A stretch of DNA of 64,000 nt from Actinomycetota bacterium (lineage in GTDB: Bacteria; Actinomycetota; JBBINU01): contig JBBINU010000005.1 of NCBI GenBank assembly GCA_037443725.1, positions 45,334 to 109,333 of the forward strand, in the 5' to 3' direction. This document shows, one piece after another, positions 1 through 64,000 of the stretch. The position numbers were made by a program, and so were the translations under genes. The notes beneath the pieces were generated by a model. The model did no database searches. It saw nothing but the letters and a program-made list of their open reading frames with translations, and had not been told where the DNA came from. Numbering within the stretch: the stretch's first letter is position 1; each line of letters opens with the position of its first letter.

Positions 1-267
1 CAGGATCACTGGTCTTCCCCTCTTTAGCTCCGCAGCGACGGTGGTAGCGTCCTCCAGCCTCTCGGGGCGGAAGGGGACAATACGAAGCCCCGCTTCCTGG
101 GGCTTCTCAGCGGTCTCCACTGTCTGGGGCCTGGGAGGCGTGAGTGGCCTGACCGTGGCCGTCTCTTCGACAGCCCTGGGCTCATAGGAACTGAGCAGGG
201 TCTCCTCCTCGTCCACCTCATCAGCCAGGCCTATCCAGGCCAGGAACCTTCTCCACGCCCCGGCCAT
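1..267 (-). CDS. sepF: Cell division protein SepF (3' end truncated by window edge)
   Basis: Minus-strand translation from ATG 267..265 gives MAGAWRRFLAWIGLADEVDEEE...LRIVPFRPERLEDATTVAAELKRGRPVIL, the typical SepF N-terminus and core. The start shares one base with the yggS stop (TGATG). It sits in the conserved ftsZ-pgeF-yggS-sepF context. Confidence 0.7.
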   Translation of the reverse strand, partial: MAGAWRRFLAWIGLADEVDEEETLLSSYEPRAVEETATVRPLTPPRPQTVETAEKPQEAGLRIVPFRPERLEDATTVAAELKRGRPVIL

Positions 268-992
268 CACGCCCTCCCTCCGAAGATCGCCCTGCCAATC
301 CGCACCACCGTGGCCCCTTCCTCCACCGCCACCTCAAAGTCATCGCTCATGCCCATGGACAGCTCCGTCACCTCCGGGTGCTCTCGCGCCGCCCTCTCCC
401 TGAGGCGCGCCAACTCCCGGAAGACCCAGCGTACATCTTCGGGGTGCCGAACCGCCGGCGCGACCGTCATTAGCCCCACCACCCGCACCCACCTGCACCC
501 CGCCGCCCTGTCAAGAAAGTCAGGGAGCTCTCGGGGAGACAGGCCGTGCTTGCTGGCCTCGCCCGCCACATTTACCTCCACGAAGGCCCTCATCTCCTTG
601 CCGAGTCTCTCGCCTTGGACCTCCAGCTCCTCCAGGAGGGAGGGCCGATCGAGACTGTGCAGCGCCACACAGGTCTTCATAACCTTCTTGGCCTTGTTGG
701 TCTGAAGGTACCCCACGAAGTGCCACCGGGCGCCCGGAAGCTCGGGTACCTTGGCCATGAGCTCCTGAACCCGGGACTCCCCCAGCTCCTCGGCACCGAG
801 TTCCAGGATGGCCTTGAGGGCCGGCACTCCCACACCCTTGGTCACCGGGAGGACCCTGACCTCCCGCGGGTCCCGCCCGACCCGCCGGCACGCCGCCTCC
901 ACCCTCAAAAAAACGGCTTCCAGCCGCCGCCTTAGTTCCTCCCTCCACGCCCCCTCAGACGCCGTCTCCAGCCTCGCAGCGGCTTCCGACAT
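267..992 (-). CDS. yggS: YggS-family pyridoxal-phosphate homeostasis protein (alanine-racemase-N fold)
   Basis: Internal Met start MSEAAARLE... of ORF 267..1250. The fold is conserved (VTKGVGVPALKAILELGAEELGESRVQEL...HFVGYLQTNKAK...LMTVAP). ATGA overlap with pgeF stop. Confidence 0.8.
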   Translation of the reverse strand: MSEAAARLETASEGAWREELRRRLEAVFLRVEAACRRVGRDPREVRVLPVTKGVGVPALKAILELGAEELGESRVQELMAKVPELPGARWHFVGYLQTNKAKKVMKTCVALHSLDRPSLLEELEVQGERLGKEMRAFVEVNVAGEASKHGLSPRELPDFLDRAAGCRWVRVVGLMTVAPAVRHPEDVRWVFRELARLRERAAREHPEVTELSMGMSDDFEVAVEEGATVVRIGRAIFGGRA

Positions 993-1729
993 CACCAGCC
1001 CACCGCCGGTCCTGCCACAGCAACGGCGGCCTGCCTCCCCGTCAGTCTGGAACGCCGGTGCGAGAAGAAACGCTCCTCCTGGCAGGCGGTGCAGAAGGGC
1101 AACGCTTCCACCCGCGCCACCCCAGCCTCCTTTAGCCACCGACGGGCGGCACCTCGCAGATCTAGAAAGGCCCGGCCGCGTCTTTTCACGCTGCCCGGGA
1201 AACGGCGCTCGAAAGCGGAGGCAACTTCCTCCCCCACCTCGTAGCAGCACGGCCCGATACAGGGGCCGAGGAGGGCGAGGTCCGCACTCCCCAGGGCCGA
1301 GAGGGCGCTCTTCAGAACCCCCGCGAGGAGCCCCCTCCAGCCGGCATGCACCACGGCGGCCTTCCCTTTCACGACCAAAACGACAGGGAGGCAGTCCCCC
1401 ACCAGAACCCCGGCAGCGCCCCTCTCCACCAGGACCGCATCCCCAGGCCTGCCGCCTCCCTCCCTCACCACCGCCTTTCCATGCACCTGCCGGGCAAAGA
1501 AGATGCCAGCTGTGCCGAGAGCCCTCGCTAGCCTGGAGCGGTTCTCCTGAACCAGCCGAGCATCATCCCCCGTCGAGAAAGAGAGGTTCAACTCCCTGTA
1601 AGGGCCGCTCGAGACCCCGCCCCTTCTCTCCGTAAAGACAGCCTCGATCCCGAGGCTCCGGGCAGCCGGGGACGTCAGAAGTGGGATGCCCTCTCGAATC
1701 TCCTCTTCCCAGGCCGAGACCAAACCCAC
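992..1729 (-). CDS. pgeF: PgeF/YfiH-family (DUF152) purine nucleoside phosphorylase / peptidoglycan editing factor
   Basis: 245 aa with the conserved Cys/His core (QVHGKAVV, GDCLPVVLVV, GWRG, CIGPCCYEVG). Immediately downstream of ftsZ, as in ylmD of Gram-positives. Confidence 0.75.
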   Translation of the reverse strand: MGLVSAWEEEIREGIPLLTSPAARSLGIEAVFTERRGGVSSGPYRELNLSFSTGDDARLVQENRSRLARALGTAGIFFARQVHGKAVVREGGGRPGDAVLVERGAAGVLVGDCLPVVLVVKGKAAVVHAGWRGLLAGVLKSALSALGSADLALLGPCIGPCCYEVGEEVASAFERRFPGSVKRRGRAFLDLRGAARRWLKEAGVARVEALPFCTACQEERFFSHRRSRLTGRQAAVAVAGPAVGW

Positions 1730-1747
1730 ACTCCTAGCGGCACTGGT

Positions 1748-2839
1748 CTATCGCCTGAGGAAGGAGGGGATGTCGAAGTCCTCCACCTCAGGGGCGGTCG
1801 TCCCCACCGCCCCGGACGGCTCCCCCGACTGGTCGAAACCGGTGGCAATCACAGTCACCCTGACCTCGGGGCCGAGGGAGTCGTCTATGACGGCTCCGAA
1901 GATGACGTTGGCTTCCGGATGAGCCGACTCAGCCACCAGCTCCGCCGCCCGCCTGGCCTCAAAGAGCTTGAGGTCGGAAGGGCCCGAAACATTAATGAGA
2001 ACACCCCTGGCTCCTTCCACCCGTGTCTCCACCAGAGGCGACGAGATCGCTGCCCTGGCCGCTGCCTCCGCCCGGCCCTCCCCCTGCCCCCGGCCGATGC
2101 CCATGAGGGCCGAACCGGCTCCCTGCATGATCTTCCTCACATCAGCGAAGTCCAGGTTGATCAGGCCCGGGGTGGTTATGAGGTCGGTTATGCCCTGTAC
2201 CGCCTGGAGCAGAACGTCGTCCGCGAGGCGGAAGGCATCCAGGACCGATGTCTCCTCACTCGAGATTTCCAGGAGGCGGTCGTTGGGAATGACGATGAGG
2301 GTATCCACCTTGTCCTTGAGTTCCGCTATCCCGGCCTCCGCCTGCCTCGCCCTGGTCCTTCCCTCGAAGGAGAAGGGTCTCGTGACCACGGCCACGGTCA
2401 GGGCCCCCAGCCTCCTTGCCACTTCGGCCACAACGGGGGCACCCCCCGTCCCCGTCCCGCCTCCTTCCCCGGCAGTGACGAAGACCATATCCGCCCCCTT
2501 CAGCGCCTCCTCGATTTCCTCGATGTGGGCCTCCACCGCCCTCTTCCCCACTTCCGGGTCGCTCCCCGCCCCCAGCCCCCGAGTGAGCTCCCGACCCACA
2601 TCAAGCTTCACATCAGCGTCGGACAGGAGGAGGGTCTGGGCATCGGTGTTTATGGCTATGAACTCCACCCCCCGGAGCCCTGCCTCCACCATGCGGTTGA
2701 CCGCGTTCACCCCGGCCCCTCCAACCCCGGCCACCTTAATCACGGCCAGGTATGCCTGCGGCATCGCCCCCATGGGTCCCTCCACGGCCCTTACCTTAAG
2801 GTTGAACTCGAACTTCTGCCCCTGCTCGGCTTTGGCCAA
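1748..2839 (-). CDS. ftsZ: Cell division GTPase FtsZ
   Basis: [17 protein letters not shown] and [14 protein letters not shown] tubulin signature. C-terminal DIPSFLRR peptide. Confidence 0.95.
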
Positions 2840-2922
2840 CCTTACACAGCCATCCCTTGAGGGTCAAGCTTCTCCTCGACCTTCCCGACCCGCCATCCGA
2901 ACCGCTCTCGCAGGTTCAAGCC

Positions 2923-3705
2923 TCAGCGGGCGAGCCTGTACGAAGGGTACTGGGGCGCCCTCACGTCAATGTAAACGGGCACCTCCCCCCTTTCCTTGAG
3001 GAACTGGAGAACCTGCCTGAGGCTACGCTCCTTGGCCTCGAGGCCGTCTGGGCCGCCCAGAACCGCCTCCCACCCCTCCTTCGCGAGGACGGAAATCCTC
3101 TCCGGCCCCTCGACCTTCACCTCCCTTGCGGCCTCCCGCAGCCAGGGCCCCATCCCCGCGCTCAGCTCCACAGCCGCTCGGAGCGCCGGGTCCTCAACCA
3201 TTCCCCCCGGAGGGGGAAGGCTGCCGCCCCAGCGGAGGAGGGGAAGGGAAGGAAATGCGGCACCGGGGAGGCGCGGGAGAAGAAAGCCATCGTCCGAGAG
3301 AAAGTCTCCCCCTTCGACCCTTAGGACCGGTTCCCTCTCGACCACCCTGAGAACCACCCTTCCGGAGAGACCCCTCCCGACGGTGGCCTCCCGAATCCAG
3401 GGATCGCGAAGGAGGGAGAGCCTCACCCTCTCGGCCTTCAGATCGATCAGGGGCATCCCTGGACTCACCCCTGCCTCCAGGGCGACCCTCTCGGAAGGCA
3501 GGTACTGGTTCCCCACCACCTCCACCTCCCGGACCACCAGGTGGCCCGAGAAGGGGAGCCACACCAGAAGTGCGAGGACTGCAGCGCCTCCAAGCAGGCC
3601 AAGGCGCCCGCGCCAACCCCGTCCCCGCCCGGCCCCTCCCCACCCCAGCGTCCCGGATCCCGGCCCTCCAAGCTTCACCTGCACGTGAAGGGTCCGAGGA
3701 GCCAC
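2923..3705 (-). CDS. ftsQ: Cell division protein FtsQ/DivIB (POTRA domain)
   Basis: 260 aa with an N-terminal TM segment followed by a POTRA-like VREVEVVGNQYL... region. Sits between murB and ftsZ with no ftsA. Confidence 0.7.
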   Translation of the reverse strand: MAPRTLHVQVKLGGPGSGTLGWGGAGRGRGWRGRLGLLGGAAVLALLVWLPFSGHLVVREVEVVGNQYLPSERVALEAGVSPGMPLIDLKAERVRLSLLRDPWIREATVGRGLSGRVVLRVVEREPVLRVEGGDFLSDDGFLLPRLPGAAFPSLPLLRWGGSLPPPGGMVEDPALRAAVELSAGMGPWLREAAREVKVEGPERISVLAKEGWEAVLGGPDGLEAKERSLRQVLQFLKERGEVPVYIDVRAPQYPSYRLAR

Positions 3706-3736
3706 CCCTGCTCGCCCTCTCCCTGGTTCCTCGACT

Positions 3737-4717
3737 TCATTCCTCGACTTCGGGGAAGTTGCCGAGGAGTCTCACCTCGGGCTCGAGTTTCACTCCCGCC
3801 CTCTCCTCGGCCAGCCTCATGAGGGCGCGAATGAGACGGTAGACGTCGGTGGCGGTGGCACCCGGGGAGACCACAATGAAGTTGGCATGGACCTCGCTCA
3901 CCCTCGCCCCGCCCACGGCCATTCCCTTGACTCCCAGGCGATCCAGGAGCTCGCCGGCGGCGACACCTTCAGGGTTTATGAACACGCTCCCGCAGTTCGG
4001 AGATGAGATGGGCTGGTGCTCTCTCCTCCAGGCCCGGTATGCCTCTATCCGTCCCAGAGCCTCCTCGGGACGGCACGGGCTTAACCGAAACCGGGCCGAG
4101 GTGACCACCGATCCCGCGGGCAGCCCCGAGCTCCTGTATCCGAGGGCGAGCTCCTCCTGGCGGAGGGTGACCGACTGACCTTGGGGGACAAGGAAGACCC
4201 TAACCTCTTCCAGAACCTTCCCCATATCCTGGCCGTGGGCGCCCGCGTTCATGGCTACGGCCCCACCCACGGTGCCGGGAATGCCGGTGGCGAACTCCAG
4301 CCCACTCAGGCCTTTCTCCGCCGTCACCTCGGCCAGCACAGGCATCTTTACCGCTGCCCCCGTCTGGACCTCCTCTCCCCGCACTTCCAGGCTCCTCAAA
4401 CCGCTGCCCAGGCGGAGGAGGACCCCCGAAAACCCCTCATCGGAGACGAGCAGGTTGCTCCCGGCACCCAGGGGGAACCAAGGGACCTCGCTCTCCCTCA
4501 CCGCCACCGAGAAGGCGAGGAGGTCATCTTCGCTGGCCGCCTCGACCAGGAGGCCCACCCGCCCCCCCACCCCCAGAGTGGTGAGTCGTGCCGCCGGAAC
4601 ATCCCGCCTCACCTCGCCCTTGAGACGGTCCCGGAGGACCCGCTCGAGCCGGTCCAGGGCGCCCTTCACCCTCCCTCCCCCCGGAGCAACTCTAGAAGGC
4701 TCCGCCCCACCTGCCAC
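3737..4717 (-). CDS. murB: UDP-N-acetylenolpyruvoylglucosamine reductase MurB
   Basis: LTTLGVGGRV...PLGAGSNLLVSDEGF FAD-binding motifs. The 5' end overlaps the murC 3' end, so the true start is probably an internal GTG near 4690. Confidence 0.85.
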   Translation of the reverse strand: MAGGAEPSRVAPGGGRVKGALDRLERVLRDRLKGEVRRDVPAARLTTLGVGGRVGLLVEAASEDDLLAFSVAVRESEVPWFPLGAGSNLLVSDEGFSGVLLRLGSGLRSLEVRGEEVQTGAAVKMPVLAEVTAEKGLSGLEFATGIPGTVGGAVAMNAGAHGQDMGKVLEEVRVFLVPQGQSVTLRQEELALGYRSSGLPAGSVVTSARFRLSPCRPEEALGRIEAYRAWRREHQPISSPNCGSVFINPEGVAAGELLDRLGVKGMAVGGARVSEVHANFIVVSPGATATDVYRLIRALMRLAEERAGVKLEPEVRLLGNFPEVEE

Positions 4718-6075
4718 ACGTCCCCAGCACCGAGGGTGACGACGACGTCCCCCGGAACCACTCTTGAGGCCAAATAGGCCCTGACCTCCCCCAGGCTCCT
4801 CAGGTACGCACCCCTCCTCCCGCCGGCCTCAAGGTAACCCTCGAGAACCAGACGCCCCGTTACCCCAGGAACCGGCTCCTCCCCCGCCGGATACACCTCC
4901 GTGATAACGGCCAGGTCAGCCAAGAGAAGGCTTCTACCCATCTCCTCGCCGAGCCTGGCCGTTCGGGAGAAGCGGTGGGGCTGGAAGACCGCGATGAGCC
5001 GTTCAGCCGGGCTGAGCCTCAGGGCCTCCAGGGTGGCCCGGATCTCGGCGGGGTGGTGAGCGTAGTCGTCCACCACCCTGACCCCGGCCGCCTCCCCCAC
5101 CAGCTCGAGCCTCCGCCTCACCCCCGAGAAGCTGGCAAGACCCTCGACCACGGCGTGAATATCAGCCCCCGCCGCGAGGGCCGCCCCGGCAGCGGCCAGA
5201 GCGTTCCTCACGTTCTGAATCCCCGGAACCCTTAGCACCGCTTTGGCGGAGGTTTTGCCCAGAAGGGGGGAGTTCAGCTTGAGCTCGAACCTCGAACCTC
5301 GAGGCTCCAGTACAAGCCCCTCAGCCCTGAGGTGGGCCCCCTCGCCGAGGCCGCAGGTGACCAGAGGAACCCTAGAGCCGTGGGAGGCCTCGGCCGCGCC
5401 GGGATCGTCGAGGCAGACCACCGCAACCCCCCTCGCCCGGAAGAGAAAGTCCCGGAAGGCCTGGAGCAGGGCCTCTCTCGACCCGTAGGCCTCAAGGTGG
5501 TCGTCGTCCACGTTGGTGACCACTGCCACCTCGGGAGAGAAGAGAAGAAAGGACCGATCGCTCTCGTCCGTTTCAACTACAAAGAGATCACCCTGGCCGA
5601 GCTCGGCGTTGCAGCCCGCCTCGTTCAGCTCCCCCCCCACGGCGTAGCTGGGAGAGAGCCCCGCCGCCTTGAGGACCGTAACCAGCATCGAGGTGGTGGT
5701 GGTCTTTCCGTGGGTCCCCGCCACGGCGATGCACCGCCCCCTCCCGGCCAGCCAGGCCAGGACCTCCGCCCTCCTCAAAACCGGAACTCCGAGACCCCGG
5801 GCCCGGGAAAGCTCGACATTTCGCTCGGGTATGGCGGAGGAGACAATCACCGCCTCGGCCCCCTCCACCAGCTCCGACCGGTGACCCACATGAACCTCGA
5901 TGCCTTCCTGGGCAAGGAGGCGGAGGTTCCTGGAGTCCTTGAGATCGGACCCGGAGACCTTGTAGCCGAGGGAATGAAGGAGTCTGGCCAGGGCGCTCAT
6001 GCCCGATCCGCCGATGCCCACCAGATGGACTCGGGTGGTGGATGAGAGAACTTCCCCCGCCTCCCTCATCCCCAT
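4666..6075 (-). CDS. murC: UDP-N-acetylmuramate--L-alanine ligase MurC
   Basis: HLVGIGGSGMSALARLL and GTHGKTTTTSM Mur ligase motifs. Confidence 0.9.
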   Translation of the reverse strand: MGMREAGEVLSSTTRVHLVGIGGSGMSALARLLHSLGYKVSGSDLKDSRNLRLLAQEGIEVHVGHRSELVEGAEAVIVSSAIPERNVELSRARGLGVPVLRRAEVLAWLAGRGRCIAVAGTHGKTTTTSMLVTVLKAAGLSPSYAVGGELNEAGCNAELGQGDLFVVETDESDRSFLLFSPEVAVVTNVDDDHLEAYGSREALLQAFRDFLFRARGVAVVCLDDPGAAEASHGSRVPLVTCGLGEGAHLRAEGLVLEPRGSRFELKLNSPLLGKTSAKAVLRVPGIQNVRNALAAAGAALAAGADIHAVVEGLASFSGVRRRLELVGEAAGVRVVDDYAHHPAEIRATLEALRLSPAERLIAVFQPHRFSRTARLGEEMGRSLLLADLAVITEVYPAGEEPVPGVTGRLVLEGYLEAGGRRGAYLRSLGEVRAYLASRVVPGDVVVTLGAGDVWQVGRSLLELLRGEGG

Positions 6076-7199
6076 CTCCGGTCCTTACGTGCCCCCTTCG
6101 CAAGCTCCAGCACCCACCCCGCGACTTCCCTCGCGGCCTCGGGGCGGGCCAGAGACCTGGCTGCGGCAGCCATGCCCTTGAGCCTCTCCTCGCTGGCCAG
6201 CATGGTCCCCACCTCCCTCACAAGAGCACCCGATTCCAGGTCTGCCTCGGGCAGGACCAAACCGGCACCCCGCTCCGCCCAGACCAGCGCATTGGCCGTC
6301 TGGTGGGCGAGGGCGTGGCGGTAGGGAACGAGAATGGCCGGCACACCTGCCACCGCCAGCTCCGCCAGGGTGGAACCGCCCGCCCGCGAGAGGGCGAGAT
6401 CCGCCGCGGCAAGAGCCAACTCCACACGGTCCAGGTACGGTACCACGTGGAGCCCGGGCCCGCCCCCTCCCTTCTCCAGGGCTGCCATGGTCTCGCCGTA
6501 GAGCCTCGTCCCTGACACCAGAAGGATCTCCGCTTCCCCGCTCCTTCCCAACTCCCTGGCCAGGGTGAGGGCCGCACGGTTGAGCGCCCTCGCCCCCTGG
6601 CTGCCCCCGAGAACCAGGACCAGCGGAGGACGGGAGTGAAGGCCGAGAGCCAGGCGGGCCTCCTCCTTCCCCAGCTCCTTCAGGCCCCGGAGAACCCGCC
6701 CGCGGACCGGGGTCCCCGTGTACCTCACCCTCCCCGGTGCGACCCCTCCAAGCCCGAGGGCGTGCAAGTCCACCGGGAGCCCCAGGCAGACGTGGGAGCC
6801 AAGGCGGAGGGCGAGGGAGGTCGCCCGACCCAGCCTGGCGTTGGGCTCGTGCAGCAGGATGGGGATGCCGAGGGCGCGGGCGGCCAGGATCGCCGGTACG
6901 GAGGCAAAACCGCCCGTGCTGAAAAGGGCAGCCACGCGCCTCGCCCTGAGGAACCGGAGAGCCTGAACCGAGCCGAGGAGAGAGACCGCCACACCGAGGG
7001 CGGCCCTCGGGCCCATCCCGACAACCCGGCCTGAGCTCACCCTCTGCACCCGCGCTCCCTGTGGCAACCAGCCGCCCTGCCCGGGAGGGATGAGGAACAC
7101 GGTCTCCACTCCTTCTTCTTCCAGAGCCTCGGCCACCGCCAGGGCGGGGAAGACATGCCCGCCCGATCCGCCGCAGGCCACGGCCACTACAACCCTCAT
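6066..7199 (-). CDS. murG: UDP-GlcNAc:undecaprenyl-PP-MurNAc-pentapeptide GlcNAc transferase MurG
   Basis: Start at internal Met MRVVVAVACGGSGGHVFPALAVAEAL (G-loop). ATGA overlap with ftsW stop. The upstream 150 codons of the ORF are unlikely to be real. Confidence 0.9.
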   Translation of the reverse strand: MRVVVAVACGGSGGHVFPALAVAEALEEEGVETVFLIPPGQGGWLPQGARVQRVSSGRVVGMGPRAALGVAVSLLGSVQALRFLRARRVAALFSTGGFASVPAILAARALGIPILLHEPNARLGRATSLALRLGSHVCLGLPVDLHALGLGGVAPGRVRYTGTPVRGRVLRGLKELGKEEARLALGLHSRPPLVLVLGGSQGARALNRAALTLARELGRSGEAEILLVSGTRLYGETMAALEKGGGGPGLHVVPYLDRVELALAAADLALSRAGGSTLAELAVAGVPAILVPYRHALAHQTANALVWAERGAGLVLPEADLESGALVREVGTMLASEERLKGMAAAARSLARPEAAREVAGWVLELAKGARKDRRWG

Positions 7200-8314
7200 G
7201 GTTTGGTGGAAAGTCGTCCCCCCCGGGCGGAGGAGGCGTCCACGGCCAGGACGAAACCCAGCATCAGGAGGCTGGAGATGAGGGAGGAGACGCCGTAGCT
7301 CACCAGGGGCAGCGGGATGCCGGTCACCGGGAGAAGACGCAGGACAGCAGCGAGGTTGAGGAAGGCCTGGAGGGTGATGGCGGACGAGGCCCCGAGGGCG
7401 AGGAGGTATCCAAAGGGGTCCCGCGCTCTCATCGCCACCCTCCTGCCAAGGAGGAAGAGAAAAGTGTAGGCGAAGAGGGCGAGGGAGATGCCCATTAGGC
7501 CCATCTCCTCGCCAAGCCCCACGGCCGCGAAGTCCGTGTGGTTGTTGGGGACAAACCCCCATTTCCCCCTCCCGCCGCCGGGCCCCTTCCCGAAGAGCCC
7601 CCCAGATCCGAGGAAGACCGCGGCCTGTCTTACCTGGTAGCCACCTCCCCGTAACCACGTCTGGATCCTGGCAAAACGGTACGGCTCTATAACGGTTGCG
7701 ACCAGCCCGCCCGCAACCCCGAGAAGGGCGAGACCCAGCAGGACTCTCGCCTCAGCCCCGGAGAGAAAAAGAAGGAGCCACGCAAGGGCGGCAAGGAGAA
7801 CGGCCGTCCCTAGGTCACGCTGGAGCAAGGTGAGGAGGGCGAAGAGCCCGCTCCAGAGCAGCAGGGGGAGGAACCGCTTCCCCCCCGTGCCTTCCCTCGA
7901 GAGGGACCGAGATCCGAAAAGCACCAGCGCCACTTTGGCAAGCTCCGAAGGTTGGCCCTGTACGAAGCCGACCTGGATCCACCTGGTGGCCCCACCTGCA
8001 CTCCTCCCGAGGGGTGTGAAGACGGCGAGGAGGAGCAAGAGGCAGAAGACGAGAAAGAAAGGGGCGAGCCTCCTCAGCCTTCCTGGGCCGAGCCTCGCCA
8101 CCCCAAGGCAGCCAAGGAGGGCCCACGGAACATACGCCACCTGCCTGAGGAAGAGGGAGAAGGGACTCCGACCCTGGGAGACCGAGTAGGCCGAGCTGTT
8201 GGAAAGGATCAACCCCAGGCCTACCACCAGGAGGAAGAGGCCGGTGGAGAGGAATGCCCGGCCCTCCCTGGAGAGGGTTAGGAAACGCGCCCTCCGCATC
8301 CCCTTTCCCCTCAT
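7196..8314 (-). CDS. ftsW: SEDS-family peptidoglycan glycosyltransferase FtsW
   Basis: Polytopic membrane protein with FtsW/RodA conserved blocks (GEEMGLMG, PVTGIPLPLVSYGVSSL). Confidence 0.85.
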   Translation of the reverse strand: MRGKGMRRARFLTLSREGRAFLSTGLFLLVVGLGLILSNSSAYSVSQGRSPFSLFLRQVAYVPWALLGCLGVARLGPGRLRRLAPFFLVFCLLLLLAVFTPLGRSAGGATRWIQVGFVQGQPSELAKVALVLFGSRSLSREGTGGKRFLPLLLWSGLFALLTLLQRDLGTAVLLAALAWLLLFLSGAEARVLLGLALLGVAGGLVATVIEPYRFARIQTWLRGGGYQVRQAAVFLGSGGLFGKGPGGGRGKWGFVPNNHTDFAAVGLGEEMGLMGISLALFAYTFLFLLGRRVAMRARDPFGYLLALGASSAITLQAFLNLAAVLRLLPVTGIPLPLVSYGVSSLISSLLMLGFVLAVDASSARGGRLSTKP

Positions 8315-9705
8315 GCCTCCCCCCTTGCGAGCTCCGCCACGGCCCTCCGAAAAGCCTCCCCCCTCTCCCGGTAGTCCCGGAAGAGATCGAAGGATGCAGC
8401 TCCTGGAGCGAGAAGCACCACCCCCTCACCGCGGGCCAGCCTATAGGCGGCCCTGACGGCCTCCCCCATATCTCGAGCACGCCTCACCGGCACGCCCTCC
8501 AGCATGCCTTCCAGCACCGCCGCGGTCTCCCCCAGCAGGACCACCCCGCGGCACTCCTTGGCCGCCTGCACCATCGGTCTGAGGTCCAGGCCCTTGTTTC
8601 TCCCCCCCATAATGGCCACACACCCCGGGTACGCCCGGATGCTCTCCGATGCCGAGTGGGGATTGGTGGCCTTCGAGTCGTCCACGAACCTCACACCCCC
8701 CACCGTCCCCACCTCCTCGGCCCTGTGTTCCAGGGGCCTGAAAGAGGCCAACCCCGCCCTCAGGACTTCCTCCTGGAGCCCGAGGAGAAACCCAGCGGCC
8801 GCTGCCGCCACCGCATCCTCGAGGAAAGGACCCCTGGCCCACGGGGGGAGCTCGAGGCGGATCCCTGGCCCGACCACCTCCCCTCTTTCCACGCCGAAAC
8901 CACCATCGGGCGTGCCCCGAGAGAAGGGGGCAGCACGCTTCCCCTCCCTTCTCGCCCGGGAGGCCCTCCGCCGGCACCACCGGTCCGCACAGTTATAAAG
9001 GAGGGTCCCTTCCTTTCCAAGGAAGGCCAGGATCCTCGCCTTGGCACGGGAGTAGGCGAGGAGGCTGCCGTGCCAGTCCAGGTGGTCCGGGGCAAAGTTG
9101 AGGAGGACCACGAGGTCGAGGCGGAGGCGGCGGGCGTAGTACAGCTGAAAGCTGGAGAGCTCGAGGACAGCGGCATCGAGACGGGCCCCGGCCAGGGCGC
9201 TGACGGGCTCACCGATGTTCCCTATGGCCCTTGCCTCCAGCCCGCCGGCGCGGAGGAGGTGGGCAAGACAGGCTGCGGTGGTCGACTTGCCATCGGTCCC
9301 CGTGACTCCCACCACCTGGGCCGCCTCAATGAACTCCCACCCGAGGTCGAGTTCCCCCATGAGGGGGAGACCTTTTTGCCGGGCTGCCTTCACCGCAGGA
9401 TGCCGCGGGGGAAACCCGGGGCTCACCACCACCGCCGAAGCTTTCCTCAGGGCCCCGGGCAGGCGCTCAGGCCCCACCACCTCCCCCAGGCCCTCCTCCC
9501 CACCCCGATCGAGGCCCTCCTGCCCAGCCCGATCGTCGTAGAGGAGAACCCTCACCCCCAACCGCCCGAGGAGACGGGCGGCGGCTTTCCCGCTCACCCC
9601 GGCTCCAAGGACGAGCACGGTTCCTTCTCCGGGAGCGCCCGACTTCGCCCCCAAGAGAGGACGAGCCCGGGGGTGAGTCACGGTCTCCGGGCTTCGGCCA
9701 CCCAC
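8311..9705 (-). CDS. murD: UDP-N-acetylmuramoylalanine--D-glutamate ligase MurD
   Basis: VLVLGAGVSG Rossmann start, VTGTDGKSTT P-loop, DDSKATN. Confidence 0.85.
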   Translation of the reverse strand: MGGRSPETVTHPRARPLLGAKSGAPGEGTVLVLGAGVSGKAAARLLGRLGVRVLLYDDRAGQEGLDRGGEEGLGEVVGPERLPGALRKASAVVVSPGFPPRHPAVKAARQKGLPLMGELDLGWEFIEAAQVVGVTGTDGKSTTAACLAHLLRAGGLEARAIGNIGEPVSALAGARLDAAVLELSSFQLYYARRLRLDLVVLLNFAPDHLDWHGSLLAYSRAKARILAFLGKEGTLLYNCADRWCRRRASRARREGKRAAPFSRGTPDGGFGVERGEVVGPGIRLELPPWARGPFLEDAVAAAAAGFLLGLQEEVLRAGLASFRPLEHRAEEVGTVGGVRFVDDSKATNPHSASESIRAYPGCVAIMGGRNKGLDLRPMVQAAKECRGVVLLGETAAVLEGMLEGVPVRRARDMGEAVRAAYRLARGEGVVLLAPGAASFDLFRDYRERGEAFRRAVAELARGEA

Positions 9706-9708
9706 CTC

Positions 9709-10749
9709 TCACCCCCCTCCCCTCGCCAGATAGTCAGCGTAGAAGAGGGCGAGTCCGAAGGCTGAGAAGATCCCAGCGAGGATCCAGAAGCGCACGGTAA
9801 CCCTGGACTCCTCCCACCCACCCAGCTCGAAGTGATGGTGGATGGGGGCCATCCGAAGGACCCGCTTGCCAAAAAACCGGAAAGAGACCACCTGAGCCAT
9901 GACGGAGAGGGCCTCGAGCACGTAGAGCCCGCCCAGGATGGCCAGGAGCACCTGGGTCTGGGTGAGAACGGCCAGAGCGGCCATGGCCCCTCCAAGGGCG
10001 AGGGAACCGGTGTCTCCCATGAAGATGTCCGCCGGTTGCGCGTTCCACCAGAGGAACCCAAGGACGGCGCCGAGGAGGGCAGCGGAGAGGACAGCCAGGT
10101 CGCCCGAGCCCCTCACCTGGTAGCACCAGGGCCCGGCCGGGGGAAGGCAGGGGTGCCTGAACTGCCAGAAGGCGATCACCACGTAGGCCGAGAAGACCAT
10201 GGCGGAAGACCCGGCGGCCAGGCCGTCCATCCCGTCGGTGAGGTTCACCGAGTTCGTAGCCCCCCAGACCATGACCACCACCCAGAGGAGAAAGAGAGCG
10301 GTTGGGAGGGGAACGAAAGGTCTGAACAGGCTTAATGAGGAGGGGGAACCGGTCTTGAGGACTGCAAGGGCCAGCCCCACCCCGCCGGCGGCCTGGAGGG
10401 CGAGCTTGGCCGCCTTGCCGAGTCCGAGGGACCTCTTCCTCCTGGCCTTGATGAGGTCGTCGGCGAAGCCAACGGCCCCGAAGTACAAGGTCCCGCCTAG
10501 AGCGACCAGACCGGCCGCACGAAAGGGAAGAGCGAGGAGAAGATGCGCCAGGGCGTATCCCAGAAGCGCGGAGAGGAGGATGGCCGTCCCACCCATGGTG
10601 GGCGTCCCCACCTTCCGCCCATGGCTACCCCAGAGTTCCTCCCTTATGTACTGGCCCATCCCGAGGTCGAGCAGCCACCGCCTGAGCATGGGGGTGACCA
10701 GCAGGGAGGCAAAAAGGGAAATCCCGCCCGCCAGGAGTATGGGGCGCAA
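9709..10749 (-). CDS. mraY: Phospho-N-acetylmuramoyl-pentapeptide transferase MraY
   Basis: 10 TM protein with MraY motifs (GTPTMGG, NSVNLTDGMDGLA, MGDTGSLALGG, HHHFE). Confidence 0.9.
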   Translation of the reverse strand: MRPILLAGGISLFASLLVTPMLRRWLLDLGMGQYIREELWGSHGRKVGTPTMGGTAILLSALLGYALAHLLLALPFRAAGLVALGGTLYFGAVGFADDLIKARRKRSLGLGKAAKLALQAAGGVGLALAVLKTGSPSSLSLFRPFVPLPTALFLLWVVVMVWGATNSVNLTDGMDGLAAGSSAMVFSAYVVIAFWQFRHPCLPPAGPWCYQVRGSGDLAVLSAALLGAVLGFLWWNAQPADIFMGDTGSLALGGAMAALAVLTQTQVLLAILGGLYVLEALSVMAQVVSFRFFGKRVLRMAPIHHHFELGGWEESRVTVRFWILAGIFSAFGLALFYADYLARGGG

Positions 10750-10752
10750 GGC

Positions 10753-12288
10753 TCACCCCTCCCATCCCAGTCGGGCCAGCTCTTCCCTGACCACTTGGAC
10801 GTCGTCGAAGGGGATCACCTTGTCCCGGAAGACCTGGCCCTGCTCGTGACCTTTCCCCGCCACCACCACCACGTCACCGCTCTCAGCCCAGGCCAGGGCT
10901 GCGGCTATCGCCTCCCTCCTGTCCAGCACCACCCTGGTTCTGTCCCGAGCTCCGTCCGGAACCCCCACCAGAATTTCCCGGGCAATCTCGGCGGGGTCCT
11001 CCCCTCTGGGGTTGTCCGTAGTGACCACAATGAGGTCGGCCTCCTCCCCGGCCACCCTCCCCATCTCCGGCCTCTTCCCCCTGTCTCTCTCCCCCCCCGC
11101 CCCGAACACCACAGCCACCCTTCCCTCCGCCATCTCCCTCGCCGCCCGCAGCACCGAGAAGAGGGCATCAGGGGTGTGGGCGTAGTCGACCAGGACACAA
11201 AAGGGCTGTCCCGCATCGACCGGCTCCACCCTCCCCCGGACCCGCTTCACGGCAGCCACTCCCCGGGCAGCGGCCTCCAGGTCCAGACCGAGAAGATGGG
11301 CGGTGGCCAGCGCGGCCACGGCGTTCGCCACATTGAACCTCGCCACCAGCGGCAGCTCGACGCTGAGGGAAACTCCCGGCCCGCGGAAAACAAACCTCGA
11401 CCCCTCCTTCCCTGTGGCCACCAGGCGAGCGCTGTACTCCCCTCGACCTCGAAGGGAGTAGCCGTGGGCGGGGACCCGAGCCGCTCGGAGGGCCCTCTCC
11501 CCCCACGGCGAGTCCAGGTTTACCAGGGCCGCCGAGGCGAGCTCGGGGCCGAGAAGCCTGACCTTTGCCCGGAAGTACTCCTCCATGGAGCCGTGGAAGT
11601 CCAAGTGGTCTCTGGAAAGTCCGGTGAATATGGCGATTCTGAAATGGGACCCGTCCACCCTGTGCTGCGCCAGGGCGTGGGAGGAGACCTCACACACACA
11701 CGCCCCCTCCCCAGCCTCCCTCATCCGGGCGAGCAGGAGCTGAAACTCCGGAGCCTCCGGGGTGGTCCTCACCGCCGGGCCGCTCTCCCCGCCGACCCTC
11801 ACCTCCACCGTCCCCACTAGGCCAGAGCGGAGCCCTGCCGCTTCCAGAGCGGCCCTTGTGAGATATGCCGTCGTGGTCTTCCCGTTGGTGCCCGTCACTC
11901 CCACAAGGACGAGGGAGCGGGAGGGGTGGTCGAAGAAGGCGGCGGAGATGGGTCCCATCGCCTTCCTCACGGACGCCACCCTCACCTGGACTATGGGGGC
12001 GCGGGCGGGCCTCTCCACCACGGCAGCTACAGCGCCGCGGGCCGCAGCTTCGGCAGCGAACTCGTGGCCGTCATGAACCGCCCCCGGGACACAGAAGAAA
12101 AGGTCCCCCGGTCTTACGCGGCGCGAGTCGTAGGCGAGGCCCGCCACCATCACCCCCGCCGGGTCCCCCCAGAGAGGCTGCCACCCGGCCGCTCCCTCGA
12201 GGAGCTCTAGCAGCGGGACACCGCCGGGCCGAGGTCCGGTCGTCCTAGCCACGTCCCCCATGCTAGCCTCCCCCATCCCTCGCGTCAC
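10753..12288 (-). CDS. murE: UDP-MurNAc-L-Ala-D-Glu--2,6-diaminopimelate ligase MurE (meso-DAP type)
   Basis: GVTGTNGKTTT, DYAHTPDAL, and the DNPRGE motif diagnostic of DAP-adding MurE (not MurF). GKGHE. Confidence 0.85.
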   Translation of the reverse strand: MTRGMGEASMGDVARTTGPRPGGVPLLELLEGAAGWQPLWGDPAGVMVAGLAYDSRRVRPGDLFFCVPGAVHDGHEFAAEAAARGAVAAVVERPARAPIVQVRVASVRKAMGPISAAFFDHPSRSLVLVGVTGTNGKTTTAYLTRAALEAAGLRSGLVGTVEVRVGGESGPAVRTTPEAPEFQLLLARMREAGEGACVCEVSSHALAQHRVDGSHFRIAIFTGLSRDHLDFHGSMEEYFRAKVRLLGPELASAALVNLDSPWGERALRAARVPAHGYSLRGRGEYSARLVATGKEGSRFVFRGPGVSLSVELPLVARFNVANAVAALATAHLLGLDLEAAARGVAAVKRVRGRVEPVDAGQPFCVLVDYAHTPDALFSVLRAAREMAEGRVAVVFGAGGERDRGKRPEMGRVAGEEADLIVVTTDNPRGEDPAEIAREILVGVPDGARDRTRVVLDRREAIAAALAWAESGDVVVVAGKGHEQGQVFRDKVIPFDDVQVVREELARLGWEG

Positions 12289-13943
12289 CGGGAGGGTTCC
12301 GGAATGGGCAGATCAGGAGGTATCCCCAGCCTGCCTAGGGCAAACGCCATCACGTCGCGAAAGACCGGCGCGGCGGCCTCCCCTCCCCATATGGGGGTGG
12401 GCTCGTCCAGCATCACGCCCACCACCAGCTGGGGTTTTGTCGCGGGAGCAAATCCGTAGAAGGAAGCGTAGTAGCCGCTGCCATAACCTCTCCCGTCTGG
12501 CCTTGGCTTCCTCGCCGTTCCCGTCTTCCCCGCCACCTGGTACCCGGGGATGGCCGCCATCTTCCCCGTTCCCTTCAAAACCGCCGTCGTAAGCACCCTC
12601 GTGAGAGTGGAGGCCACCGCCGGATCAAGAACCTGGAGGGTCGGACGGAGGGGTGCGGGCTCTCGGGCCCCGTCCCTTCTCACCTCCAGAACCAGCCTGG
12701 GCCGGACAAGAGATCCGCCCCTAGCAACGGCCCCGATGGCCTGAACCATCTGGATGGGGGTGACAGCGACACCCTGGCCGATGGCGAGGGTGGCCCACGT
12801 GGAGGAGGAGATCTCGCCGGGTGCAGGGAGGATACCCGCCGCCTCCCCAGGAAACCCAACCCCCGTCGGCGACCCCAGCCCGAACCGACGCATGTTCTCG
12901 AGGAGGCGCTCCGCGCCGAGCCGGCGTGAGAGGAGAATGGTTCCCACATTGGAGGATTCCGCAACCACATCCTCCACTGTCTTCACCTCCTGGGGGTGGG
13001 GCTCGGCATCCCGGAAGGTCCAGCCCCCCACCTCCAAAGCGGTGGGCACCTCCACCCTCGCCTCAGGCGAGACCCCCGAAGAGAAGAGGGCCGCGAAGGT
13101 GAGCACTTTCATGGCGGACCCCGGCTCGTAGGTCCGGTTGAAACAGTAGTTCTGGGAAGGCCGCACCCCGCCTGGGGAGCCGGGCGGCGGCCAGCTGGCG
13201 GCCGCCAGGACATCCCCGTGTTCCAGGTGGAGGACAAGAACGCATCCGCCCTTCGCCCCCGTTCTCCTAACCGCCTCGGCCAGGGAGGCTTCAGCAGTGG
13301 CCTGGAAGTCCTCGTCGAGGCTGAGAACAACATCCGCTCCCCTACGGTGGGGTTTCCCCACGGGTCTGCCGGGCAAGGGTAGGCGGCCTGACACATCCTC
13401 CTCCAGGACCACGCTCCCCGGCTCGCCCGCGAGGATCGCGTCGAGGGAGTACTCCAGCCCCTCCAGGCCCCGCCCATCAGCATCGAGAATGCCGAGGAGA
13501 GAGGTGGCGCCGGCAGGATAGATCCGCCTGGGATCGGGTTCCAGCTCCACGCCAGGGAGCTTTCCATCCCTGGCCAGTTCGTCCACCTGGAGAGCCACCT
13601 CGGGAGGGAGACGCCTTGCAAGGTATACGTACCTCCCTTGCCTCATCTTCCGGGCGAGCTCCCGGGGGTCCGCTCCGAGGAGAGGAGCGAGGAGCTCCGC
13701 CTCCTTTTCAGGGTCCCCGAGCTCGGGCTGGTAGCTAGTGACAGCGAATCCCATGAGCGAGAGAGCGAGGGGCCTCCCTCGCCTGTCGAGGATGGCTCCC
13801 CTCTCGCCCGGGATGCTCCTCACCCGGCCGGTCTGGCGGGCCGCCTCGGCGGAGTAGGTGCCCGTGCGGATCCAGCTCAGGTTCACCATCTCCGCCAGGA
13901 GGATGAAAGCAGCCGCGAGATAGGCGAGGGTTAGCCACTTCAC
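12285..13943 (-). CDS. ftsI: Penicillin-binding protein (FtsI-like class B transpeptidase)
   Basis: TM anchor LTLAYLAAAFILLAEMV, dimerisation domain, SAMK (SxxK), SSN and KTG transpeptidase motifs. Start assigned to GTG 13943 (RVKW...), because the longer ORF overlaps ftsL. Confidence 0.8.
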   Translation of the reverse strand: MKWLTLAYLAAAFILLAEMVNLSWIRTGTYSAEAARQTGRVRSIPGERGAILDRRGRPLALSLMGFAVTSYQPELGDPEKEAELLAPLLGADPRELARKMRQGRYVYLARRLPPEVALQVDELARDGKLPGVELEPDPRRIYPAGATSLLGILDADGRGLEGLEYSLDAILAGEPGSVVLEEDVSGRLPLPGRPVGKPHRRGADVVLSLDEDFQATAEASLAEAVRRTGAKGGCVLVLHLEHGDVLAAASWPPPGSPGGVRPSQNYCFNRTYEPGSAMKVLTFAALFSSGVSPEARVEVPTALEVGGWTFRDAEPHPQEVKTVEDVVAESSNVGTILLSRRLGAERLLENMRRFGLGSPTGVGFPGEAAGILPAPGEISSSTWATLAIGQGVAVTPIQMVQAIGAVARGGSLVRPRLVLEVRRDGAREPAPLRPTLQVLDPAVASTLTRVLTTAVLKGTGKMAAIPGYQVAGKTGTARKPRPDGRGYGSGYYASFYGFAPATKPQLVVGVMLDEPTPIWGGEAAAPVFRDVMAFALGRLGIPPDLPIPEPSR

Positions 13944-13965
13944 CCGCCTGGCAGGCGAGCGGGGC

Positions 13966-14484
13966 CTACCTGCTCTCGACAAAGGCCCCCCAGACGGCCG
14001 GCCGGAGCTGGACTGCTTCCCCCTCCCTCTCGTCCCCCACCGCCACCCGGCCGCCGCCCTCGGCCAGGACCCCCGTCCCCGCCCCTCCGGTGGGTAAATC
14101 CGAGGCCAGCGGTGAAGGCGGGGGAGGAAGCACGGTCCGACTCGACGCCGGAACCATCCCCAGCGCAACTGCCCTTGAGAGCAGGGTCTCCGGGGATGAC
14201 TCCTTCGCCACAGCCTCGACCAGGCTGTGGTTCCGCACCTCCGCAAGGGCCAGCCTCTGCCTCAAAAGGGCTACCTCCCTGGAGCTGCCCGCCACCCCAG
14301 CCCCCAGTGCTTGAGACAAGAGGTACGCCCCGAAGACTAGGAGGAGGGGGAGCGCGAGATCCTTTGCCGCCTTCCTCCTGGCCGGCCTCCGGGAAGGGAC
14401 CTCGTGCATACCCCGCCCACCGGCGAGGACCTCGAACCTCCTCGCCGCCTTTGCCCCCTCGAGGACCCGGGCGGGTACTGCCAT
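13966..14484 (-). CDS. ftsL: Putative cell division protein FtsL-like (single TM plus coiled coil)
   Basis: Called mainly on position between rsmH and the PBP gene. Has a single TM (LALPLLLVFGAYLL) and a periplasmic coiled coil (LRQRLALAEVRNHSLVEAV). Weak sequence signal. Confidence 0.5.
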   Translation of the reverse strand: MAVPARVLEGAKAARRFEVLAGGRGMHEVPSRRPARRKAAKDLALPLLLVFGAYLLSQALGAGVAGSSREVALLRQRLALAEVRNHSLVEAVAKESSPETLLSRAVALGMVPASSRTVLPPPPSPLASDLPTGGAGTGVLAEGGGRVAVGDEREGEAVQLRPAVWGAFVESR

Positions 14485-14486
14485 GG

Positions 14487-15374
14487 CTACCTCCTTTCTG
14501 CGACCCTCATCCTCGCCGACCTGGCCCTCGGGTTCTCCCGAACCTCCCCCTCTCTAGCCCTGAGAGGCTTCCTCACAAGAAGAAGAGCCTTCCCTTCCCG
14601 GGCGGCCTCTCTGAGGAAAACCTTGACCACTCGGTCCTCCAGAGAGTGGTACGCGATCACCACAAGCCTTCCCCCCCTCACCAAGAGTTCCAGTGCCTGG
14701 GGGAGGCTCGAGGTGAGGGCAGGCAGCTCCTGATTCACCTCCATTCGCAGGGCCTGGAAGACGCGACGGGCCGGATGCCTCCCAGACCTTCTTCCCAGCG
14801 GATAGGTGGAGAGGACAGCGGCGACCAGGTCTCCGGTGGTGCGCAGAGGCCTTCTCCGGACGACGGCCCTGGCGATCGCCGCCGCCCGCGGCTCCTCACC
14901 GAGGTCCGCGAAGACCCGGCGCAGTCTCCCCTCGGAGTAGGTGTTCAGGACCTCCGCTGCGGTGAGGCTAGAGGAGGGGTCCATTCGCATGTCCAGGGGC
15001 TCCTCCGCGGCTCGGTAGGAAAAACCCCTCCCGCTTGCCTCTAGCTGCCAGCTGGAAAGGCCGAGGTCGTAGAGGACCCCCGAGGCCTCCTCCACCCCCG
15101 CCGCCGAGGCTAGCTTCACGAGGTCACGGAAGTCCCCCCTTACCAGCCTTGCCCTTTCCCCGAAGGCCTCAAGCCTCCCGGCCGCCACCTCGAGGGCCCC
15201 GGGATCCTTGTCGATACCGAGAACGCGGTGGGAACCGAGGGCTTCGAGGAGGGCGGCGGCATGGCCCCCGGTTCCCACCGTGCAGTCCACGATCCAGCCC
15301 GGCCGTGTGGGACGGAAGGTCTCCACGACCTCTTCCGCCATGACCGGCCGGTGGACCACCTCTGCTGGCAGCAT
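14487..15374 (-). CDS. rsmH: 16S rRNA (cytosine1402-N4)-methyltransferase RsmH/MraW
   Basis: HRPVMAEEVVETF, DCTVGTGGH SAM site, AYHSLEDR. Confidence 0.9.
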   Translation of the reverse strand: MLPAEVVHRPVMAEEVVETFRPTRPGWIVDCTVGTGGHAAALLEALGSHRVLGIDKDPGALEVAAGRLEAFGERARLVRGDFRDLVKLASAAGVEEASGVLYDLGLSSWQLEASGRGFSYRAAEEPLDMRMDPSSSLTAAEVLNTYSEGRLRRVFADLGEEPRAAAIARAVVRRRPLRTTGDLVAAVLSTYPLGRRSGRHPARRVFQALRMEVNQELPALTSSLPQALELLVRGGRLVVIAYHSLEDRVVKVFLREAAREGKALLLVRKPLRAREGEVRENPRARSARMRVAERR

Positions 15375-15375
15375 C

Positions 15376-15870
15376 TCAGCTGAGGCCCTCCTCCTCTCTC
15401 TCTGCCTCGAGCTCCGCAGCGGCCTCCTCTCCCTCGGTCTTCCTGTACAGGTCGAGGTAGCTCTCGAATCCCCAGACCAGGGCCCTGTCCCTGAACCCCA
15501 CCACCATCACGGCCCCCCCCTCGGGAGGGAGGCCTATGTAACGCCTCTGGTCTCTTCTGAGGAACACCCTGCCCTGGGAGTCCGGCTGGTAGAAGTGGGC
15601 TTTGGAGCCGAGTACCGTCGCCACGAGGTTCCGGTTCTCTCCCGCGCTCCCCAGGGCCTCCTCGGCCATGGCATCCCATCCCTCAGCGTCCAGCACCAGC
15701 AAGAACCTGTATCCCCCCTCCTGGGCCTGGACGATGTACGCGCCCTCCCTGAACCTCTCCCTAATCCCCGAGGGCAGGACAAGTCTTCCCCTGGCGTCCA
15801 CAGTCACTCTGTGGCGCCCGGAAAGGACGGGCGCCTTCCGCCCACCGGGGGCAGGGAAACCATGGGTCAT
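15376..15870 (-). CDS. mraZ: Transcriptional regulator MraZ
   Basis: Two MraZ repeats (DARGRLVLPSGIRERF, DSQGRVFLRRDQRRY). First gene of the dcw cluster. Internal Met start chosen. Confidence 0.8.
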   Translation of the reverse strand: MTHGFPAPGGRKAPVLSGRHRVTVDARGRLVLPSGIRERFREGAYIVQAQEGGYRFLLVLDAEGWDAMAEEALGSAGENRNLVATVLGSKAHFYQPDSQGRVFLRRDQRRYIGLPPEGGAVMVVGFRDRALVWGFESYLDLYRKTEGEEAAAELEAEREEEGLS

Positions 15871-16077
15871 TATGCAACTCCGTGCAGCACCAAGGGCAAG
15901 TTGAGCACAATGTGGAGCACAAGTCAAGGCGGGTCTGGAGTGAAAAGAGTGCCTGTTGAGCAGGAAGTCCGCGCGGCCGTTCCAGCCCTGAAACGGCCAG
16001 CTACCGCGGAGCCCTAAGATGTGCCTGGCAACCTACGGATGGCCCGCACTCCCCCTTCTCGCGGCCCGCGCCTCGCT

Positions 16078-16674
16078 TTACCGGCTGCCTGAGGCCCTGG
16101 AGAAGGCCTCCGCCGGCGCGTACCGGGAGAGGTATGGCTCCCACTCCGGTTCCATCCCGGCCAGGGCTGCCGCGAGCCAGACCGGGCTCCTCGGCGCGGT
16201 CGGCCGGGAGAGAAGCCTGAGGCCGGCCTCATGGGGCAGGCGGTTCTGCTTCCTCCCGTTGCAGCGCCTGCAGGCCGCCACCACGTTCTCCCAGTCGTGA
16301 GCGCCCCCCCGGCTCCTCGGCACCACGTGGTCCACGGTCTCAGCCGGAGCGCCGCAGTACTGGCAGGTGTACCTGTCGCGCGCGAAGACAGCACGGCTGG
16401 AGAGGGCCGTCCTCATCCTGAAAGGAGCTCTCACCACGTACTTCAGGCGAACCACCGAGGGGGACGGCATGGCCAGGCGCTGGGCGCGCAGAAGAGCCCC
16501 ATTGGCATGCACTATCTCGGCCTTCTTGGTCAGGACGAGGACCACCGCCCGACGTATTGGGACCACACCCAGGGGCTCATAAGTGCCGTTTAGAACCAGC
16601 GCCCTTCCGGCCACTTCCTCCTCCTGACCGTGCCGAGTATACCAGCCCATCCGGGTAGCCCCTGTCCGACGCAA
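16078..16674 (-). CDS. HNH endonuclease
   Basis: CQYCG...DHVVPRSRGG...NVVAACRRCN HNH/zinc-finger motif. Confidence 0.7.
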   Translation of the reverse strand: MRRTGATRMGWYTRHGQEEEVAGRALVLNGTYEPLGVVPIRRAVVLVLTKKAEIVHANGALLRAQRLAMPSPSVVRLKYVVRAPFRMRTALSSRAVFARDRYTCQYCGAPAETVDHVVPRSRGGAHDWENVVAACRRCNGRKQNRLPHEAGLRLLSRPTAPRSPVWLAAALAGMEPEWEPYLSRYAPAEAFSRASGSR

Positions 16675-16794
16675 GACGGCGTCTCACGAGCCCTGCCGGA
16701 GGGCATTAGGCCAAGCTTAGAGCGGGCTCTTCCCCGCCGGGCCCCAGAAGCCGAGCTAACTAAAGGCCCCGGAGCGCTCGCGCTCCGGTGAGAG

Positions 16795-17106
16795 TCAGCC
16801 CGTCCTGACCCCGCCCCCGGCTCCACCCCTGGCCCGGCCCGGCCAGGACCTTCTCACCAGGCCAAGCCCCCCCGAGATGGCAAGGGCCAGGAGGAGGAAT
16901 CCTAGAGCGCCGAGCAGTGGAGACCTGGGAAAGCTGAGCAGCAAGCCGAGCCCGAACAGGAAGAGCAGGGCCAGCACCATCCGGCGCACCCCGGGTCTCC
17001 CTGGCGGGGCGGCTTCCTGAACCTGGCGGTAGAAATCGGGGTCCTCGGCAGCCAGCTGCCTCTCTATCTCCTCGAGGATCTTCCGCTCCCTGTCGGAAAG
17101 GGCCAT
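16795..17106 (-). CDS. DUF3040 family membrane protein
   Basis: MALSDRERKILEEIERQLAAEDP N-terminus followed by two TM helices, the typical actinobacterial DUF3040 layout. Confidence 0.65.
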   Translation of the reverse strand: MALSDRERKILEEIERQLAAEDPDFYRQVQEAAPPGRPGVRRMVLALLFLFGLGLLLSFPRSPLLGALGFLLLALAISGGLGLVRRSWPGRARGGAGGGVRTG

Positions 17107-18287
17107 GCTCTTCTCCCCTGACCCGCCCCGATTCTAGCCCCGGCGCCCGTGAGATTCCAGGCCTTCCCTGACCTCCCACGCTGCGCCAGGCCCGCGAGGC
17201 CAAGCAAGATTATGGCACCAAGAAGACCTCCAGCGGCGGCCGCCGGAACTCCGCCCGGAGGGCTCCCCGACCCCTCGGGGGCCCCACCGGCGATCCCCCT
17301 CGGCGACCCCGGGGAGGCCTCCGGGCTTTCCGGCTTTCCCGCGGTACACGGCTCGCCGTAATCACACCCCCCAAGACGACCCCCCGCCCCCTTCCTAACC
17401 GCCGGGCCGCCGGGCCTGGGGCCAGGGCCCGAGACAGCGGCGGGGCTGCGTCCCGCCGGGCTACTCCCCCGCCCCACCAGGGAAGCTACCGCCCGCGCCA
17501 CATCCAGACGGCCCCGGCCGTAACCTGGAACACCGCCTCCCCCTCGGGGCTGCCAGGCGGTGCTGAGGAGCACGGCCTTAACCTGGTCGGGCGTGAGGGA
17601 GGGCCTGAGGGAGAAAAGAAGGGCCGCGGCCGCGGAGACATGAGGGGCTGCCATGGAAGTCCCCGCCGCCGCCGCATATCCCCCACCGGGCACTGTTGAG
17701 AGGATGCAGTCCTCCGCGGTGCACTCCTGCCCGGAGGGCTCGCCCCCCGGCGCCACCAGATCCACAAAGGAACTCCGGCTAGAGTAGCTGGCCAGGGTGT
17801 CGTCCCTTCGGGTCGCCCCAACCAGCACGGAGTCCTCGAGGGCATCGTAGCTCGAGAAGGGCAGCCCCTCGTTCCCTGCCGCCACCACGACCAGAGCGCC
17901 GAGGTCGTGGGCGTACCTGACCGCAGCGTCCACCTCGCTGTCCCTGAGAAGCCCGATGGGGAGGATGTCGCCAAGGCTAAGGTTGACCACCCTCGCCCCG
18001 GCTTCCGCCGCCCGCCTTATTCCTTGAGCCACATCGGAGGAGGATCCGGTGCAGCTGCCCCCCCCGAGAACGCCTCGCGTGTACCTGAGGACCCTGACGG
18101 GGAGGATCCTGACCTCAGGCGCCACCCCGGCCACCCCCTTGCCCTGAGCCGCCACTATCCCCGCCACATGAGTCCCGTGCCAGCAGGGATCCCTCCCCCC
18201 GCCCACCAGGTCCAAGGGGGGAAGAACCCTTCCCTCGAGGTCCGGGTGGGAGGCGTCTATCCAGGTGTCCACAACTGCCACCACCAC
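17064..18287 (-). CDS. Subtilisin-like (S8) serine peptidase with C-terminal membrane anchor; N-terminus extends upstream of the listed ORF
   Basis: Catalytic triad contexts VVAVVDTWID, HGTHVAG, GTSMAAPHV. The in-frame upstream sequence ...RHRLVVILLLALTFQALPARGERAQWNLERVGAPQAW is a clear signal peptide plus S8 N-terminal block, but it contains no ATG or GTG (see findings). Confidence 0.8.
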   Translation of the reverse strand: MVVAVVDTWIDASHPDLEGRVLPPLDLVGGGRDPCWHGTHVAGIVAAQGKGVAGVAPEVRILPVRVLRYTRGVLGGGSCTGSSSDVAQGIRRAAEAGARVVNLSLGDILPIGLLRDSEVDAAVRYAHDLGALVVVAAGNEGLPFSSYDALEDSVLVGATRRDDTLASYSSRSSFVDLVAPGGEPSGQECTAEDCILSTVPGGGYAAAAGTSMAAPHVSAAAALLFSLRPSLTPDQVKAVLLSTAWQPRGGGGVPGYGRGRLDVARAVASLVGRGSSPAGRSPAAVSGPGPRPGGPAVRKGAGGRLGGCDYGEPCTAGKPESPEASPGSPRGIAGGAPEGSGSPPGGVPAAAAGGLLGAIILLGLAGLAQRGRSGKAWNLTGAGARIGAGQGRRAWPFPTGSGRSSRR

Positions 18288-18406
18288 ACCCGCGCCTTTC
18301 GTTACCTTCCAGGCCTGCGGGGCCCCGACCCTCTCCAGGTTCCACTGGGCCCGCTCACCCCGAGCCGGGAGAGCCTGGAAGGTGAGGGCAAGAAGCAGAA
18401 TGACTA

Positions 18407-19234
18407 CTAGGCGGTGTCGCGTACCCTTCCTCCCCCCGCCGCCCGCTTCCTCCCCCCCGCCCGCGCCTCTCTCTCGGCCCTCGCCTTCTCGATGCTGGCC
18501 CTGAGGGCCTCCATGAGATCCACCACCCTCGCCCTCTCCTCCTCGGGCGGGGGCGGGGGTGGGAGCAGCCCCTTCACCTTCTGCTGGATGAGAGCTTCCA
18601 GCCTCTCCCGGTAGGTGTCCCGGAGCTCGTCAGGAAGGAAGTCCTCGGTCATGGTCTCCACCAGGCTCCTCGCCATCTGCACCTCCTGCGGCCGGACTTC
18701 CCCTGCGGCCTCGGCAGGAGCAGGCTTCAAGACCTCGTCGCTCCAGTACAAGGTCTCTAGAACGAGGGCCTCCCCAGAGACGCGGATGAGGGCCGGATGC
18801 TCCTTCTCCCTGAGGTAGACTCGGGCCAGGGCGACCCTCCCCAGGGAGACCATGGCCTCCCTCAGCAGCCGGTACGGCTTCACCCCCAGAGGCTCAGGGC
18901 TGAGGTAGTACGGTACCCGGAAGAAGACGGGGTCCACCTGGTCTTCCGGGACGAACTTGAGGATCTCCACGGTTCTGGGGTTTCCGCTGGCCCTGGCCAG
19001 CTCTTCGTCGCTGAGGACCACAAACTCGCCCCTGGCGTACTCGTAGCCCCGGACTATCTCCTCGGGGCCGAGCTCCTTTCCGCACACCTCGCAGAACTTC
19101 CTGTACCGGACGCGGCCCCTGTCCGCCTGGTGGAGCTGGTGGAAGCGGAGGGCCCTCTCCCGGACGGCGGGCTCCACCCTTACGGGTATGCTCACCAGCC
19201 CGAAAGAGATGCTCCCCTTCCAGATGGTCCCCAC
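18407..19234 (-). CDS. ku: Non-homologous end joining protein Ku
   Basis: MGTIWKGSISFGLVSIPVRV Ku core, with a proline-rich and basic C-terminal tail. Confidence 0.9.
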   Translation of the reverse strand: MGTIWKGSISFGLVSIPVRVEPAVRERALRFHQLHQADRGRVRYRKFCEVCGKELGPEEIVRGYEYARGEFVVLSDEELARASGNPRTVEILKFVPEDQVDPVFFRVPYYLSPEPLGVKPYRLLREAMVSLGRVALARVYLREKEHPALIRVSGEALVLETLYWSDEVLKPAPAEAAGEVRPQEVQMARSLVETMTEDFLPDELRDTYRERLEALIQQKVKGLLPPPPPPEEERARVVDLMEALRASIEKARAEREARAGGRKRAAGGGRVRDTA

Positions 19235-19328
19235 TTTTGCCTCCCTGACGTCATGATACGCCGGCCGGAAGGGGGGCCATGTCGGGGTGGGGGAGAGACG
19301 GGGCCGGGATCGGGAAACCTTTCAGACC

Positions 19329-20516
19329 TCAGCGACCGCGGCCTTCAGAAGGGGATGCGGTGAGGAAGGATGCGATGGTGGGCGCTCCCCGGCCGAACCT
19401 CCTCTGGAGCTCATCCATGACCTGCTCCGCGCGGCGCCTCTTCTCCCTCCTTCCTTCCAGGTCGGGGAGGGACCCTGGACCAAGACGGGAGAGGGAGATA
19501 CCGAGGAGGCGGACCCGGGCCCCGACCTCGCTCCGGCGGAACAGGCTCGAGGCCAGGTCGGCTATCTCCCAGCCCAGGTCAGTGGGGGCGGGGAGGGAGA
19601 GGGACCGGGTGAAGGTCCTGAAGGTGTCCGTTCTTACCTTCAGGGTGACGGTGCTGGCGGCTAACCCCTCCTCCCTCAGACGCCTGGCCACACGCTGGGC
19701 CAGTCGGAGTATCTCTCTCCTCACCTCCTGGTCGTCGTCGAGATCCCGGGGAAAGGTCTCCTCCGCCGAGATCTGCTTGGGTGGGGGATTCGGGAGGACA
19801 GCAGAGGCATCCTCCCCCCTCGAGGCGGCCAGGAGCCACCTAGCCTGAGATGGACCGAAGAAGGGTTCCAGGGCCTCCAGACGCACGCCGGCCAGCTCCC
19901 CCAGAGTCCTTATCCCCAGGGCCTCCAGGGTTTCCCTGGTCTTCGCCCCCACCCCCGGAAGGCGGGAGACGGGGAGGGGAGCAAGGAACTCGGTGACCCT
20001 CTCCGGTTCCACCACTACGAGACCGTCCGGCTTTGCCAGACCGCTGGCCACTTTGGCCACGAGCTTGTTAGGAGCCGCCCCCACGGAACAGGAAAGCCCC
20101 CTCTCCCCCTTCACCCTCTCCCGGATCTTTCTGGCCACCTCCTCGGGGGAGCCGAAGAGGCTCCCCGCTCCAGAGACATCCAGGTAGGCCTCGTCCAGGG
20201 AAGCCATCTCCACGAGGGGGGTGAAGGACTCCAGGATCTCCCTGAGGGCAGCCGACTCCTCCTGGTAGGAGAGGAAATCGGGGGGGAGGAAGTAGGCCCA
20301 GGGGCAGAGCCTCCTCGCCCGCGCCGTCGGCATCCCGGAAACAATCCCGTAAGCCCTCGCCTCGTAAGAGGCACTCGCCACCACGCCCCTCGGGCCTGTC
20401 CCCCCCACCACCACGGGTTTCCCGCGCAGCCAGGGCCTCCTCCTCACCTCCACACTGGCAAAGAAGGCATCCATGTCCACATGGAGGATGTGGCTCCCCT
20501 TTCTCGACGCCTCCAT
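19329..20516 (-). CDS. dinB: DNA polymerase IV (Y-family) DinB
   Basis: ILHVDMDAFFASVE catalytic acidic motif is intact. SCSVGAAPNKLVAKVASGLAKPDG. Internal Met start MEASRKG. Confidence 0.85.
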   Translation of the reverse strand: MEASRKGSHILHVDMDAFFASVEVRRRPWLRGKPVVVGGTGPRGVVASASYEARAYGIVSGMPTARARRLCPWAYFLPPDFLSYQEESAALREILESFTPLVEMASLDEAYLDVSGAGSLFGSPEEVARKIRERVKGERGLSCSVGAAPNKLVAKVASGLAKPDGLVVVEPERVTEFLAPLPVSRLPGVGAKTRETLEALGIRTLGELAGVRLEALEPFFGPSQARWLLAASRGEDASAVLPNPPPKQISAEETFPRDLDDDQEVRREILRLAQRVARRLREEGLAASTVTLKVRTDTFRTFTRSLSLPAPTDLGWEIADLASSLFRRSEVGARVRLLGISLSRLGPGSLPDLEGRREKRRRAEQVMDELQRRFGRGAPTIASFLTASPSEGRGR

Positions 20517-20559
20517 GCCCGTAGACGATGGGGGTAAAGGCAGCCGGGACACGCTCCCT

Positions 20560-20588
20560 AGTTTAGGTCGAACACACGTTCGAATCAA
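20560..20588 (-). promoter_or_regulatory. SOS promoter with LexA box in the spacer: TTGATT -35 (overlapping the box by 1 nt), 17-nt spacer of LexA box TCGAACGTGTGTTCGA, TAAACT -10, upstream of dinB
   Basis: Read directly on the minus strand as TTGATTCGAACGTGTGTTCGACCTAAACT. The box matches the Gram-positive/actinobacterial LexA consensus TCGAAC-N4-GTTCGA. Confidence 0.7.
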
Positions 20589-20626
20589 CTCCCGCAAAGG
20601 CCAGCCCGAAGCGGCTTGACCAGCTC

Positions 20627-21220
20627 CTACCTACCGTAGGTCCCCATGAGCTCCCCCTCACCCAGGACGTGCCCCCGCATGGCAGCCTCCACCTCAGCCC
20701 GGCTTGCTCCAGGGGAGAGGTCCAATTCCGCGTCCAGGGCGTAAAGGCGGAAGAAGTAGCGGTGGGGGCGACCCCTGGGAGGGCAGGGTCCCCCATATCC
20801 CACCTTTCCGAAGTCCGTCCTTCCCTGTCTCGCCCCGCCCAGGGCCTCCAGCACCGGCGTCTGGGGTACCCCCTCCGGCAGGGAGCTCACACCCACCGGC
20901 AGCCCGTAAAGGAGCCAGTGAAGAAAGGTGCGGCCGGGAGCGTCGGGGTCATCCATGATGAGCACGAAGGAGCGCGTCCCCGGGGGTGGGGAGCTCCAAG
21001 AAAGGGGAGGGGAGGTGTTCTCTCCATCGCAGGTGTACTTGCGCGGTATGGCTCCCCCAGGCGGGAAGGCGGCACTTCTAAGCTCCATCTCCATCCTTCC
21101 CTCCCTCGTCGCGCGGGGAGGCGACTCGCCGGCCTCCCGTACCCCGGGCTGGGCACAGCCTGCCAGGAGAACCAGCCCGAACGCCAGACTCGTCCCTCTC
21201 CGCAGCCCGACTCCGAGCAC
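20627..21220 (-). CDS. YbhB/YbcL (PEBP/RKIP) family lipoprotein
   Basis: Lipobox LLAGC. PEBP core YTCDGENTSPPLSW...DPDAP...HW...GP.PP...HRY. Confidence 0.7.
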   Translation of the reverse strand: MLGVGLRRGTSLAFGLVLLAGCAQPGVREAGESPPRATREGRMEMELRSAAFPPGGAIPRKYTCDGENTSPPLSWSSPPPGTRSFVLIMDDPDAPGRTFLHWLLYGLPVGVSSLPEGVPQTPVLEALGGARQGRTDFGKVGYGGPCPPRGRPHRYFFRLYALDAELDLSPGASRAEVEAAMRGHVLGEGELMGTYGR

Positions 21221-21292
21221 GGAGAGAAGGTTAGAACAGGGCCGGGATCACCGGAAAGAGGTGATCCCGGCCCTGCGTATCGGGGCCGCTGT

Positions 21293-22360
21293 TCAGCTCC
21301 GGCCCCCCTCACCCATGCTCATGACCTTTCTCGTCTCTGCCTTGGCCCTGTCGAGCTCGGCCGCGATCTCCTCGTCCCTGGCGGAAAGGGCCTCCAGGTC
21401 ACCCTCGGCGAACTGGATCACGCCCATCTCCTCGAAGGCCCGCCTCACCCGCTCCCCCCAGAGCCCGATGTCCTTCACGGCCGGGACTATTCGGGAGAAG
21501 AGCACCTTGCGGAACTCCCGCATCATGGTGGAGTTCAGCGTGTAGTCCACGGCCTCTTTGGCATCCACGCCCACGTGCTCCCAGACCTCCTCGGCGGTGA
21601 ACCGGTCCCGCATGAGGTAAGCTGCCTCCACCACGAACTCCTCCCTCTCAGCCCGCTCCGCCTCGCTCAGCTCTGGGTAGTAGTCACGCAGGGCGAGCCT
21701 CCCGAAGGCCACGTGCCTCGCCTCGTCCTCCATGACGTATGTGGCGATCTGCTTGCCCAGGGGTTCCTGGATCAGATCCCTCAGGATGGAGAAGGCGGCC
21801 AGGGCCAGGCCCTCCACCATGATCTGCATCCCCAGGCAGGTCATATCCCACTTGGGGGTCCTCACGACCTCGTCCAGCAGGACCTTGAGGTGGGGGTTCA
21901 CAGGGTAAGCCTTCCCAATCTTCCCCAGGTACTTGGTGTAGACCTCGACGTGCCTTGCCTCGTCCACCACCTGCGTGGCGGCATAGAGCTTGAGATCCAC
22001 ATCTGGAACGACCTGTACGATCTTGGCCGCCGCGAACAGGGCTCCCTGTTCCCCGTGGAGGAACTGGGAGTTGAGCCAGGCGGCCATGTGCCACCTGAGC
22101 TCGGCCTTCTCTTCAGCGGTGGCCCGCTCCCAGATGCTGGAGCCGTAGATGGGGACGAGGGGATCGGGCGTGTGCTCCGGGTTGGAGGGGTCCACGGGGA
22201 TGTCCCAGTCGATCCTGAACTCCGCATCCCACTGCTTCTGCTTCCCCTTGGCGTAGAGGTTCAGCAGGCGCTCCCGCCCCCTGTCGTACTCCCAGGTGAA
22301 GACCGTGTCGTACCCGGTGGGGATGACCAGCTTCTCCCCCACAGCCAGCTCATATCTCAT
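21293..22360 (-). CDS. Ferritin-like diiron-carboxylate protein (AurF-like oxygenase family)
   Basis: Repeated E..H motifs (VDEARHVEVY, MEDEARHVAFG) in a ferritin-like helical bundle. Start assigned to internal Met MRYELAVG. Confidence 0.55.
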   Translation of the reverse strand: MRYELAVGEKLVIPTGYDTVFTWEYDRGRERLLNLYAKGKQKQWDAEFRIDWDIPVDPSNPEHTPDPLVPIYGSSIWERATAEEKAELRWHMAAWLNSQFLHGEQGALFAAAKIVQVVPDVDLKLYAATQVVDEARHVEVYTKYLGKIGKAYPVNPHLKVLLDEVVRTPKWDMTCLGMQIMVEGLALAAFSILRDLIQEPLGKQIATYVMEDEARHVAFGRLALRDYYPELSEAERAEREEFVVEAAYLMRDRFTAEEVWEHVGVDAKEAVDYTLNSTMMREFRKVLFSRIVPAVKDIGLWGERVRRAFEEMGVIQFAEGDLEALSARDEEIAAELDRAKAETRKVMSMGEGGRS

Positions 22361-22431
22361 ACCGACCTCCCCTCCTATCCTGACCTCCCCTCTCTGGCCA
22401 GCTGCCCCATCCCGCAATCCCTTACCCGCCT

Positions 22432-23022
22432 CTAGCCACCTCCTTTCTCCAGGGCGGGGCCGAGGATCCCCGCCAGCTTCCAGGCAGTCACCTCCAGGGG
22501 TTCCTCGGACGGGGAGAGGGAGTAGGAGATGACCAGGCGTGCCGCGACCTCCAGGACACCCTCGGCCTCACCCCGGGGAAGCCCTGGCCAGGCGTCCAGG
22601 ATCACCGGGAGGAGGGCCCTGGTAGCGGCCTCCGTGATGGGGCCGAGGTCCAGGGTGAGGTGGGGAAGGACCTCTCCGGCCTCACCCCGGAGGAGGGGGT
22701 CAAGGATGGGGTGGCCCCGGAGGCTCCGGAGGGCCTGGAGGAGCCCGGCCTCCAGCAGCTCCCTTCCCTCCTTCCCCCTGACCGCCTGGAGAACGGAGGA
22801 GAGGATCTCCTCCTCGGCATGAATCACCAGAGCCTTCATCAGCCCCTCTCGCGAGCCGAAGTGGCGGTACACGGTCTGCCTTGACACGCCCGCCGCCCTG
22901 GCCACCTCCTCGAGGCTCGTTCCCCGGATACCTCGGGTGCGGAAGAGGAATAGGGCCCTTTCCAGAACCCTCCGGCGGGTCCTGCCTGCCCCACCTCCGC
23001 CCTCCGCGGGTACCCCTGTCAC
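22432..23022 (-). CDS. TetR/AcrR family transcriptional regulator
   Basis: HTH GIRGTSLEEVARAAGVSRQTVYRHFGSREGL. Confidence 0.8.
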   Translation of the reverse strand: MTGVPAEGGGGAGRTRRRVLERALFLFRTRGIRGTSLEEVARAAGVSRQTVYRHFGSREGLMKALVIHAEEEILSSVLQAVRGKEGRELLEAGLLQALRSLRGHPILDPLLRGEAGEVLPHLTLDLGPITEAATRALLPVILDAWPGLPRGEAEGVLEVAARLVISYSLSPSEEPLEVTAWKLAGILGPALEKGGG

Positions 23023-23113
23023 GATACAAATGATACATATAGAGTCAAGTCTGTAAACAAGGTCCCGGGATGGTGGGTGCTAGCCTCGAGTGGCCCCTGC
23101 TGCTCGGGCTCGG

Positions 23114-26100
23114 TCAGCAGGGGTGGGCCTCCAGGCCCACCAGGCGGAAGGTGCCCTCCCCCACCACCCGCCCCGCCACCACCAAGACCCTGCTCCCGAA
23201 GATCACGTGGGCGTACCTCTCCAGAGGCCTTCCGGAAAAGGCGACGTCCACTAGGCCGTCCCCGTCGTCCAGGGTGAGGAAGGCCACTCTCCTCCCGCTT
23301 CTGGTGGGAGGGGTCTGGATCATCACCTTCACCCCCCCGACCAGCACCCTCTGGCCGGGAGGAAGTCGGTCCAGGAGAGAAGAGGGGGTGAGATCCCCCA
23401 GAGCGTTCAGGCGGGGCCGGAGAAGGTGAAGGAGGTCATAGCTGATCTCCTCCCCCAGAAGGTTCAGCTCCTCCCGAACCCTCTCCTCCGGTGAATAGGG
23501 GCGGAGGCCGAGGGGGAGAGGCCCCGGGTGCCACGATGCCTCCCCCCTCTCCAGGACCTCAGCGAGGAAGACCAGGAGATCCCGTCTGGTCCTCCCACTA
23601 CCACCGCCCCCTTCGGTGAGCCCCTCCACTTCATCGAAGGCCCCGGCCCTCACCAGAGCCTCCAGGGTGGGCCTGGAGACAGAGGACCTGGGAACCCTTG
23701 AGAGGAAATCCTCAAGCCCTCTGAAGGAACCCCTCCCCCGCTCCTCCAAGATGGCAGCTATCTCCGCCTCGGAGATCCCCCGGAGGTGGAGAAAACCTAT
23801 ACGCAGTCCCACCGCACCCCCGGGCAGCCTCTCCGCCGTGTACTCCCTGGAGCTTGCGTTTATGTCCAGGGGCAGGACGGGTATCCCTGCCCTCCTCGCC
23901 TCGGCCAGGACCACCCGCCTCGGATACATCCCGGGCTCGTACGTGAGGACACCGGCGTAGAAGGCGGCCGGGTGGTGCGCCTTCATCCAGGCGGACTGGT
24001 AAGCGGGAAGGGCAAAGGCCACGGCATGGGCCTTGCAGAAGCCAAAGGCGGCAAAGGCCGAGAGGGACTCCCAGACTTCCTCCACCACTTTCTCCTCGTA
24101 CCCTTCCTCCTCGCCCGCCCGGAAGAACCACCGCCTGAGTTCCTCCCTCTCCTCCTCCCTCTCGAGCCTCCTCCTTATCCTGTCCGCCTCCGCCAGGGAG
24201 ACCCCGGCCACTGCGGAGATGAGCTTCATAGCCTGCTCCTGGAAGACGAGGACCCCGTAACTCTCGGCCAGGATGGACCGGAGGAGAGGGTGCGGGTACC
24301 GGACAGGCTCCTCACCCCACCGCCTCCTCAAGTAAGGCCGGACCATGTCAGCCCTGACAGGTCCGGGTCGGAAGAGGGAGATCTCCACGGCCAGCTCCTG
24401 GAGGTTCCCCGGCTTGAGCCGGGTCACCAGGTTCCTCTGCCCCGGGCTTTCCAGCTGGAAGCAGCCGACGGTCTTACCGGAGCGCAGGAGAGCGTAGGTG
24501 GCAGGGTCTCCATCCCCGAGACAGCCGAGATCCACCCTCTCCCCGCTCACCCTCTCCGCCTGGGAGACGGCGTGCCTGAGAGCCGAGAGCATCCTCACCC
24601 CAATCACGTCCAGCTTGAGGAAACCGAGGGCCTCGGTATCGTCCTTGTCGGCCTGGAGGGCAGGAATCCCTGCGGCGGTCAGGGTGAGGGGGGCGCGGAG
24701 GCAGGGATCTCCTCCACTAAGGGCGATGCCGCTGGGGTGCATGGCCACCTGCCTGGGAACTCCATCCAGGCGCTCCACCAGCCGGAAAAGGAGGTCCCAG
24801 GAAGAGGACCTGAGATTCGCCCGCCTCACCTCGGGCAGACTCATCACCACTTCTCCCAGAGCCCGGGGGGAGACATTCGGAAGGGACTCGGCCACCCTCG
24901 CCAGCTCCTCCCGGGGAAGCCCCAGGGCCTTGCCGGCCTCCCTAACCGCTCCCCTCACCCTGAAGGTCTCGAACACGGCCACAGCGGCCACTCTCCCGGG
25001 GTGGAGCTGGAGGATCCTCCTATACACCTCCTCCCTCCGGTCGGACTCCACGTCCAGATCGATATCGGGTGGGTCGGGACGAAGGGGGTTGAGAAAGCGC
25101 TCGAAGAGGAGACCGGAAGGGAGCGGATCCACCTCAGAGATACCCAAGAGGTAGCAGACGAGACTGCCCACCGCTGAACCGCGGCAGGCCACCCTGATCC
25201 CCATGGCCCTGGCCTCCCTGGCCACCTCGGCCACGGTGAGGAAATACCCAGCGTATCCCAGGGAGAGGATGACCTCGAGCTCCCTGGAGGCCCGCGCCTC
25301 GTACCTCCCCACTCCAGCAAGCCCCTTCCCCTCCAGACCCCTCCTCACCTCTGTCACCAGCCTTTCCTCCGCCCCCTCCACCTCCGGGTAGTACTTGGAC
25401 CCAAGGGGAGGCCCTCCCTCCAGCTCCTCCGCGAGCCCCGCAGCGTTACGGAGGAGGTCAGGCTCCTCCCGGAAGAGCTCCTCCATCTCCTCGAGGGGCT
25501 TGAGATACCCCTCGGCATTCCGCCTCTCCCCCAGCTTCACCGGACCCTGCTTTCCCATGGCCACCAGGAGGTCGTGAAGGGGAGCGTCGCCGGGGAGGAG
25601 GTAATGCACGGGGTTTGTGGCGACCGCCCGAACCCCAAGCCGACGGGCCAGATCCAGGAGGCCTCTCACCACCTTCCTCCCCTCCCCCTCCATGAGGTCC
25701 GAAACCTCCAAGAAGAAGCTCCCGCGTCCGAAGGCCTCCAGGTAGGCGCCGGCTGCCTCGAGGGCCCTTCTCTCCTCGTCCCTTCTTAGAAGAGCTCCGA
25801 CGTCGCTCCAGACCCCGGCGAGAAGGACCAACCCCTCGGTCTCCCTGGCCAGCTCCTCCCGGGAGATCCCCACCCTCTCCTCGGGCTCACTGGCCCGGAA
25901 GGCCTCCCCAGGGTAGACCGAGGGAACCCGTGCCCTCCCCGAAAGGTGGATCCGGGTGAGGAGCCGAGAGAGGGAGACGTATCCCCGCTCATCGCGGGCG
26001 AGGAGGAGGACCCGCCTCGCACCACCCCGGCAAGTTCTCGGCCTCGACCACCTCCTCCCCAGGGGGCCCTCCAGGCTCACCTCAGCACCAAAGATGGGCC

Positions 26101-26287
26101 TCACCCCATGCTCCACGCAGGCCCTGGCGAACCGCACCGCACCGAAGAGGGCATCGGTGTCGGTCAACGCCAGTGCGGTGTACCCCATCTCCCTGGCCCT
26201 GGCTGCCAGATCCTCGGGTCTTGCGGCCCCCTCGAACAGGCTCCAGACCGTATGCACATGAAGGTGAGTGAAGGGGAGACCCTTCAT
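23114..26287 (-). CDS. dnaE2: Error-prone DNA polymerase DnaE2 (ImuC)
   Basis: PHP domain LHVHTVWSLFEGAARPEDL, Pol III alpha core. ~1057 aa with no tau-binding tail, under a LexA box. Start at MKGLPFTHLHVH after RBS GGGAGGGGGAA. Confidence 0.85.
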   Translation of the reverse strand: MKGLPFTHLHVHTVWSLFEGAARPEDLAARAREMGYTALALTDTDALFGAVRFARACVEHGVRPIFGAEVSLEGPLGRRWSRPRTCRGGARRVLLLARDERGYVSLSRLLTRIHLSGRARVPSVYPGEAFRASEPEERVGISREELARETEGLVLLAGVWSDVGALLRRDEERRALEAAGAYLEAFGRGSFFLEVSDLMEGEGRKVVRGLLDLARRLGVRAVATNPVHYLLPGDAPLHDLLVAMGKQGPVKLGERRNAEGYLKPLEEMEELFREEPDLLRNAAGLAEELEGGPPLGSKYYPEVEGAEERLVTEVRRGLEGKGLAGVGRYEARASRELEVILSLGYAGYFLTVAEVAREARAMGIRVACRGSAVGSLVCYLLGISEVDPLPSGLLFERFLNPLRPDPPDIDLDVESDRREEVYRRILQLHPGRVAAVAVFETFRVRGAVREAGKALGLPREELARVAESLPNVSPRALGEVVMSLPEVRRANLRSSSWDLLFRLVERLDGVPRQVAMHPSGIALSGGDPCLRAPLTLTAAGIPALQADKDDTEALGFLKLDVIGVRMLSALRHAVSQAERVSGERVDLGCLGDGDPATYALLRSGKTVGCFQLESPGQRNLVTRLKPGNLQELAVEISLFRPGPVRADMVRPYLRRRWGEEPVRYPHPLLRSILAESYGVLVFQEQAMKLISAVAGVSLAEADRIRRRLEREEEREELRRWFFRAGEEEGYEEKVVEEVWESLSAFAAFGFCKAHAVAFALPAYQSAWMKAHHPAAFYAGVLTYEPGMYPRRVVLAEARRAGIPVLPLDINASSREYTAERLPGGAVGLRIGFLHLRGISEAEIAAILEERGRGSFRGLEDFLSRVPRSSVSRPTLEALVRAGAFDEVEGLTEGGGGSGRTRRDLLVFLAEVLERGEASWHPGPLPLGLRPYSPEERVREELNLLGEEISYDLLHLLRPRLNALGDLTPSSLLDRLPPGQRVLVGGVKVMIQTPPTRSGRRVAFLTLDDGDGLVDVAFSGRPLERYAHVIFGSRVLVVAGRVVGEGTFRLVGLEAHPC

Positions 26288-26388
26288 TTCCCCCTCCCGA
26301 GCCCTCCTCCCTGAGCCCTTCCGCACCTGGAGGCCACCTTAGGAGCCGTTCCCCGGTAGCCGGCAGGTCCGGGCGGAGGCCAGACGGC

Positions 26389-26673
26389 TCAATCGAACAG
26401 GCTCTTAAGGAACCACCCTCCACCCCTCAGGTCCCGGACCAGCTCGTACACCCCCTCCCCCTGAGGGCCCGTCGCCTCCACCCTCCAGTACTCCACCTCC
26501 CACTCCTCCCCCCAGAACCCCTCCTCGGTGTAGGGGTCCCACCCGGCCTCCCGCCACCGGGCCACCACCCTCTTCACCCTGTACCTCTTCCCGTGCCAGA
26601 GGAATTCCCGGGGACCCTCCGGCCCCGCCCTTACCGGGACTCTGCTCCGGTACCGCCGTCCTATCGAACACAC
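26389..26673 (-). CDS. Small hypothetical protein (Trp/Glu-rich) between the LexA-box promoter and dnaE2
   Basis: ORF ...GKRYRVKRVVARWREAGWDPYTEEGFWGEEWEVEYWRVEATGPQGEGVYELVRDL. Its GTG lies at the predicted transcription start inside the LexA box, or an internal GTG after GGGAAGAGG starts it. Family not recognised. Confidence 0.35.
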   Translation of the reverse strand: MCSIGRRYRSRVPVRAGPEGPREFLWHGKRYRVKRVVARWREAGWDPYTEEGFWGEEWEVEYWRVEATGPQGEGVYELVRDLRGGGWFLKSLFD

Positions 26674-26708
26674 GTTCGAATATTAGATCCCAATCCGATG
26701 CCTGTCAA
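26664..26708 (-). promoter_or_regulatory. SOS promoter: TTGACA -35, 17-nt spacer, TAATAT -10, immediately followed by LexA box TCGAACGTGTGTTCGA
   Basis: Minus strand reads TTTGACAGGCATCGGATTGGGATCTAATATTCGAACGTGTGTTCGATAGG. The 16-mer is identical to the one upstream of dinB. Confidence 0.7.
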
Positions 26709-26836
26709 AGCCCACCTACCCTCAACACCTCCCCCCAGCGCTCAAGAGGCAAGGACGCGTAAAGCGAGCCGACGGATGCGGAAAGCGAGCCCCAGAAGGA
26801 GATGCAAAACCCCGAACCTGGCGTTAACCTCACACC

Positions 26837-27256
26837 GTGGCCGTGAAGACCGACTGCCGGCATTACAGGGCCCGGCCAGCCGGGCCCCTTGACCAGGTCC
26901 AGGAGTGCACTCTAGGAAAGGCCGAGCTCCTCCCCTTCGCCTGCCCACCAGAGTGCGCCCACTACCAGCCGCGTCCTCCCGGACACCCGTCCCTCTTCTC
27001 CCGCTCCACCGTGCTCCCTCTCCGAAGGTCCCCCATGCCTCGACTCCGCAGATTCCCGAGACACCTCAGCTCCCGGGCAACCCGGAGCTGGGCCCGCCTG
27101 CTCAGAACCGGCCCACCAGCGGCATTCCTCGCCTATGCTCTGGGCATCGCGGTTGCCTGGGTCCTCGCTCGACAGCTGGCTCCGGCGGCCGAGCTCCCGA
27201 TCGCTCTGGCCAGCGTGGCAGCTGCCGAGTATTTCCTGTATGCGCGGTGGAGGTGA
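26837..27256 (+). CDS. Hypothetical small Cys-rich membrane protein
   Basis: GTG start. N-terminal CRHY...C...CPPECAHY cysteine cluster, C-terminal TM helix. Stop overlaps the start of the downstream gene (GTGA). Confidence 0.35.
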   Translation: MAVKTDCRHYRARPAGPLDQVQECTLGKAELLPFACPPECAHYQPRPPGHPSLFSRSTVLPLRRSPMPRLRRFPRHLSSRATRSWARLLRTGPPAAFLAYALGIAVAWVLARQLAPAAELPIALASVAAAEYFLYARWR

Positions 27257-28254
27257 GTCCCCGACCCGGACCTCGAACTCCCCCTCCGGGCTCAGGGTGC
27301 CCCCGGCGAGGAGCCGTCCTCTGCTTTAGCCTCCTCCTGGTCCTCACGGGCTGTTCGCCCAAGGCGCTTCTCGCGGCAACCGCCACCCCGACCCCGGCAG
27401 CGGTCGCTCCCTCCCCCACACCCAGTCCTTCTCCCGTCCCTCCGGTGAGTCCCTCGCCCGCGCCACCCCCGGAGGAAGGGGTGCTCATCGCAGGGGACAT
27501 AGGCGCCGGAGACGAGGGCGAGATGGAAGTAGCCCGAGCCATGGCCAAATGGGCGGAGAGCCGCCGGGTGCTTGCCCTCCTCCTGCTAGGGGACAACATC
27601 TACCCTGACGGTAACCCCGCCCGCTTTGCGGCGGCCATAGCCAGGCCCCTCCGGCCCTTGCTCGCCGCGGGGGTTCGCATTTATCCCGTCCTCGGGAACC
27701 ATGACGTCCTCTACGACGGCGGAGCCGGCGAACTCGGCCTCTTCGGCCTGGCCAGAAGCTATTACTCCTTCGAGATAGGCTCGGTGACCTACTTCGCCCT
27801 GGACTCCACGGCCTTCGGGCAGGAGCAGGCGGCCTGGCTCCGAAAGGCCCTGGCGGAGGCGGAGACCCCCTGGAAGGCGGTTTATCTGCACCATCCCCTT
27901 TACTCGTCCGGCCTTCACGGCCCTGACCTTGCCCTGAGGGCGGCCCTAGTTCCCCTGCTGAAGGAGGGAGGGGTCCAGCTCGTCCTCTCCGGGCACGACC
28001 ACGACTACGAGAGGACCCAGGCCATCGACGGAGTCGTCTATGTGGTTTCCGGCGGTGGGAGCTCGGTGCGACCGGTAGGCCGTTCGGCCTTCACGGCCGT
28101 CTCCGCCTCAAGACTCCACTTCCTATGGCTTCGGGCGGACCCTTACCGGCTCCAGGTGGAGGCCATCGGAACCGACGGGAAGCCCTTCGACGCCTTCGTG
28201 CTGGTAAAGGAGGGGTCGCGGGCCGAGCCAAGCCATCTGGTCCGCGCCGAATGA
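27253..28254 (+). CDS. Metallophosphoesterase (calcineurin-like / purple-acid-phosphatase-like) lipoprotein
   Basis: Lipobox [36 protein letters not shown] metal-ligand motifs. Start assigned to GTG 27253. Confidence 0.7.
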
Positions 28255-28276
28255 GCCCCCAAACGAAGGTTCTCCC

Positions 28277-28927
28277 TCACCCGAGAGGAGGGAGGCCAGC
28301 CAGGAGAGCCCTGACCGCCTCAGCCGGGTCGCGGGCCTCGGCCACGGCCCTCACCACAGCCACCCTCCGCGCGCCCGCCGCAACCACCTCACCGAGGTTC
28401 CCCGGGTCTATCCCCCCGATGGCGAACCAAGGCACCGCCGCCCGGCAGGCCGCATACCGGACGTACTCTAGGCCGGCGGCAGGCCTCCCCGGCTTCGTCG
28501 GCGTCTCCCAGACCGGCCCGCAGGCCACGTAATCGACGGGCTCTTCCGCCGCCCTGGCAAGGTCCTCGGGGGCGTGGGTGGACCTCCCCACGAGGAAGTC
28601 TTCTCCCAGGATCCTCCTAGCCCAGGCCGGCGGGAGGTCCTCCTGGCCGAGGTGCACCCCGTCGGCCCCCGCAGCGAGGGCGAGGTCGGCCCTGTCGTTC
28701 AGGATGAAAAGGGCCCCATGCTCCGCCGCCTCCTCCCGGAAGACCTCGGCCATCTCCAGCACCTCCAAGGCGGAAGCCTCTTTCTCCCTGAGCTGCACCA
28801 CGTCGACCCCGGCTCCCAGGATGGAGTGAAGAAACTCCTTGAGGTCCCCCTTCTCCCGCCGGCCGCCTGTAACCACGTAAAGCCGGGAGCGGGATAGCCT
28901 CTCCCTCCTCCACTCCCCCGACCTCAA
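28277..28927 (-). CDS. thiE: Thiamine-phosphate synthase ThiE
   Basis: LYVVTG...VQLREK...[12 protein letters not shown]...AIGGI. Confidence 0.85.
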
Positions 28928-29128
28928 CTAGCCCCCCGCCACCGGTCTGACTATCTCGAGCCTGTCCCCCTCCTCCAGGATGACCCGGGAGAAGTCCTCC
29001 CTGGCCACAGGCTCCCCGTTCCTTTCCACCGCTACCCACCGGCCCCGAAGTCCCATGGAAATGAGGAACCCCTCGAGGGTTGTCCCCTCCTCAACCTCGT
29101 AGGCTTCGCCGTTGGCGAGGACCTTCAT
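28928..29128 (-). CDS. thiS: Sulfur carrier protein ThiS
   Basis: 66 aa ubiquitin-like protein ending in GG. Confidence 0.8.
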   Translation of the reverse strand: MKVLANGEAYEVEEGTTLEGFLISMGLRGRWVAVERNGEPVAREDFSRVILEEGDRLEIVRPVAGG

Positions 29129-30357
29129 CCTCTCCCGGAAAGGCCCTGAAGAGCTTTGGAAGGGCCTGGCCCGCCCGCGCCCTCCAGCGCCCGGCCAGCC
29201 CCGTTCCCTGAAGGGTCCACCCCGCCCCGCTCCAAAGGAACCCAGTCCTTCCAGACCGGGTCCAGCCCTTCCCTCGCCAGCGCCCGCGCCACCTCGTCGG
29301 CGCTCCTGGTGTCCGCGATGGCGAACTGCTCCTCCGCTTCATCGGGGTGGAGGTAGCCTCCCGGCTCGGTTCGCGAGCCCGCGCTCATCTGGGTCACAGC
29401 CACAAGCGCCAGGCCGTCCCTAAGCTCCGGCCTCTCCCTGGTGGAGAGAACGAGCCCGACATCGGGGAGGAAGATCCGGAGGGCCGCGTGGGCCTGGACG
29501 AACTCGGCGTCCTCCACCGGGTACCTGGGCCCGGGGAACCCGGCCGCGGGCCGGAGGCGGGGCAGGGAGAGGGTGACCTCCGCCCGCCAGTGCCTCTTCA
29601 GAAGGAACCGAGCGTGGGCGGCGAGGGCAAGAACCTCAACCCGCCAGTCCGGGGTTAGCCCAAGGAGAACTCCCAGGCCCACCCGGCGCATCCCGGCCCT
29701 GGTGGCCCGCTCCGGCGCACCCAGCCTCCAGAAGTAGTTCCTCTTGCTCCCCTTCAGGTGATAGGACGCGTAGGCCTCGCGGTCGTAGGTCTCCTGGTAG
29801 ACGACGACGCCGTCGGTCCCGGCCGCAGCCAGCCTTCGATACACCTCCTCCGGCCATGTCTGGGTCTCGATGGAGACGTTGGCGAAGCCGAGGGCGTGAA
29901 CCCTAGCCACCACTTCTTCGAGATAGTCGGGGTTCACCCAGTGGGGCTGCTCCCCGGAGACCAGCAGGATGTGCCTGAACCCCCGCTCGTAAAGGGCTCT
30001 CGCCTCGGCCTCCACCTCCTCGGGGGCGAGGGTCTTTCGGACGATCCCGCGGTTCCAAGCTGAGAAGCCGCAGTACGTGCAGACGCTGGCGCAGTGGTTG
30101 GAAAGGTAGAGGGGGGCGAAGAGCCTCATGGTCCTCCCGAACCTTCTCTCCCTCACCCTGGCAGCCACTTCTGCAAGCTCACCGAGAAGCCGACCGGCCG
30201 CGGGTGAGAGAAGGACCGCGAGGTCGTAAAGGTCGAAAGAGGGCCGAGAAAGAGCCCTCCTCACTCCCTCGGGACCTTCCTTCTCCGCCTGGCGAGCGAG
30301 GCCAACGAGATCCAGGGAGGCGAGGTACTCCTCGAAGGTGTCAGGCAGGGAGGGCAT
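29125..30357 (-). CDS. thiH: 2-iminoacetate synthase ThiH (radical SAM)
   Basis: CASVCTYCGF radical-SAM cluster motif. ThiH/BioB-like fold. Confidence 0.8.
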   Translation of the reverse strand: MPSLPDTFEEYLASLDLVGLARQAEKEGPEGVRRALSRPSFDLYDLAVLLSPAAGRLLGELAEVAARVRERRFGRTMRLFAPLYLSNHCASVCTYCGFSAWNRGIVRKTLAPEEVEAEARALYERGFRHILLVSGEQPHWVNPDYLEEVVARVHALGFANVSIETQTWPEEVYRRLAAAGTDGVVVYQETYDREAYASYHLKGSKRNYFWRLGAPERATRAGMRRVGLGVLLGLTPDWRVEVLALAAHARFLLKRHWRAEVTLSLPRLRPAAGFPGPRYPVEDAEFVQAHAALRIFLPDVGLVLSTRERPELRDGLALVAVTQMSAGSRTEPGGYLHPDEAEEQFAIADTRSADEVARALAREGLDPVWKDWVPLERGGVDPSGNGAGRALEGAGGPGPSKALQGLSGRG

Positions 30358-30363
30358 CCGGAC

Positions 30364-31164
30364 TCACCTCGCAGCCCCGAGCCGCTCCAGGAAACCGTGG
30401 AGAGGGCTGGAGGCTTCTGCCACCTCCTTCTTGGGCGCGAGGCCGGCCAGGTAGGCTGCCCTTCCCGCCTCCACGGCCAGCTTGAAGGCCCGCGCCATCT
30501 CCACAGGATCCCTGGCCACCGCGATGGCCGTGTTCACCAGGACAGCGTCCACCCCCATCTCCATTGCCTCCGCGGCATGGGATGGGGCCCCTATGCCGGC
30601 GTCCACCACCACCGGAACGGTCGCCTGCTCAACTATGACCCTTATCCCGTCCCTGGTGCGGAGCCCCTGGGCCGACCCGATCCAGGAACCCAGGGGCATG
30701 ACAGTGGCGCACCCCACCTCCTCCAGCCTCTTGGCCAGCACCGGGTCGGCCCCTATGTAGGGGAGGACGACGAAACCCTCGGCCACCAACCGCTCGGCCG
30801 CTCTCAGGGTCTCCACCGGATCCGGCAGCAGATATCTGGGTTCCGGGGTCACCTCGAGCTTCACCCAATTGGGCAGGCCCATGGCCCTGGCGAGCCTGGC
30901 TATACGCACCGCCTCCTCGGCGTCCATCGCCCCGGAGGTGTTGGGTAGGACGAGGTACCTCTCGGGATCGATGTACTCAAGGATGTCCGGGCCGGCGGTG
31001 GGGTGGAGATCGACCCGGCGGACCGCCACCGTCACCATCTCCGTGCCCGATGCCTCGAGGGCGTCCTGCATCACCTGGTGAGAGGAGAACTTCCCCGTGC
31101 CCAAAATCAGCCGCGACCGAAAGCTTCTCCCTGCTATGACGAGGGGGTCGTCCCTAGCTCCCAT
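30364..31164 (-). CDS. thiG: Thiazole synthase ThiG
   Basis: [34 protein letters not shown] 31164 follows GGTGAGG. Confidence 0.85.
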
Positions 31165-31251
31165 CCTCACCACCCGCTTCCTCGGCCATTATAGGCGCCC
31201 TACGGTTAACCCACGGGCCAGGGGAGTCCGGGGCCGGAGGAGACCCGGGAC

Positions 31252-31605
31252 CTAAGGCCGGAGGAGGTCGAGACCGCCGAGGATGGCCTCCGCCCTTTCC
31301 ATCTCAGCCATAACCCAGGCAGCATCGGGCCTGCCGCGGGCGTCGGCGGGCGGGAAAAGGAGAAGAGAGTCGGGGTCCGCGGAGGTGGCCAGGCCCCTGC
31401 TCCGCAGGTAGTCTCCGAGGGAGAACTCCCAGCTGAAGAGGGCCTCACCAGACCTGGTCAGGTGGACGAAGTAGACGAGATAGGGATTTAACCTCATGGC
31501 GTACCTCCAGCCACGCCTCCCCTCCTCCACCAGCCGGAACCCGAGCGCCTCCAGGGCTTTATGGAACTCATCCCAGCCCTCCGGAGCCCTCCTCCCGAAA
31601 GGCAC
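31252..31605 (-). CDS. Hypothetical protein
   Basis: 117 aa ORF with normal composition (YLVYFVHLTRSGEALFSWEFSLGDYL), upstream of thiG on the same strand. No family recognised. Confidence 0.35.
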   Translation of the reverse strand: MPFGRRAPEGWDEFHKALEALGFRLVEEGRRGWRYAMRLNPYLVYFVHLTRSGEALFSWEFSLGDYLRSRGLATSADPDSLLLFPPADARGRPDAAWVMAEMERAEAILGGLDLLRP

Positions 31606-31611
31606 CGCCGG

Positions 31612-32493
31612 CTACCCCCTTCCTCCCGGTGCAAGAGGCGAGACGCGGGATGGTTTCATCCCCAAGGTTCCCCACCCCCCTTTACCCGGAACGTTGTCCA
31701 GCATGACCATGGCGAGCTGCCCGCGGGTCACCAGGGGCCGACGGGCAAGCTTCTCCTGGAAAAAGGCGAAGGGATAGGCCGTCCAAAGGGGGACCGAGAC
31801 CAGAGCCCTCGCCATCCCGGCCTCCCTGAGAATCCTCTCGGTTATCTCCCGGAAGGTGAGGACCTCGGGGCCACCCAGGTCGAGCTCCTTCCCGACCGTC
31901 TCGCCTCTCTCCAGACACCTCGCCACAGCCTCCGCCACATCTGCTGCGGCCACAGGCTGGAACCGCGTCCTTCCGCCCAGGGGAAGGGGGTAGACAGGGG
32001 AGAACCTAGCCAGGGTGAGGATGGGATGGAGGAAGCCGGCCCCCTCGCCGAGAATGACGGAGGGCCTGAGAATGGTCCAGGCGAGCCCCGAGCCCCTCAC
32101 TACCTCTTCCCCGAGCCACTTGGACCTGAGGTACGGGAAGCGGGGGTCGGGTCCGGCTCCGAAGGCGCTCATGTGCACGAATCTCGTCACCCCCGCCCTC
32201 CGGGCAGCCTCCACCGCTGCCTGGGTTCCCCCAACGTTAACCGAATCGAAGGTCTCCTCCCCTCTCTCCACGATGACGGCCACGAGGTGGACCACGGCGT
32301 CGCAACCGGCGAAGGCCATCTCCAGAGATTCCGGCGAAAGATCGGCCCGCCTCACCTCCACCCCTTCGGGGAGGAGGTTCCTCGCCCTGGAGGGGTCCCG
32401 CGCGGCCGCCACCGGCAGGACACCCCTCCTCAGCAGCTCCCTCACCACATGGCGCCCAACGAATCCTGTGGCTCCCGTCACTGCCACACGCAT
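31612..32493 (-). CDS. NAD(P)H-binding atypical SDR (NDUFA9 / NmrA-like epimerase family)
   Basis: VAVTGATGFVGRHVVREL Rossmann start. Complex-I NDUFA9-like architecture. Confidence 0.7.
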   Translation of the reverse strand: MRVAVTGATGFVGRHVVRELLRRGVLPVAAARDPSRARNLLPEGVEVRRADLSPESLEMAFAGCDAVVHLVAVIVERGEETFDSVNVGGTQAAVEAARRAGVTRFVHMSAFGAGPDPRFPYLRSKWLGEEVVRGSGLAWTILRPSVILGEGAGFLHPILTLARFSPVYPLPLGGRTRFQPVAAADVAEAVARCLERGETVGKELDLGGPEVLTFREITERILREAGMARALVSVPLWTAYPFAFFQEKLARRPLVTRGQLAMVMLDNVPGKGGWGTLGMKPSRVSPLAPGGRG

Positions 32494-32594
32494 ACCTGGC
32501 CTCCCTTCTCGGGGTTCGCCCGCCCTAGAGGGCGAGTCTATAGCCCCCTCCCTTCCTCCGGAGGCTCGAGCCCCCCGCCGGATAGAATCAGCGC

Positions 32595-34406
32595 GTGGTC
32601 GGCCTCGTTCTCGGCGCCCGATACGAGGTCATAAGGAAGCTGGGTTCGGGGGGGATGGCCGAGGTCTTCCTCGCCAGGGACCGGGTCCTGGAGAGGGAGG
32701 TGGCCGTGAAGACCCTCCACCCCGGCCTGGCTCAGGACCCCCGGTTTCTGGAGCGTTTCAGGAGGGAAGCGCGGGCGGCCGCCTCCCTCGCGCATCCCCG
32801 GGTAGTCCAGGTCTTCGACTGGGGCGAGGAGTCGGGTCAGCCCTACATAGTCATGGAGTACGTCCCGGGCCCCTCCCTTAGACAGGTTCTCCACGCCCGG
32901 GGAAGACTCACGGTGGAGGAGACCCTGCATGTGGCGGTGGGAGTGCTGGACGCCCTGGAGGCGGCGCACCAGGCAGGCCTGGTTCACAGGGACATAAAGC
33001 CTGAGAACATCCTCCTCGCCAAGGGAGGCCCCAAGGTTGCTGACTTCGGCCTCGTAAGAGCCCTTGCAGAGGCGCCCCTCTCCGGTGCCCACCTCTTCGG
33101 CACCCCCCAGTACCTCTCACCTGAACAGGTAAGAGGGTTCCCGGCTGAGGCTCCAAGTGACCTCTACTCCCTCGGGATTGTCCTCTACGAATGCCTCACC
33201 GGGGAGGCCCCCTTCAAGGGCGAGAACCCCGTTGCGGTCGCCCTTGACCGGCTGAGCCGAACCATCCCTCCCCCCTCCGCTCTGGTCCCCGAGGTTCCTC
33301 CTGGGGTCGACAGCCTCGTCCTCGCCCTCACCAGGGCTCGGGCGGAAGACCGCCCCTCCACGAGCGAGGCCCTGGCTGTGGCGCGGGCCCTCCTCAGGGG
33401 TGAGGACCCGTCCCTCCAGGTCGCACCGGGGGAGGAGACCCGAGCCGCTCCGCACGCCGCCGCCACCGAGGCCATCCAGGTCGGGGCCGCGGAGAAGACC
33501 CTCGCTCTCCCCATGAATCGCGCACGGAAGGGAAGGTTCACCCTCGGCTTTCTTGCCCTGGCAGCCCTCACGGGACTCGGGGTTCTCCTGGGGAGGCAGG
33601 CAGCGGCCTGGCTTAAACCCGTCCCCGTCCCCGCCGTCCTCGGCCTCGAATACCCAAAGGCTGTGGCTAGCCTCAAGGAGCGCGGATTCCGGGCCGAGGT
33701 GGCAGGTCAGATCTACTCCTCCGAGTACTCCGAGGGGACCGTGGCTAGGCAGGAACCTCCCCCTCAGGCTCTCCTCCGCAGGGGAAGCACGGTAAGGCTC
33801 TGGACGAGCCTGGGGAAGCCGAAGAGGAAGGTCCCGAGCGTCCTCGGCCTGGACGTGGATGAAGCCAGGAGAACCCTGGAAGAGGCCGGCTTTCGCCTGG
33901 GAGAGATAACGCAGGTCTACGACGATCGCGTCCCCTCCGGCCGGGTCGTCGAACAGAACCCCAAGGCCGAGACCAACCTCGAGGTGGGAAGCAGCGTGGA
34001 CATCGCGGTGAGCAAGGGTCCCCGGCCGGTAGCCGTTCCTAGCGTGGTGGGGAAGACGCTGGATGAAGCCGAGGCTGCCCTGGCGGAGGCGGGCCTCAAG
34101 GCCCAGGTCACCCAGGAATACAGCGACACCGTCCCGGAGGGGCGCGTCATCTCACAGAGCCCCAAGGCCGGTACCTTCCTCCCGCCCGGCTCCACCGTCC
34201 GCCTCGTGGTGAGCAGGGGGCCGGCGCCCGTTCAGGTTCCTGACGTCGAGGGCAAGAAGCTTGAGGACGCCCTGAGGATCCTTTCGAGCGCAGGACTCAA
34301 GGCCAGCGTGAGCCGTCTCGGGCCTGGAAACCGGGTCGTATACCAGCTACCCCCACCTGGCACTACGGTGAGGCGGGGCAGCACCGTGCAACTGTGGGTG
34401 GGTTAG
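32595..34406 (+). CDS. pknB: Ser/Thr protein kinase with four C-terminal PASTA domains (PknB-like)
   Basis: GSGGMAEVF...VAVK, HRDIKPENIL, DFGL kinase motifs. TM segment then four PASTA repeats. Confidence 0.9.
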   Translation: MVGLVLGARYEVIRKLGSGGMAEVFLARDRVLEREVAVKTLHPGLAQDPRFLERFRREARAAASLAHPRVVQVFDWGEESGQPYIVMEYVPGPSLRQVLHARGRLTVEETLHVAVGVLDALEAAHQAGLVHRDIKPENILLAKGGPKVADFGLVRALAEAPLSGAHLFGTPQYLSPEQVRGFPAEAPSDLYSLGIVLYECLTGEAPFKGENPVAVALDRLSRTIPPPSALVPEVPPGVDSLVLALTRARAEDRPSTSEALAVARALLRGEDPSLQVAPGEETRAAPHAAATEAIQVGAAEKTLALPMNRARKGRFTLGFLALAALTGLGVLLGRQAAAWLKPVPVPAVLGLEYPKAVASLKERGFRAEVAGQIYSSEYSEGTVARQEPPPQALLRRGSTVRLWTSLGKPKRKVPSVLGLDVDEARRTLEEAGFRLGEITQVYDDRVPSGRVVEQNPKAETNLEVGSSVDIAVSKGPRPVAVPSVVGKTLDEAEAALAEAGLKAQVTQEYSDTVPEGRVISQSPKAGTFLPPGSTVRLVVSRGPAPVQVPDVEGKKLEDALRILSSAGLKASVSRLGPGNRVVYQLPPPGTTVRRGSTVQLWVG

Positions 34407-34500
34407 AACCCCGCCCCCCGCGGGGCCGGCGTAAACCGCCAGGTTCTAGAATGCACTCACCCGGCAGTTGGGTCACGGTCAAGAACTGGCAGCCGCAGAG

Positions 34501-35373
34501 ATGCAGCAGGCGGGCAGGGGTCCGCGCATAGGGGCGCATGTCCCCGTTGCCGGCGGCCTCCTCAAGGGGGTCGCCAATGCCGTTGCAGCCTCATGCGAGA
34601 CCTTCCAGATCTTCGTCTCCAACCCCAGAGGCTGGGCCATGCCCGAGCCCGACCCCTCCGAGGACCGAGAGTTCCGGGCCAGGGCCGCCGCCGCCGGCCT
34701 GGATCCGCTCTTCGTCCACGCCCCCTACCTGGTGAACCTGGCCTCCCCCTCGGATGAGGTTTACGAGAAATCCGTAAGAGCCCTCGCCTACCAGATGAAG
34801 CGGTCCAGGGAGCTCGGTGCGGCAGGCCTGGTGGTGCACACCGGGGCCGAGGCTGGCGGCGGGGACAGGAGGGCCGCCATGGCGAAGGCGCGGGAGGCTC
34901 TCCTTCGGCTCCTCTCCCGAGAGCCGGGCCCCCTCCTCCTGTTGGAGCTTACCGCAGGTGGTGCGGGCACCCTGGCGGCAACCCTGCCTGAGGCCAGGGA
35001 GCTGCTGGAGCTCCTCGATGGCCATCCGAGGGTCGGGTTCTGCCTCGACACTTGCCACCTGTTTGCGGCCGGCTATGAGCTCCGCACCCCTGGAGCCATC
35101 AATGCCCTCGCGGAGGAGGTAGAGCGGGAGGTGGGTTGGGAGAGGGTTCATCTGATCCACGCCAACGACTCCCGGGACCCCCTCGGCTCCAGGAGGGATA
35201 GGCACTGGCACATCGGTGAGGGCGAGATAGGGAGGGAGGCCTTCAGGCTTCTCGTGAATCACCCCGCCTTCTCCCGGCTCCCGCTCATCGTTGAGACCCC
35301 GGGCGACGTCCCGGACCACAGGAAGAACGTGGAGACCCTGAGATCCCTCTGGAAGCAGGCGAGCCAGAGTTGA
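34501..35373 (+). CDS. nfo: Endonuclease IV (AP endonuclease family 2)
   Basis: RIGAHVPVAGG, LVVHTG, HLIHANDS TIM-barrel metal-site motifs. Confidence 0.8.
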   Translation: MQQAGRGPRIGAHVPVAGGLLKGVANAVAASCETFQIFVSNPRGWAMPEPDPSEDREFRARAAAAGLDPLFVHAPYLVNLASPSDEVYEKSVRALAYQMKRSRELGAAGLVVHTGAEAGGGDRRAAMAKAREALLRLLSREPGPLLLLELTAGGAGTLAATLPEARELLELLDGHPRVGFCLDTCHLFAAGYELRTPGAINALAEEVEREVGWERVHLIHANDSRDPLGSRRDRHWHIGEGEIGREAFRLLVNHPAFSRLPLIVETPGDVPDHRKNVETLRSLWKQASQS

Positions 35374-36695
35374 GCATGATGGACGAGTCCCGCCACCCAG
35401 GGGAAACGGGAGATGACCCCACCGCCGAGGACCCAGCCCTTTTAGGGGCGGCGCCCTCTCCCCTCCCCCACCACCCGCTCGCTCCCTTGAGGATCCCCGG
35501 GTTTCTCCTCTTCTGGGTGGGAAACCTCCTTTCCAACACGGGAACATGGGTCCAGAACGTGGTCCAGACTTTCCTCATCCAGCAGGCCACGGGGAGGGCG
35601 GGCATGGTGGGTATGCTCAACTTTGTCTACTTCGGGCCGACCCTCTTCCTCGCACCCCTGGGAGGCCTCCTCGCCGACCGGCTGGACCGCCGCCGCCTGC
35701 TCATCTTCACCCAGGTGGTGGCGGGAGCTCTGGCTCTCGCCCTCGCCGTCGCCTCCGTCAACGGAAAACCCAGTGTCCCGTTGCTCTTCGCTGTGGCCCT
35801 CGGAACGGGGTTCATGGTGGCCGCAGCCAACCCGGCAATGCAGGCGCTCATCCCCGCCCTGGTGGGTCTCTCCCTCCTTCCCCAGGCCCTCGCCCTGAAC
35901 GCCCTTACCTTCAATGCCTCCCGGGCGCTCGGCCCGGCCCTCGGCGGTTTCGTGGGAGAGCGATTCGGATACGCCGCGGCTTTCTTCCTGAACTCCGCCA
36001 GCTACTTCCTCTTCGCTCTCGCCCTCCTCCCGGTGAGAGTGCCATCGCCCCCGAGGGAGTCGGGCCCCCGGACCAGCATCAGAGAAGCCCTGGTGAATAG
36101 GGGAATCCTCCGCGATCTCTTCCTCGCCGCCGCCGCGGGATGGTCCATAGACCCCGTCATCACCCTCGCTCCGGCTTACGCCATAAAGGTCTTCCGGGCG
36201 GGCGCGAGCACCACCGGGGCCATCCTAGGCGCCTTCGGAGCCGGAACGCTTCTCGCCCCTCTCACAGTGAGCTGGGCCAGGGGGAAGCGGCTCGCACGGG
36301 TTCTCCCCCTCACCTTCTCCGTTCTCTTCCTCTCCCTCGCGGCCTTTGCGCTCCTCGCCGGAACCGGGTCCGCCCTCGCCCTCCTCCCCCTTGGTGGCCT
36401 CGCCTTCCTCACCACCAGCACTCTCATCACCACAGACCTTCAGAGGGCGACCACCGAGGACTTCAGAGGGAGGGTGATGAGCCTCTGGGCCGTGGCCTTC
36501 CTCGGAACCAGGCCCATTGCCTCGGCCGCCGACGGATTCCTCGCGGACCTGGTGGGGGTGAGGATCTCGACGGTTCTCATGGCAGGCCTCGCCCTGGTGG
36601 CCGCTGGAGTGGCGTGGCGCTCCCAGGAGGCCACCTTCGGCCGCCCGCGCCCCCGCGCACCAGACCGGTTCCTACCTGGGAGGGAAGAGTCCTGA
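35370..36695 (+). CDS. MFS transporter
   Basis: 12 TM helices. DRLDRRRLL MFS loop motif. ATGA overlap with nfo. Confidence 0.8.
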   Translation: MSMMDESRHPGETGDDPTAEDPALLGAAPSPLPHHPLAPLRIPGFLLFWVGNLLSNTGTWVQNVVQTFLIQQATGRAGMVGMLNFVYFGPTLFLAPLGGLLADRLDRRRLLIFTQVVAGALALALAVASVNGKPSVPLLFAVALGTGFMVAAANPAMQALIPALVGLSLLPQALALNALTFNASRALGPALGGFVGERFGYAAAFFLNSASYFLFALALLPVRVPSPPRESGPRTSIREALVNRGILRDLFLAAAAGWSIDPVITLAPAYAIKVFRAGASTTGAILGAFGAGTLLAPLTVSWARGKRLARVLPLTFSVLFLSLAAFALLAGTGSALALLPLGGLAFLTTSTLITTDLQRATTEDFRGRVMSLWAVAFLGTRPIASAADGFLADLVGVRISTVLMAGLALVAAGVAWRSQEATFGRPRPRAPDRFLPGREES

Positions 36696-36745
36696 CTTAT
36701 CCTTCTCCCTGGTAAGGGTGCGTCCGTCGCCGGCCTGCGGGAGGG

Positions 36746-37387
36746 GTGAGAGTGGAACTTCAAGAGGCGAGGGGGCGAATACCCCCGGGACAGTACGTCA
36801 GCCAGAAGTGGCCCGTTCTCCACGTGGGACCCGTCCCGCCTTTCGACCCGGGCCGCTGGGACCTCAAGGTCTTCGGGCTTGTGGAAGAGGAGCTGGTCCT
36901 GGGGTGGGAGGAGTTCTCGCGCCTGCCCAGGAAGAAGGTGCTGGCGGACTTTCACTGTGTCACGCGTTTCAGCGTTCTCAACAACCTCTGGGAAGGGGTG
37001 AGTAGCCGGACCTTGCTGGAACTGGCCCGTCCGAAGGCCACGGCCAGGCACGTCCTCGTCTGGGCCGAGTACGGGTACAGCGCCAACCTAACCCTCGAGG
37101 ACTTCCTCCGCGACGATGTTCTCTTCGCCCTCAGGAGAAACGGGGAGCCCCTTTCTCCGGAGCACGGCGGACCCGTGAGGCTCGTGGTTCCCCACCTCTA
37201 CGCCTGGAAGAGCGTGAAGTGGGTGAGGGGTGTCGAGGTCCTGGAGGAGGAAGTTCTCGGGTACTGGGAGGCGAGAGGCTACCACCGCCGCGGGGACCCC
37301 TGGGCTGAGGAGCGGTTCGCTCTAGCTCCCGTGCCGCCCATGAGGGCGAGGGTATGGAGGAGAGGGGGCGGACCCCTCCAGGGGTGA
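36746..37387 (+). CDS. Sulfite-oxidase-family molybdopterin-binding domain protein (YedY/MsrP-like)
   Basis: PPGQYVSQKWPVLHVGPVP, DFHCVTRFS (Mo-ligand Cys), LRRNGEPL, HLYAWKSVKWV. Confidence 0.7.
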   Translation: MRVELQEARGRIPPGQYVSQKWPVLHVGPVPPFDPGRWDLKVFGLVEEELVLGWEEFSRLPRKKVLADFHCVTRFSVLNNLWEGVSSRTLLELARPKATARHVLVWAEYGYSANLTLEDFLRDDVLFALRRNGEPLSPEHGGPVRLVVPHLYAWKSVKWVRGVEVLEEEVLGYWEARGYHRRGDPWAEERFALAPVPPMRARVWRRGGGPLQG

Positions 37388-37404
37388 GACGGGCCCGGCC
37401 AGCC

Positions 37405-37433
37405 GTTGACAGACCCAGCGCGATGAGCTAGAT
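37405..37433 (+). promoter_or_regulatory. Sigma70-like promoter TTGACA-17-TAGATT for the aroG leader
   Basis: TTGACA at 37405-37410 and TAGATT at 37428-37433, exactly 17 nt apart. Confidence 0.5.
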
Positions 37434-37441
37434 TGCCCGCG

Positions 37442-37522
37442 CATGAAGGTCTGGGTAGGGCAGCGATTTTGGTTCTATGCCCCTGGGCGCCCGGCGGGCG
37501 CTGGGGTTCGCTGCCTGGCCTA
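37442..37522 (+). CDS. Aromatic-rich leader peptide MKVWVGQRFWFYAPGRPAGAGVRCLA (leaderless)
   Basis: ATG lies 9 nt after the -10. The consecutive TTT TGG TTC TAT codons and an earlier TGG give 5 aromatic residues in 26. A terminator hairpin follows. Confidence 0.5.
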
Positions 37523-37539
37523 GGCGAAAGAGGACCCAG

Positions 37540-37566
37540 AGCCCCCGGGAGCCCCCGGGGGCTTTT
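37540..37566 (+). terminator. Attenuator terminator: GCCCCCGGG-agcc-CCCGGGGGC stem followed by TTTTA
   Basis: Perfect 9-bp GC stem plus T-tract, about 75 nt upstream of the DAHP synthase start. Confidence 0.55.
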
Positions 37567-37638
37567 ACATTCCGGGGGCGTCCGGGCGGCATCAGGGCGG
37601 GAAGAAGGGGTGCGCCCTTGGAAGGGAAAGGGGGAAAC

Positions 37639-38670
37639 ATGGTCGTGGTGATGCAGCCCGGAGCAGGAGATGAGGATATCGCCCGTGTCGTGAGAACCGT
37701 TGAGGAAGCTGGCGGTGAGGCCTTCGTCTCCCGCGGTAAGCAGAGGACCATCATAGGACTGGTGGGCGAGACCCAGACCTTTCTCTCCCTGCCTCTCCAG
37801 GCCCTTCCCGGGGTCGAGAGCGTGGTCCAGATAGGGCGGCCGTACAAGCTGGTGAGCGCCGAGTCGCACCCCGAGCCCAGCAGCATCCACGTCGGAGGGG
37901 TTGAGATCGGAAGACGGGGCTTCACCCTCATCCTCGGTCCCTGTGCCGTGGAGTCCGCCGAGCAGACCCTGGAGAGCGCCCGGATGGCCAAGGAGGCCGG
38001 AGCCCACATCCTGAGGGGTGGCGCATACAAGCCCCGCACCTCACCCTACACTTTCCAGGGTCTCGGACGGGACGGCCTTGAGATCCTCGCCGCAGCCAGG
38101 GAGGAGACGGGACTCCCCTTTGTCACTGAGGTTCTCGAGACAAGGGATGTAGAGCTCGTTGCAAGCTACGCCGACATGCTCCAGGTGGGGGCCAGGAACA
38201 TGCAGAACTTCAGCCTTCTCAAGGAAGTGGGGCGGTCCGGGAAGCCCGTCCTGCTGAAAAGGGGGTTCTCCAACACCATCGAGGAGTGGCTGCTGGCCGC
38301 CGAATACATAGCGCAGCAGGGGAACCTCCAGATCGTCCTCTGCGAGAGGGGGATCAGGACCTTCGAACCCTCCACCAGGAACACCCTGGACATTTCCGCG
38401 GTGCCGGTGGCCCAGTCCCTCTCTCATCTGCCTGTGGTGGTGGACCCTTCCCACGCTTCAGGGAAGAGGGCCTTGGTGCCGCCTCTGGCGCGGGCGGCGG
38501 TGGCCGCCGGAGCAGACGGGGTGATGATAGACATCCACCCCGAGCCAACCCGAGCCCTGGTGGATGGGGCGCAGGCCCTCAGCGGGGAGGAGGCCAAGAG
38601 GCTCGCCCAGGACCTCCAGCTCCTCGCCGCCCTCCTCGGCCGGAGCACGGAGACGAGGGTGAGGGCCTAA
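37639..38670 (+). CDS. aroG: 3-deoxy-7-phosphoheptulonate (DAHP) synthase, type I-beta with N-terminal regulatory domain
   Basis: Strong RBS GGAAGGGAAAGGGGGAAAC before ATG. KPRTSP, LPFVTEV, GARNMQNF, VVDPSH motifs. N-terminal ~60-aa ferredoxin-like domain. Confidence 0.85.
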   Translation: MVVVMQPGAGDEDIARVVRTVEEAGGEAFVSRGKQRTIIGLVGETQTFLSLPLQALPGVESVVQIGRPYKLVSAESHPEPSSIHVGGVEIGRRGFTLILGPCAVESAEQTLESARMAKEAGAHILRGGAYKPRTSPYTFQGLGRDGLEILAAAREETGLPFVTEVLETRDVELVASYADMLQVGARNMQNFSLLKEVGRSGKPVLLKRGFSNTIEEWLLAAEYIAQQGNLQIVLCERGIRTFEPSTRNTLDISAVPVAQSLSHLPVVVDPSHASGKRALVPPLARAAVAAGADGVMIDIHPEPTRALVDGAQALSGEEAKRLAQDLQLLAALLGRSTETRVRA

Positions 38671-40118
38671 AGGTCTTCCCGCCCAGGGGCGGCTCCCCCC
38701 CTAGGCGCCGGGGCCGCGCCCTCCGGGAAGGTCGGCGCCTCCCCCGCCCTCGGGGAACCGAGGAGGTCAAGGAGGACAAACTCGGTGTCCGCCCCCGCCG
38801 GCCGACACACCCACTTCAGCCTCGGGGGCGTCTCACTCATCTTGGCCGGAAGCCCTGGGAGAAGGAGCTCCCCGTAGGTGGGGTCCGTCACGCGCAGGAG
38901 GGCTCCCCGCTCGTACCAGTGGGAAAGGCGGGAGGTCTCCATGGGCGTGAGGACCTCTCCGCAGACGGTGACCCCCGGGCCCCGATAGGCGTTCCAGATA
39001 GCCACCAGCTCCTCCCTGGTCCTCTCCATGGTGAACTTCTCTATCTCCCTCACGATCTCTACGACGGCCGCGGGGTCCGTCCGGGAAGACACCGTGGGAA
39101 ACCGGTCCACCAGGTCCGGCCGGCCGATTATCTCGCACAGAGCCTTCCAGTTGGCATCTGTGTAGCCGGCGAGGAAGACCATCCCGTCCTTACACCTGAC
39201 GTAGCAGTACGGATGGGCGGCGGGCTCCACATTCCCCGGTCTCTCCATCACCTCCCCCGAGATGTGGTAGTAGGGGAGGGCATAGTTGTTCAGGCACATA
39301 AGGGCCTCGGCAGGGCTCAAGTCTATGGCCTGCCCCTCCCTGCTCTCCTCGCGCCAGAGGAGGGCAGCCATCACCGCCAGGGCGCCGAAGACCCCGCCCG
39401 CGTACCAGGCGAGCCAGTTTCCCATCCTCGTGGGCACCCTCGCTTCCTCGGGAAACTCGGTGTACTCTGCGGGGAGGCCCGTGGTGTGAACGAAGCCGCT
39501 GGCGGCCTGGGTCACGGTGTCGCTGCAACTCCATCCGGCCCGCCCAGCAACCTCCGCCAGAGGACCCTCCTGGCCGAAGGTGTGCAGCGAGAGGTAGATG
39601 AGCCCGGGGTTTAGCGCCTTGAGATCCTCGTAGCCGAGCCCCCGCGAGGCCATGCTCCCGGGAGGTTCCGTCTCCACCAGCACGTCCGCCCGGGCCGAGA
39701 GGGCGCGGAGGGTCGCCCGATCCCTTTCCTCCTCAAGGTCAAGAACGATATGCTCCTTGTTCCTCCCCTCCACCAGGTAAGCGAGCCCCGTCCCCCCCAC
39801 CTCCATCCCCTCGGGGCTGAAGAAACGGGCCGGGTCGCCCCCGGGAGGCTCGACCCTCACCACTCTCGCCCCGAACTCCGCCAGGAGACTGGAGCAGAAA
39901 AGGCCCGCGTAGCTCGAGCGGGAGACATCAAGCACGAGGATTCCCTCGAGGGCCTCGGGCTTCTCCCGCGCTGCCTGGGGAGCTGTGGCCTCCCGGGCCC
40001 AGTCCGACCAGCTCACCTCTGACCCTCCTCCAGAACCTCCGTGCCCTCCCGGAAGAAAAGCCCCCTCTTCCCATCCCAGTCCGGAGGGGGCGAAGCGAAG
40101 GGGAGTGCCGGATCCCAC
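38667..40118 (-). CDS. CoA-transferase family III (CaiB/BaiF-like)
   Basis: GILVLDVSRSSYAGLFCSSLLAEFGARVVRVEPPGGD signature. 5' end overlaps the next gene, so the true start is probably an internal GTG. Confidence 0.8.
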   Translation of the reverse strand: MGSGTPLRFAPSGLGWEEGAFLPGGHGGSGGGSEVSWSDWAREATAPQAAREKPEALEGILVLDVSRSSYAGLFCSSLLAEFGARVVRVEPPGGDPARFFSPEGMEVGGTGLAYLVEGRNKEHIVLDLEEERDRATLRALSARADVLVETEPPGSMASRGLGYEDLKALNPGLIYLSLHTFGQEGPLAEVAGRAGWSCSDTVTQAASGFVHTTGLPAEYTEFPEEARVPTRMGNWLAWYAGGVFGALAVMAALLWREESREGQAIDLSPAEALMCLNNYALPYYHISGEVMERPGNVEPAAHPYCYVRCKDGMVFLAGYTDANWKALCEIIGRPDLVDRFPTVSSRTDPAAVVEIVREIEKFTMERTREELVAIWNAYRGPGVTVCGEVLTPMETSRLSHWYERGALLRVTDPTYGELLLPGLPAKMSETPPRLKWVCRPAGADTEFVLLDLLGSPRAGEAPTFPEGAAPAPRGGAAPGREDL

Positions 40119-41335
40119 CTACCCACCACACCCTCCCGGTACAGCTCATCCACCTCCTGGGGGGAAAGGCCCAGAATCTTTCGCAGGACGTACTCGTTGT
40201 CGAAGCCGACGGGCCTTATCGACCAACGGATCCTGCCAGGGGTGGCCCCGAGCCTGAGAGCAAAGGGAAGGACGAGATCGCCCCAGAGGGGGTCCTCGAA
40301 GAACCAGACCGCCCTCCTGGATCTAAGGTGCTCGCTGGAGTGGAGGTCCCGGGCATCCATGACCTTGGATACGGAGAAGCCGTGCTGCCGCGCTGCGGCT
40401 TCCAGCTCGGCCAGGGTTCTCCGCCGGGCCCAGTCTTCAAGGCCCTCGTATATGAGGTGAGCCTTGGCTGTTCTCAGCCGGTAAGGTGCCAGGGGCAGGA
40501 GGTCCTCCCTGCCCATGGCACGGCAGAGGCCCTGGAACTCCTTCTCCTCCAGGGCACCCACGGCCACGAAGGCATCGGCCGCTCGCACCACGGCCCCCAC
40601 CACGGCAGCCAGGTCGCGATTGCCAGATCTCGCCCGGTTCCTGCCCGTGAGGCCAAGGAATGGCCAGGTCCAGTCCATGCAGCGGAGGAGGACCTCGGTC
40701 TGGGCAAGATCGATGAACTGACCCTTACCCGTCCGCCTCCTCCACACCAGGGCCACCAGAGCAACAAAGGCAGCATAGGTTCCCGCAAGGAAATCCCCTA
40801 TCCAGGCCGAGGACTTGACACCGACGGCTCCGGGAAACCCTGTGATCTCGGCGAGCCCCGTCACCCCCTGGGCGTAAGCGTCGTAACTCGGCCGGTCCGA
40901 AAGGGGACCCCAGTTCCCGAAGCCGCTCATGCTCACGTAGATGAGGTCGGGACGGACGGCCCGGAGCTGCCGGTAGCCGATGCCCCACGAGTCAAAGGTT
41001 CCCGGCTTGAAGTTTTCGAGCAGAATGTCGGAGCGGAGGGCGAGCCTCCGCACCAGGTTCACGCCCTCGGGCTTCCGGAGATCGATGGCGACGAAGTACT
41101 TGTTGGCGTTGGCGCAGAGAAGCCCGGAGGAGATGTTCCGTGGGAGCTTCCCCCGGGGGGCCACCGGCCTCACCAGCACGTCCCCGGCGCCCGGAAGCTC
41201 CACATGGATCACCTCCGCCCCGAGCTCGGCGAGGAGGGTCCCGGCCCACGGGCCGTAGATGACCCTGGTGATGTCGAGAACCCGAACGCCCCGCAGGGCT
41301 TCGGGCCGCACCGTCTCTCCGCCTGGCTCCGACAT
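40013..41335 (-). CDS. CoA-transferase family III (CaiB/BaiF-like), paralog
   Basis: VRVLDITRVIYGPWAGTLLAELGAEVIHVELPGAGD signature. Confidence 0.8.
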   Translation of the reverse strand: MSEPGGETVRPEALRGVRVLDITRVIYGPWAGTLLAELGAEVIHVELPGAGDVLVRPVAPRGKLPRNISSGLLCANANKYFVAIDLRKPEGVNLVRRLALRSDILLENFKPGTFDSWGIGYRQLRAVRPDLIYVSMSGFGNWGPLSDRPSYDAYAQGVTGLAEITGFPGAVGVKSSAWIGDFLAGTYAAFVALVALVWRRRTGKGQFIDLAQTEVLLRCMDWTWPFLGLTGRNRARSGNRDLAAVVGAVVRAADAFVAVGALEEKEFQGLCRAMGREDLLPLAPYRLRTAKAHLIYEGLEDWARRRTLAELEAAARQHGFSVSKVMDARDLHSSEHLRSRRAVWFFEDPLWGDLVLPFALRLGATPGRIRWSIRPVGFDNEYVLRKILGLSPQEVDELYREGVVGRWDPALPFASPPPDWDGKRGLFFREGTEVLEEGQR

Positions 41336-41388
41336 AGGCCCCGTCCCGCCCCCGGTGCTGGTGTTTGTAGCAACCCCACGCCGTCAAG

Positions 41389-41802
41389 TCAACGGATGGA
41401 ACCACCCTCTTCCAGCACCTCCTGGGGAAGGAGAATAAGGGGAGCCATGCCGCACACCTGCGGGAACCGGTGGGGGTTGTAGGTGAGAAGGGGCAGGGAA
41501 CCAAGGAGGGCGGTGGCCGCCGTTGCCGCGTCCACCAGGTCCACGCGATACCCCTCCGCCCAGGCCGCCCGGAGGTACCGGGCAGCCAGCCTTGCCTCCT
41601 CCCCGCCGACGGGGAGAACACCGAGCCTGGCGAGGAGGGATGCCGCCTCCCCCCTCTCCCTCTCCTCCACCGCCCTCTCCACCTCGAGGAGGGCCAGAGC
41701 GCTCACTGCGGGCTCCAGCCCGGGGTGAAGGAGGATCTCCCTCGCCCTCCCCCTTCCCCGCACCCCCCAGAGGACGGAGATCCAGTCGAGAAGGACCTTC
41801 AT
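41389..41802 (-). CDS. vapC: PIN-domain protein (VapC-like toxin)
   Basis: KVLLD (N-terminal Asp), E in LEVE, DLVDAATAATA, TYNPHRF. No adjacent antitoxin ORF. Confidence 0.65.
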   Translation of the reverse strand: MKVLLDWISVLWGVRGRGRAREILLHPGLEPAVSALALLEVERAVEERERGEAASLLARLGVLPVGGEEARLAARYLRAAWAEGYRVDLVDAATAATALLGSLPLLTYNPHRFPQVCGMAPLILLPQEVLEEGGSIR

Positions 41803-41810
41803 TCAAAAAA

Positions 41811-41842
41811 CCCAAACCCCGGCACCTGTAGGGCCGGGCCCG
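41811..41842 (-). terminator. Hairpin CCCGGC-cctacaggt-GCCGGG followed by GTTTGGGTTTTTT, downstream of the hydrolase gene
   Basis: Read on the minus strand. The U-tract ends 3 nt before the vapC ATG. Confidence 0.5.
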
Positions 41843-41885
41843 CCCATACCCTCGCCAGAGTCAGCATCCTAGCTCGGAACGGCGG

Positions 41886-42692
41886 CTACCCCAGGCCCGA
41901 GAGGAACGCTCCCACAGCCTCAGCCCAGGCCTCGGGAGCCTCCAGGGGAGGCAGGTGCCCCGCCCCAGGAATGACCCGGAAAAGGGAGCCCGGGATATTC
42001 TCGGCCATGGCCCGCGCCTGCTCCACCGGAACGAGGGCGTCCTCCGCCCCGTGGATCACCAGGATGGGAACCCCCGCCCTGGCCAGCAGCTCTCTCGAAT
42101 CCGGCCTCGCCGCCATCGCCAAGCTGTCAGCGGCGGCCACCTCCCGGCGGGTCCCTCGGATCATCTCCTCCACCAGCTCCGCCACCTCCCGGGGGGCCTC
42201 GGGGCCGAGCAACCGCGGGGTCATCTCCCTGGCCAGCCCCTCCATCCCCTCCGCCATGACCCTTTCCGCCACTGCCCTTCTGGCCTCTACCCCCTCGGGA
42301 GGGTCAGCCGTGGCGCGGGTGCTCGCGAGAATGAGAGAGCGCACCCTCTCCGGGTAGCTCCTGAGAAAGGCCATGGCCACATACCCGCCCATGGAGAGCC
42401 CGCATAGATCAATCCCGTCGAGGCCGAGGAAGTCCATGAGGTCGGCGAGGTCGCGGGCGAAGAGCTCCATGCTGAAAGAGGGCGGGGAGACACCCGGAGG
42501 AACGCTGCTCTCGCCATGCCCCCTGAGGTCGACGGCGATGACCCTCCTCCCCCTTCCCAGGAGAGAAAGCTGCTTCGCCCACATTCTCCGGTTCAGCGGA
42601 AACCCGTGGACGAGGAGGAGGGGGAACCCGGAACCCGCCTCCTCGTAGGCGAGGAGGGCCCCATCGCGGCTGCGAACTGTGCCTCTGGCCAC
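41886..42692 (-). CDS. Alpha/beta-fold hydrolase
   Basis: LLLVHGFPLNRRMW, GLSMGGYVA nucleophile elbow. Confidence 0.75.
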   Translation of the reverse strand: MARGTVRSRDGALLAYEEAGSGFPLLLVHGFPLNRRMWAKQLSLLGRGRRVIAVDLRGHGESSVPPGVSPPSFSMELFARDLADLMDFLGLDGIDLCGLSMGGYVAMAFLRSYPERVRSLILASTRATADPPEGVEARRAVAERVMAEGMEGLAREMTPRLLGPEAPREVAELVEEMIRGTRREVAAADSLAMAARPDSRELLARAGVPILVIHGAEDALVPVEQARAMAENIPGSLFRVIPGAGHLPPLEAPEAWAEAVGAFLSGLG

Positions 42693-42773
42693 GAAGGGAT
42701 GTTAGACGCAAGGGGCCCTAGGCCGCCACCGGCCACCGGAAACCGTCCGGGCTGTGGGATGCCAGAGGGCTCG

Positions 42774-43943
42774 CTAGCAGTGGGTGAGGCGGTGGAGGGG
42801 AGTCTTCGTCGGGTCGGGAACGAGATACCAGTAAGCGCGGTTGAAGGCCCACTTGGCGGCGTGCCAGAGGAAGCTAGGCCGGGGCGGCCTGGGAGGGTTC
42901 TCGTAATCGAACTGGAGGATGGTGGCCCTGCCGCCGCCCGTCTCCAGAAAACAAGTGACCTTGCCGGAGTAAATGGCCCTGCCCGGAGTGGGAGCCCTCC
43001 CCTCCACCTCCGCCACGATCTGCTCGGCCACTACGGGCACCTCGAAGTGGGCCGTGGAGCCGCTCTTCGAGATGGGGAGGTTGGTTGCATCCCCAAGGGC
43101 GAACACATTCTCCGCCCCCGCCACCCTGAGGGTGTGCCTGTCCACGGGAACCCATCCCCCATCCTCCCCCAGCCCCGACTTCTCCACCACGGCTGCCCCC
43201 CGGTGGGGAGGGACGAGGACGGCCAGATCGAACGGGAAGACCTCGCCCTCCAGGGAGAGGAGCTCTCCCTTGCTCGCGTCGACGGACTCCACGTTCACGA
43301 AAGTGTGGAGGACTATCCCCTTTGCCTCCATGATGGGCTGAACGAGGCGGGATGCGCTCTCGATGGTGAAGGCCCTGTTAAGAGGGGAGAGGAAGTGGAT
43401 CTCCGTCTTCTCCCTCACTCCCCGCTTCGAAAGATAGTCGTGGAGCATGAGCACAAACTCCACGGGAGCCGGCGGGCACTTGTAAGGTAGGCCCGCCACC
43501 CCCACCACGATCTTGCCCCCCTTGAACCGGCGGAGGGCCTCTCGCAGTCGCTGGGCGCCGTCCAGGGAGTAGAAGTCGTGGGCACCCTCGGAAAGCCCCG
43601 GGACCTCCTCCCTTACGATCCGGGAACCCGTGGCCAGCACGAGGTAGTCATAGGGAAGGGAACCGCCCCTGGCCAGCCTCACCAGCCCGGCGGAGGCATC
43701 CACATGGACCGCCTCCTCCACCACCAGCTCGACCTCCTTCCGGAGGAGGCGGCGCTCGTCCCGGGTGAGCCACCGGGCATCCGCCTCGTCCAGAGCGACG
43801 TAGAGGTAGCCCGGCTGATACACGTGCATACCCGTGGAGTCGACCACCGTCACCTCGGCCCTGCCACGGAGCCGGCAGGCAAGCAGGTTCGCGAGGAGAG
43901 TTCCACCCACACCACCGCCTAGGATGACAACACGGGCAGCCAT
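42774..43943 (-). CDS. FAD-dependent pyridine-nucleotide-disulfide oxidoreductase, sulfide:quinone oxidoreductase-like
   Basis: VVILGGGVGGT FAD motif. KCPPAP and VTCF cysteines positioned like SQR redox cysteines. Adjacent to tusA and dsrE. Confidence 0.65.
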   Translation of the reverse strand: MAARVVILGGGVGGTLLANLLACRLRGRAEVTVVDSTGMHVYQPGYLYVALDEADARWLTRDERRLLRKEVELVVEEAVHVDASAGLVRLARGGSLPYDYLVLATGSRIVREEVPGLSEGAHDFYSLDGAQRLREALRRFKGGKIVVGVAGLPYKCPPAPVEFVLMLHDYLSKRGVREKTEIHFLSPLNRAFTIESASRLVQPIMEAKGIVLHTFVNVESVDASKGELLSLEGEVFPFDLAVLVPPHRGAAVVEKSGLGEDGGWVPVDRHTLRVAGAENVFALGDATNLPISKSGSTAHFEVPVVAEQIVAEVEGRAPTPGRAIYSGKVTCFLETGGGRATILQFDYENPPRPPRPSFLWHAAKWAFNRAYWYLVPDPTKTPLHRLTHC

Positions 43944-43945
43944 GG

Positions 43946-44185
43946 CTACCTCGCCTTCCTCACCACGAACCGGGCGTACCCCTCCTCCTCGACCACGCCC
44001 ACCAGCTCGTGCCCGGCCTTCTCCACCCAGGCCGGTATGTCCTTCTTGGACCCGGTGTCAGAGGAGAGGACCGCTATCACCTGCCCCACCTCTGCCGACC
44101 TCACGGCCCTGATCAGCTCCATGAGGGGTCCAGGGCAGTGGGACCCGCGGGCGTCTATTTCCTTGTCTACCTTGACGTCGATGGC
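43946..44185 (-). CDS. tusA: TusA-like sulfurtransferase
   Basis: 79 aa with the CPGP motif (IDARGSHCPGPLMEL). Confidence 0.75.
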   Translation of the reverse strand, partial: AIDVKVDKEIDARGSHCPGPLMELIRAVRSAEVGQVIAVLSSDTGSKKDIPAWVEKAGHELVGVVEEEGYARFVVRKAR

Positions 44186-44220
44186 CATCTCATCCTCCCT
44201 TCGCCCTCCCGCGAAAGCCC

Positions 44221-44637
44221 TTACACGAACAGAACCTGCCCTCCCTGGGACGTCTCTATAAAGGAGGCCACACCGGTGACCTCGTCCACTACGTCCTCCA
44301 GGTCCTCCATCTTCAGGCCCATGAGGTCCATGGCCATGGCGCAGGCGTACACCTTCACCCTCCCCAGATCCTTCGCCTGACGAAGCACCTCCAACCAGGA
44401 GGGCACCTTCTTCTCCTCCATGAGCTTCGCCAGGTTCGACCCTTCCTGCCCATAATCGGAGGAGATGTGGCGCCACTTCCGGTGGGCGTCCTTGCGGAGC
44501 GCGGCCAGGCCCCAGAAGGTGAAGAAGAGATTGGTCTCGACCCCCATGGCGGCCGCCCCGCTGGCGATGATGGAGACGGCCGCGAGCCGGTCCAGGGTAC
44601 CCGAGAAGACCACCACGGAAAGCTTGGCGGCGGACAT
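44221..44637 (-). CDS. DsrE/DsrF-like sulfur relay family protein
   Basis: 138 aa DsrE-fold. KVYACAMAMD conserved Cys. RBS AAAGGAGG. Confidence 0.7.
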   Translation of the reverse strand: MSAAKLSVVVFSGTLDRLAAVSIIASGAAAMGVETNLFFTFWGLAALRKDAHRKWRHISSDYGQEGSNLAKLMEEKKVPSWLEVLRQAKDLGRVKVYACAMAMDLMGLKMEDLEDVVDEVTGVASFIETSQGGQVLFV

Positions 44638-44668
44638 AGTTCCTCCTTTCGTGATCTCTCTCTCTTGA

Positions 44669-44688
44669 CTTACCGATGCTATGGTAAG
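44669..44688 (-). promoter_or_regulatory. Inverted repeat CTTACC-N8-GGTAAG upstream of the dsrE-tusA-sqr operon (candidate operator)
   Basis: Perfect 6-bp arms, 32-51 nt upstream of the dsrE start. Confidence 0.4.
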
Positions 44689-44831
44689 GCTCTGGGCGAT
44701 TGCGCGGGAGATTCAAAAGAATCGTTTCTCTTATCCCAAGGGGTGGTCTTCGCCGCTCCCCTTCCGACCGGTCCCCGCCCAAAAGGGTGGGATGAAGACC
44801 CGCGACGCGGGGCCTGAGGCTCCCCGGTCCG

Positions 44832-45482
44832 CTAGGCTCCAGGTCCCTCCCCCTGCCTAGGAGGCAGGAGCCCGTCCTTTACCGCCTTCGCTACTGCCTC
44901 CGCCCGCGTCCTCGCCTGGAGCTTGGCCATGATGTTCCGGAGGTGATACTTGACAGTGTTCTCGGAAATGAAAAGGCGCCTCGCTATCTCGGGGTTTCTG
45001 GCTCCTTCAGCCACCAGGGCCAGGACCTTCCTCTCGGCCTCGGTCAGCCCTCCCCTCTCTCTCGGCCCCCGGACAAATTCCTCGAGAAGTCTCCCGGCCA
45101 GAGCCCTGGAGACGGCCACCTGCCCGGTGGCCACAGCCTCGAGGAGCTCGAAGAACTCCTCGGCCCTGGCGTTCTTGGATATGTATCCCTTCGCCCCAGC
45201 CCTCACGGCTTCCACCAGGGCCTCCTCATCCTCGACCACGGAGAGCATCACCACCTTAAGATCCGGGTGCGTCTCGAGGAGCTGACGGACGGCCTCGATT
45301 CCCCCCATCCCCGGCATCTTCACGTCCATGAGAACCACATCCGGCCGGGCCTGCGGGACCAGTTCCAGAGCCTCCTCGCCGGTGGAGGCTTCTCCCACCA
45401 CCTGGTACCCCTCTCTGGTCTCGAGAAGACTGGCGATGCCCCGTCTCACCAGAACGTGGTCGTCTACGATGAAAACCCTCAT
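44832..45482 (-). CDS. NarL/LuxR-family response regulator
   Basis: Receiver domain (DDH...D...K) plus LuxR HTH (LTEAERKVLALVAEGARNPEIARRLFISENTVKYHL). Confidence 0.85.
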   Translation of the reverse strand: MRVFIVDDHVLVRRGIASLLETREGYQVVGEASTGEEALELVPQARPDVVLMDVKMPGMGGIEAVRQLLETHPDLKVVMLSVVEDEEALVEAVRAGAKGYISKNARAEEFFELLEAVATGQVAVSRALAGRLLEEFVRGPRERGGLTEAERKVLALVAEGARNPEIARRLFISENTVKYHLRNIMAKLQARTRAEAVAKAVKDGLLPPRQGEGPGA

Positions 45483-47344
45483 CCCCCCACCGCCCGAGCC
45501 ACCCTGACCCTAACAACGCAGCCGGCGCGGGGAGCCGAGACCACCTCCAGCGCCCCGCCTGCCGCCCGCGCTCTTTCCCTCATCCCCCTGAGCCCCATGC
45601 CCTCCTTCACCCCTTGAGGATCGAAACCCTCCCCCTCGTCCTTGATCTCAAGGAGAGCCGAGGACCCCTCGGACTCGAAAAGGACGGTCACCCTCCGCGC
45701 CCTTCCGTGCCTCACGGCATTGGAGACGGCCTCCTGCACGATCCGGAAGAGGTGGAGCTCGGCGGCGGGGGGCAGGCCAGGCCAGTCTTGTTCAACCACC
45801 TCCAGCTCTACCGTCCCCATGCGCTCCAGGCGCTGGCCGTACTGCCGCACGGTCTCCACCAGGCCCCTGGATCCCATGGTTCCCGCCAGCTCGAGCCCGA
45901 GGATAGCCTGGCGCAGCTCCTTCCCGGCCTCCTCGGCAGCTCGCGCTGCCTCCTCGAGCTGCAGGTATGCCCTCTCCGACTGCCCTGAGCTTAACCACTC
46001 CCTTGCCGCCTGAACCTTCATGCTCATGAAGGCGAGGACCTGCGCGAGACCGTCGTGGAGCTCCCTGGCGATCCTCTCCCTCTCCTCCGCTGCGGAGAGG
46101 GCCTCGGCCAGAGAGAGGAGGCGAGCATTGGCAAGGGCCACCGAGGCGAGGGGGGCCATCCGCTCCACCAAAAACACCTCCTCATCCTGGAACCGGGCGG
46201 GGCGGAGCTTCCCCACACAGAGGGAGCCCAGGACCTCCCCCCCGACCTCGAGAGGGACAGCCACCTCCTCACAGCCCACCCCCGGTCGGGCTTCACCCTC
46301 CGCCGTCACGAGCCGCCCGGTGCGAAAGGCCTCCTCCCCGGCGAGCAACCCCGGCCTGTACCCTGCCTCCATGGCCTCCTTCACGCTGCCGGACCCCGCC
46401 CGGGGAACCAGGCGCCCCTCCTCCTGGATGAGGACGACGGCTCCGTCAGCCCTCGCCAGGACTCTGACCCTCTCGGCTATCTCGGCCAGGGTGGTCTCCA
46501 GCCTTTTCACGGCCGCCACGTCCATGGCTGCCTCGTAGAGCGCCTCCAGCGCCTCGGTCCTCTCCCTCACCCTCTCCTCCAGCACCTGGCTCAAGGCCTC
46601 CGCCTCCCTCCTGGCCTGCTCTTCCCTCGCCAGAGCCCTGGCCATGGTCTCCTCCACCTCCCGGCCCTTCTCCCTGCCGAAGGCCACCACCGTGGAGAAG
46701 GAGGCCGCCGCAACACCCAGACCCGTGAGAGCGGTGAGCGGAGCGAGGCGGCCCGCCGGGATCCTCAGGGCAGATACTCCAGGGCCCGTTACGAAGAGGG
46801 CCAAGAAACCGTCGGCAAGGAAGGCGAGCCCCGAGAGGCGAGCCATCCTCTCCCATCGCGCCGATCCCCTCCTGGCAAGCAGGGAAAGGCCGGCAAGGGA
46901 AGCGCCGGGAAAGTAAAGAAGAACCCGGCCTGCCAGGTCGCCCTGGGCGACCCAGGCGAGGAGCCCACTCCCCCCGACCAGCGCCCCGAGTCCACCCAGA
47001 GCCCAGATGATAAAAACGGCAGCCGGGATGAATCTCACCGCCCTGGCCAAGGCCTCCCTGGGCGAGAGGTCCGCGTACACCTCGGCGCCGAAGATAGCCA
47101 TGGCCAGGCTAGAGGCTGATGCCAGGGTTCCCGCCGCAAGGGCTAGGGCTGGCCGCTGACTCCCCCACGCCCAGGCCAAGGCCGCCGACCACCTGGCCGC
47201 AGCTCCAAGAAAGCCCGCCGCTGCCAGCCAGGGCAGCCGTCTTCCAAGCCCCATCTCCCCCGCGAAGGGAAAGGATCGGACCAGCACCGAGGTGACCCCC
47301 AGCACGAGGAAAGAAGCACCCGCTGTCACGTCCCAGATGGGCAC
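45479..47344 (-). CDS. Sensor histidine kinase (membrane domain + GAF + HisKA_3/HATPase)
   Basis: ERERIARELHDGLAQ H-box. C-terminal ATPase. N-terminal polytopic membrane region. Confidence 0.8.
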   Translation of the reverse strand: MPIWDVTAGASFLVLGVTSVLVRSFPFAGEMGLGRRLPWLAAAGFLGAAARWSAALAWAWGSQRPALALAAGTLASASSLAMAIFGAEVYADLSPREALARAVRFIPAAVFIIWALGGLGALVGGSGLLAWVAQGDLAGRVLLYFPGASLAGLSLLARRGSARWERMARLSGLAFLADGFLALFVTGPGVSALRIPAGRLAPLTALTGLGVAAASFSTVVAFGREKGREVEETMARALAREEQARREAEALSQVLEERVRERTEALEALYEAAMDVAAVKRLETTLAEIAERVRVLARADGAVVLIQEEGRLVPRAGSGSVKEAMEAGYRPGLLAGEEAFRTGRLVTAEGEARPGVGCEEVAVPLEVGGEVLGSLCVGKLRPARFQDEEVFLVERMAPLASVALANARLLSLAEALSAAEERERIARELHDGLAQVLAFMSMKVQAAREWLSSGQSERAYLQLEEAARAAEEAGKELRQAILGLELAGTMGSRGLVETVRQYGQRLERMGTVELEVVEQDWPGLPPAAELHLFRIVQEAVSNAVRHGRARRVTVLFESEGSSALLEIKDEGEGFDPQGVKEGMGLRGMRERARAAGGALEVVSAPRAGCVVRVRVARAVGG

Positions 47345-47404
47345 GGCTCAAGGGTACCGCTCGCGGAGCTTCTGAGCACCGATGTGGCAGCGAGGGCAAA
47401 AAGG

Positions 47405-48094
47405 TCAAGGACGGGCCGGCGGCCTCAAGAGCTCGGAGGGCTTCTCTGGCCTCTTTCCCTCCTTCACGGCCTGAGCATAGACGTCCACGTACTCCTGGCC
47501 GGAAAGCTCCCTAATCCTCGCCATGAGCTCGTCCGTGAACCTCCTGAAGAGGGGGTGGCCGTAGGCGTCCACGTACTCCCGGGGGTCCATGGGGAGGCCG
47601 AAGACCACCTCCACCCTCCCCAGCCTGGGGAGGTAGCTGCCGGGCGGGAGAACCTCCCTTGTTCCCCTGATGCCCGCCGGTACCACGACGACCCCCGCCT
47701 TCCACGCCATTCGGGCGGGCCCAGTGTGGCCGCGGTAAAGCCTTCCGTCGGGGCTCCTCGTGCCTTCGGGATACACACCGAGGAGGCCCCCCTGCCGCAG
47801 TATCTCCACCCCGGCCTCGAGGGCGGCCTCCGAGGCCCTCCCGCCCCTCCTTCTCACGGGGATCTGCCCGACACCCTTGAAGAACCAGCGAGTCCAGGGC
47901 TTGTCCCAGTACTCGGCCTTGGCCAAGAAGGTGACCCTCCTCGGCACCTTGAGGGGCAGAAAGAGGGAATCCATGAAGGAGAGGTGGTTCGCAGCGATGA
48001 TCGCTCCCCCCTTCCGGGGTACGTTCTCCAACCCCCGCACCCTGGGGCGCCAGATAAGCTCTAGGAGAGGGCCCAGGAGAACGTGCTTCAGCAA
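47405..48094 (-). CDS. plsC: 1-acyl-sn-glycerol-3-phosphate acyltransferase
   Basis: AANHLSFMD (HX4D) and YPEGTRS motifs. Confidence 0.8.
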   Translation of the reverse strand: MLKHVLLGPLLELIWRPRVRGLENVPRKGGAIIAANHLSFMDSLFLPLKVPRRVTFLAKAEYWDKPWTRWFFKGVGQIPVRRRGGRASEAALEAGVEILRQGGLLGVYPEGTRSPDGRLYRGHTGPARMAWKAGVVVVPAGIRGTREVLPPGSYLPRLGRVEVVFGLPMDPREYVDAYGHPLFRRFTDELMARIRELSGQEYVDVYAQAVKEGKRPEKPSELLRPPARP

Positions 48095-48214
48095 CCAGTA
48101 GAGCAGCGCTCACCCCCCCTGACGGGCCTCAAGCAAACCGGGGAGATTCTATGCCACAAGAGCCTTTGGGAGGGGAGCCAGACGCGGGAGACCTACTCCT
48201 CCTATGATGGCCCC

Positions 48215-48964
48215 GTGGGCAGCACGCTCCTGCCGGGAAGCTCCCCCCTATTCCTCCCCGGTGGCGAGGGGGGAGTTCTCCTCCTCCACCCCCTCGCCTC
48301 GAGCCCCGCAGAGCTGAGGAGCCTCGCCCTCCAGCTCCACGGTTCCGGTCTCACCGCGCTCTGTCCCCGCCTGCCGGGCCACGGCACCAACCCCAACGAC
48401 CTGGCGGCCACCCGATGGGAGGACTGGCTGGCCGGGGCTGCCGAGGGTCTCGACGCCCTCTGGGAAGCCTGCTCCCGCGTGGTTGCCGTGGGTGCAGGGA
48501 CGGGGGCTCTCCTCGCCCTACTCCTCGCAGCCGTGAGGCCAGCGGACGTGGACGGGGTGGTGGGCCTCGATCCCCCCGCCCCCCTGAGGGCGCCTGCCCG
48601 CGCTCTTCTCCTCCTCGCCTCCACGGTGAGGAAGTCCGCTCCACTCACCTGGCCGTACCCTCCTCGGCTCCCCGCCCCCGCGCGCGCTGTGGGCGAGCTC
48701 CTCCGGCTCGAGCGGGCCCTCCACCGGAACCTCCCTCGCATCTCGGCCCCGGTCCTCGTGATGCGCGCGGGCGCCCACTCAGGCCTCGGAAGCCTCACCC
48801 GCCGCCTCCCCTCCCCCTGGGTGGAGGCCCTCCCCGAAAGCGAAGAGGCAATTGCCTGGAGGGTCCGGCGCTTCCTCTCCTCCCTCGGAAACCCAGCGGA
48901 GGAGCGCGAGGGACCCCCAGAGGACCCGGGTCAGCCTCCCTCACCGGAGGGAGGAATGCGGTGA
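48215..48964 (+). CDS. Alpha/beta hydrolase (carboxylesterase-like)
   Basis: VLLLHPLASS, LPGHG. GTG start chosen. Weak. Confidence 0.5.
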   Translation: MGSTLLPGSSPLFLPGGEGGVLLLHPLASSPAELRSLALQLHGSGLTALCPRLPGHGTNPNDLAATRWEDWLAGAAEGLDALWEACSRVVAVGAGTGALLALLLAAVRPADVDGVVGLDPPAPLRAPARALLLLASTVRKSAPLTWPYPPRLPAPARAVGELLRLERALHRNLPRISAPVLVMRAGAHSGLGSLTRRLPSPWVEALPESEEAIAWRVRRFLSSLGNPAEEREGPPEDPGQPPSPEGGMR

Positions 48965-49416
48965 GGATAGGACTTACCCTTTTCCACCAGGTGAATCACC
49001 CGCCACCCTCTCCTGGCCAGGGCTTCCGCTATGAACCTGCGGTGACACCTGAACCAGAGCCGCTCGGCACAGAGAACGGCCACCCGCCGGGATGCTCCCA
49101 GCTCCTCCAGTCGGGCGAGGCCGGAGCGGAAGGGCTGTGTGAGGGAGTAGGCCAGGTAGCCGCCGGTTCTGAAGCCACCCAGCTCCTCTCCGAGCCAGAA
49201 GTATCCGAGGCCCTCCGCTCTTAGCCCCGCCTCCAGGTTTTCCCTGGCGAACTGCGGATTCTTCCTGGACGCGGGGAAGCGCCTCACATCCACCACGGCC
49301 TGGACGCGCCCATCCCTAAGGAGTTCCACGAGCTCAGGCAGGCTGCGGGTAGAGTGGCCCACGGTGAAAATGATCCTCCCTCCCCCCAACTCTCTCCCCT
49401 CGCCCGCGTGCACCAT
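48931..49416 (-). CDS. DUF488 family protein
   Basis: IIFTVGHSTRS...VVDVRRFPASRKNPQF...LCAERLWFRCHRRFIA is typical DUF488. Only the last 161 codons of the long ORF are credible. Confidence 0.65.
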   Translation of the reverse strand: MVHAGEGRELGGGRIIFTVGHSTRSLPELVELLRDGRVQAVVDVRRFPASRKNPQFARENLEAGLRAEGLGYFWLGEELGGFRTGGYLAYSLTQPFRSGLARLEELGASRRVAVLCAERLWFRCHRRFIAEALARRGWRVIHLVEKGKSYPHRIPPSGEGG

Positions 49417-49434
49417 GCTCTCCTCCCCGTTACC

Positions 49435-49992
49435 ATGCAGACCATGACGGAGGCGAGGTGGCCCACGAGGGAGGAGGCCCTGGCCCTGGTCGAGGAGCAC
49501 GTCAGCACGGATTCTCTTAAGGCTCACCTCCTCGCGGTGGAGAAGGTGATGAGGAGGATGGCGAGGCATTACGGGGAGGACGAGGAGAAATGGGGTCTCG
49601 CGGGGCTCCTCCACGACCTCGACTTCGAGGAACACCCCTCCCCCGAGGAGCACGGAAGGGCTGGTGCCGCACTTATAAGGGAGAGGGGCTGGGCTGAGGA
49701 GCTCGCCCGAGCGGTGGAGGCCCACAACGACATCTCGGGCCTCACCCGGGAAAGCCTTATGGAGAAGACCCTTTACGCCGTGGACGAGCTCACCGGGTTC
49801 GTGGTGGCCGTCTCCCTGGTCCGCCCGACCGGCCTGGAGGGGCTTGAGCCAAGAAGCGTGAGGAAGAAACTGAAGGAAAGGAGCTTCGCGGCCGGCGTGG
49901 ACAGGGAGCAGATAGCGAGGGGCGCTTCCGAACTCGGGGTCGAGCTGGACTGGCTCATCCAGCGGGTGGTCGAGGGCCTGAGGCAGAGCTAG
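49435..49992 (+). CDS. HD-domain phosphohydrolase-like protein
   Basis: H...HD (LLHDLDFEEHP)...H...D pattern. Confidence 0.5.
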   Translation: MQTMTEARWPTREEALALVEEHVSTDSLKAHLLAVEKVMRRMARHYGEDEEKWGLAGLLHDLDFEEHPSPEEHGRAGAALIRERGWAEELARAVEAHNDISGLTRESLMEKTLYAVDELTGFVVAVSLVRPTGLEGLEPRSVRKKLKERSFAAGVDREQIARGASELGVELDWLIQRVVEGLRQS

Positions 49993-50013
49993 AGGGCCCG
50001 GATCCTCGAACAC

Positions 50014-50745
50014 CTACGGGGAGACCATCTTCCGGCTGGGGAGGGCGAGGGTGGCCAGCACGGGCAGGTGGGTGGAGGCCGAGATAAAGGGTTCCTCCTG
50101 GGGGACACGGCACCCGAGGACCTCCACCCCCTCTCCGGCAAGGACGTAGTCCACCCGGCTGGTAGGCCTCGGCCCCCGGTAGGTGGCGGAGGAGGCGCAG
50201 CCTCCAACGCTGGCAGCATCGGTGAGCCTTTCCAGGACCAGGGAGGCGGCCTTGCCACGCGGCTCCTCCTCGAGATCGAGCCCGAGAACCACAGGGCAGC
50301 GGTGAAGCCGCAGATAGCTCTCGACTGCGGCCAGGAGGGCCTCCGCCTGGGCAGGTCTCTCGGCGGATAGGTCACCCAGACGCCCCGCACCAACGGCGAA
50401 CCTCATCCCTCCACCGGTGACGAGGGCCAGGAGCAGCGCCGGCCGGCCCCTCCCGCGGAGCCGGATGGGCCTCCACTCAACGAAGGCCAGGGGCGGCCTC
50501 AAGAGCACAGCCACACCGGCAAGGATGCCCGTGGGGGAGTACGTGACCCTGGCCTGGAGGGAGCTGGCGACCCCCTTTACCCACCTCTTTCCGGGAACCT
50601 CGGCGAGACAGGCCACATCAGGCGAGAGGCGCGTCAGAGCCTCTCCCGCCCGGCGCGACCTGGCGATGTTGTAAGAGCAGAAAGTGAGCACAGCCAGACC
50701 AGGGGCGGCCTCGACCCCCACCCTCACCTCCCCAGCCGCTCCCAA
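50014..50745 (-). CDS. Endonuclease/exonuclease/phosphatase (EEP) family protein
   Basis: FCSYNIA...DVACLAEV...VDYV EEP motifs. Confidence 0.6.
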   Translation of the reverse strand: MGAAGEVRVGVEAAPGLAVLTFCSYNIARSRRAGEALTRLSPDVACLAEVPGKRWVKGVASSLQARVTYSPTGILAGVAVLLRPPLAFVEWRPIRLRGRGRPALLLALVTGGGMRFAVGAGRLGDLSAERPAQAEALLAAVESYLRLHRCPVVLGLDLEEEPRGKAASLVLERLTDAASVGGCASSATYRGPRPTSRVDYVLAGEGVEVLGCRVPQEEPFISASTHLPVLATLALPSRKMVSP

Positions 50746-52022
50746 AGGTGGCGGGAGAGGCCGGGCTCCTCCTCATCCAGCTCGTAGGAGACCCGGTACA
50801 CGGGCTTTTTTAGGTCGAGAAGGGATCCGAGATCCGCTGGGGTTCCAAGGACCACCGCGTCGGCGGGAGCCCCTTCGATGGCCTCCCTCACCTCCTCGAG
50901 CTGGGAGGTGGAGTAGCCCATGGCGGGAAGGACGGGTCCCATCCACGGATACCGGGCGTAGGCCTCGGCCAGACTCCCTCTGGCGAAGGGCCTCGGGTCA
51001 ACCAGCTCCGCGCCGGCCTCCCTCGCGGCCCGCGCTCCGGCCCCCTCCCCAAGCTCCCCGTGGGTCACACTGGGCCCGTCCTCCACCACGACCACCCTTT
51101 TTCCCCTGAGTTCCCCGGGAGGTTCCACCTGTAGCCGGAGCCGCGCTCTCAGCACGGGGGCTCTAGGATTGAGATCCCGGAGGACTGCTTCCAACCGGGC
51201 AAGCTCTTCCTCGGGGACGAGGTCCGCCTTGGTTAGGATGAGGACGTCAGCCCTGCGCACCGATGCCTCTCCCGGGTGATATCGGGACACGTGCCCGCCG
51301 CGGAGGCAGTCTACGGCCACGAGGAAAAGATCCGGTCTTAAAAAGGGGAGATCATTGTTACCACCATCCCAGACGAGCACATCCCCCTCCCGCTCGGCCA
51401 GGCCGAGGATCCTCTCCCAGTCAACACCGGAATAAACGACGACCCCCGCCTTGAGGTGCGGCTCGTACTCCTCCCTCTCTTCCACCGTGCACTCCGCCCC
51501 CTCCAGGTCGGCTAGGGAGGCGAAGCGCTGCACTGCCTGCCTCTCGAGATCTCCATAAGCCATGGGGTGCCTGAGAACCACGGGTCGGCGTCCCCCCTCC
51601 TTGAGCAGGCGCACCACTTTCCTGGTGATGGTGGACTTACCCGCCCCCGTCCTGACAGCCCCAACGGCCACGACGGGCAGACCTGAGGAAAGCTCCGTCG
51701 AGCCCGGGCCGAGCAGCCGGAAGTCGGCGCCGCTGGCGAGCGCGAGGGAGGCCAGGTGCATGACATGCTCATGGGGGACATCGGAGTAGGCAAAGACCAC
51801 CTCGTCCACCCCTCCAAGGGAAAGAAGCCCGGCTAGGTCGCCCTCGCCCACGATGGGAATGCCTTCCGGGTAAAGGGGTCCGGAAAGGGAAGGGGGGTAA
51901 ACGCGACCCTCGATGAAGGGGATCTGAGCTGCTGTGAAAGCCACTACGTGGTAGCGGGGGTCATCCCGGTATACCACGTTGAAGTTGTGGAACTCCCTCC
52001 CTCCCGCCCCGAGGATCACCAC
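50724..52022 (-). CDS. Cyclic 2,3-diphosphoglycerate synthetase-like P-loop protein
   Basis: ~430 aa with Walker A GAVRTGAGKST and DGGNND. Resembles archaeal cDPGS family. Start uncertain. Confidence 0.45.
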   Translation of the reverse strand: MVILGAGGREFHNFNVVYRDDPRYHVVAFTAAQIPFIEGRVYPPSLSGPLYPEGIPIVGEGDLAGLLSLGGVDEVVFAYSDVPHEHVMHLASLALASGADFRLLGPGSTELSSGLPVVAVGAVRTGAGKSTITRKVVRLLKEGGRRPVVLRHPMAYGDLERQAVQRFASLADLEGAECTVEEREEYEPHLKAGVVVYSGVDWERILGLAEREGDVLVWDGGNNDLPFLRPDLFLVAVDCLRGGHVSRYHPGEASVRRADVLILTKADLVPEEELARLEAVLRDLNPRAPVLRARLRLQVEPPGELRGKRVVVVEDGPSVTHGELGEGAGARAAREAGAELVDPRPFARGSLAEAYARYPWMGPVLPAMGYSTSQLEEVREAIEGAPADAVVLGTPADLGSLLDLKKPVYRVSYELDEEEPGLSRHLWERLGR

Positions 52023-52041
52023 CCTCCGCTTTCTCCCAGGC

Positions 52042-52827
52042 TCAGGACGGCGTGGGGATCCGCTTGAAGACAAGGAGGCGCCCCCTCCGGACCGCGGCCT
52101 CGGCCAGGTAGGCATCGGAACCCCGCACCACCTCAAGCATTCTCGCGAGGGCCTCCGCCTCTTCGGGAACCACCACTCTGAGCTCGAACTCCTTCCCTTG
52201 GCCGAGGCCGAGCTTCCTCTGCCACGCCGAAGCAGCCGGGAACTCCGCTTCCAGCGCCCGCACAGCCCTTGTCAGGGCCTCCCTGAACTCGCCATACCTC
52301 GCGGGCCCCTTGGAGAAGGGGATCACCGCCTCGAAGCCTCCCCCCTCCCGCCTCCCCCCGGCCACCCGCTGAAAGAGGCCGAAGAAAACCGCGCCCACCA
52401 GGGCGATGTGCCGGCCGTGGGCGCCTTCATAGATCCCCATGACGTCCCGGACGAGGTGCTCGGCGAGGTCGAGGTTGAGAGAGCTCCTGAAGAACCACCG
52501 GGACTCGTGCAGGATCTGCCTGGCCGGATCGGTCCTGAAATCCCTTACGTACGCCTCTCCCGCCTGAAGGAGCCTATCTGTCTCCTCCCCCACCCCCGCC
52601 AGCTCATCTCTCTTCACCAGCCGGAGCTCCTCCGATCCGAGGAGCCCGAGCTCGCCGAGGCCGGCAGGGGAAGGAAGCCTTGCGCTAAGCTCCGCCCCGG
52701 CCCGCGATATCTCGCGATGCAGCTCGAGAATGCTCTGGAGGTAGGCATCCTCCCCCACGCCGTCCTCAGGCCGATGGAGTACAGACAGCACGTGCTCTGG
52801 GAGGGCGAGTCCGAGCTCTGAATACAT
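52042..52827 (-). CDS. Hypothetical protein
   Basis: 261-aa ORF, no motif recognised. Confidence 0.3.
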   Translation of the reverse strand: MYSELGLALPEHVLSVLHRPEDGVGEDAYLQSILELHREISRAGAELSARLPSPAGLGELGLLGSEELRLVKRDELAGVGEETDRLLQAGEAYVRDFRTDPARQILHESRWFFRSSLNLDLAEHLVRDVMGIYEGAHGRHIALVGAVFFGLFQRVAGGRREGGGFEAVIPFSKGPARYGEFREALTRAVRALEAEFPAASAWQRKLGLGQGKEFELRVVVPEEAEALARMLEVVRGSDAYLAEAAVRRGRLLVFKRIPTPS

Positions 52828-52830
52828 AGC

Positions 52831-53400
52831 CTAGGGGTTGTACATCCTGGCCGCAGCCTCGACCCACTCGGGCGGGGCATGCGCAAGGAAGTGGCTCGCG
52901 TCGACCGTGACGTAAAGGGCCATTGCCTCCACGGCGACCTCACCGTCCTTTATCGCCCTCATCCGCGTCCAGATCTTCCTCCCCTCCTGTCTCACCACCT
53001 CCCCCTCCAGGTGCAGCTCGGACCCGACAGGAACAGGCTTCCTATAGTCCACCTCAAGCCTGGCCGTAACGGCGGGCTTCTCTAAGAGGTACATGAGAAA
53101 ACCCATCCCCTCGTCCAGGGCGGAGGCGAGGATCCCCCCGTGAGCTAGCCCCGGAGCTCCCTGGTGGTGCTCGGTGACCTTGAAAGTCCCCTCGACCCTA
53201 ATCCCCTCCCCCCTCATCTTGAGGTGCAACCCCGTGGGGTGCTTCTCGCCGCAACCGAAGCAGTAAGGATAGTGGGATCCGAGCTCTCTCATCTCCTCCT
53301 CCACCTTCCCCCGCAGCACGCAGGGGTGAGCATACACCACCCGAAAGCCCCCCTGGCCGCACACTCCCGAGCACCCGAGGGGACGGTGCGCCCGGGACAA
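52831..53400 (-). CDS. PaaI-family hotdog thioesterase with N-terminal Cys-rich segment
   Basis: HQGAPGLAHGGILASALDEGMG hotdog motif. N-terminal CFGCG. Confidence 0.6.
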   Translation of the reverse strand: MSRAHRPLGCSGVCGQGGFRVVYAHPCVLRGKVEEEMRELGSHYPYCFGCGEKHPTGLHLKMRGEGIRVEGTFKVTEHHQGAPGLAHGGILASALDEGMGFLMYLLEKPAVTARLEVDYRKPVPVGSELHLEGEVVRQEGRKIWTRMRAIKDGEVAVEAMALYVTVDASHFLAHAPPEWVEAAARMYNP

Positions 53401-53483
53401 CCGCCGTCTAAACTCACCATAAGGCGCCCCTGCCCCGCCGGTACGGTCTCGCGCGGAGGGATTGGGAGGAAAGGAGGTGCCTT

Positions 53484-53987
53484 TTGATAGAGGAAGGGGA
53501 TCTCGCCCCCGACTTCGAGCTGCCGGACCAGGACGGAGAGCCGGTCCGGCTCTCCTCGCAGCGGGGTCGGTACCTTGTTCTCTACTTCTATCCGAGGGAC
53601 AACACCCCGGGGTGCACCGCCGAGGCGGTGGGTTTTCGCGACGCCTACCCCAGGGTAGCCAAGTTGGGAGCTCAGGTCTTCGGGATCAGCTCAGATAGCC
53701 CCGCCTCGCACCGCAGGTTCAGGGAAAAGCTGGGTCTTCCCTTCCCCCTCCTCTCGGACCCCGAGCACCAGGTGGCCGAGGTGTACGGTGCCTGGGGAGA
53801 GAAAGTTGTGAGGGGGAGAAGGGCCATGGGGGTTCGAAGGACCACCTTCCTAGTGAACCCTGAGGGAAGGGTGGCCCGTGTGTTTAGGAACGTGAACCCC
53901 AGGGGCCACGCGGAGGAGGTGGTGGAAGCCCTGGAGGCCGAGGTGGCCAGGGAGGCCGACGAGGAGAAGTTCTCTGGCCGGGCCTAG
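53484..53987 (+). CDS. bcp: Peroxiredoxin Bcp (thiol peroxidase)
   Basis: YFYPRDNTPGCTAEA catalytic motif. Confidence 0.85.
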   Translation: MIEEGDLAPDFELPDQDGEPVRLSSQRGRYLVLYFYPRDNTPGCTAEAVGFRDAYPRVAKLGAQVFGISSDSPASHRRFREKLGLPFPLLSDPEHQVAEVYGAWGEKVVRGRRAMGVRRTTFLVNPEGRVARVFRNVNPRGHAEEVVEALEAEVAREADEEKFSGRA

Positions 53988-54011
53988 GCGAGCTTGAGGA
54001 AGGGGGCCTGC

Positions 54012-54497
54012 ATGGAGCTGCTCGCGGTGAAGGTGAGGAAGCCCGACGAGGTCAACTTCATCCTCGGCATGAGCCACTTCATCAAGACCGTGGAAGACAT
54101 CTACGAGGCCTGCGTCTCCAGCGTCCCCGGTATCAGGTTCGGCCTTGCCTTCTGCGAATCCTCGGGGGCAGCCCTGGTCCGGCTCGCCGGGACAGACCAG
54201 GCCATGATGGATCTCGCCAGGGAGAACGCCCTCGCCGTGGGAGCGGGCCACTCCTTCTTCGTCTTCCTCGCCCCCGGGTTCTACCCCATTAACGTCCTGC
54301 CAGCCATAAAGAGCCTGCCCGAGGTCTGCCGCATCTTCTGCGCGACCGCCAACCCGGCCGAGGTGATCGTGGCCGACACAGGCGAGGGCAGGGCGATCCT
54401 GGGGGTTGCCGACGGCATGAAGCCGAGGGGTGTGGAGGACGAGGAGGGGAAGCGCTGGCGCCACGACATCCTGAGAAAACTCGGATACAAGCTCTGA
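54012..54497 (+). CDS. Adenosine-specific-kinase-like (DUF355) family protein
   Basis: MELLAVKVRKPDEVNFILGMSHFIKTVEDIYEA resembles the archaeal adenosine-specific kinase family. Moderate confidence. Confidence 0.45.
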   Translation: MELLAVKVRKPDEVNFILGMSHFIKTVEDIYEACVSSVPGIRFGLAFCESSGAALVRLAGTDQAMMDLARENALAVGAGHSFFVFLAPGFYPINVLPAIKSLPEVCRIFCATANPAEVIVADTGEGRAILGVADGMKPRGVEDEEGKRWRHDILRKLGYKL

Positions 54498-54661
54498 ACC
54501 CCAAGCCCGGGCCGCCCGGTTGCCCGCCCGAGACAGCGGAGGAGGCCTCGAGGTTCCTTTCCGAGCTCGCGGGGGCCGCCCGGGACAGGAAGTCGGGAGC
54601 GAGGGAGATAGCTGAGAAGGCCTGCCTCGCCGCCCTCGGCATCCTCTCCAGCCTCGAGGGG

Positions 54662-55327
54662 GTGGAGCCGAGCTGCTCCCTCCCTCTCCTGCTGGAGGCC
54701 GCCGGGACTCTCAGGGACGGCCAGCCCTGCATGGCACCCGTCCTCCTTGCCAGCCGGTACCTCAAGGACTCCGCGAGGGATATGGCGAAGGGGGCTCGCA
54801 GGCTCAAAAGGCTCCTTGCCCTGCTGAGGAATGTTGAGGGACCCGCATCCAGACTCGCCGACCTCCTCCCGGGAGAGAAAAGGGTGGCGACCATCTCTTG
54901 GTCCTCGACGGTGATGGCGGCCCTGAGGCTGCTTCGGCCCGCCAGGATTCTCGTTCTCCGCTCCGAGCCCGGAGGCGAGGGGGAGAGAACCGCCCTGGCT
55001 CTAAGGGAAGCGGGGATGGAAGCGGAGGTCGTCCCCGACTCCGCGGCTGCTAGAGCCCTCGCCCAGTCCACCGTCTGCCTCGTCGGAGCCGACGCCGTGG
55101 GGGAGAAGGAGTTCATCAACAAGGTCGGTACCTTCCCCCTGCTCGCATCCGCCGCCGCCCTTGGCGTCCCCTCTTACGTTCTGGCCGGTGAAGAGAAGAT
55201 CCTGCCGGAAAGGCTTTTTCGTCGAGTTCGGAAGGTATGCGCGAGGGAGGGCTCCCCCTTCGAGGTGACCCCCCTTTCCCTGGTGACCGCGGTGGTCACC
55301 CAGGAGAGGGTGATCGGGGGAGCATGA
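54662..55327 (+). CDS. eIF-2B alpha/beta/delta-like family protein (ribose-1,5-bisphosphate / MTR-1-P isomerase family); true start upstream
   Basis: CLVGADAVGEKEFINKVGTFPLLASAAALGVPSYVLAGEEK core. The frame stays open upstream to ~54494, encoding the family N-terminal helix, but has no ATG or GTG. Confidence 0.55.
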   Translation: MEPSCSLPLLLEAAGTLRDGQPCMAPVLLASRYLKDSARDMAKGARRLKRLLALLRNVEGPASRLADLLPGEKRVATISWSSTVMAALRLLRPARILVLRSEPGGEGERTALALREAGMEAEVVPDSAAARALAQSTVCLVGADAVGEKEFINKVGTFPLLASAAALGVPSYVLAGEEKILPERLFRRVRKVCAREGSPFEVTPLSLVTAVVTQERVIGGA

Positions 55328-55355
55328 ACCCCGGGATGCGGCGCCGCGCTGACCT

Positions 55356-56204
55356 GTGTATCCTCCCGGCGTGAGGACAGCCGAGATCTTAGTCATAGGC
55401 AACGAGATCCTCGCAGGTATGGTCAGGGAGACCAATGCCGCCTTCCTTGCGCGCCTCATCACCGGCCTGGGCGGGTCCGTGGAAAGGATAAGCGTCCTCC
55501 CCGACCGCCTTGAGGTTCTCGCCGCCGAGTTCAGACGGGCGCTGGAAAGAGAGGTGAACCTCCTTCTCACCACCGGAGGCCTCGGACCCACCGCCGACGA
55601 TCTCACCCTGGAGGCCCTGGCCAGAGCGACCTCCCGGCCCCTCACACCCCACCCCGAAGCCCTCCGCATGGTGGAGGAAAGGTACAGGGAGCTCCACTTG
55701 AAGGGTCTGGTGGACTCTCCGGAGCTCACCCCCTCCAGGGCGAAGATGGCGAACCTCCCCCTCGGGGCCGAGCCCATCCCGAACCCGGTGGGAGGCGCCC
55801 CTGCCGTCCGACTCCAGGAGGGGAAGAGCACAGTGGTTTGCCTGCCCGGCGTTCCAGCAGAGATGCGGGCCATCGCCGAAGGACCCCTCGCCCCCGTTCT
55901 CGTCGCCGTCCTTGGTGCCGGTGCCTACCTCGAGAAGACCCTAGTGCTCGGCGTCACCGATGAGTCCGCCGTGGCTTCCCTGGTGGACTCGGTGGCGGCC
56001 TCCCACCCCGACGTATACGTCAAGTCCAGAGCCGCCCGGTTTGGGCCCGAGGGGAGAATCCGAGTGACCTTGGCGGCCAGAGGAAAGGGGCCCGGCGAGG
56101 TCGAGGGGAAGCTCGGCCCCGCCCTGGCCCACCTCCTCTCCCTATTGAAGGAGGCGGGCATCCAGGCAACGGAGGAGGGTTCCTCCCCCGAGGATCTCGG
56201 CTAA
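55356..56204 (+). CDS. CinA-like N-terminal molybdopterin-binding (MoCF-BD) domain protein
   Basis: AEILVIGNEILAG...LLLTTGGLGPTADDLT. Confidence 0.65.
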   Translation: MYPPGVRTAEILVIGNEILAGMVRETNAAFLARLITGLGGSVERISVLPDRLEVLAAEFRRALEREVNLLLTTGGLGPTADDLTLEALARATSRPLTPHPEALRMVEERYRELHLKGLVDSPELTPSRAKMANLPLGAEPIPNPVGGAPAVRLQEGKSTVVCLPGVPAEMRAIAEGPLAPVLVAVLGAGAYLEKTLVLGVTDESAVASLVDSVAASHPDVYVKSRAARFGPEGRIRVTLAARGKGPGEVEGKLGPALAHLLSLLKEAGIQATEEGSSPEDLG

Positions 56205-56335
56205 TCCCTGACGGCGTCCCCTTGGTCCCAGGGGAACCGGGATTTCTCCTTCGGCGGCAAGCCCGCAGTTTTGTTGGGAAAGAACGGCGATAGGGGGCTT
56301 TTGCAAATTTTTCGCACTCGTGATATCCGTTCCTC

Positions 56336-57145
56336 GTGCATCTTAGCCTGGCTGCTGGTGGACTCAGCACGGCCCTTGCCGCCTCGGCGCTGGCCCTCGG
56401 CTTCCGCCACGGTCTTGACTGGGACCACATAGCTGCCATCACGGATATCACCTCTTCACAAGCCTCCAGGAGAAGAGGCCTTGGCCTGGCCACCCTCTAC
56501 GCCCTGGGTCACGCCTCGGTGGTGTTCACCATTGGAGTTCTCGCCATTGCGGCGGGCGAGCGCCTCCCGCCCTCCCTCGACAAGGTCATGGGGAGAGTTG
56601 TGGGCGGCACCCTCGTCCTCCTCGGCTTCTACGTCCTGTACTCCCTGGCCCGCTACGGCCGGGCCTTCAGGATGAAGAGCCGATGGATGCTAGTTTTTTC
56701 CGGAGCTAGAAATGTCTTCCTCTGGCTCGAAGAGAGGCTGGGGCGAAAGCGCCGCCGGCCCGCCCGTCTCGCGGCGCCCGTGAGCGGTGGGAGCGGATCT
56801 CGATTTGCGGACCCCTTCGCCAACTACGGCCCCCTTACGGCCCTGGTTGTAGGAATGCTGCACGGAGTGGGGGCGGAGACACCGACCCAGGTGGTGATCT
56901 TCCTCACCGCCGCCGGCGCGGGCGGGGCTGCCCCGGGTATCGTCACCCTCGGCCTCTTCCTCGCCGGCCTGGTCGCAGCGAACACCGTGCTCGCCGTGGG
57001 AAGCTCCCTTGGGTATCTCGCGGCCTCCAGGAGGTTCTCGATCTACGCAGCCGTCTCCCTCCTCACTGCCCTGGTGAGCCTCGCCGTGGGCTCGGCTTTC
57101 CTGGCCGGAAAGGAGACGATCCTCCCGGCCCTGTTCGGAGGGTGA
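56336..57145 (+). CDS. NicO/RcnA-family nickel-cobalt transporter-like membrane protein
   Basis: HGLDWDHIAAI signature (HX4DH) and a second GMLHGVGAET half. Polytopic. Confidence 0.5.
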   Translation: MHLSLAAGGLSTALAASALALGFRHGLDWDHIAAITDITSSQASRRRGLGLATLYALGHASVVFTIGVLAIAAGERLPPSLDKVMGRVVGGTLVLLGFYVLYSLARYGRAFRMKSRWMLVFSGARNVFLWLEERLGRKRRRPARLAAPVSGGSGSRFADPFANYGPLTALVVGMLHGVGAETPTQVVIFLTAAGAGGAAPGIVTLGLFLAGLVAANTVLAVGSSLGYLAASRRFSIYAAVSLLTALVSLAVGSAFLAGKETILPALFGG

Positions 57146-57197
57146 CCCCGGGGCTTCGACCCCGGAACCAGCGCGATCCCAGCGCTCGCCACAAGAT

Positions 57198-58025
57198 CTA
57201 GACGAAATCTAGGGGGGGAGGCTCAGGGAGGAGGCCAGCCTGGTAGCCAAGGCGATAAAGAAGTAAGAGCCCTTCCCTGGCCCGGGGGGAGAGCTCGAGG
57301 GTCTCCCGATTTACGTACATTCCGACGAAGCGGGTGGCCCTCTCCGGATCGAGGCCCCGGCCAAAGGCGAGGGCATGCTCCAGGGCTTCCTCCCGGCTTG
57401 CGAGCGCGGCCAGAACGCTCGCCCGGACCGCATGGGAGATGGCCTGCCTTACCTGCAAGGGGAGGTCGCGCCTCACCACCACCAGGCCGAGGGGAAGGGG
57501 AAGCCCCGTCTCCTCCGACCACCACCTCCCCAGGTCCTCCACGAGTTCCATGCCCATCTCCATGAAGGTGAGCTGCCCCTCGTGGATCAGGACTCCTGCA
57601 TCTACGGCTCCCGAGAGGACCGCAGCCGGGACGTCGTCGAACCGGAGCTCCACTTCCTCCAGCTCACCCCTCCAGAGCTTGAGGAGGAGGCGAGCCGTGG
57701 TCCCCCTCCCAGGCACGCCCACTCGGGCGCTTGGCGGAAGGCCAGCGGCGCCCGCCCGGGCCACCACCACCGGCCCGTACCCCTCGCCCACGCTCGCCCC
57801 GGACAGGAGAGGCTGATAGTGACGGGCAAAGCGCGGGTAGCTGGCGGCCGAGACGGCCGTCACCTCCGCTCTCCCCTCCGCTGCCCAGCGGTTCAAGGTC
57901 TCGATGTCAGCTAGGACGTGTTCGAAGGCGAGACCTGGAGTCTCCACCCTGCCCGAAGCAAGCCCCCAGAACATGAAGGCATCGTCGGCATCGGGGCTGT
58001 GAGCCAGGCAGACGGTCTCGGCCAC
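57198..58025 (-). CDS. MqnA/MqnD-family menaquinone (futalosine pathway) biosynthesis protein
   Basis: LAHSPDADDAFMFWGL N-terminal motif of the MqnA/MqnD periplasmic-binding-like fold. Confidence 0.65.
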   Translation of the reverse strand: MAETVCLAHSPDADDAFMFWGLASGRVETPGLAFEHVLADIETLNRWAAEGRAEVTAVSAASYPRFARHYQPLLSGASVGEGYGPVVVARAGAAGLPPSARVGVPGRGTTARLLLKLWRGELEEVELRFDDVPAAVLSGAVDAGVLIHEGQLTFMEMGMELVEDLGRWWSEETGLPLPLGLVVVRRDLPLQVRQAISHAVRASVLAALASREEALEHALAFGRGLDPERATRFVGMYVNRETLELSPRAREGLLLLYRLGYQAGLLPEPPPLDFV

Positions 58026-58525
58026 TAGCCCACCACCCTGGCCAGCTCGTAAACCCAGGTTCCCGCCAGCGCCACCAGGAGAACGGGGGGAAGAAGCCTT
58101 CCCGCTGCCGGAGGAACGGAGTACCGGAACCTCCTCCCGCTAAGAGAGGAGTAGGTGAGGAATGGGAGGGAGAGAAGAAAGGCGAGAAAGAGGGGCGGCC
58201 CCAGGGGGTTCGAGAGGAAGGCCTCGGAGAACCTCCCCCGGCCCAGGGCGAGGAAGGACCGGGTGAGGCCACAGAGGGGGCAGGCGAGCCCCACGGCCCG
58301 GAGGGGGCACGGTGGAAGGTTTGGAGCCCAGCCCGCCAGGGAAAAGAGAACGGCAGCCAGGGCAGCAGCGGCGAGAAGACCCTCTTGGAGGAGGGTTTCC
58401 CGCCTACCCACCCTCACTGTCCTGCCAAGCCCCTCCCCAACAGCCGAGTCCACGCTCGCCCCTAAAGGCCCCTCACACCGCCAGCGTGAACCGCGCCATG
58501 GTTCCGCCCATGGGTCCAAGAGCAC
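58025..58525 (-). CDS. DUF2752 family membrane protein
   Basis: ACPLCGLTRSF motif between TM helices. Confidence 0.55.
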   Translation of the reverse strand: MLLDPWAEPWRGSRWRCEGPLGASVDSAVGEGLGRTVRVGRRETLLQEGLLAAAALAAVLFSLAGWAPNLPPCPLRAVGLACPLCGLTRSFLALGRGRFSEAFLSNPLGPPLFLAFLLSLPFLTYSSLSGRRFRYSVPPAAGRLLPPVLLVALAGTWVYELARVVG

Positions 58526-58979
58526 CCCTCACACCTATCCGGGAAAGGTCCCTCCCGAGCCCGGCCAAGATACCGATGAGGGCGGCCCAGATGATAATGA
58601 GAAGGGCACCAAGGACCACATTTATCCACCCAAGAATCACGCCGGCTCGCGCCAGCCCTTCCCCTGTAAGCGCACCCCGGCTCGCCGCGATGCGCCGCTC
58701 CGAGCTCCGCCCCAAAACGATGGCCACAATCCCCCCGACCAGCGGGCAGACGAAGAAACTGGCAATCCCAATGACCAGGGCAGCTACCGCGCCCCCATCG
58801 GTCTGGGCAGGGACCGCTGCGGCAGGAGGCTGGGCATAGCCGGAGGATGGTGGGCCCGTAGGGAGGCCCTCGGGGAGTGTCCCGGGTGTCGGCCGGCCTT
58901 CCAGTCTCACCCCACAGTTCGGACAGAAGGAGGCGCCCTCAGGGACCTCCCCACCGCAGGATGCGCACCTCACCTCCAC
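58473..58979 (-). CDS. DUF4190-like membrane protein with N-terminal zinc ribbon
   Basis: CASCG...CPNCG ribbon, Pro/Gly linker, two TM helices. Confidence 0.5.
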   Translation of the reverse strand: MEVRCASCGGEVPEGASFCPNCGVRLEGRPTPGTLPEGLPTGPPSSGYAQPPAAAVPAQTDGGAVAALVIGIASFFVCPLVGGIVAIVLGRSSERRIAASRGALTGEGLARAGVILGWINVVLGALLIIIWAALIGILAGLGRDLSRIGVRGALGPMGGTMARFTLAV

Positions 58980-59097
58980 CTCCTCTCCCCCACCCAGAAG
59001 GGCTTCTTTTTAGCACGTCCCGGGCGACCAAGGAAGGGGCGATCCGGCGCCCAGGGGGTTCCAAACCCCTCCCCCGCCGGGGGTCTTCAAACCCCCG

Positions 59098-62004
59098 CTA
59101 CCCGTAGAAGGCAGCCTCGAAGGCGCTCCTCGCCCTCCTCCTCACACTCCGGAGCCGGTCCATGAAGGCCTGCCTGGCGGGAGGGGGAAAGCCCAGAGAC
59201 CTCGCCAACGTCTCCTGCTCCTCGGGGACGGAGGGGAGAAGGTCGAGAGCCCGCCCCTTGAGAAAGAAGAGGGCCGAGCGAACCCTCACCTGAAATCTCC
59301 ACGCCTCCTCAAGGTTCTTCGCCTCGCGGGCGTCGAGGAAACCCCCCTCCGCTGCGGCCCGCAGCGCGTCCAACGTCCCCCTTGCCCGGAGGCGCTCCTC
59401 CCTTCCACCCCACCGCATCTGAGCCAGCTGCACAGCGAACTCGACGTCCGAGATCCCCCCCGGCCCAAACTTAAGGTCCAGCTCAGCAGGCCTCCCAACC
59501 TTCTCCCTCTCAAGCCTCGCCTTCATCCTCCTCACCTCAAGGAGGGCCTCGGGAGGGAGGCGGTCGGGGAAGGCGAGGGGGCGGGTGGCCTCTACAAAGG
59601 CCTCGCCCAGGGAGGGGTCGCCAGCGGCGTGCCTCGCCTTGATGAGGGCCTGAAGCTCCCAGGTCTTGGCCCAGCGGTTGTAGTAGGAGAGGTAGCTCTC
59701 GAGGGAGCGGCAGATGGGGCCGTCCCTTCCCTCGGGGCGGAGATCCAGATCCACCCGGAAGGCGGCCCCCTCCTGGGTCACGGTGGTGAGGTAGGAGAGG
59801 AGGCGCTCGGAGACGCGGGAGGCCCAGGGGTAGGGGTCGGGGGGGCCACCGGAGTAGACGAAGAGGAGGTCTATATCGGAGGAGTAGTTGAGCTCCTCCC
59901 CTCCGAGCTTTCCCATGGCTATCACAGCAAAGCTTGCCTGCCTCCCCTCCTCCTCAAGGCAGGCGGCGAGGGCGGCCTCGAGGACAGCATCGGCAAGCCA
60001 GGAAAGCTCCCTTCCCACCTCGGGCAGGTCGGCCCGGCCCGAGAGGTCCCTAAGGGCAATCCTTAAAAACTCTCGCCTCCTGAAGCGGCGGAGGGCGTCG
60101 AGGCGAGCCTCGGGGGCATGCCATGCGAGGGAGGCCAGCGCCTCCTTCACCAGGCCCTCTCTGGTGGGAGGCGCGTCCAGGCTACCCGGGTTCAGCAGGT
60201 ACTGGATCCACTCGGGAGAGCGGAGCATGGCATCCCCCACCACCTGGCCTCGACCGAGGTAGCGCAGGAGCTGCATGGCGGGGGTTGGGTTCTCCCTCAC
60301 CAGGGCGAGAAAGGAGGCATCCTCCCCATACTTCCTGGCTAGTTGGGCGAAGGAGGTGAGGGCCACGTCAGGGTCGGCGGCCTCGGCGAACCAGGGCAGG
60401 ATGACCGGGAGGGCGTCCCGGAGTACCCGGGCCCGCCGCGAGAGCCCGGTCGCCAGGGAAAGGAGGGTCTTCGAAGCCTGCCCGGGGTTCCTAAAACCAA
60501 TCAGTCTCAGCCTCTCGGCCCTCGCCTCCTCGTCCAGGCCGCGGGAAGCCGGCACAGACGCCACCGCGTCGAGGAGCGGCCGGAAGAAGAGCTTCTCGAA
60601 GACCCTTCGGGTAACGGCCAGGGTCTCCCTCCACACCTCCCTGAAGACCTCGACCTCATCCCTCCCGCCCCCCGCAAACCCCAGCGCCCGCGCCACCCAC
60701 CTCTCTCCCTCCTCATCCGCAGGAACCGTGTGGACCCGCCTCTCGTCCCTAAGCTGCAGACAGTGCTCAGCCCGCCTGAGGAAACGATAGGCCCTGGCCA
60801 GCTCCTCCGCCTCCGCCTCACCCACGTACCCCCCGTCCACCAGCCGCTCCAGCGCCTCGAGCGTTCCCCTTACCCGGAGAGAGGGGTCCCTCCGCCCGTG
60901 CACCATCTGCAGAAGCTGCACTGCGAACTCCACATCCCTTATCCCTCCCGCCCCGTGCTTGAGATCCCTCCTCCCCTTCGCCCCCTCCCTCTCAAGCCTC
61001 GCCTTCATCCTCCTCACCTCAAGGAGGGCCTCGGGAGGGAGGCGGTCGGGGAAGGCGAGGGGGCGGGTGGCCTCTACAAAGGCCTCGCCCAGGGAGGGGT
61101 CGCCAGCGGCGTGCCTCGCCTTGATGAGGGCCTGAAGCTCCCAGGTCTTGGCCCAGCGGTTGTAGTAGGAGAGGTAGCTCTCGAGGGAGCGGCAGATGGG
61201 GCCGTCCCTTCCCTCGGGGCGGAGATCCAGATCCACCCGGAAGGCGGCCCCCTCCTGGGTCACGGTGGTGAGGTAGGAGAGGAGGCGCTCGGAGACGCGG
61301 GAGGCCCAGGGGTAGGGGTCGGGGGGGCCACCGGAGTAGACGAAGAGGAGGTCTATATCGGAGGAGTAGTTGAGCTCCTCCCCTCCGAGCTTTCCCATGG
61401 CTATCACAGCAAAGCTTGCCTGCCTCCCCTCCTCCTCAAGGCAGGCGGCGAGGGCGGCCTCGAGGACAGCATCGGCAAGCCAGGAAAGCTCCCTTCCCAC
61501 CTCGGGCAGGTCGGCCCGGCCCGAGAGGTCCCTAAGGGCAATCCTTAAAAACTCTCGCCTCCTGAAGCGGCGGAGGGCGTCGAGGCGAGCCTCGGGGGCT
61601 GCTCCCAGCACGTCACGGAGGGCCTCTCTCTTAAGGCTCTCCCTCGATCTTGGCCCCGCGATCCTTCTCGCGTCTAGGACGAGATCGAGGTCCTCCGGGT
61701 GACGGAGGAGGTAAGCCGAGAGAGAGCGGGATAGGCCAGCCAGACCGGCCAGGCGCTCAATCCCTCCTGGCCTCTTGAGCGCCGCCGTCAACCAGCTCCG
61801 GCCGCGGGATGAAGCGAGGGAGGAGAAAAAAAGGATGGCGTCCCGGGGGGAGGCAGCCCTCGAGACAGCAGTGAGCAGTCTCTCGCCCCATTCGGGGAGA
61901 GGACCCTCGGGAACGATGCCAAGCTCCCTCAGGGGTCTCTCGGCCCACGGACCGAGGCCGTACTTGGCGAGGGAGGCCTTCCGCCCAGCCACCACGCCCC
62001 CCAT
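59098..62004 (-). CDS. glnE: Bifunctional glutamine synthetase adenylyltransferase/adenylyl-removing enzyme GlnE
   Basis: 968 aa with two nucleotidyltransferase cores (AMGKLGGEELNYSSDIDLLFVY) and GlnE C-terminal domains. The two cores are identical here (see repeat). Confidence 0.9.
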   Translation of the reverse strand: MGGVVAGRKASLAKYGLGPWAERPLRELGIVPEGPLPEWGERLLTAVSRAASPRDAILFFSSLASSRGRSWLTAALKRPGGIERLAGLAGLSRSLSAYLLRHPEDLDLVLDARRIAGPRSRESLKREALRDVLGAAPEARLDALRRFRRREFLRIALRDLSGRADLPEVGRELSWLADAVLEAALAACLEEEGRQASFAVIAMGKLGGEELNYSSDIDLLFVYSGGPPDPYPWASRVSERLLSYLTTVTQEGAAFRVDLDLRPEGRDGPICRSLESYLSYYNRWAKTWELQALIKARHAAGDPSLGEAFVEATRPLAFPDRLPPEALLEVRRMKARLEREGAKGRRDLKHGAGGIRDVEFAVQLLQMVHGRRDPSLRVRGTLEALERLVDGGYVGEAEAEELARAYRFLRRAEHCLQLRDERRVHTVPADEEGERWVARALGFAGGGRDEVEVFREVWRETLAVTRRVFEKLFFRPLLDAVASVPASRGLDEEARAERLRLIGFRNPGQASKTLLSLATGLSRRARVLRDALPVILPWFAEAADPDVALTSFAQLARKYGEDASFLALVRENPTPAMQLLRYLGRGQVVGDAMLRSPEWIQYLLNPGSLDAPPTREGLVKEALASLAWHAPEARLDALRRFRRREFLRIALRDLSGRADLPEVGRELSWLADAVLEAALAACLEEEGRQASFAVIAMGKLGGEELNYSSDIDLLFVYSGGPPDPYPWASRVSERLLSYLTTVTQEGAAFRVDLDLRPEGRDGPICRSLESYLSYYNRWAKTWELQALIKARHAAGDPSLGEAFVEATRPLAFPDRLPPEALLEVRRMKARLEREKVGRPAELDLKFGPGGISDVEFAVQLAQMRWGGREERLRARGTLDALRAAAEGGFLDAREAKNLEEAWRFQVRVRSALFFLKGRALDLLPSVPEEQETLARSLGFPPPARQAFMDRLRSVRRRARSAFEAAFYG
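59503..60117. repeat. 615-bp direct repeat, copy A (inside glnE)
   Basis: Nucleotide-for-nucleotide identical to 60985..61599 (offset 1482 bp). Verified by reading both stretches. Confidence 0.9.
60985..61599. repeat. 615-bp direct repeat, copy B (inside glnE)
   Basis: Identical to 59503..60117. Flanks diverge immediately on both sides. Confidence 0.9.
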
Positions 62005-62193
62005 GATGCCAGACGCGCGGGCCAGTGGAGGGTGATCCGGGAACTGCTGGCGAGTGACCCCGAGGAGGGGGCCTCCGAGGGCCGGGAGGTGACTGGGGAA
62101 TTTTCAGCTGGTTGCCAATCTGTCGTAAGCTCCCTTACAAGCGGAGCCAGGTACAGGCACGCTGGCGTCCGAGGGGCGGGAGGTGACCCGGGA

Positions 62194-63630
62194 ATGTTCA
62201 GGCTCGTCCCAAGGCAAAATCGTGGTGGGCTTCTCTTCGCCATCGCTGCCGCTGCGATGAGCATTTTCTCAACAGAACCCACTATAGAAGCTGCAAACAT
62301 CGGCGTCCTGCCCACGATTCCTGCCGTGCGGGAGTGGATCCCGTCAAGAGGAGTCTTCGATCTCCCCCCTCACCCACGAGTCGTTTTCTGGGGAGCGCCA
62401 GCATTACGGGACGTAGCAGAGGTGCTCGCGGACGACCTGCGCGAGCTAGCGGGCATCCGTGCTGACCTCGTCGCAGGCCCTCGCCCCGGCCCTGGGGACG
62501 TATTCCTCGCTGTCGACCCCCACCTCAATCTCGGTTCTGAAGCCTACCAGCTCGAAATTGGGAGCTATGTGAGAATAACGGCCCGAGCAGAGCGGGGCAT
62601 CTTCTACGGAACTCGTACGCTCCTCCAGTTACTGCACCAAAGCCGCCAACTGCCCGCTGGTCGGGTGCGAGACTGGCCACGCTACCCGGAGCGTGGGCTC
62701 ATGCTTGACGTTGCCAGGAAGTTCATATCACCGGGTTCGATCAAAGACGTCGTGCGCGAGCTTGCCTACTTCAAGTTGAACTATCTGCACCTTCGCCTTT
62801 CGGACAATGAGGGTTTTCGCATAGAAAGCAACAGCCATCCTGAGATCGTATCAGAGCAGCACTTGACCAAAGACGAAGTCCGGGGAATCATAGAGTTCGC
62901 AAACCGATATCACGTCATTGTGGTGCCTGAGATCGACATGCCCGGCCATATGGGAGCTGCCCTGGCACCCCATCCTGAGCTACAGCTTCGCAATGCGCTC
63001 GGTCAGCCCGCACAGGACAAGCTAGACGTCACAAATCCAGCAGCCTTACGTTTCGCCCACGAAATCTTGGACGAACTTATTGCCCTTTTCCCGGGGCCCT
63101 ACTGGCACGCAGGGGCAGACGAGTACATGCCCTTAGCTGAGTACCCGCTTTACCCGAGTCTGCGAGAATATGCTCAAGCCAAGTACGGACCGGTGTCCGA
63201 CCCGAAAGATGCGGTGCTCGACTTTATCAACTGGGTCGACCAGGTGGTACGCACCCACGGCAAGACCTTGCGCGTCTGGAACGACGAACTCGGCGGCGGC
63301 CGGGCGGCAAGACCAAACCCCAGCATCATTGTTGAATGGTGGACAAACTTCAGCCCCCTTTCTGATCCCGCCCCGCCCGGACCGCGGAAGCTCCGATGCC
63401 AGGAAAGAAGAGGACCTCTTGCTGGAAATCGCCCCCAGACTCCGGGTCATTGCCCAGAAGACCTGGGAGTCACCTCAGCCGTCCTACCCGGAGTTCATGA
63501 ACAGATCGGAAAAAGTGGGCCACGCGCCGGGCGCGCGCATATTTGGGAGGCCTGCCACCGGGGCTGCCTGGCTAGCTGGGGAAGACAGGCGGAAGACTCC
63601 AGAGCGGCAGTCACTACCGGCGACAGGTAG
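62194..63630 (+). pseudogene. Beta-N-acetylhexosaminidase (GH20) with signal peptide; 3' end frameshifted
   Basis: HLRLSDNEGFRIES, VVPEIDMPGHMGAA GH20 catalytic region. After ~63390 the frame degenerates, and a GH20-like C-terminal block (PRLRVIAQKTWES) appears in another frame (ORF 63170..63709). Lower GC than the rest of the window. Confidence 0.6.
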
Positions 63631-63812
63631 CTCCCTCCCAGTCCCCCTCCTTATGGCGTTACTCGCCGCCCCAGCCTTTAGCGCCTTGCTCAAGCGGCAA
63701 AGCAGCTGAGGGCATCCGTTCTGGCAGCTTAGCTGCGGGCGTCCGCCGAGCTGTCCTCCCCCGGGCTAGAAAAGCCCCGCGTCTGCAGCATAAGCAACCT
63801 AAGATTGTAGCC

Positions 63813-64000
63813 GTGGCGATCCTGAAGGTGGCCGCTGGTTCAGCCCGATCCTTCGGGCTCACCCAGCGTCAGCACCAAGCCCTGCTCTTCCTGCGGGGCT
63901 CGCGCGAGAAGGATAGGGCTGGTTGGCTGCCGCTACATAAGCTCCGCAGATACCTCGTGGCGGACAAGGCCACTGCAGGACAGCTCGTGGCCCGGCTCGA
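63813..64000 (+). CDS. Putative MarR-like regulator (5' fragment, runs off window)
   Basis: GTG start. GLTQRQHQALLFL...LHKLRRYLVADKATAGQLVARL resembles a MarR wHTH. Confidence 0.3.
   Translation, partial: MAILKVAAGSARSFGLTQRQHQALLFLRGSREKDRAGWLPLHKLRRYLVADKATAGQLVARL

Follow-up and report, generated by a model that had tools for sequence, protein, structure and literature searches.

The window analysed here is the whole 64,000-nt (64-kb) stretch of contig JBBINU010000005.1 from an Actinomycetota bacterium, and the locus of interest lies on its minus strand, where a small gene, designated imuB-C, precedes the gene for a DnaE2-type polymerase. The promoter, recognized by a promoter scan and in the sequence, combines a -35 hexamer TTGACA (26703..26708) and a -10 hexamer TAATAT (26680..26685) across a spacer of 17 nt, and scores 10 of 12 matches where shuffles of the 1-kb region give an expectation of 0.0. 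Directly after the -10 hexamer comes the 16-mer TCGAACGTGTGTTCGA (TCGAAC-GTGT-GTTCGA; 26664..26679), a predicted LexA operator of the actinobacterial/Gram-positive type that spans both the predicted transcription start and the start codon of imuB-C. This GTG (26673-26671), whose G is the 7th base past the -10 hexamer, opens a frame of 94 codons ending at 26389 (imuB-C, 26389..26673), and the in-frame stop TAA that bounds the frame upstream is itself part of TAATAT. The original prediction had described this same succession of promoter, box and 94-codon ORF, which is indeed found on the minus strand, but it placed dnaE2 only 60 nt further on. The intergenic spacer (26288..26388, minus strand) measures 101 nt when counted to ATG 26287, which is preceded by the Shine-Dalgarno sequence GGGAGGGGG, gives the N-terminus MKGLPFTHLHVHT and is most likely the dnaE2 start; a distance of 62 nt corresponds to an upstream GTG at 26326. 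The spacer contains no terminator-like site and no significant structure (fold z-score -1.1); the lack of a terminator makes co-transcription of the two genes likely. As had been predicted, the downstream gene (23114..26287, minus strand) appears from its Pfam and NCBIfam matches to encode a C-family polymerase of the error-prone type, 1057 aa in length.

The 16-mer TCGAACGTGTGTTCGA is present in exactly two copies in the 64-kb window, at 26679-26664 and 20583-20568; the number of matches is still two when three mismatches are allowed (0.11 expected), and the looser pattern CGAAC-N4-GTTCG adds one extra site, with one mismatch. The second copy, identical to the first as anticipated, lies at 20568..20583, within the dinB promoter's spacer (TTGATT, 20588-20583; 17 nt; TAAACT, 20565-20560), and both perfect copies thus sit within promoters of translesion polymerase genes. 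No lexA gene was found in the window. Judged by their sequence, the TCGAAC-N4-GTTCGA copies would be Gram-positive/actinobacterial SOS operators bound by LexA. The dinB gene (19329..20552, minus strand; start at GTG 20552 or ATG 20516), assigned to the Y-family by Pfam and NCBIfam, retains intact catalytic motifs DMD and SLDEAYLD and is located 6 kb from the imuB-C/dnaE2 operator. The C-terminal tail of the DinB protein can be aligned to RecA residues 7-26, although the alignment comprises only 20 residues and its score was reached by 24 of 5000 shuffles. Directly downstream of dinB is a Ku gene (18407..19234, minus strand; Pfam Ku, E 9e-46), which probably belongs to the same LexA-controlled unit. 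The window holds no ImuA, ImuB, second DnaE or second Y-family gene, in agreement with the predicted absence of imuA and imuB from the neighbourhood, and phmmer searches with the Agrobacterium ImuA and ImuB proteins detected no canonical partners either in the window or in the 80 nearest DnaE2 loci. The active DinB is the likely Y-family partner, supplied in trans. Rfam yielded no match in the window, and the GlnE encoded there is of the actinobacterial type.

The 94-aa protein matches the Pfam family DUF6504 (PF20114) with 36.6 bits, above the gathering score of 24.2 bits, its residues 9-91 covering profile positions 15-100 of 103. A single-protein word-index homologue search retrieved nothing beyond a same-species entry of 59 aa; an exhaustive phmmer search identified 71 relatives, nearly all of them free-standing proteins of 83-150 aa, and a family HMM built without the query scores the protein at 87.9 bits. 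A profile search with the family returned 1,714 hits, the best 120 of which are all standalone PF20114 proteins; among these 120, the entries with a name are Actinomycetes proteins annotated as "DUF6504 family protein". Altogether, there are about 1,700 free-standing relatives, mostly actinobacterial. On this comparative evidence we regard the 94-codon ORF as a real gene belonging to a known family, contrary to the original prediction, which assigned it to no family.

The relationship of this family to ImuB was explored with hhalign against an alignment of intact 503-aa ImuB proteins from Rhizobiaceae, 88 in number, each represented by its C-terminal 110 aa. The imuB-C family matches the ImuB C-terminus with 95.4% probability and an E-value of 1.9e-8, over 80 columns that run to the extreme C-terminus. 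The match to the single pTi ImuB is weak (E 0.03), which is explained by a 39-aa deletion within the domain of the pTi copy. Pfam marks no DUF6504 on the Rhizobiaceae ImuB proteins used, and no relevant PDB entry was retrieved by sequence searches with the imuB-C protein, with its family profile or with an ImuB. The AF2 model of the 94-aa protein is all-beta (pLDDT 86.2, pTM 0.76; residues 10-40 at pLDDT 96-98), and such a structure, along with the conserved C-terminal tryptophan and conserved basic residues that are also present, is among the traits of the ImuB-C superfamily (criteria in PMC3765255). Given the DUF6504 match and the alignment to the ImuB C-terminal domain, the protein can be described as a standalone ImuB-C. 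The small ORF had been thought to encode an unrecognised accessory factor of the mutasome or to be simply a leader. An accessory factor is the best reading, while "unrecognised" does not hold for a DUF6504 protein that aligns to ImuB-C and whose kind has been published, and a mere leader is not supported.

Related loci were collected with the polymerase as query, reference genomes supplying the closest 80 DnaE2 loci. The small ORF is kept upstream of dnaE2 in relatives, an outcome that upholds the original prediction on this point. DUF6504 is linked to the polymerase in 15 of the 80, from Dehalococcoidales, Chloroflexota, Ktedonobacterales and 12 Rubrobacter loci. A DUF6504 gene lies directly upstream of a DnaE-type polymerase gene in L003, L086 and L089 (Actinomadura), and in L088 (Vallicoccus), L090 (Mycobacteriales) and L091 it is part of the polymerase cluster, with a HEPN_SAV_6107 gene in between; the present locus, unlike the latter three, has no HEPN_SAV_6107 or methyltransferase gene between its parts. 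L005 likewise has an ImuB-C gene beside its translesion polymerase gene. TCGAAC-N4-GTTCGA half-sites were found upstream of the homologue in five of the six actinobacterial-type loci (L003, L086, L089, L090 and L091). In L012, L017, L028, L074 and L078, ORFs upstream of DnaE2 that had been considered as "ImuB" were rejected as unrelated or lacking a Pfam family match.

Standalone ImuB-C proteins accompanying DnaE2 in genomes without ImuA or ImuB have been described before (PMC3765255, PMC6511836, PMC8072749, PMC12926913), and computational descriptions published in 2013, 2019 and 2026 present ImuB-C as the part that probably binds DnaE2 in mutasomes lacking ImuA and ImuB. In the classification of the Venclovas laboratory (NAR 2026, PMC12926913), DnaE2B groups have either ImuB-C only or ImuB-C together with an active PolY and RecA. 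We place the present polymerase in the DnaE2B group by pairwise similarity, not by the tree of PMC12926913. Like the DnaE2B-[ImuB-C](-PolY-RecA) systems of Arthrobacter alpinus and Tessaracoccus lapidicaptus, the locus pairs a standalone ImuB-C with a DnaE2 from outside the ImuA/ImuB clade; it shares with the PolY-RecA version an active Y-family polymerase that has a RecA-NT-like motif, and its setting (LexA box type, GlnE type, nearest ImuB-C proteins from Actinomycetes) also looks actinobacterial. It differs from these systems in that the Y-family gene is outside the operon, at a distance of 6 kb and with an identical operator of its own, and in the position of the imuB-C start codon within the operator. 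The SOS-induced Deinococcus operon lexA-imuY-imuB-C-dnaE2 (PMC8072749) has the same order of imuB-C and dnaE2, the LexA/RecA control that is predicted here, an ImuB-C of about 80-95 aa and no ImuA, likewise absent from the present window, but includes lexA and an inactive Y-family gene, imuY, whereas the present operon consists of two genes and has a catalytically intact Y-family polymerase in its vicinity. In common with the canonical imuA-imuB-dnaE2 cassette, a LexA-regulated error-prone C-family polymerase occurs with a module homologous to the ImuB C-terminal domain, and the split arrangement with separate operators is reminiscent of imuA'-imuB and dnaE2 in Mycobacterium; in contrast to that cassette, there is no ImuA/ImuA' and no catalytically dead ImuB in the window, ImuB-C is a separate 94-aa protein, and the polymerase shares just 30% identity with Agrobacterium ImuC. 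A standalone ImuB-C in a LexA-controlled translesion-polymerase operon is also known from Geobacter sulfurreducens, as lexA-imuB-C(GSU0042)-polY (cited in PMC6511836 and PMC3765255).

On the basis of these data, we consider it highly probable that imuB-C and dnaE2 form a LexA-repressed two-gene operon encoding an ImuA/ImuB-less form of the DnaE2 mutasome. In undamaged cells, LexA bound to the 16-bp operator, which adjoins the -10 hexamer and overlies the predicted transcription start, would block RNA polymerase; upon DNA damage, RecA-stimulated self-cleavage of LexA would free the promoter, and the transcript would probably begin at, or within 2-3 nt of, GTG 26673. imuB-C would then be translated without a leader or Shine-Dalgarno sequence, and dnaE2, 101 nt downstream, from its own strong one. 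The all-beta product, as a free-standing ImuB C-terminal domain, is predicted to be the DnaE2-binding module. The Y-family and RecA-binding roles of canonical ImuB would probably be taken by the active DinB acting in trans, with RecA presumably in place of ImuA.

The partner of the small protein could, alternatively, be DinB and not DnaE2, as ImuB-C genes adjoin those of DinB and Ku elsewhere (PMC3765255); DinB, alone or together with Ku, would then be its main partner, and the protein would serve as an SOS adaptor of general function or as a sensor of damage, one that merely happens to share the dnaE2 operon. In other bacteria, standalone ImuB-C is most often found beside dinB, sometimes with Ku and ligase (PMC3765255), ImuB-C is listed as a putative PolY-binding subunit (PMC12926913), and in L047 and L014 the ImuB-C gene precedes a Y-family gene instead of the polymerase; dinB and Ku are here controlled by an identical operator. 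Nevertheless, we judge this alternative rather unlikely, considering that at the present locus and in L003, L086 and L088-L091 imuB-C lies upstream in the polymerase cluster and not beside a Y-family gene, and that in published AlphaFold models, which derive from ImuB complexes, the largest ImuB-C interface is with the PHP domain of DnaE2 (PMC12926913).

The two-gene mutasome operon being our preferred reading, the question arises as to where translation of its first gene begins. In the GenBank annotation of a near-identical MAG contig, imuB-C is called as a 59-aa product, and a product of only 59-62 aa could start at an internal GTG at codon 33, 36 or 37, with everything from the box through codon 32 left untranslated as a leader. 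The Shine-Dalgarno-like GGGAAGAGG noted originally ahead of an internal start is indeed present, at a distance of 6 nt from the codon-33 GTG. Furthermore, most neighbouring genes have clear Shine-Dalgarno sequences, indicating that leaderless initiation is not the default here, and the homologue loci examined are all leadered. The protein evidence is difficult to reconcile with a truncated product, which we hold to be improbable. On their own, residues 1-32 reach 27.2 bits (E 2e-10) with the family HMM built without the query; the near-invariant family positions V14, P21, F24 and W26 all fall within these residues, as do three strands modelled by AF2 at pLDDT 96-98. A 59-aa protein would miss half of the beta sheet. 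The N-termini of the relatives (M-S/T-R-R-Y) line up with residues 4-6, and family homology needs codons 5-32. No start codon other than GTG 26673 exists before codon 33, and no Shine-Dalgarno sequence precedes that GTG. As the sole available start lies seven bases past the -10 hexamer, the mRNA is probably leaderless, with a predicted transcription start at or near the GTG, and the 59-aa call is, by this comparison, truncated, the full 94-aa form being the real one. Leaderless translation in mycobacteria requires no more than a GTG at the mRNA's 5' end (PMC4633059). Taken as a whole, the proposal that transcription start, translation start and LexA operator coincide on a leaderless mRNA, such that the right half of the operator itself forms the first codons, GTG TGT TCG A.., is one we advance tentatively, at a little short of even confidence. 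This coincidence is absent from all homologue loci examined.

The polymerase encoded by the second gene has 1057-1070 aa and comprises, according to Pfam, the PHP, Pol3 alpha, finger, HhH and OB (1004-1055) domains. It scores 671 bits against the NCBIfam DnaE1 model (cut-off 1002), with a match that stops at position 1046 of 1146, and 652 bits against the error-prone model (cut-off 939), of which it covers 5-1016 of 1047; with both scores below their cut-offs, it is, on these profile scores, a member of a divergent lineage. Its best relatives in reference genomes reach at most 41-42% identity; the DUF6504-linked polymerase of Actinomadura is 42% identical (706 bits), a Streptomyces polymerase whose gene is linked to that of an inactive Y-family protein scores 607 bits, and the proteobacterial ImuC of Agrobacterium 398 bits, with 30% identity. 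The marginally higher DnaE1 score, and the GenBank label "DNA polymerase III subunit alpha" on DUF6504-linked homologues, might suggest a replicative DnaE1 with the small protein as a replisome accessory, a possibility that we regard as very remote: the DnaE1-model match ends where it does and the protein itself just past the OB fold, so that there is no tau-binding C-terminal domain, LexA repression of a replicative polymerase through an operator in common with dinB is implausible, and the nearest relatives adjoin Y-family or ImuB-C genes.

That imuB-C is no gene, and that its frame arose by chance in GC-rich sequence and serves only as the 5' leader of dnaE2, is effectively refuted by the Pfam match above the gathering score, the 71 relatives from the exhaustive search, the confident AF2 fold and the hhalign match to ImuB-C. 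It is also contradicted by the 1,714 hits of the profile search, the synteny with the polymerase across phyla and a third-position GC of 86% (64/53/86% by codon position, similar to 70/48/82% in dnaE2). Long ORFs are so abundant here (14 kb of this 67% GC DNA hold 78 that reach 60 aa or more, and one of 88 codons overlaps imuB-C in another frame) that ORF size alone is no evidence and it is the family match that counts.

A system of this type having been described between 2013 and 2026, the locus raises no new question; it does provide a clean, minimal example of a probable ImuA/ImuB-less DnaE2 operon, with two genes, one operator and a likely Y-family partner elsewhere under the same operator. 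The lineage it comes from appears to be GC-rich and sparsely sampled, and its probable actinobacterial affinity is read from the GlnE model type, the box type and the nearest homologues. For annotation, the link between ImuB-C and the DnaE2 operon corrects both the 59-aa truncation and the bare "DUF6504" name used by Pfam and NCBI. A 94-aa, confidently folding and possibly thermostable ImuB-C encoded beside its polymerase would also be suited to binding and structural studies. If the leaderless reading is true, the Y-family half of a "split ImuB" would come from another locus, one with an identical operator and with Ku besides. The LexA-controlled dinB gene has a possible leaderless GTG of its own, 8 nt past the -10 hexamer, and the two starts together would suggest leaderless SOS transcripts as the source of the mutagenic polymerases in this lineage.

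In DNA with the 67% GC content of the window, an open reading frame of 94 codons carries little weight. The translation of the small minus-strand frame ahead of the polymerase gene dnaE2 (imuB-C, 26673-26389), which the original prediction had placed in no recognised family, nevertheless scores 36.6 bits against Pfam DUF6504 (PF20114) over residues 9-91, well past the gathering score of 24.2. Searched exhaustively with phmmer, 1.84 billion representatives yielded 71 relatives, almost all free-standing and 83-150 amino acids long. At E <= 1e-5, a profile built from 41 of them retrieved 1,714 proteins, the best 120 of which are all standalone PF20114 proteins and, where the source is named, are each a 'DUF6504 family protein' from Actinomycetes. 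Residues V14, P21, F24, W26, V33, W40, W45, R64, A67 and W87 are near-invariant in the alignment, and GC contents at the three codon positions (64/53/86% in imuB-C, 70/48/82% in dnaE2) display the same periodicity. The frame is a real gene of a known family.

DUF6504 was not mentioned in the literature that we searched. Members of the 'ImuB-C' superfamily defined by Aravind and colleagues (PMC3765255) have an all-beta structure in which basic residues and a tryptophan near the C-terminus are conserved, and they include small free-standing proteins from SOS operons that also encode DinB, DnaE2, UmuC or Ku. As an ImuB reference we used the canonical imuA-imuB-dnaE2 cassette of an Agrobacterium Ti plasmid and gathered intact 503-aa Rhizobiaceae ImuB proteins, the C-terminal 110 residues of which were compared with the DUF6504 alignment using hhalign. 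The two align with a probability of 95.4% (E 1.9e-8) over 80 columns, to the last residue, and have in common the motifs P..(F/V).WRG(R/K)..V, EWW, a WRVE/YFVIE strand and a terminal W.(L/F)...(F/V)(D/A). This homology and the shared motifs show that the window protein is a standalone ImuB-C protein. In substance, the earlier idea of an unrecognised mutasome accessory factor holds, except that the family is known (DUF6504/ImuB-C). The ImuB of Agrobacterium plasmid pTi_CFBP2177 (L084, 2604-3998), at 464 aa, is possibly a defective copy, because the 39 residues by which it falls short of the 503-aa Rhizobiaceae proteins are missing within the ImuB-C domain. In twelve Rubrobacter loci (L011, L018, L029, L030, L032, L034, L040, L046, L048, L056, L058, L062) the homologues lie directly upstream of DnaE2 and carry a conserved N-terminal extension of ~60 aa (SVSEIHxYPLRPEGFEEPLFPT..SRRxVAEHLLxAPWLxRASE) that has no Pfam match and might be what is left of a reduced ImuB, or else an arm for binding a partner.

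The promoter of imuB-C, on the minus strand, consists of a -35 TTGACA (26708-26703) and, after a 17-nt spacer, a -10 TAATAT (26685-26680); it has 10/12 matches in the promoter scan, with none expected in shuffles of the region, and is directly followed by the palindromic 16-mer TCGAAC-GTGT-GTTCGA (26679-26664), a predicted LexA operator. The 64-kb window contains exactly two copies of this 16-mer, the other one being at 20583-20568; no further copies exist there at <=3 mismatches (0.11 expected), and a looser search for CGAAC-N4-GTTCG adds just one, imperfect, site. The promoter, the 16-mer, the opening GTG (26673) inside the operator and an internal GTG of the same frame, preceded by GGGAAGAGG, are all as originally described. 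The G of the opening GTG is the seventh base past the -10 hexamer, and the TAA within TAATAT provides the nearest in-frame stop upstream. Upstream, ~770 nt (26709-27480) separate the promoter from the called start (27481) of a divergent metallophosphoesterase gene, for which a longer frame from 26905 would give 192 extra N-terminal residues without a domain match.

On a 99.9%-identical MAG contig, imuB-C is publicly annotated with only 59 aa, starting MVARW. This call is almost certainly too short, because homologues start M-(S/T)-R-R-Y at query residues 4-6, residues 1-32 alone match a family HMM from which the query was left out (27.2 bits, E 2e-10), the structure model is predicted best at residues 10-40 (pLDDT 96-98), and four near-invariant positions fall in that stretch. 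With no further ATG, GTG or TTG in frame ahead of codon 33, the N-terminal residues can be delivered solely from the GTG within the operator. Since this codon has no Shine-Dalgarno sequence and its spacing from the -10 hexamer is canonical, the transcript probably lacks a leader or carries one of <=2-3 nt. In mycobacteria, having ATG or GTG as the 5' end of the mRNA is both required and sufficient for leaderless translation (PMC4633059). Shine-Dalgarno sequences are present at most genes neighbouring imuB-C, and the homologue loci inspected are all leadered, with such sequences.

The most likely start of dnaE2 is ATG 26287, with the Shine-Dalgarno sequence GGGAGGGGG upstream, which sets the gap after the imuB-C stop at 101 nt rather than the 60 nt originally given; the spacer contains no terminator and no significant structure. 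Pfam recognises PHP, Pol III alpha, finger, HhH and OB domains in the polymerase, the chain of which ends directly after the OB fold. It scores about equally on, and under the cut-offs of, the NCBIfam DnaE1 model (671 bits, the match stopping 100 positions short of the model end) and the error-prone model (652 bits, almost end to end). In pairwise comparisons it is closest to a DUF6504-linked Actinomadura polymerase (42% identity, 706 bits); the values are 37-43% and 597-655 bits for other DUF6504-linked polymerases of Actinomycetes, 39% and 607 bits for a Streptomyces plasmid polymerase, and 30% and 398 bits for Agrobacterium ImuC. This pattern of pairwise similarity would fit the 'DnaE2B' group, which is found in genomes without ImuA or ImuB (PMC12926913). 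On the Streptomyces sp. MMBL 11-1 plasmid (L085, 7390-9218), a truncated Y-family gene (337 aa, IMS domain partial) and lexA come after the DnaE2-type polymerase gene, and the locus resembles a mobile version of those cassettes in which DnaE2 is paired with an inactive Y-family polymerase.

The check set by the original prediction was conservation of the small frame upstream of dnaE2 in relatives, and the arrangement is indeed kept. Among the six closer DUF6504 loci with sufficient flanking DNA (L003, L086, L088-L091), a DnaE-type polymerase lies downstream in all six and directly adjoins in three. In the other arrangement, seen in 3/6 loci and in 3/4 of those from Actinomycetes, a small HEPN_SAV_6107 (PF18726) gene intervenes (L088, 6359-6910; L090, 6289-6705; L091, 6307-6768), unlike in the window; in L088 and L090, genes for a methyltransferase and a Y-family polymerase lie beyond the DnaE-type gene. 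TCGAAC-N4-GTTCGA precedes the homologue in L003, L086, L089, L090 and L091, and is not found within 180 nt upstream in L088. Among the 80 DnaE2 loci nearest to the window's, drawn from 185,579 reference genomes, a DUF6504 frame lies directly upstream on the same strand in 15: Dehalococcoidales L005, whose promoter spacer holds an AGCAC-N4-GTTCT element, Chloroflexota L004 and Ktedonobacterales L006, both with a Y-family gene ahead of that frame, and twelve Rubrobacter loci. Two Calditrichota loci have the order ImuB-C, Y-family, DnaE2, with DnaE2 directly adjacent in L047 and ~2.4 kb further on in L014. In ~25 of the 80 a Y-family gene directly adjoins DnaE2 without ImuB-C, and ImuA or canonical ImuB appears in none. 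The synteny and the operators kept in relatives therefore establish the box, imuB-C and dnaE2 as a conserved unit, and the frame is not a lineage-specific accident.

The second 16-mer (20583-20568, minus strand) lies inside the spacer of a TTGATT-17-TAAACT promoter (20588-20583, 20565-20560) upstream of a Y-family gene that scores as DNA polymerase IV. Because the catalytic DMD and SLDEAYLD motifs are retained, the product is a DinB rather than an ImuB. The tail at its C-terminus, KRRRAEQVMDELQRRFGRGA, can be aligned to E. coli RecA (residues 7-26) at a score reached by only 24/5,000 shuffles. This matches the 'RecA-NT-like motif' that Timinskas and Venclovas reported for the Y-family proteins working with ImuA-less systems (PMC6511836). 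A leaderless SOS transcript may likewise be the template for DinB translation, as an in-frame GTG (20552) lies 8 nt past the -10 hexamer and no Shine-Dalgarno sequence precedes the conventional ATG (20516). A Ku gene (18407-19234, minus strand), 94 nt downstream of dinB, is probably under LexA control together with it. The MAG contig (L001, 17335-19485), in other respects 99.9% identical, lacks 20 nt of Ku (18445-18426), and there the deletion fuses Ku in frame with a downstream S8 subtilase into a 716-aa gene call. The 64-kb window holds no recA, lexA, imuA, imuB, second dnaE or second Y-family gene, which bears out the reported absence of imuA/imuB near dnaE2.

We propose that LexA covers the imuB-C transcription start and blocks it, and that damage would release a leaderless bicistronic imuB-C/dnaE2 mRNA. 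ImuB-C would then dock onto the PHP domain of DnaE2, by analogy with the AlphaFold models of PMC12926913, with clamp- and RecA-binding functions supplied in trans by DinB and RecA. In Deinococcus, the operon lexA-imuY-imuB-C-dnaE2 is induced in a LexA- and RecA-dependent manner, and UV mutagenesis requires ImuY and DnaE2 (PMC8072749); in mycobacteria, binding of DnaE2 and ImuA' requires the C-terminal region of ImuB, according to work cited in PMC6511836. The main functional rival, in which DinB or Ku rather than DnaE2 would be the partner of ImuB-C, seems improbable, as the gene order in the window and in relatives speaks against it. Each element of the imuB-C/dnaE2 locus has a precedent: standalone ImuB-C beside DnaE2 in 2013 and 2019, and SOS control of such cassettes in Deinococcus and Geobacter. 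Distinctive here are the minimal operon of two genes, the Y-family partner split off with Ku under an identical operator, the start codon within the operator, which would imply a leaderless transcript, and a public gene model almost certainly mis-annotated at 59 aa.

Although the 64-kb window carries a thiG-thiH-thiS-thiE thiamine cluster (28277-31173, minus strand), neither a TPP riboswitch nor any other Rfam family attains its gathering score in it. The source is probably a deep-branching, GC-rich lineage of actinobacteria, to judge from three features: GlnE in the window matches the actinobacterial-type model at 857 bits, the operator is likewise of actinobacterial type, and the closest imuB-C relatives, among the matches listed, come from Actinomycetes.

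Follow-up and report, generated by a model that had tools for sequence, protein, structure and literature searches.

The locus

The window, that is the whole stretch of 64,000 nucleotides that was analysed, carries a DAHP synthase (DAHPS) gene, aroG, on its forward strand. A promoter, a short open reading frame (ORF) with a run of aromatic codons and several predicted RNA hairpins precede it:

37406-37411, + strand: -35 hexamer TTGACA, found by promoter scan and kept in relatives
37429-37434, + strand: -10 hexamer TAGATT (TAnnnT type), 17-nt spacer from the -35 box, 8 nt before the ATG
37443-37523, + strand: putative leaderless leader-peptide ORF, 26 codons plus stop, MKVWVGQRFWFYAPGRPAGAGVRCLA (ORF translation)
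37449-37525, + strand: 5' hairpin (segments 1:2), in which 37449-37466 and 37479-37492 pair with 37496-37525 (minimum-energy fold)
37467-37478, + strand: putative regulatory codons F9-W10-F11-Y12 (TTT TGG TTC TAT), read from the sequence
37487-37501, + strand: inner hairpin GCGCCC-ggc-GGGCGC, part of the 5' hairpin, read from the sequence
37490-37509 with 37530-37549, + strand: predicted antiterminator (segments 2:3), which takes in the terminator 5' arm (fold)
37538-37566, + strand: intrinsic-terminator-like hairpin (segments 3:4), 5' arm 37538-37549, loop 37550-37553, 3' arm 37554-37565
37570-37578, + strand: fifth CCGG-containing segment, TTCCGGGGG, paired to the 3' arm of the terminator when the full leader is folded
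37628-37634, + strand: Shine-Dalgarno-like AAGGGGG, 4 nt before the aroG ATG, read from the sequence
37639-38670, + strand: aroG, type I-beta DAHP synthase with N-terminal ferredoxin-like domain, 343 aa (Pfam, structure alignment)
38667-40118, - strand: CoA-transferase gene, convergent neighbour (ORF list, Pfam)

The aroG gene is monocistronic, the next gene converging on it from the - strand. Its product matches the Pfam families DAHP_snth_FXD (PF18152, E = 1.3e-20) and DAHP_synth_1 (PF00793, E = 8e-81), in line with the N-terminal domain that a first-pass annotation of this DNA had assigned to the enzyme. Residues 1-334 align end to end with the DAHPS of Thermotoga maritima (1RZM/3PG9, E = 3e-117), which has a ferredoxin-like N-terminal domain. 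A second, allosteric layer of control via this domain is therefore plausible. The start MVVVM is common to homologues. The Shine-Dalgarno sequence claimed for aroG precedes the ATG at 37639, and its GGGGG run is conserved in the closest relative.

Promoter and leader ORF

The promoter of the first-pass annotation, TTGACA-17-TAGATT, is present at 37406-37434. It is the sole sigma-70-like match within 36500-38500, and shuffled sequences yield 0.0 such matches. The ATG, which had been placed 9 nt past the -10 box, indeed has its A (37443) as the ninth base after the box. Transcription would start at or within about 2 nt of this ATG, a position that we infer from the promoter, and the ORF would then be translated leaderless. 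The five aromatic residues and the TTT-TGG-TTC-TAT run that had been reported in the peptide are likewise there. On both strands of the 64-kb window, a -10 box, an ORF of 8-40 aa and a T-tailed hairpin come together at a single site, the present locus.

The four codons of the run had been called rare. This is correct for TTT and TAT, which make up 22% of the Phe codons and 21% of the Tyr codons, respectively, in the genes of the window. It does not hold for TTC, the preferred Phe codon, nor for TGG, the only Trp codon.

Among 5.8 billion proteins, just one (P0001, 93%) is more than 70% identical to the aroG product. The closest related locus, L081, encodes a DAHPS of 93% identity and has kept the promoter, the 26-codon frame, the motif F-x-F-Y and the terminator; TTGACA is also kept in L014, L024, L030 and L083. 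The short ORF of L081, MALGSWRRFRFYAPGRPVGALVSRRT, also has 26 codons, and its register is that of the window although the ATG is displaced and there is an indel of 2 nt. The position of W10 is occupied by Arg in L081, which implies that Trp sensing is not conserved. A single close relative makes deep covariation inside the window's own subfamily impossible. A column-by-column comparison of the window with L081 (MAFFT) was uninformative, since indels put the helices out of register: many pairs appear to be disrupted, yet the two sequences, folded separately, adopt one topology.

Related leaders in other actinobacteria

An aromatic-rich short ORF within 250 nt upstream of the DAHPS gene was found in 34 of 78 homologous actinobacterial loci, as compared to 0 of 78 on the opposite strand and about 1.1 when dinucleotides are shuffled, the loci behind these family counts being phylogenetically non-independent. 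Weaker F-x-Y leaders exist beyond the 34; the related leaders number about 40. One of them, from Nocardioides, reads MAHTYFFGHLPGAPVQARP. About half of the homologous DAHPS loci do without the element, and the Streptomyces homologues that were retrieved have no leader. The short ORF and the hairpin either co-occur or are jointly absent. The layout of ribosome-mediated attenuation, which the first-pass annotation had proposed from this one sequence, is thus supported by comparison of homologous loci.

For 35 of 40 related leaders the short ORF starts 6-12 nt (mode 7) downstream of a TAnnnT box; the remaining five, inspected by eye, have an in-frame upstream start at this distance from such a box. 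A start codon so close to the box argues for leaderless translation throughout. The aromatic residues F, W and Y are permuted between leaders and synonymous codons interchange, which indicates that translation is conserved and not an RNA motif. Codon usage points in the same direction. TAT accounts for 32 of the 52 Tyr codons in the leaders (62%) versus 1 of 198 in the adjacent genes (0.5%), and TTT for 31 of 83 Phe codons versus 12 of 283. Such a bias makes sense only if the ORF is translated; for TAT, the leaders are a clean natural example of rare-codon selection.

The leader might instead be an RNA that binds a ligand, a tRNA or a protein, as riboswitches, T-boxes or TRAP-like targets do, and the ORF would then be incidental. 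The full leader is, in fact, highly structured (-109 kcal/mol, z = -2.6), and an invariant terminator core (see below) could suggest a binding site. Upstream of the hairpin, however, in-frame codon identity is conserved and RNA sequence or structure is not. The spacing between -10 box and start codon is fixed, and the TAT/TTT bias would be pointless in an incidental ORF. A scan of the whole window with Rfam at gathering thresholds yielded no match, be it to Trp_leader, Phe_leader, His_leader, Leu_leader or Thr_leader. In 37300-37750, scanned at E-values up to 10, the best matches were noise (E = 0.2-1), with His_leader reaching 18-20 bits against a threshold of 49 and covering the terminator hairpin only, and there was no T-box match. 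We consider a binding RNA extremely improbable.

Outside the aromatic run the leader peptide varies freely; what is conserved is the run itself and the nucleotide motif CCGG. A Pro-Gly tail was considered as a peptide arrest motif and rejected, as the CCGG falls in different frames (P-G, x-R-x, S-G).

Downstream of every short ORF of the family there is a hairpin that covaries and has a T-rich tail. Across 38 sequences the hairpin has ten pairs, five of them with compensatory changes, and its core CCCCGG/CCGGGG is invariant. The T fraction, 0.14 in the rest of the leader, is 0.50 in the tail, and four or more T per 10 nt are present in 36 of 40 tails.

A stable hairpin behind a promoter and an ORF could also close an independent unit, e.g., a gene for a small protein or a small RNA with its own terminator, and aroG would then use a promoter of its own. 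The hairpin of the window is indeed very stable (-25.6 kcal/mol), and the 73 nt between it and aroG would in principle suffice for a promoter. Yet the promoter scan revealed no promoter-like site in 37567-37638, and in six relatives (L045, L058, L068, L070, L073 and L082) the hairpin is only 20-27 nt away from the gene start, too close for a second promoter to fit in between. Further, the composite signature is almost confined to DAHPS genes, with 35 matches upstream of them versus 1 elsewhere in 1.06 Mb, and the peptide varies freely outside the aromatic run, with the CCGG in different frames. An independent unit is, therefore, very unlikely.

Terminator-like hairpin and predicted antiterminator

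The terminator-like hairpin is more stable than chance would allow: none of 200 shuffled sequences folds as well (z = -4.4). Its core, the 9-bp stem AGCCCCCGG/CCGGGGGCT, is the GC hairpin of the first-pass annotation; it begins 16 nt past the stop codon, not 18, and is followed by the tail UUUUACAUU. The stem runs into UUUU, and the family covariation and T-rich tails speak for the intrinsic terminator that had been claimed. The U-tract is, however, short: UUUU (37563-37566), three U's of which pair at the base of the stem, is followed by ACAUU, and a strict terminator rule did not call the + strand hairpin 37538-37566.

The 5' hairpin comprises the GCGCCC-ggc-GGGCGC element that had been noticed within the peptide region. 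In the ribosome-free fold, the 12 nt of the regulatory codons are exactly its unpaired internal loop. Its topology is the same in L081 folded alone, and one pairing differs by a compensatory change (window CAGC:GCUG, L081 CGGC:GCCG). Without a ribosome, this hairpin is predicted to sequester the antiterminator strand.

Of all parts of the attenuator reading, the antiterminator is the least secure; the mutually exclusive pairing is a prediction from folding. The apical stem of this structure holds the stop codon. In the window and in L081, a ribosome stalled at F9 gives the antiterminator fold, while the folds without ribosome and with a ribosome at the stop give the terminator. With the ribosome at W10, F11 or Y12, though, the terminator is the equilibrium minimum-energy structure in the window, and so it is at every stall position in 35-36 of 40 family members. 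Equilibrium folds with ribosome masks were dropped as a test of the switch, as the terminator wins most stall states and the test does not discriminate. By the same token, antitermination would have to be a kinetic trap.

The switch was tested instead by folding transcripts cut before the 3' arm and by comparing duplexes with shuffles. With a ribosome mask at Y12, 11 of the 12 bases of the 5' arm pair upstream in the cut transcript (-38.2 kcal/mol, z = -1.9). The complementarity between the 3' part of the ORF and the terminator 5' arm exceeds that of shuffles in the family (mean z = -1.7; 19 of 39 leaders at or below 5% of shuffles); for the window alone it is not significant (z = -1.28, matched by 10% of shuffles). 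The duplex starts 9-15 nt past the last aromatic codon, at the leading edge of the ribosome. A CCGG segment just past the aromatic codons of the family leaders can pair with the terminator 5' arm. Another statistic, the number of paired bases in the 5' arm, was left unused; it amounts to 7.2 versus 6.5 in shuffles, because GC-rich sequence pairs easily.

In another kind of control, the ORF would be translated and relevant, but what the position of the ribosome sets would not be intrinsic termination; it would be termination by Rho, the stability of the mRNA or the accessibility of the ribosome-binding site of aroG. The arms of the hairpin might then pair with the downstream TTCCGGGGG. The weak U-tract, which the window shares with many relatives, fits such a scheme, as does the persistence of the terminator as the minimum-energy fold in most stall models. 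In 17 of 40 leaders a further CCGG, read by eye as (T)TCCGGG, begins 6-10 nt beyond the hairpin, and the fifth segment of the window pairs with the 3' arm in the full leader. Also, some actinobacterial leader peptides are reported to lack clear Rho-independent terminators (PMC8079986). On the other hand, a GC-rich stem that is followed by T's at once is the signature of an intrinsic terminator, and the T enrichment of the tails is a family trait. The fifth segment is not kept in L081, and the region between hairpin and Shine-Dalgarno sequence is poorly conserved. Non-intrinsic control is accordingly judged unlikely.

The proposed attenuator

The leader elements are present, conserved, co-occurring and codon-biased, and the hairpin covaries. 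From these sequence patterns we conclude, with a probability of roughly 0.8, that the element is a ribosome-mediated (leader-peptide) transcription attenuator that controls a monocistronic DAHPS gene. When the Phe-, Trp- and Tyr-tRNAs, which we infer to be the sensed species, are charged, the ribosome would pass F9-W10-F11-Y12 and proceed to the stop codon, thereby unwinding and occupying the 5' strand of the antiterminator. With the ribosome at the stop, 37538-37549 would pair with 37554-37565 and RNA polymerase would terminate near 37566. If aromatic aminoacyl-tRNAs become scarce, the ribosome would stall on 37467-37478 and cover segment 1. The CCGG-rich stretch 37490-37509 would then be free to pair with 37530-37549 before the 3' arm is made, which would block the terminator and allow aroG to be transcribed. 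If translation does not take place at all, the 5' hairpin would tie up segment 2, and termination would be the default.

Leader-peptide attenuation of a DAHPS gene is already known from Corynebacterium glutamicum and predicted for Acholeplasma, and the leader of the window is very probably a further, unannotated case of it, as judged from its sequence. More tentatively, and with odds slightly short of even, the related leaders might form an apparently undescribed attenuator family of several orders of Actinomycetota that senses three aromatic amino acids at the entry of the shikimate pathway. It would range over Nitriliruptorales, Nocardioides and other Propionibacteriales, Mycobacteriales, Streptosporangiales, Frankiales and the deep lineage of the window. 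A self-complementary CCGG core, present four or five times, would make up its switch. Each segment would have to pair with two partners, a constraint that would freeze the core and account for the invariant CCCCGG/CCGGGG. The sensitivity of the switch would be tuned through selection for TAT and TTT as rare codons. A search of the literature for a prior account of a DAHPS leader family found none; no such leader appears in Seliverstov 2005, Naville and Gautheret 2010, Korolev 2016 or the S. lividans reannotation.

Comparison with known systems

The E. coli leaders trpL and pheL (pheA), which Rfam lists as Trp_leader and Phe_leader, have the organisation in four segments that is predicted for the window, with a 1:2 hairpin, a 2:3 antiterminator, a 3:4 terminator and regulatory codons in or near segment 1. 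In both cases the terminator is more stable than the antiterminator, so that the choice in the window would be kinetic, as in the E. coli trp leader. Unlike its E. coli counterparts, the ORF of the window appears to be leaderless instead of Shine-Dalgarno-led, its codons are mixed Phe/Trp/Tyr instead of being devoted to one amino acid, and it would control the entry enzyme of the pathway instead of a terminal branch.

The closest functional analogy from the literature is the aroR-aroF system of Corynebacterium glutamicum, likewise an actinobacterium with a short aromatic-codon leader upstream of a DAHPS gene. The enzymes differ: that of the window is of type I-beta with a ferredoxin-like domain, whereas we take the AroF of C. 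glutamicum to be of type I-alpha. The leader of the window further differs in having Trp codons, too, and in belonging to a family with an invariant CCCCGG/CCGGGG terminator core. In C. glutamicum, the aroR leader (Phe-Tyr-Phe) attenuates aroF (Mentz 2013, PMC4046766), and, according to PMC4046766 and to Neshat 2014 as summarised in PMC11802643, ribosome stalling under Phe limitation leads to more read-through.

A predicted upstream ORF (uORF) with Phe codons has also been described for the uORFC-13-1 motif upstream of aroF in Acholeplasma (Brewer et al. 2021, PMC8632094). There, too, a Phe-codon uORF lies beside an intrinsic terminator before the gene of a 3-deoxy-7-phosphoheptulonate synthase. 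The Acholeplasma motif, however, has a ribosome-binding site, a Phe-coding U-run and an AT-rich host of the Mollicutes, while leaders of the window type are GC-rich, putatively leaderless and actinobacterial; there is no evident sequence relationship. The leader peptides of Streptomyces lividans (trpL1, leuL, ilvL and others) are leaderless and start from promoters with a TAnnnT -10 box (PMC8079986), and hairpins with or without U-runs follow, much as in the window; yet none of the eight listed leaders precedes a DAHPS gene.

Implications

If the attenuator works as proposed, the entry of carbon into the shikimate pathway would be controlled by tRNA charging and probably also by allosteric feedback via the ferredoxin-like domain. 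New mechanistic questions are not opened by it. It could matter where actinobacteria are engineered to produce aromatic compounds; deletion of the analogous aroR leader is routine in C. glutamicum for this purpose (PMC7356990). The family provides an annotation rule for a regulatory element that is currently missed by gene callers and by Rfam, and the attenuator reading would explain why a conserved GC-rich hairpin, otherwise odd, precedes many DAHPS genes of actinobacteria.

The leader of aroG

Upstream of aroG, the type I-beta DAHP synthase (DAHPS) gene of the window, lies what the first-pass annotation had named from sequence alone: a TTGACA-17-TAGATT promoter, a short aromatic ORF opening at an ATG after the -10 box, and a GCGCCC-ggc-GGGCGC hairpin within the peptide region. 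The observation is confirmed.

Features of the aroG locus (window positions, + strand)
37406-37411, -35 box TTGACA, 17-nt spacer to the -10 box
37429-37434, -10 box TAGATT, 8 bases before the ATG at 37443
37443-37523, leader ORF of 26 codons, MKVWVGQRFWFYAPGRPAGAGVRCLA and stop, translated from the window sequence
37467-37478, codons TTT-TGG-TTC-TAT (F9-W10-F11-Y12), read from the sequence
37487-37501, GCGCCC-ggc-GGGCGC, read from the sequence
37538-37565, terminator-like hairpin (5' arm 37538-37549, loop 37550-37553, 3' arm 37554-37565), then UUUUACAUU
37639-38670, aroG, Pfam DAHP_snth_FXD and DAHP_synth_1

The promoter is the sole sigma-70-like site between 36500 and 38500; dinucleotide shuffles give 0.0. 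A composite signature (-10 box, 5-10 nt, ATG or GTG, an ORF of 8-40 aa, a hairpin with T tail at most 80 nt away) has exactly one match on both strands of the 64-kb window, the aroG leader. The claimed terminator needs amendment. A GC hairpin with a 9-bp core stem is present, but it starts 16 nt past the stop codon and not 18. It is GC-rich and stable (-25.6 kcal/mol, z = -4.4, equally stable shuffles 0/200) and is followed by a T tail; its U-tract, however, is short, and the strict rule of the terminator scanner does not pick up this + strand hairpin.

Residues 1-334 of the aroG product align with Thermotoga maritima DAHPS (1RZM/3PG9). The gene is monocistronic. Two neighbouring CoA-transferase family III genes (38667-40118 and 40013-41335, - strand) converge on it, and since the first shares 4 nt with aroG at the stop codon, no space is left for a separate aroG terminator. 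The leader ORF region also contains an ATG (37477) that shares the aroG reading frame and opens a mechanical ORF of 397 aa (37477-38670). A gene caller choosing it would engulf the terminator and mask the leader; the true start, as homologues show, is 37639 (MVVVM...).

Related loci

That this layout acts by ribosome-mediated attenuation is supported by strong comparative evidence from homologous loci. With the DAHPS protein as query, 80 loci (58-68% identity) were obtained from species-representative genomes, nearly all of Actinomycetota: Nitriliruptorales, Nocardioides, Mycobacteriales, Streptosporangiaceae, Frankiales, Streptomyces and others. In 34 of 78 loci the 250 nt upstream of DAHPS contain a short ORF with three or more W, F or Y in five residues; the reverse complement yields 0 of 78 and dinucleotide shuffles a mean of 1.1 (maximum 2). 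Examples are MSYEFWYAPSPGRPGAGAHARV, MQRYFWFYDSSGDPEADGL, MRQQFWFWYGYRPGNRTVARQTLR and MAHTYFFGHLPGAPVQARP. A weaker group, M-R-R-x-F-x-Y-A-D-R-S-G-x-P-G-S-G-R, is clearly related to them.

The start codon follows the end of a TAnnnT hexamer by 6-12 nt (mode 7) in 35 of 40 leaders; the other five, read by eye, have an in-frame upstream start codon at this spacing. In 40/42 leaders the ORF stop is followed after 14-27 nt by a hairpin whose core is CCCCGG...CCGGGG, and the 10 nt after the stem contain 50% T vs 14% in the rest of the leader. RNAalifold found 10 pairs in 38 distinct hairpins, 5 of them with compensatory double changes around the six-pair core. Five core positions are invariant; the sixth keeps pairing, its swap in 2/38 being an alignment-register artefact. 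Where no aromatic ORF is present the hairpin motif is missing too, with the sole exception of L041, which has a weak aromatic ORF. Of the matches to the full signature in 1.06 Mb of flanking sequence, 35 precede DAHPS and one lies elsewhere. In six loci just 20-27 nt separate the hairpin end from the DAHPS start codon, which leaves no space for a second promoter, so that the gene can be transcribed only through the hairpin.

The element is missing from about half of the homologous loci, all Streptomyces loci among them. Even within the Nitriliruptoraceae leader and hairpin are present at some DAHPS loci and both missing at others (compare L001, L004-L006, L008-L010, L013, L015 and L017 with L003, L007, L016, L019, L021, L026, L029, L034 and L051), a patchiness that suggests paralogues or repeated loss.

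Codon evidence and closest relatives

From leader to leader F, W and Y replace one another and change order, and synonymous codons swap; the nucleotide sequence of the stretch is not conserved. TAT makes up 32/52 Tyr codons in leaders vs 1/198 in adjoining genes (Fisher p = 1e-25), and TTT 31/83 Phe codons vs 12/283 (p = 1e-13); the leader counts are not phylogenetically independent, yet the effect is very large. The aromatic codons of the window leader had been called rare. This holds for TTT and TAT, minority codons in the 42 ORFs of the window (22% of Phe and 21% of Tyr codons, respectively), but not for TTC, the preferred Phe codon of this genome, nor for TGG, the sole Trp codon. The Pro-Gly after the aromatic run is a constraint on nucleotides, not on the peptide, since the conserved string CCGG falls in differing frames among leaders.

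The sole close relative, with 93% identity, is protein P0001, encoded on the JGI metagenome contig L081. It keeps the promoter (TTGACA, 17 nt, TAGTCT), the terminator (GGCCCCCGGG-acg-CCCGGGGGCC-UUUU) and a 26-codon ORF, MALGSWRRFRFYAPGRPVGALVSRRT, whose frame through F-x-F-Y-A-P-G-R-P persists although the ATG is shifted and 2 nt are inserted; the 70 nt from terminator to SD have diverged. W10 is replaced by Arg there, and Trp sensing may for this reason be specific to the window genome or marginal. Two further metagenomic loci share this layout, L082 with the ORF MRQQFWFWFGYRSGSRTVACQVLH and L083 with TTGACA/TACCAT and the ORF MRDYFWFYGTSGSPEADAR.

Folding and the proposed switch

Of the four segments considered, 1:2 is the 5' hairpin, 2:3 the antiterminator and 3:4 the terminator. 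A stall on the aromatic codons would cover segment 1, so that segment 2 could pair with segment 3. On reaching the stop codon, the ribosome would instead melt and occupy segment 2; 3:4 would form and transcription end. An untranslated leader would terminate by default. The mechanism would be classical, with a four-segment logic like that of the E. coli-type trp and pheA attenuators; its antiterminator step we infer.

The window transcript 37443-37567 was folded in three ribosome states. In the ribosome-free fold (-77.0 kcal/mol in total) 37449-37466 and 37479-37492 pair with 37496-37525, the four aromatic codons (12 nt) being exactly the internal loop of this 5' hairpin, and the terminator forms too. 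With the ribosome at the stop codon the terminator is formed. A ribosome stalled with F9 in its A site leads to one long hairpin (37480-37509 with 37530-37561, -56.8 kcal/mol), which takes in both terminator arms and has the stop codon near its apex. L081 folded alone gives the same three states.

The folding of alternative structures, proposed earlier as a check, thus yields an antiterminator at the F9 stall, but once the 3' arm is included, the equilibrium fold of lowest energy in the window is still the terminator for stalls at W10, F11 and Y12; in 35-36 of 40 family members this is so at every stall position. Because the terminator wins these folds, antitermination would have to be a kinetic trap, set while the 3' arm is not yet made. 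Antitermination in the E. coli trp leader is a kinetic trap of this sort as well. When the transcript is cut before the 3' arm, a Y12 stall leaves 11/12 bases of the 5' arm paired, with partners in 37490-37505 (-38.2 kcal/mol, z = -1.9); the corresponding stall in L081 pairs 13/13 (z = -4.25). Across the family, complementarity of the post-aromatic ORF part to the 5' arm exceeds that of shuffles (mean z -1.7; 19/39 leaders within the lowest 5% of shuffles), the window's own value not being significant alone (z = -1.28). Counted from the opening nucleotide of the last aromatic codon, the duplex usually begins at 9-15 nt, where a stalled ribosome would have its leading edge. That the CCGG core is invariant would fit segments that each need two partners: being self-complementary, the core meets this need, and a change would require several simultaneous substitutions.

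A fifth CCGG-containing segment, (T)TCCGGG, occurs 6-10 nt after the terminator hairpin in 17/40 leaders (37570-37578 in the window; placed alike in L014, L021, L026, L029, L035, L047, L072, L073 and others). CCGG lies within 30 nt after the hairpin in 70% of leaders vs 26% of shuffles. In the full-leader fold of the window this segment is paired to the 3' arm of the terminator; the closest relative lacks it.

Relation to known systems

No Rfam family, be it tRNA, rRNA, riboswitch or small RNA, matched in the whole 64-kb window at gathering thresholds, nor did any match the leader at E-values up to 10; the aroG leader was found to belong to no Rfam leader family. Corynebacterium glutamicum is an established case of a DAHP synthase gene under leader-peptide attenuation: the aroR leader (Phe-Tyr-Phe) precedes aroF (PMC4046766; Neshat 2014, summarised in PMC11802643) and is routinely deleted from production strains (PMC7356990). 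Of Phe and Tyr limitation, Phe limitation alone had an effect on aroR-aroF (PMC11802643), which calls for caution before the sensing of Phe, Trp and Tyr alike is taken for granted. For Acholeplasma, a motif of uORF plus terminator, uORFC-13-1, has been predicted in front of aroF (PMC8632094). The aroG leader would, in the light of aroR and of this motif, work like a known kind; its likeness to aroR is one of function. The leaderless arrangement seen in the TAnnnT spacing is shared with Streptomyces lividans, where all eight leader peptides are reported to be leaderless (PMC8079986). A family with type I-beta DAHPS, leaderless start, mixed W/F/Y codons and CCCCGG core was not found described in the searchable literature. 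At most, then, the aroG leaders are a newly recognised lineage-wide family of a known attenuator kind. The family is of use for annotation and gives a clear rare-codon signal; a specialist would not be surprised by it.

Wider context

Other features of the window
12285-14246, penicillin-binding protein (PBP) transpeptidase
20669-22435, + strand, ORF of 588 aa without Pfam match
23114-26326, DnaE2-like Pol III alpha, 1070 aa
32595-34406, PknB-like Ser/Thr kinase with four PASTA domains
41470-42357, + strand, ORF of 295 aa without Pfam match
59098-62004, GlnE

The reality of the 588-aa ORF is uncertain, as a long antisense ORF (21293-22417) overlaps it. The neighbourhood appears to resemble the actinobacterial dcw-pknL-aroG-glnE region, as in the gene order of Mycobacterium tuberculosis. 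The PBP, PASTA kinase, DnaE2-like polymerase and GlnE genes and the relatives of the window's DAHPS suggest an actinobacterium of a poorly sampled lineage.

Follow-up and report, generated by a model that had tools for sequence, protein, structure and literature searches.

The genes dsrE2B, tusA and sqr, on the minus strand of the 64-kb stretch of DNA analysed here (the window), follow directly on a sensor histidine kinase (HK) and a NarL-type response regulator (RR). We give about even confidence to reading them as a sulfide-detoxification and sulfide-respiration operon under control of this dedicated upstream two-component system. The gene order is HK, RR, a gap, dsrE2, tusA, sqr (Table 1); all elements named in an initial annotation were located where it had placed them, on the minus strand. 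In the proposed mechanism, the sulfide:quinone oxidoreductase (SQR), a monotopic flavoprotein at the cytoplasmic membrane face, would oxidise H2S, pass the electrons via FAD to the quinone pool and build sulfane sulfur on its pair Cys156/Cys331. TusA (Cys19) and DsrE2B (Cys99) would accept this sulfur in the form of protein persulfides and hand it on into the cytoplasm. The signal would most likely be sulfide or sulfane sulfur, detected by the cytoplasmic, histidine-free GAF domain of the kinase through a conserved cysteine pair, while the polytopic membrane domain may be a lineage-specific accessory. The kinase would then phosphorylate the regulator, whose dimer would bind CTTACC-N8-GGTAAG in the gap and set the transcription of the operon.

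Table 1. Positions of the genes and intergenic features in the window
Feature	Position	Strand	Remark
HK, sensor histidine kinase	45479..47344	minus	621 aa from GTG start
RR, NarL/FixJ-family response regulator	44832..45482	minus	4-nt overlap with kinase gene
Gap, RR gene to dsrE2	44638..44831	minus	194 nt
Conserved block in common with the L024 gap	44740..44773	minus	25/36 positions identical
Perfect inverted repeat CTTACC-N8-GGTAAG	44669..44688	none	candidate RR site
Shine-Dalgarno AAGGAGG	44642..44648	minus	4 nt upstream of dsrE2 ATG, read from sequence
DsrE2B-type sulfurtransferase	44221..44637	minus	138 aa; PF13686, 99 bits
TusA sulfur carrier	43946..44191	minus	81 aa; PF01206, 85.5 bits
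Type III SQR (predicted)	42774..43943	minus	389 aa; begins 2 nt past tusA stop codon

Kinase and regulator upstream of the sulfur genes

Pfam domains and coordinates agreed with the initial annotation of a membrane GAF histidine kinase and a NarL-type regulator directly upstream on the same strand. The kinase, 602 aa long in the public call P0123 versus 621 aa from the GTG start, had GAF, HisKA_3 and HATPase_c domains. Its N-terminus, nearly an orphan domain, contained about seven hydrophobic, presumably transmembrane segments (aa 1-225) and was followed by a coiled coil and a single GAF domain (aa 282-404), the sequence of which includes Cys358 and Cys376 and no histidine. The regulator consisted of a Response_reg domain and a GerE helix-turn-helix, with NarL, MadR and DevR as best matches. 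Its closest homologue, P0227 of an Actinomycetota MAG (locus L024), shared 64 % identity, the next best 55 %. P0227 stands in the same gene order, HK, RR, a 139-nt gap, DsrE2, TusA and SQR. Identities to the window proteins were 46 % for the cytoplasmic part of the kinase (over 380 aa), 55 % for DsrE2, 61 % for TusA and 65 % for SQR. Because the closest relative of the regulator has this gene order, the link of the kinase and regulator to the sulfur operon is probably real. The five-gene synteny was confined to these two lineages, and sulfur genes were absent from 80 metagenome loci with more distant kinases. Similarity between the orthologous kinases of the window and L024 is limited to their coiled coil, GAF and kinase parts. 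The pair Cys358/Cys376 was kept only in these two SQR-linked kinases, and the argument from the cysteines is weakened by this small number (n = 2).

At other loci, homologous modules have a CsoR-type or ArsR-family regulator next to them, each with an operator of its own. A CsoR-family gene and a TACCC..GGGGGTA operator were found in L006 and L009, an ArsR-family gene at L013 and L016, and at loci labelled Chloroflexota an ArsR-family gene points away from the operon, which carries an 8-bp-arm palindrome. These genes bear out the expectation that persulfide-sensing repressors are the usual regulators. The ORF search yielded no CsoR-type or ArsR-family regulator gene in the window, and no such ORF was present in 18.6 kb of L024. 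A two-component regulator in the place of the usual sulfur-sensing repressors thus appears to be the unusual feature of the operon. CstR, SqrR and BigR, which also control sqr, tusA and dsrE-type genes, are one-component cysteine-based repressors, whereas a phosphorelay takes their position here.

Two-component control of sqr is nevertheless of a known kind, and the suggestion of a different sensing logic has to be withdrawn: NreBC of Bacillus licheniformis already activates sqr on sulfide (PMC9918477, PMC13478379). In the cluster yrkD...nreB-nreC-sqr-pdo of strain MW3, the kinase senses sulfide, and phosphorylated NreC binds in the gap that precedes sqr and increases transcription (PMC9918477). 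The arrangement resembles that in the window: genes for a HisKA_3-class kinase and a NarL-family regulator directly precede sqr on its strand. NreB, however, is soluble, and its sensor is a PAS domain in which three cysteines hold a [2Fe-2S] cluster (PMC13478379), whereas the window kinase has a membrane domain, lacks a PAS domain and carries two cysteines in its only GAF domain. The target of NreBC is sqr-pdo, a type II-style detoxification set with a second, CstR-like repressor, YrkD; here it would be dsrE2B-tusA-sqr(III), with no repressor encoded nearby. DosS/DevS-DosR of Mycobacterium tuberculosis likewise pairs a GAF-HisKA_3 kinase with a NarL-family regulator, the binding site of which is a 20-bp palindrome, and DosS was reported to respond to H2S (PMC9062744). 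In contrast to the membrane-bound kinase of the window with its single, histidine-free GAF, DosS is soluble, has two GAF domains and binds heme via a histidine, and the Dos box, GGGAC..GTCCC, bears no relation to CTTACC..GGTAAG.

The two-component system may control the operon and sense a respiratory or redox cue instead, for which oxygen, quinone-pool redox and, via the 7-TM domain, membrane status are candidates. The SQR module would then belong to a respiration or hypoxia regulon; we regard this reading as unlikely. Among solved structures the regulator was most similar to DevR/DosR, and the ATPase domain of the kinase matched DevS and DosT. DevS/DevR-like pairs, CBS-domain and USP proteins occur near several Actinomycetota SQR loci, and the polytopic membrane domain might monitor the quinone pool, into which SQR feeds. 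The 55 %-identical homologues of the regulator are part of a cytochrome oxidase system, whose operon they precede, and other related systems with the same palindrome have non-sulfur targets, e.g., a ferredoxin/GltD-like oxidoreductase in L026; the regulator family is therefore not sulfur-specific. The orthologous L024 kinase, however, lacks the membrane domain, the GAF domain lacks any histidine that could bind heme in the DosS manner and has only marginal similarity to DevS GAF-A (E 0.03), and the sole experimentally studied pair in such a position senses sulfide (PMC9918477).

The intergenic region and its inverted repeat

The 194-nt gap presumably contains the promoter of the sulfur operon and its operator. 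Neither a sigma-70 consensus promoter nor an unusual RNA fold was found on its minus strand. The inverted repeat CTTACC-N8-GGTAAG, reported initially as a palindromic operator, is indeed present and perfect; it is the sole match in the window and covers positions -51 to -32 with respect to the dsrE2 ATG. Perfect repeats with 6-bp arms and a spacer of 0-14 arose in 45 % of the shuffles of the gap, which itself contains three, and those with a spacer of exactly 8 in 5 %; the repeat alone is therefore not above chance. Its credibility as a putative operator comes only from comparison with related loci. The half-site recurs directly after the RR genes of three related systems, as GACCTACCC-GAAC-GGGTAGGTC in L024, TTCTACCC-GAAT-GGGTAGGTC in L026 and CCTACC-TGAGTC-GGTAGG in L044, and four of the eight relaxed-motif matches in 805 kb fall within about 700 nt after these RR genes. 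The distance from TACC to GGTA is 8 bp in the window versus 6 bp in the three other loci; this shift of 2 bp means a different geometry for a rigid dimer and counts against the proposed operator.

A second element is shared with L024. In the conserved block, AAGACCACCCCT matches the L024 gap over 12 nt, 11 nt of which (AAGACCACCCC) were confirmed there by exact search. A degenerate copy of the L024 palindrome precedes AAGACCACCCCT; the window segment that aligns with that palindrome is thus degenerate, and the perfect palindrome follows it 50 nt downstream, which also counts against the proposed operator. The regulator is presumed to bind the perfect repeat. The Shine-Dalgarno sequence argues for a leadered dsrE2 mRNA. 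At just 32-51 nt from the start codon, with this strong Shine-Dalgarno in between, the repeat would probably coincide in part with the core promoter or the leader, a position better suited to repression than to classical activation.

It is quite unlikely that the palindrome belongs to another factor, i.e., that it serves a repressor whose gene lies elsewhere (e.g., of the CsoR/CstR type) or forms a hairpin ending the kinase-regulator transcript, while the two-component system regulates other genes. The deviating spacing would suit this, and TACCC-GAAC-GGGTA of L024 is very similar to CCTACCC-TGGG-GGGTAGG, the CsoR-type operator that precedes dsrE2 in L009. However, the 64 kb of the window and the 18.6 kb of L024 lack the CsoR- and ArsR-like ORFs mentioned above, and the window spacer ATAGCATC is devoid of the C/G tracts of CsoR sites. 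For a hairpin speaks the L044 palindrome, which overlaps the RR stop codon like a terminator; the window repeat would form only 6 bp with an 8-nt loop and no U tract, in a region without excess folding, and terminators would not be expected to share sequence across systems with proteins of only 48-64 % identity.

That adjacency and repeat are both coincidental, with a housekeeping signalling pair beside a constitutively expressed sulfur module, is very improbable. The neighbouring genes for more than 10 kb are all on the same strand and functionally unrelated, so the co-orientation of HK and RR with the operon carries little weight, the repeat is expected in nearly half of the shuffles, and most SQR loci have no two-component system alongside. 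Against coincidence stand the recurrence of all five genes in the same order, with orthologous products, in a second genome, the flanking genes of which otherwise differ, and the 11-nt conserved element together with the shared half-site in both gaps.

Identity and conservation of the sulfur module

The annotated module of a DsrE-like protein, TusA and a flavoprotein was refined to DsrE2B, TusA and a predicted type III SQR. It was retained in all ten closest SQR loci (SQR identity 62-69 %, TusA 59-68 %) and is a known and widespread module that is strictly conserved as a unit. TusA carries Cys19 in the CPGP motif (HCPGP), and DsrE2B has a single cysteine, Cys99 in VYACAMAMD, which is conserved in L024 paralogues. 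The best NCBIfam match of the flavoprotein was NF049943 (350.8 bits, E 9e-105), the model of a selenoprotein subtype with a cut-off of 525, which the score does not reach. Human SQOR was the best solved structure (E 2e-36), and the SQR-like cysteines noticed initially in KCPPAP and VTCF, Cys156 (YKCPPAP) and Cys331 (KVTCFLE), align with both redox cysteines of this enzyme. The C-terminal tail is aromatic. Among 8000 candidates scored, 5901 homologues had E<=1e-20, and many of the 120 best listed carry the JGI name SQR. That the flavoprotein is another pyridine-nucleotide-disulfide oxidoreductase (e.g., a CoA-disulfide reductase or an NADH oxidase), with the persulfides on TusA and DsrE2 as its substrates, is barely probable: the score below the cut-off and the lack of a solved structure for type III enzymes leave some room for it, but CoA-disulfide reductase models reached only 30 bits, the top solved-structure matches were all SQR or flavocytochrome c sulfide dehydrogenase (FCSD), although one, 3h8i, was deposited as 'NADH oxidase', both SQR cysteines are in place, and quinone reduction with sulfide has been shown for type III enzymes (references 53 and 54 in PMC10205796).

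By its gene products, the module equals the operon MFUM_v2_0219-0221 of Methylacidiphilum fumariolicum SolV, in which a type III SQR, TusA and DsrE2 are proposed to oxidise H2S to sulfur and to feed electrons into respiration (PMC10205796). That operon differs in that no two-component system has been reported alongside, and its induction by sulfide was modest (1.7-fold; PMC10205796). DsrE2B of the window aligned over its full length, including the cysteine-containing ACxxxM stretch, with PDB 2QS7 (E 3e-39), the DsrE2B of Saccharolobus solfataricus (PMC11094781), which in contrast is encoded with dsrE3A-tusA near hdr genes and not with SQR.

Gene layout and the sulfur enzymes

The two-component system and the sulfur genes are all encoded on the minus strand (see table). 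The kinase (HisKA_3 and HATPase_c domains) and the regulator (receiver and GerE-type HTH domains) constitute a NarL/FixJ two-component system; the public gene call of the kinase, P0123, starts 19 codons further downstream than ours. The set of five genes and the perfect inverted repeat reported in the initial annotation were borne out. With intergenic distances of 29 nt (dsrE2-tusA) and 2 nt (tusA-flavoprotein gene), the three sulfur genes look like one transcription unit, and dsrE2 is preceded by a strong Shine-Dalgarno sequence, AAGGAGG.

Features of the locus and of its surroundings in the window
Feature	Position	Strand	Remarks
Kinase gene	47344-45479	minus	621 aa from GTG start
Regulator gene	45482-44832	minus	4-nt overlap with kinase gene
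Regulator-dsrE2 gap	44831-44638	minus	194 nt, after regulator gene
Block similar to L024	44740-44773	minus	
Upstream element GAAGACCACC	44742-44751		
CTTACC-N8-GGTAAG	44669-44688		perfect palindrome
dsrE2	44637-44221	minus	
dsrE2 codons 8-11, complementary segment	44605-44614		
tusA	44191-43946	minus	
Flavoprotein (SQR) gene	43943-42774	minus	
PIN-domain gene	41389-41802		follows CoA-transferase pair
Family III CoA-transferase genes	38667-41335	minus	two, in tandem
PF00174 protein gene	36746-37387	plus	213 aa
Thiamine biosynthesis cluster	28277-31605	minus	thiE, ThiH-like radical SAM gene, thiG
Ku/DinB cluster	18407-26326	minus	
dcw cell-division cluster	267-15927		further upstream than Ku/DinB cluster, as is a DUF3040 gene
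Second relaxed half-site match	63614-63632		CTACC-GGCGACA-GGTAG

The neighbouring genes are functionally unrelated and code for an acyltransferase, alpha/beta hydrolases, a PIN protein, two CoA-transferases and a DAHP synthase. The CoA-transferase pair and the PIN-domain gene have no relation to the sulfur locus; one CoA-transferase start is probably over-extended, since the two ORFs overlap by about 100 nt when called from the first start codons. A sulfite-oxidase-family molybdopterin domain (PF00174) was detected in a protein encoded 5.4 kb from the SQR gene, which could serve in sulfite handling or be unrelated. Further away, the Ku/DinB cluster encodes Ku, two polymerase proteins (a DinB-type enzyme and a DnaE-type alpha subunit) and an AurF-like di-iron oxygenase accompanied by a TetR regulator; a PASTA kinase gene is also part of the gene content of the window. 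Taken together, the dcw cluster, the DUF3040, PASTA kinase and Ku genes and the closest regulator homologue suggest a genome of Actinomycetota type. Neither a TPP riboswitch nor any other Rfam family reached the gathering threshold in the whole 64 kb, which include the thiamine biosynthesis cluster.

[quoted passage not shown] It matched PF07992 (Pyr_redox_2) with 77.8 bits over residues 4-289, and its N-terminal GxGxxG motif (VVILGGGVGG, residues 5-14) belongs to the FAD-binding Rossmann fold of the pyridine-nucleotide-disulfide oxidoreductase superfamily. By far the best NCBI curated model was NF049943, the selenoprotein subtype of type III SQR (E 9e-105, 350 residues); the score of 350.8 bits lies below the cut-off of 525 bits, a threshold meant for the Sec-containing subtype. 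Human SQOR led the solved-structure matches, ahead of other SQRs and of flavocytochrome c sulfide dehydrogenases. In phmmer alignments with 8dhk and 6mp5, Cys156 (lpyKCppAP) aligned with vKCagAP and Cys331 (kvtCfletg) with ytsCplvtg, thus coinciding with the redox cysteines Cys201 and Cys379 of human SQOR. The canonical cysteine pair of type III SQRs is numbered Cys159 and Cys339 (PMC13047784). Models of CoA-disulfide reductase reached only about 30 bits with the flavoprotein. No signal peptide was evident by eye at the N-terminus. The C-terminal tail is aromatic and amphipathic-looking, FLWHAAKWAFNRAYWYLV, and is followed by a cysteine as last residue (...HRLTHC, window 42774-42776 region); BLAST alignments to relatives end at query residue 376-383, before this tail.

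TusA covered the full profile of PF01206 (85.5 bits) and carries the conserved Cys19 in HCPGP, a CPxP motif. Because it scored 50.9 bits against the E. coli TusA equivalog, below the cut-off of 78, the protein counts as a member of the family and not as an E. coli-type orthologue. The DsrE-like protein matched PF13686 (DrsE_2) with 99 bits and aligned end to end (residues 4-138, E 3e-39) with PDB 2QS7, the DsrE2B of Saccharolobus (PMC11094781). Its single Cys99 is kept in the L024 copies, those of the second genome with the same five-gene order, and the cut-off of 210 bits of the Allochromatium-type DsrE2A equivalog (NCBIfam SulfCarrDsrE2) was not reached (57.4 bits). By these profile and structure matches the protein is assigned to the DsrE2B subgroup of DsrE2.

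The module is conserved. Among species-representative genomes, the ten SQR loci closest to that of the window encode SQRs 62-69 % identical to its own. Most carry an Actinomycetota, Actinomycetes or Acidimicrobiia label; three are given simply as 'bacterium' and one as Candidatus Velamenicoccus archaeovorus. The order DsrE2-TusA-SQR is kept in all ten, and in seven a second TusA-DsrE2 pair follows the SQR gene. Among six further contexts the module was present in five, each with the second pair; the sixth, L015, has an SQR gene without annotated TusA or DsrE2. In Methylacidiphilum fumariolicum SolV, the operon MFUM_v2_0219-21, which encodes a type III SQR, TusA and DsrE2, was reported to be 1.7-fold up-regulated in sulfide-adapted cells, and the authors proposed it as the source of sulfide oxidation (PMC10205796). 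The earlier reading as a persulfide-generating and relay operon is thus reasonable, but the module had already been recognised.

Probable linkage of the two-component system to the sulfur operon

The adjacency of the two-component system and the operon in a single genome, amid many co-oriented genes, is weak evidence for a functional link. A search of 5.8 billion proteins revealed no close relative of the kinase; the next best match covered 57 % of the query at 34 % identity and did not include the membrane domain. The orthologue was reached only through the regulator. The closest homologue of the latter, P0227 from the Actinomycetota MAG GCA_041658225.1, is 64 % identical, and the next matches are at 55 %. 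The context of P0227 (L023, L024, L025) presents a GGDEF protein, a GAF-HisKA_3 kinase, the regulator, a gap of 139 nt and then DsrE2, TusA, SQR, TusA and DsrE2. In pairwise comparison of L024 with the window, the cytoplasmic part of the kinase shares 46 % identity over 380 aa (E 2e-94), the regulator 64 %, DsrE2 55 %, TusA 61 % and SQR 65 %, by which the proteins are judged orthologous. The remaining flanking genes are unlike those in the window. This recurrence of the gene order with orthologous proteins is what speaks most for a functional link of kinase and regulator to the operon, but it was seen in two lineages only. None of 80 metagenome loci with more distant kinases, collected with a profile of the two kinases, had DsrE2, TusA or SQR nearby. 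The regulator relatives at 55 % were rejected as orthologues; theirs is a dCache kinase system upstream of a cytochrome oxidase operon. The contig of another relative, P0124, stops before any target gene.

Other regulators adjoin the module elsewhere. In L013 and L016, loci of SQR P0016 labelled Chloroflexota, an ArsR-family (HTH_5) gene is divergent from the operon, followed by TusA and OsmC genes, and in L016 a palindrome with 8-bp arms, GATATGCG-N6-CGCATATC, lies between the ArsR-family gene and the operon. L006 and L009 carry the classical CsoR-type operator TACCCTGGGGGGTA upstream of dsrE2 and a CsoR-family gene downstream of the cluster. At other loci, no obvious adjacent regulator was seen. 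The whole window, translated in six frames and searched by regular expressions and HMMs, gave no CsoR- or ArsR-family regulator even at E 10, nor did L024 in an HMM search of its six-frame translation. The HMMs were built from the CsoR and ArsR proteins of module loci, and the same searches recover the regulators of L006, L009, L013 and L016. Since ArsR-family, CsoR-family or no obvious regulators adjoin the module in other loci, the place beside the operon appears to be a regulator slot whose occupant varies by lineage, the two-component system being the predicted occupant in the window. The widespread module of DsrE2B, TusA and type III SQR would thus exchange regulators between lineages, and this exchange may help to predict when uncultured Actinomycetota and Chloroflexota turn on sulfide oxidation.

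Several Actinomycetota-type loci have a DosR-box-like motif, GGGACC-N4-GnCCC, upstream of dsrE2 (L001, about 7160-7175; L006, about 1630-1645; L008; L009; L001 and L008 are labelled Acidimicrobiia). Some SQR loci, e.g., L001, L004, L018 and L022, have DevS/DevR-like pairs as well as CBS-domain and USP genes within 3-6 kb. Modules with this motif might belong to a DosR-like regulon.

Palindromes close to the regulator genes

The palindrome CTTACC-N8-GGTAAG is unique in the window. Repeats of equal quality occurred in 45 % of the shuffled gap sequences, and the gap itself has three; the weight of the palindrome comes from the comparison with related systems. L024 has GACCTACCC-GAAC-GGGTAGGTC 46 nt past the regulator stop codon, ahead of its DsrE2-TusA-SQR genes. 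L026, whose regulator is 52 % identical, has TTCTACCC-GAAT-GGGTAGGTC in the intergenic region after the regulator gene, with a ferredoxin/GltD-like oxidoreductase as target, and L044 (48 % identical) has CCTACC-TGAGTC-GGTAGG at the regulator stop codon, the target gene having no Pfam match. The relaxed motif YTACC-N6-8-GGTAR matched eight times in 805 kb versus 5.8 expected matches. Half of these matches fell into the approximately 700 nt directly after the regulator genes compared here, for which fewer than 0.01 chance matches are estimated from the 805-kb figures. One further match of the relaxed half-sites in the window falls where a 532-aa ORF ends or shortly beyond. The simplest explanation of the palindromes is a sequence-specific protein site of this regulator subfamily, as the comparison suggests.

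The sites differ in geometry: the distance from TACC to GGTA is 8 bp in the window versus 6 bp in L024, L026 and L044. NarL-type operators of the 7-2-7 layout consist of two inverted heptamers, TACYYMT in the E. coli consensus, 2 bp apart. The window site, TACCATA-GC-ATCGGTA, has this layout, each outer end being TACC, versus 7-0-7 in the related loci; its inner heptamer positions fit the E. coli consensus poorly (4/7 and 6/7). The palindrome of L024 resembles the CsoR-type operator of L009. A second block of the window gap is similar to the L024 palindrome with its downstream flank (L024 9694-9729; 25/36 identical, including an exact 11-nt match, AAGACCACCCC), but its palindrome part is degenerate and not palindromic, unlike that of L024. 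The interpretation in the initial annotation is supported in part: comparative evidence backs the gene assignments and the regulatory link, and the operator is plausible. With the Shine-Dalgarno sequence between it and the dsrE2 ATG, the candidate site (-51 to -32 from the ATG) probably extends over the core promoter or the leader.

A sigma-70 consensus promoter was not found on the gap's coding strand; the sole terminator-like site falls within the kinase gene, and tRNAs were not found. An upstream element, GAAGACCACC, has perfect 10-nt complementarity to dsrE2 codons 8-11, and, should a single transcript carry both, the ribosome-binding site could be enclosed by their pairing; the complementarity is absent from L024 and therefore probably a chance pairing, and was set aside. 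A riboswitch or attenuator was rejected because the gap folds no better than shuffled sequences (z = 0.01).

Possible signal input of the kinase

To our knowledge, almost all known sensors of sulfide and sulfane sulfur in bacteria are one-component repressors that act through cysteines (CstR, SqrR, BigR). Among kinases, experimental support was found for NreB, which has a PAS domain of Fe-S type (PMC13478379), and for DosS, which has a heme GAF domain (PMC9062744). The NreBC pair of B. licheniformis, also of HisKA_3/NarL type, is located directly upstream of sqr-pdo and senses sulfide; the phosphorylated regulator binds the gap before sqr, and of 454 sqr-pdo operons, 12 were found to have two-component genes no more than three genes away (PMC9918477). 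In view of this precedent, the earlier suggestion that two-component control is a new sensing logic was overstated. The window system has the logic of NreBC and differs in the sensor module and the target gene set; it is best seen as a variant of the known two-component control of sqr.

Neither known sensor site is found in the window kinase. NreB employs a PAS domain with a three-cysteine [2Fe-2S] cluster (PMC13478379); such a site was excluded, as no PAS domain was found. DosS is reported to bind H2S through heme (PMC9062744). This heme GAF module is not shared by the window kinase. A DosS/DevS-type kinase with tandem GAF domains and histidine-bound heme was excluded because the single GAF domain lacks a histidine (none in residues 270-415) and its similarity to DevS GAF-A is marginal (E 0.03, C-terminal third only).

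The kinase core, a single GAF domain and a coiled coil (REAEALSxVLExRVRxRTEALEAL) recur in both the window and the L024 kinase. Apart from those in the ATPase domain, the window kinase has just two cysteines, Cys358 and Cys376, which are kept in the two SQR-linked kinases and not in L026, L044, P0125 or P0127. Judged by the strand pattern, they should be near each other on adjacent strands of one beta-hairpin. Our preferred guess for the signal, made from two sequences and by analogy, is a thiol-based response to sulfane sulfur. If the signal were redox and not sulfur, the locus would be just another respiration-linked two-component system. Going beyond a thiol-based response, the kinase may represent an undescribed kind of reactive-sulfur sensor, a reading we regard as rather unlikely: a histidine-free GAF cysteine pair, persulfidated or bridged by sulfane sulfur, would switch the HisKA_3 kinase, a phosphorelay that borrowed its thiol chemistry from CstR and SqrR would have taken the place of these repressors at the type III SQR operons of some Actinomycetota, and the regulator family would recognise the palindrome CYTACC..GGTARG. 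The locus and its orthologue offer a candidate third sensor-kinase design, directly testable in vitro because a candidate operator and a defined target operon accompany the GAF cysteine pair.

The membrane parts of the two kinases differ, with about seven hydrophobic segments and short loops in the window kinase versus one segment in the L024 orthologue. Residues 1-225 form a polytopic N-terminal domain that no Pfam family covers and that matched only two proteins, both weakly, in a set of 1.84 billion representatives. Of these two, P0346 (627 aa; 28 % identical) shows the complete architecture of the window kinase.
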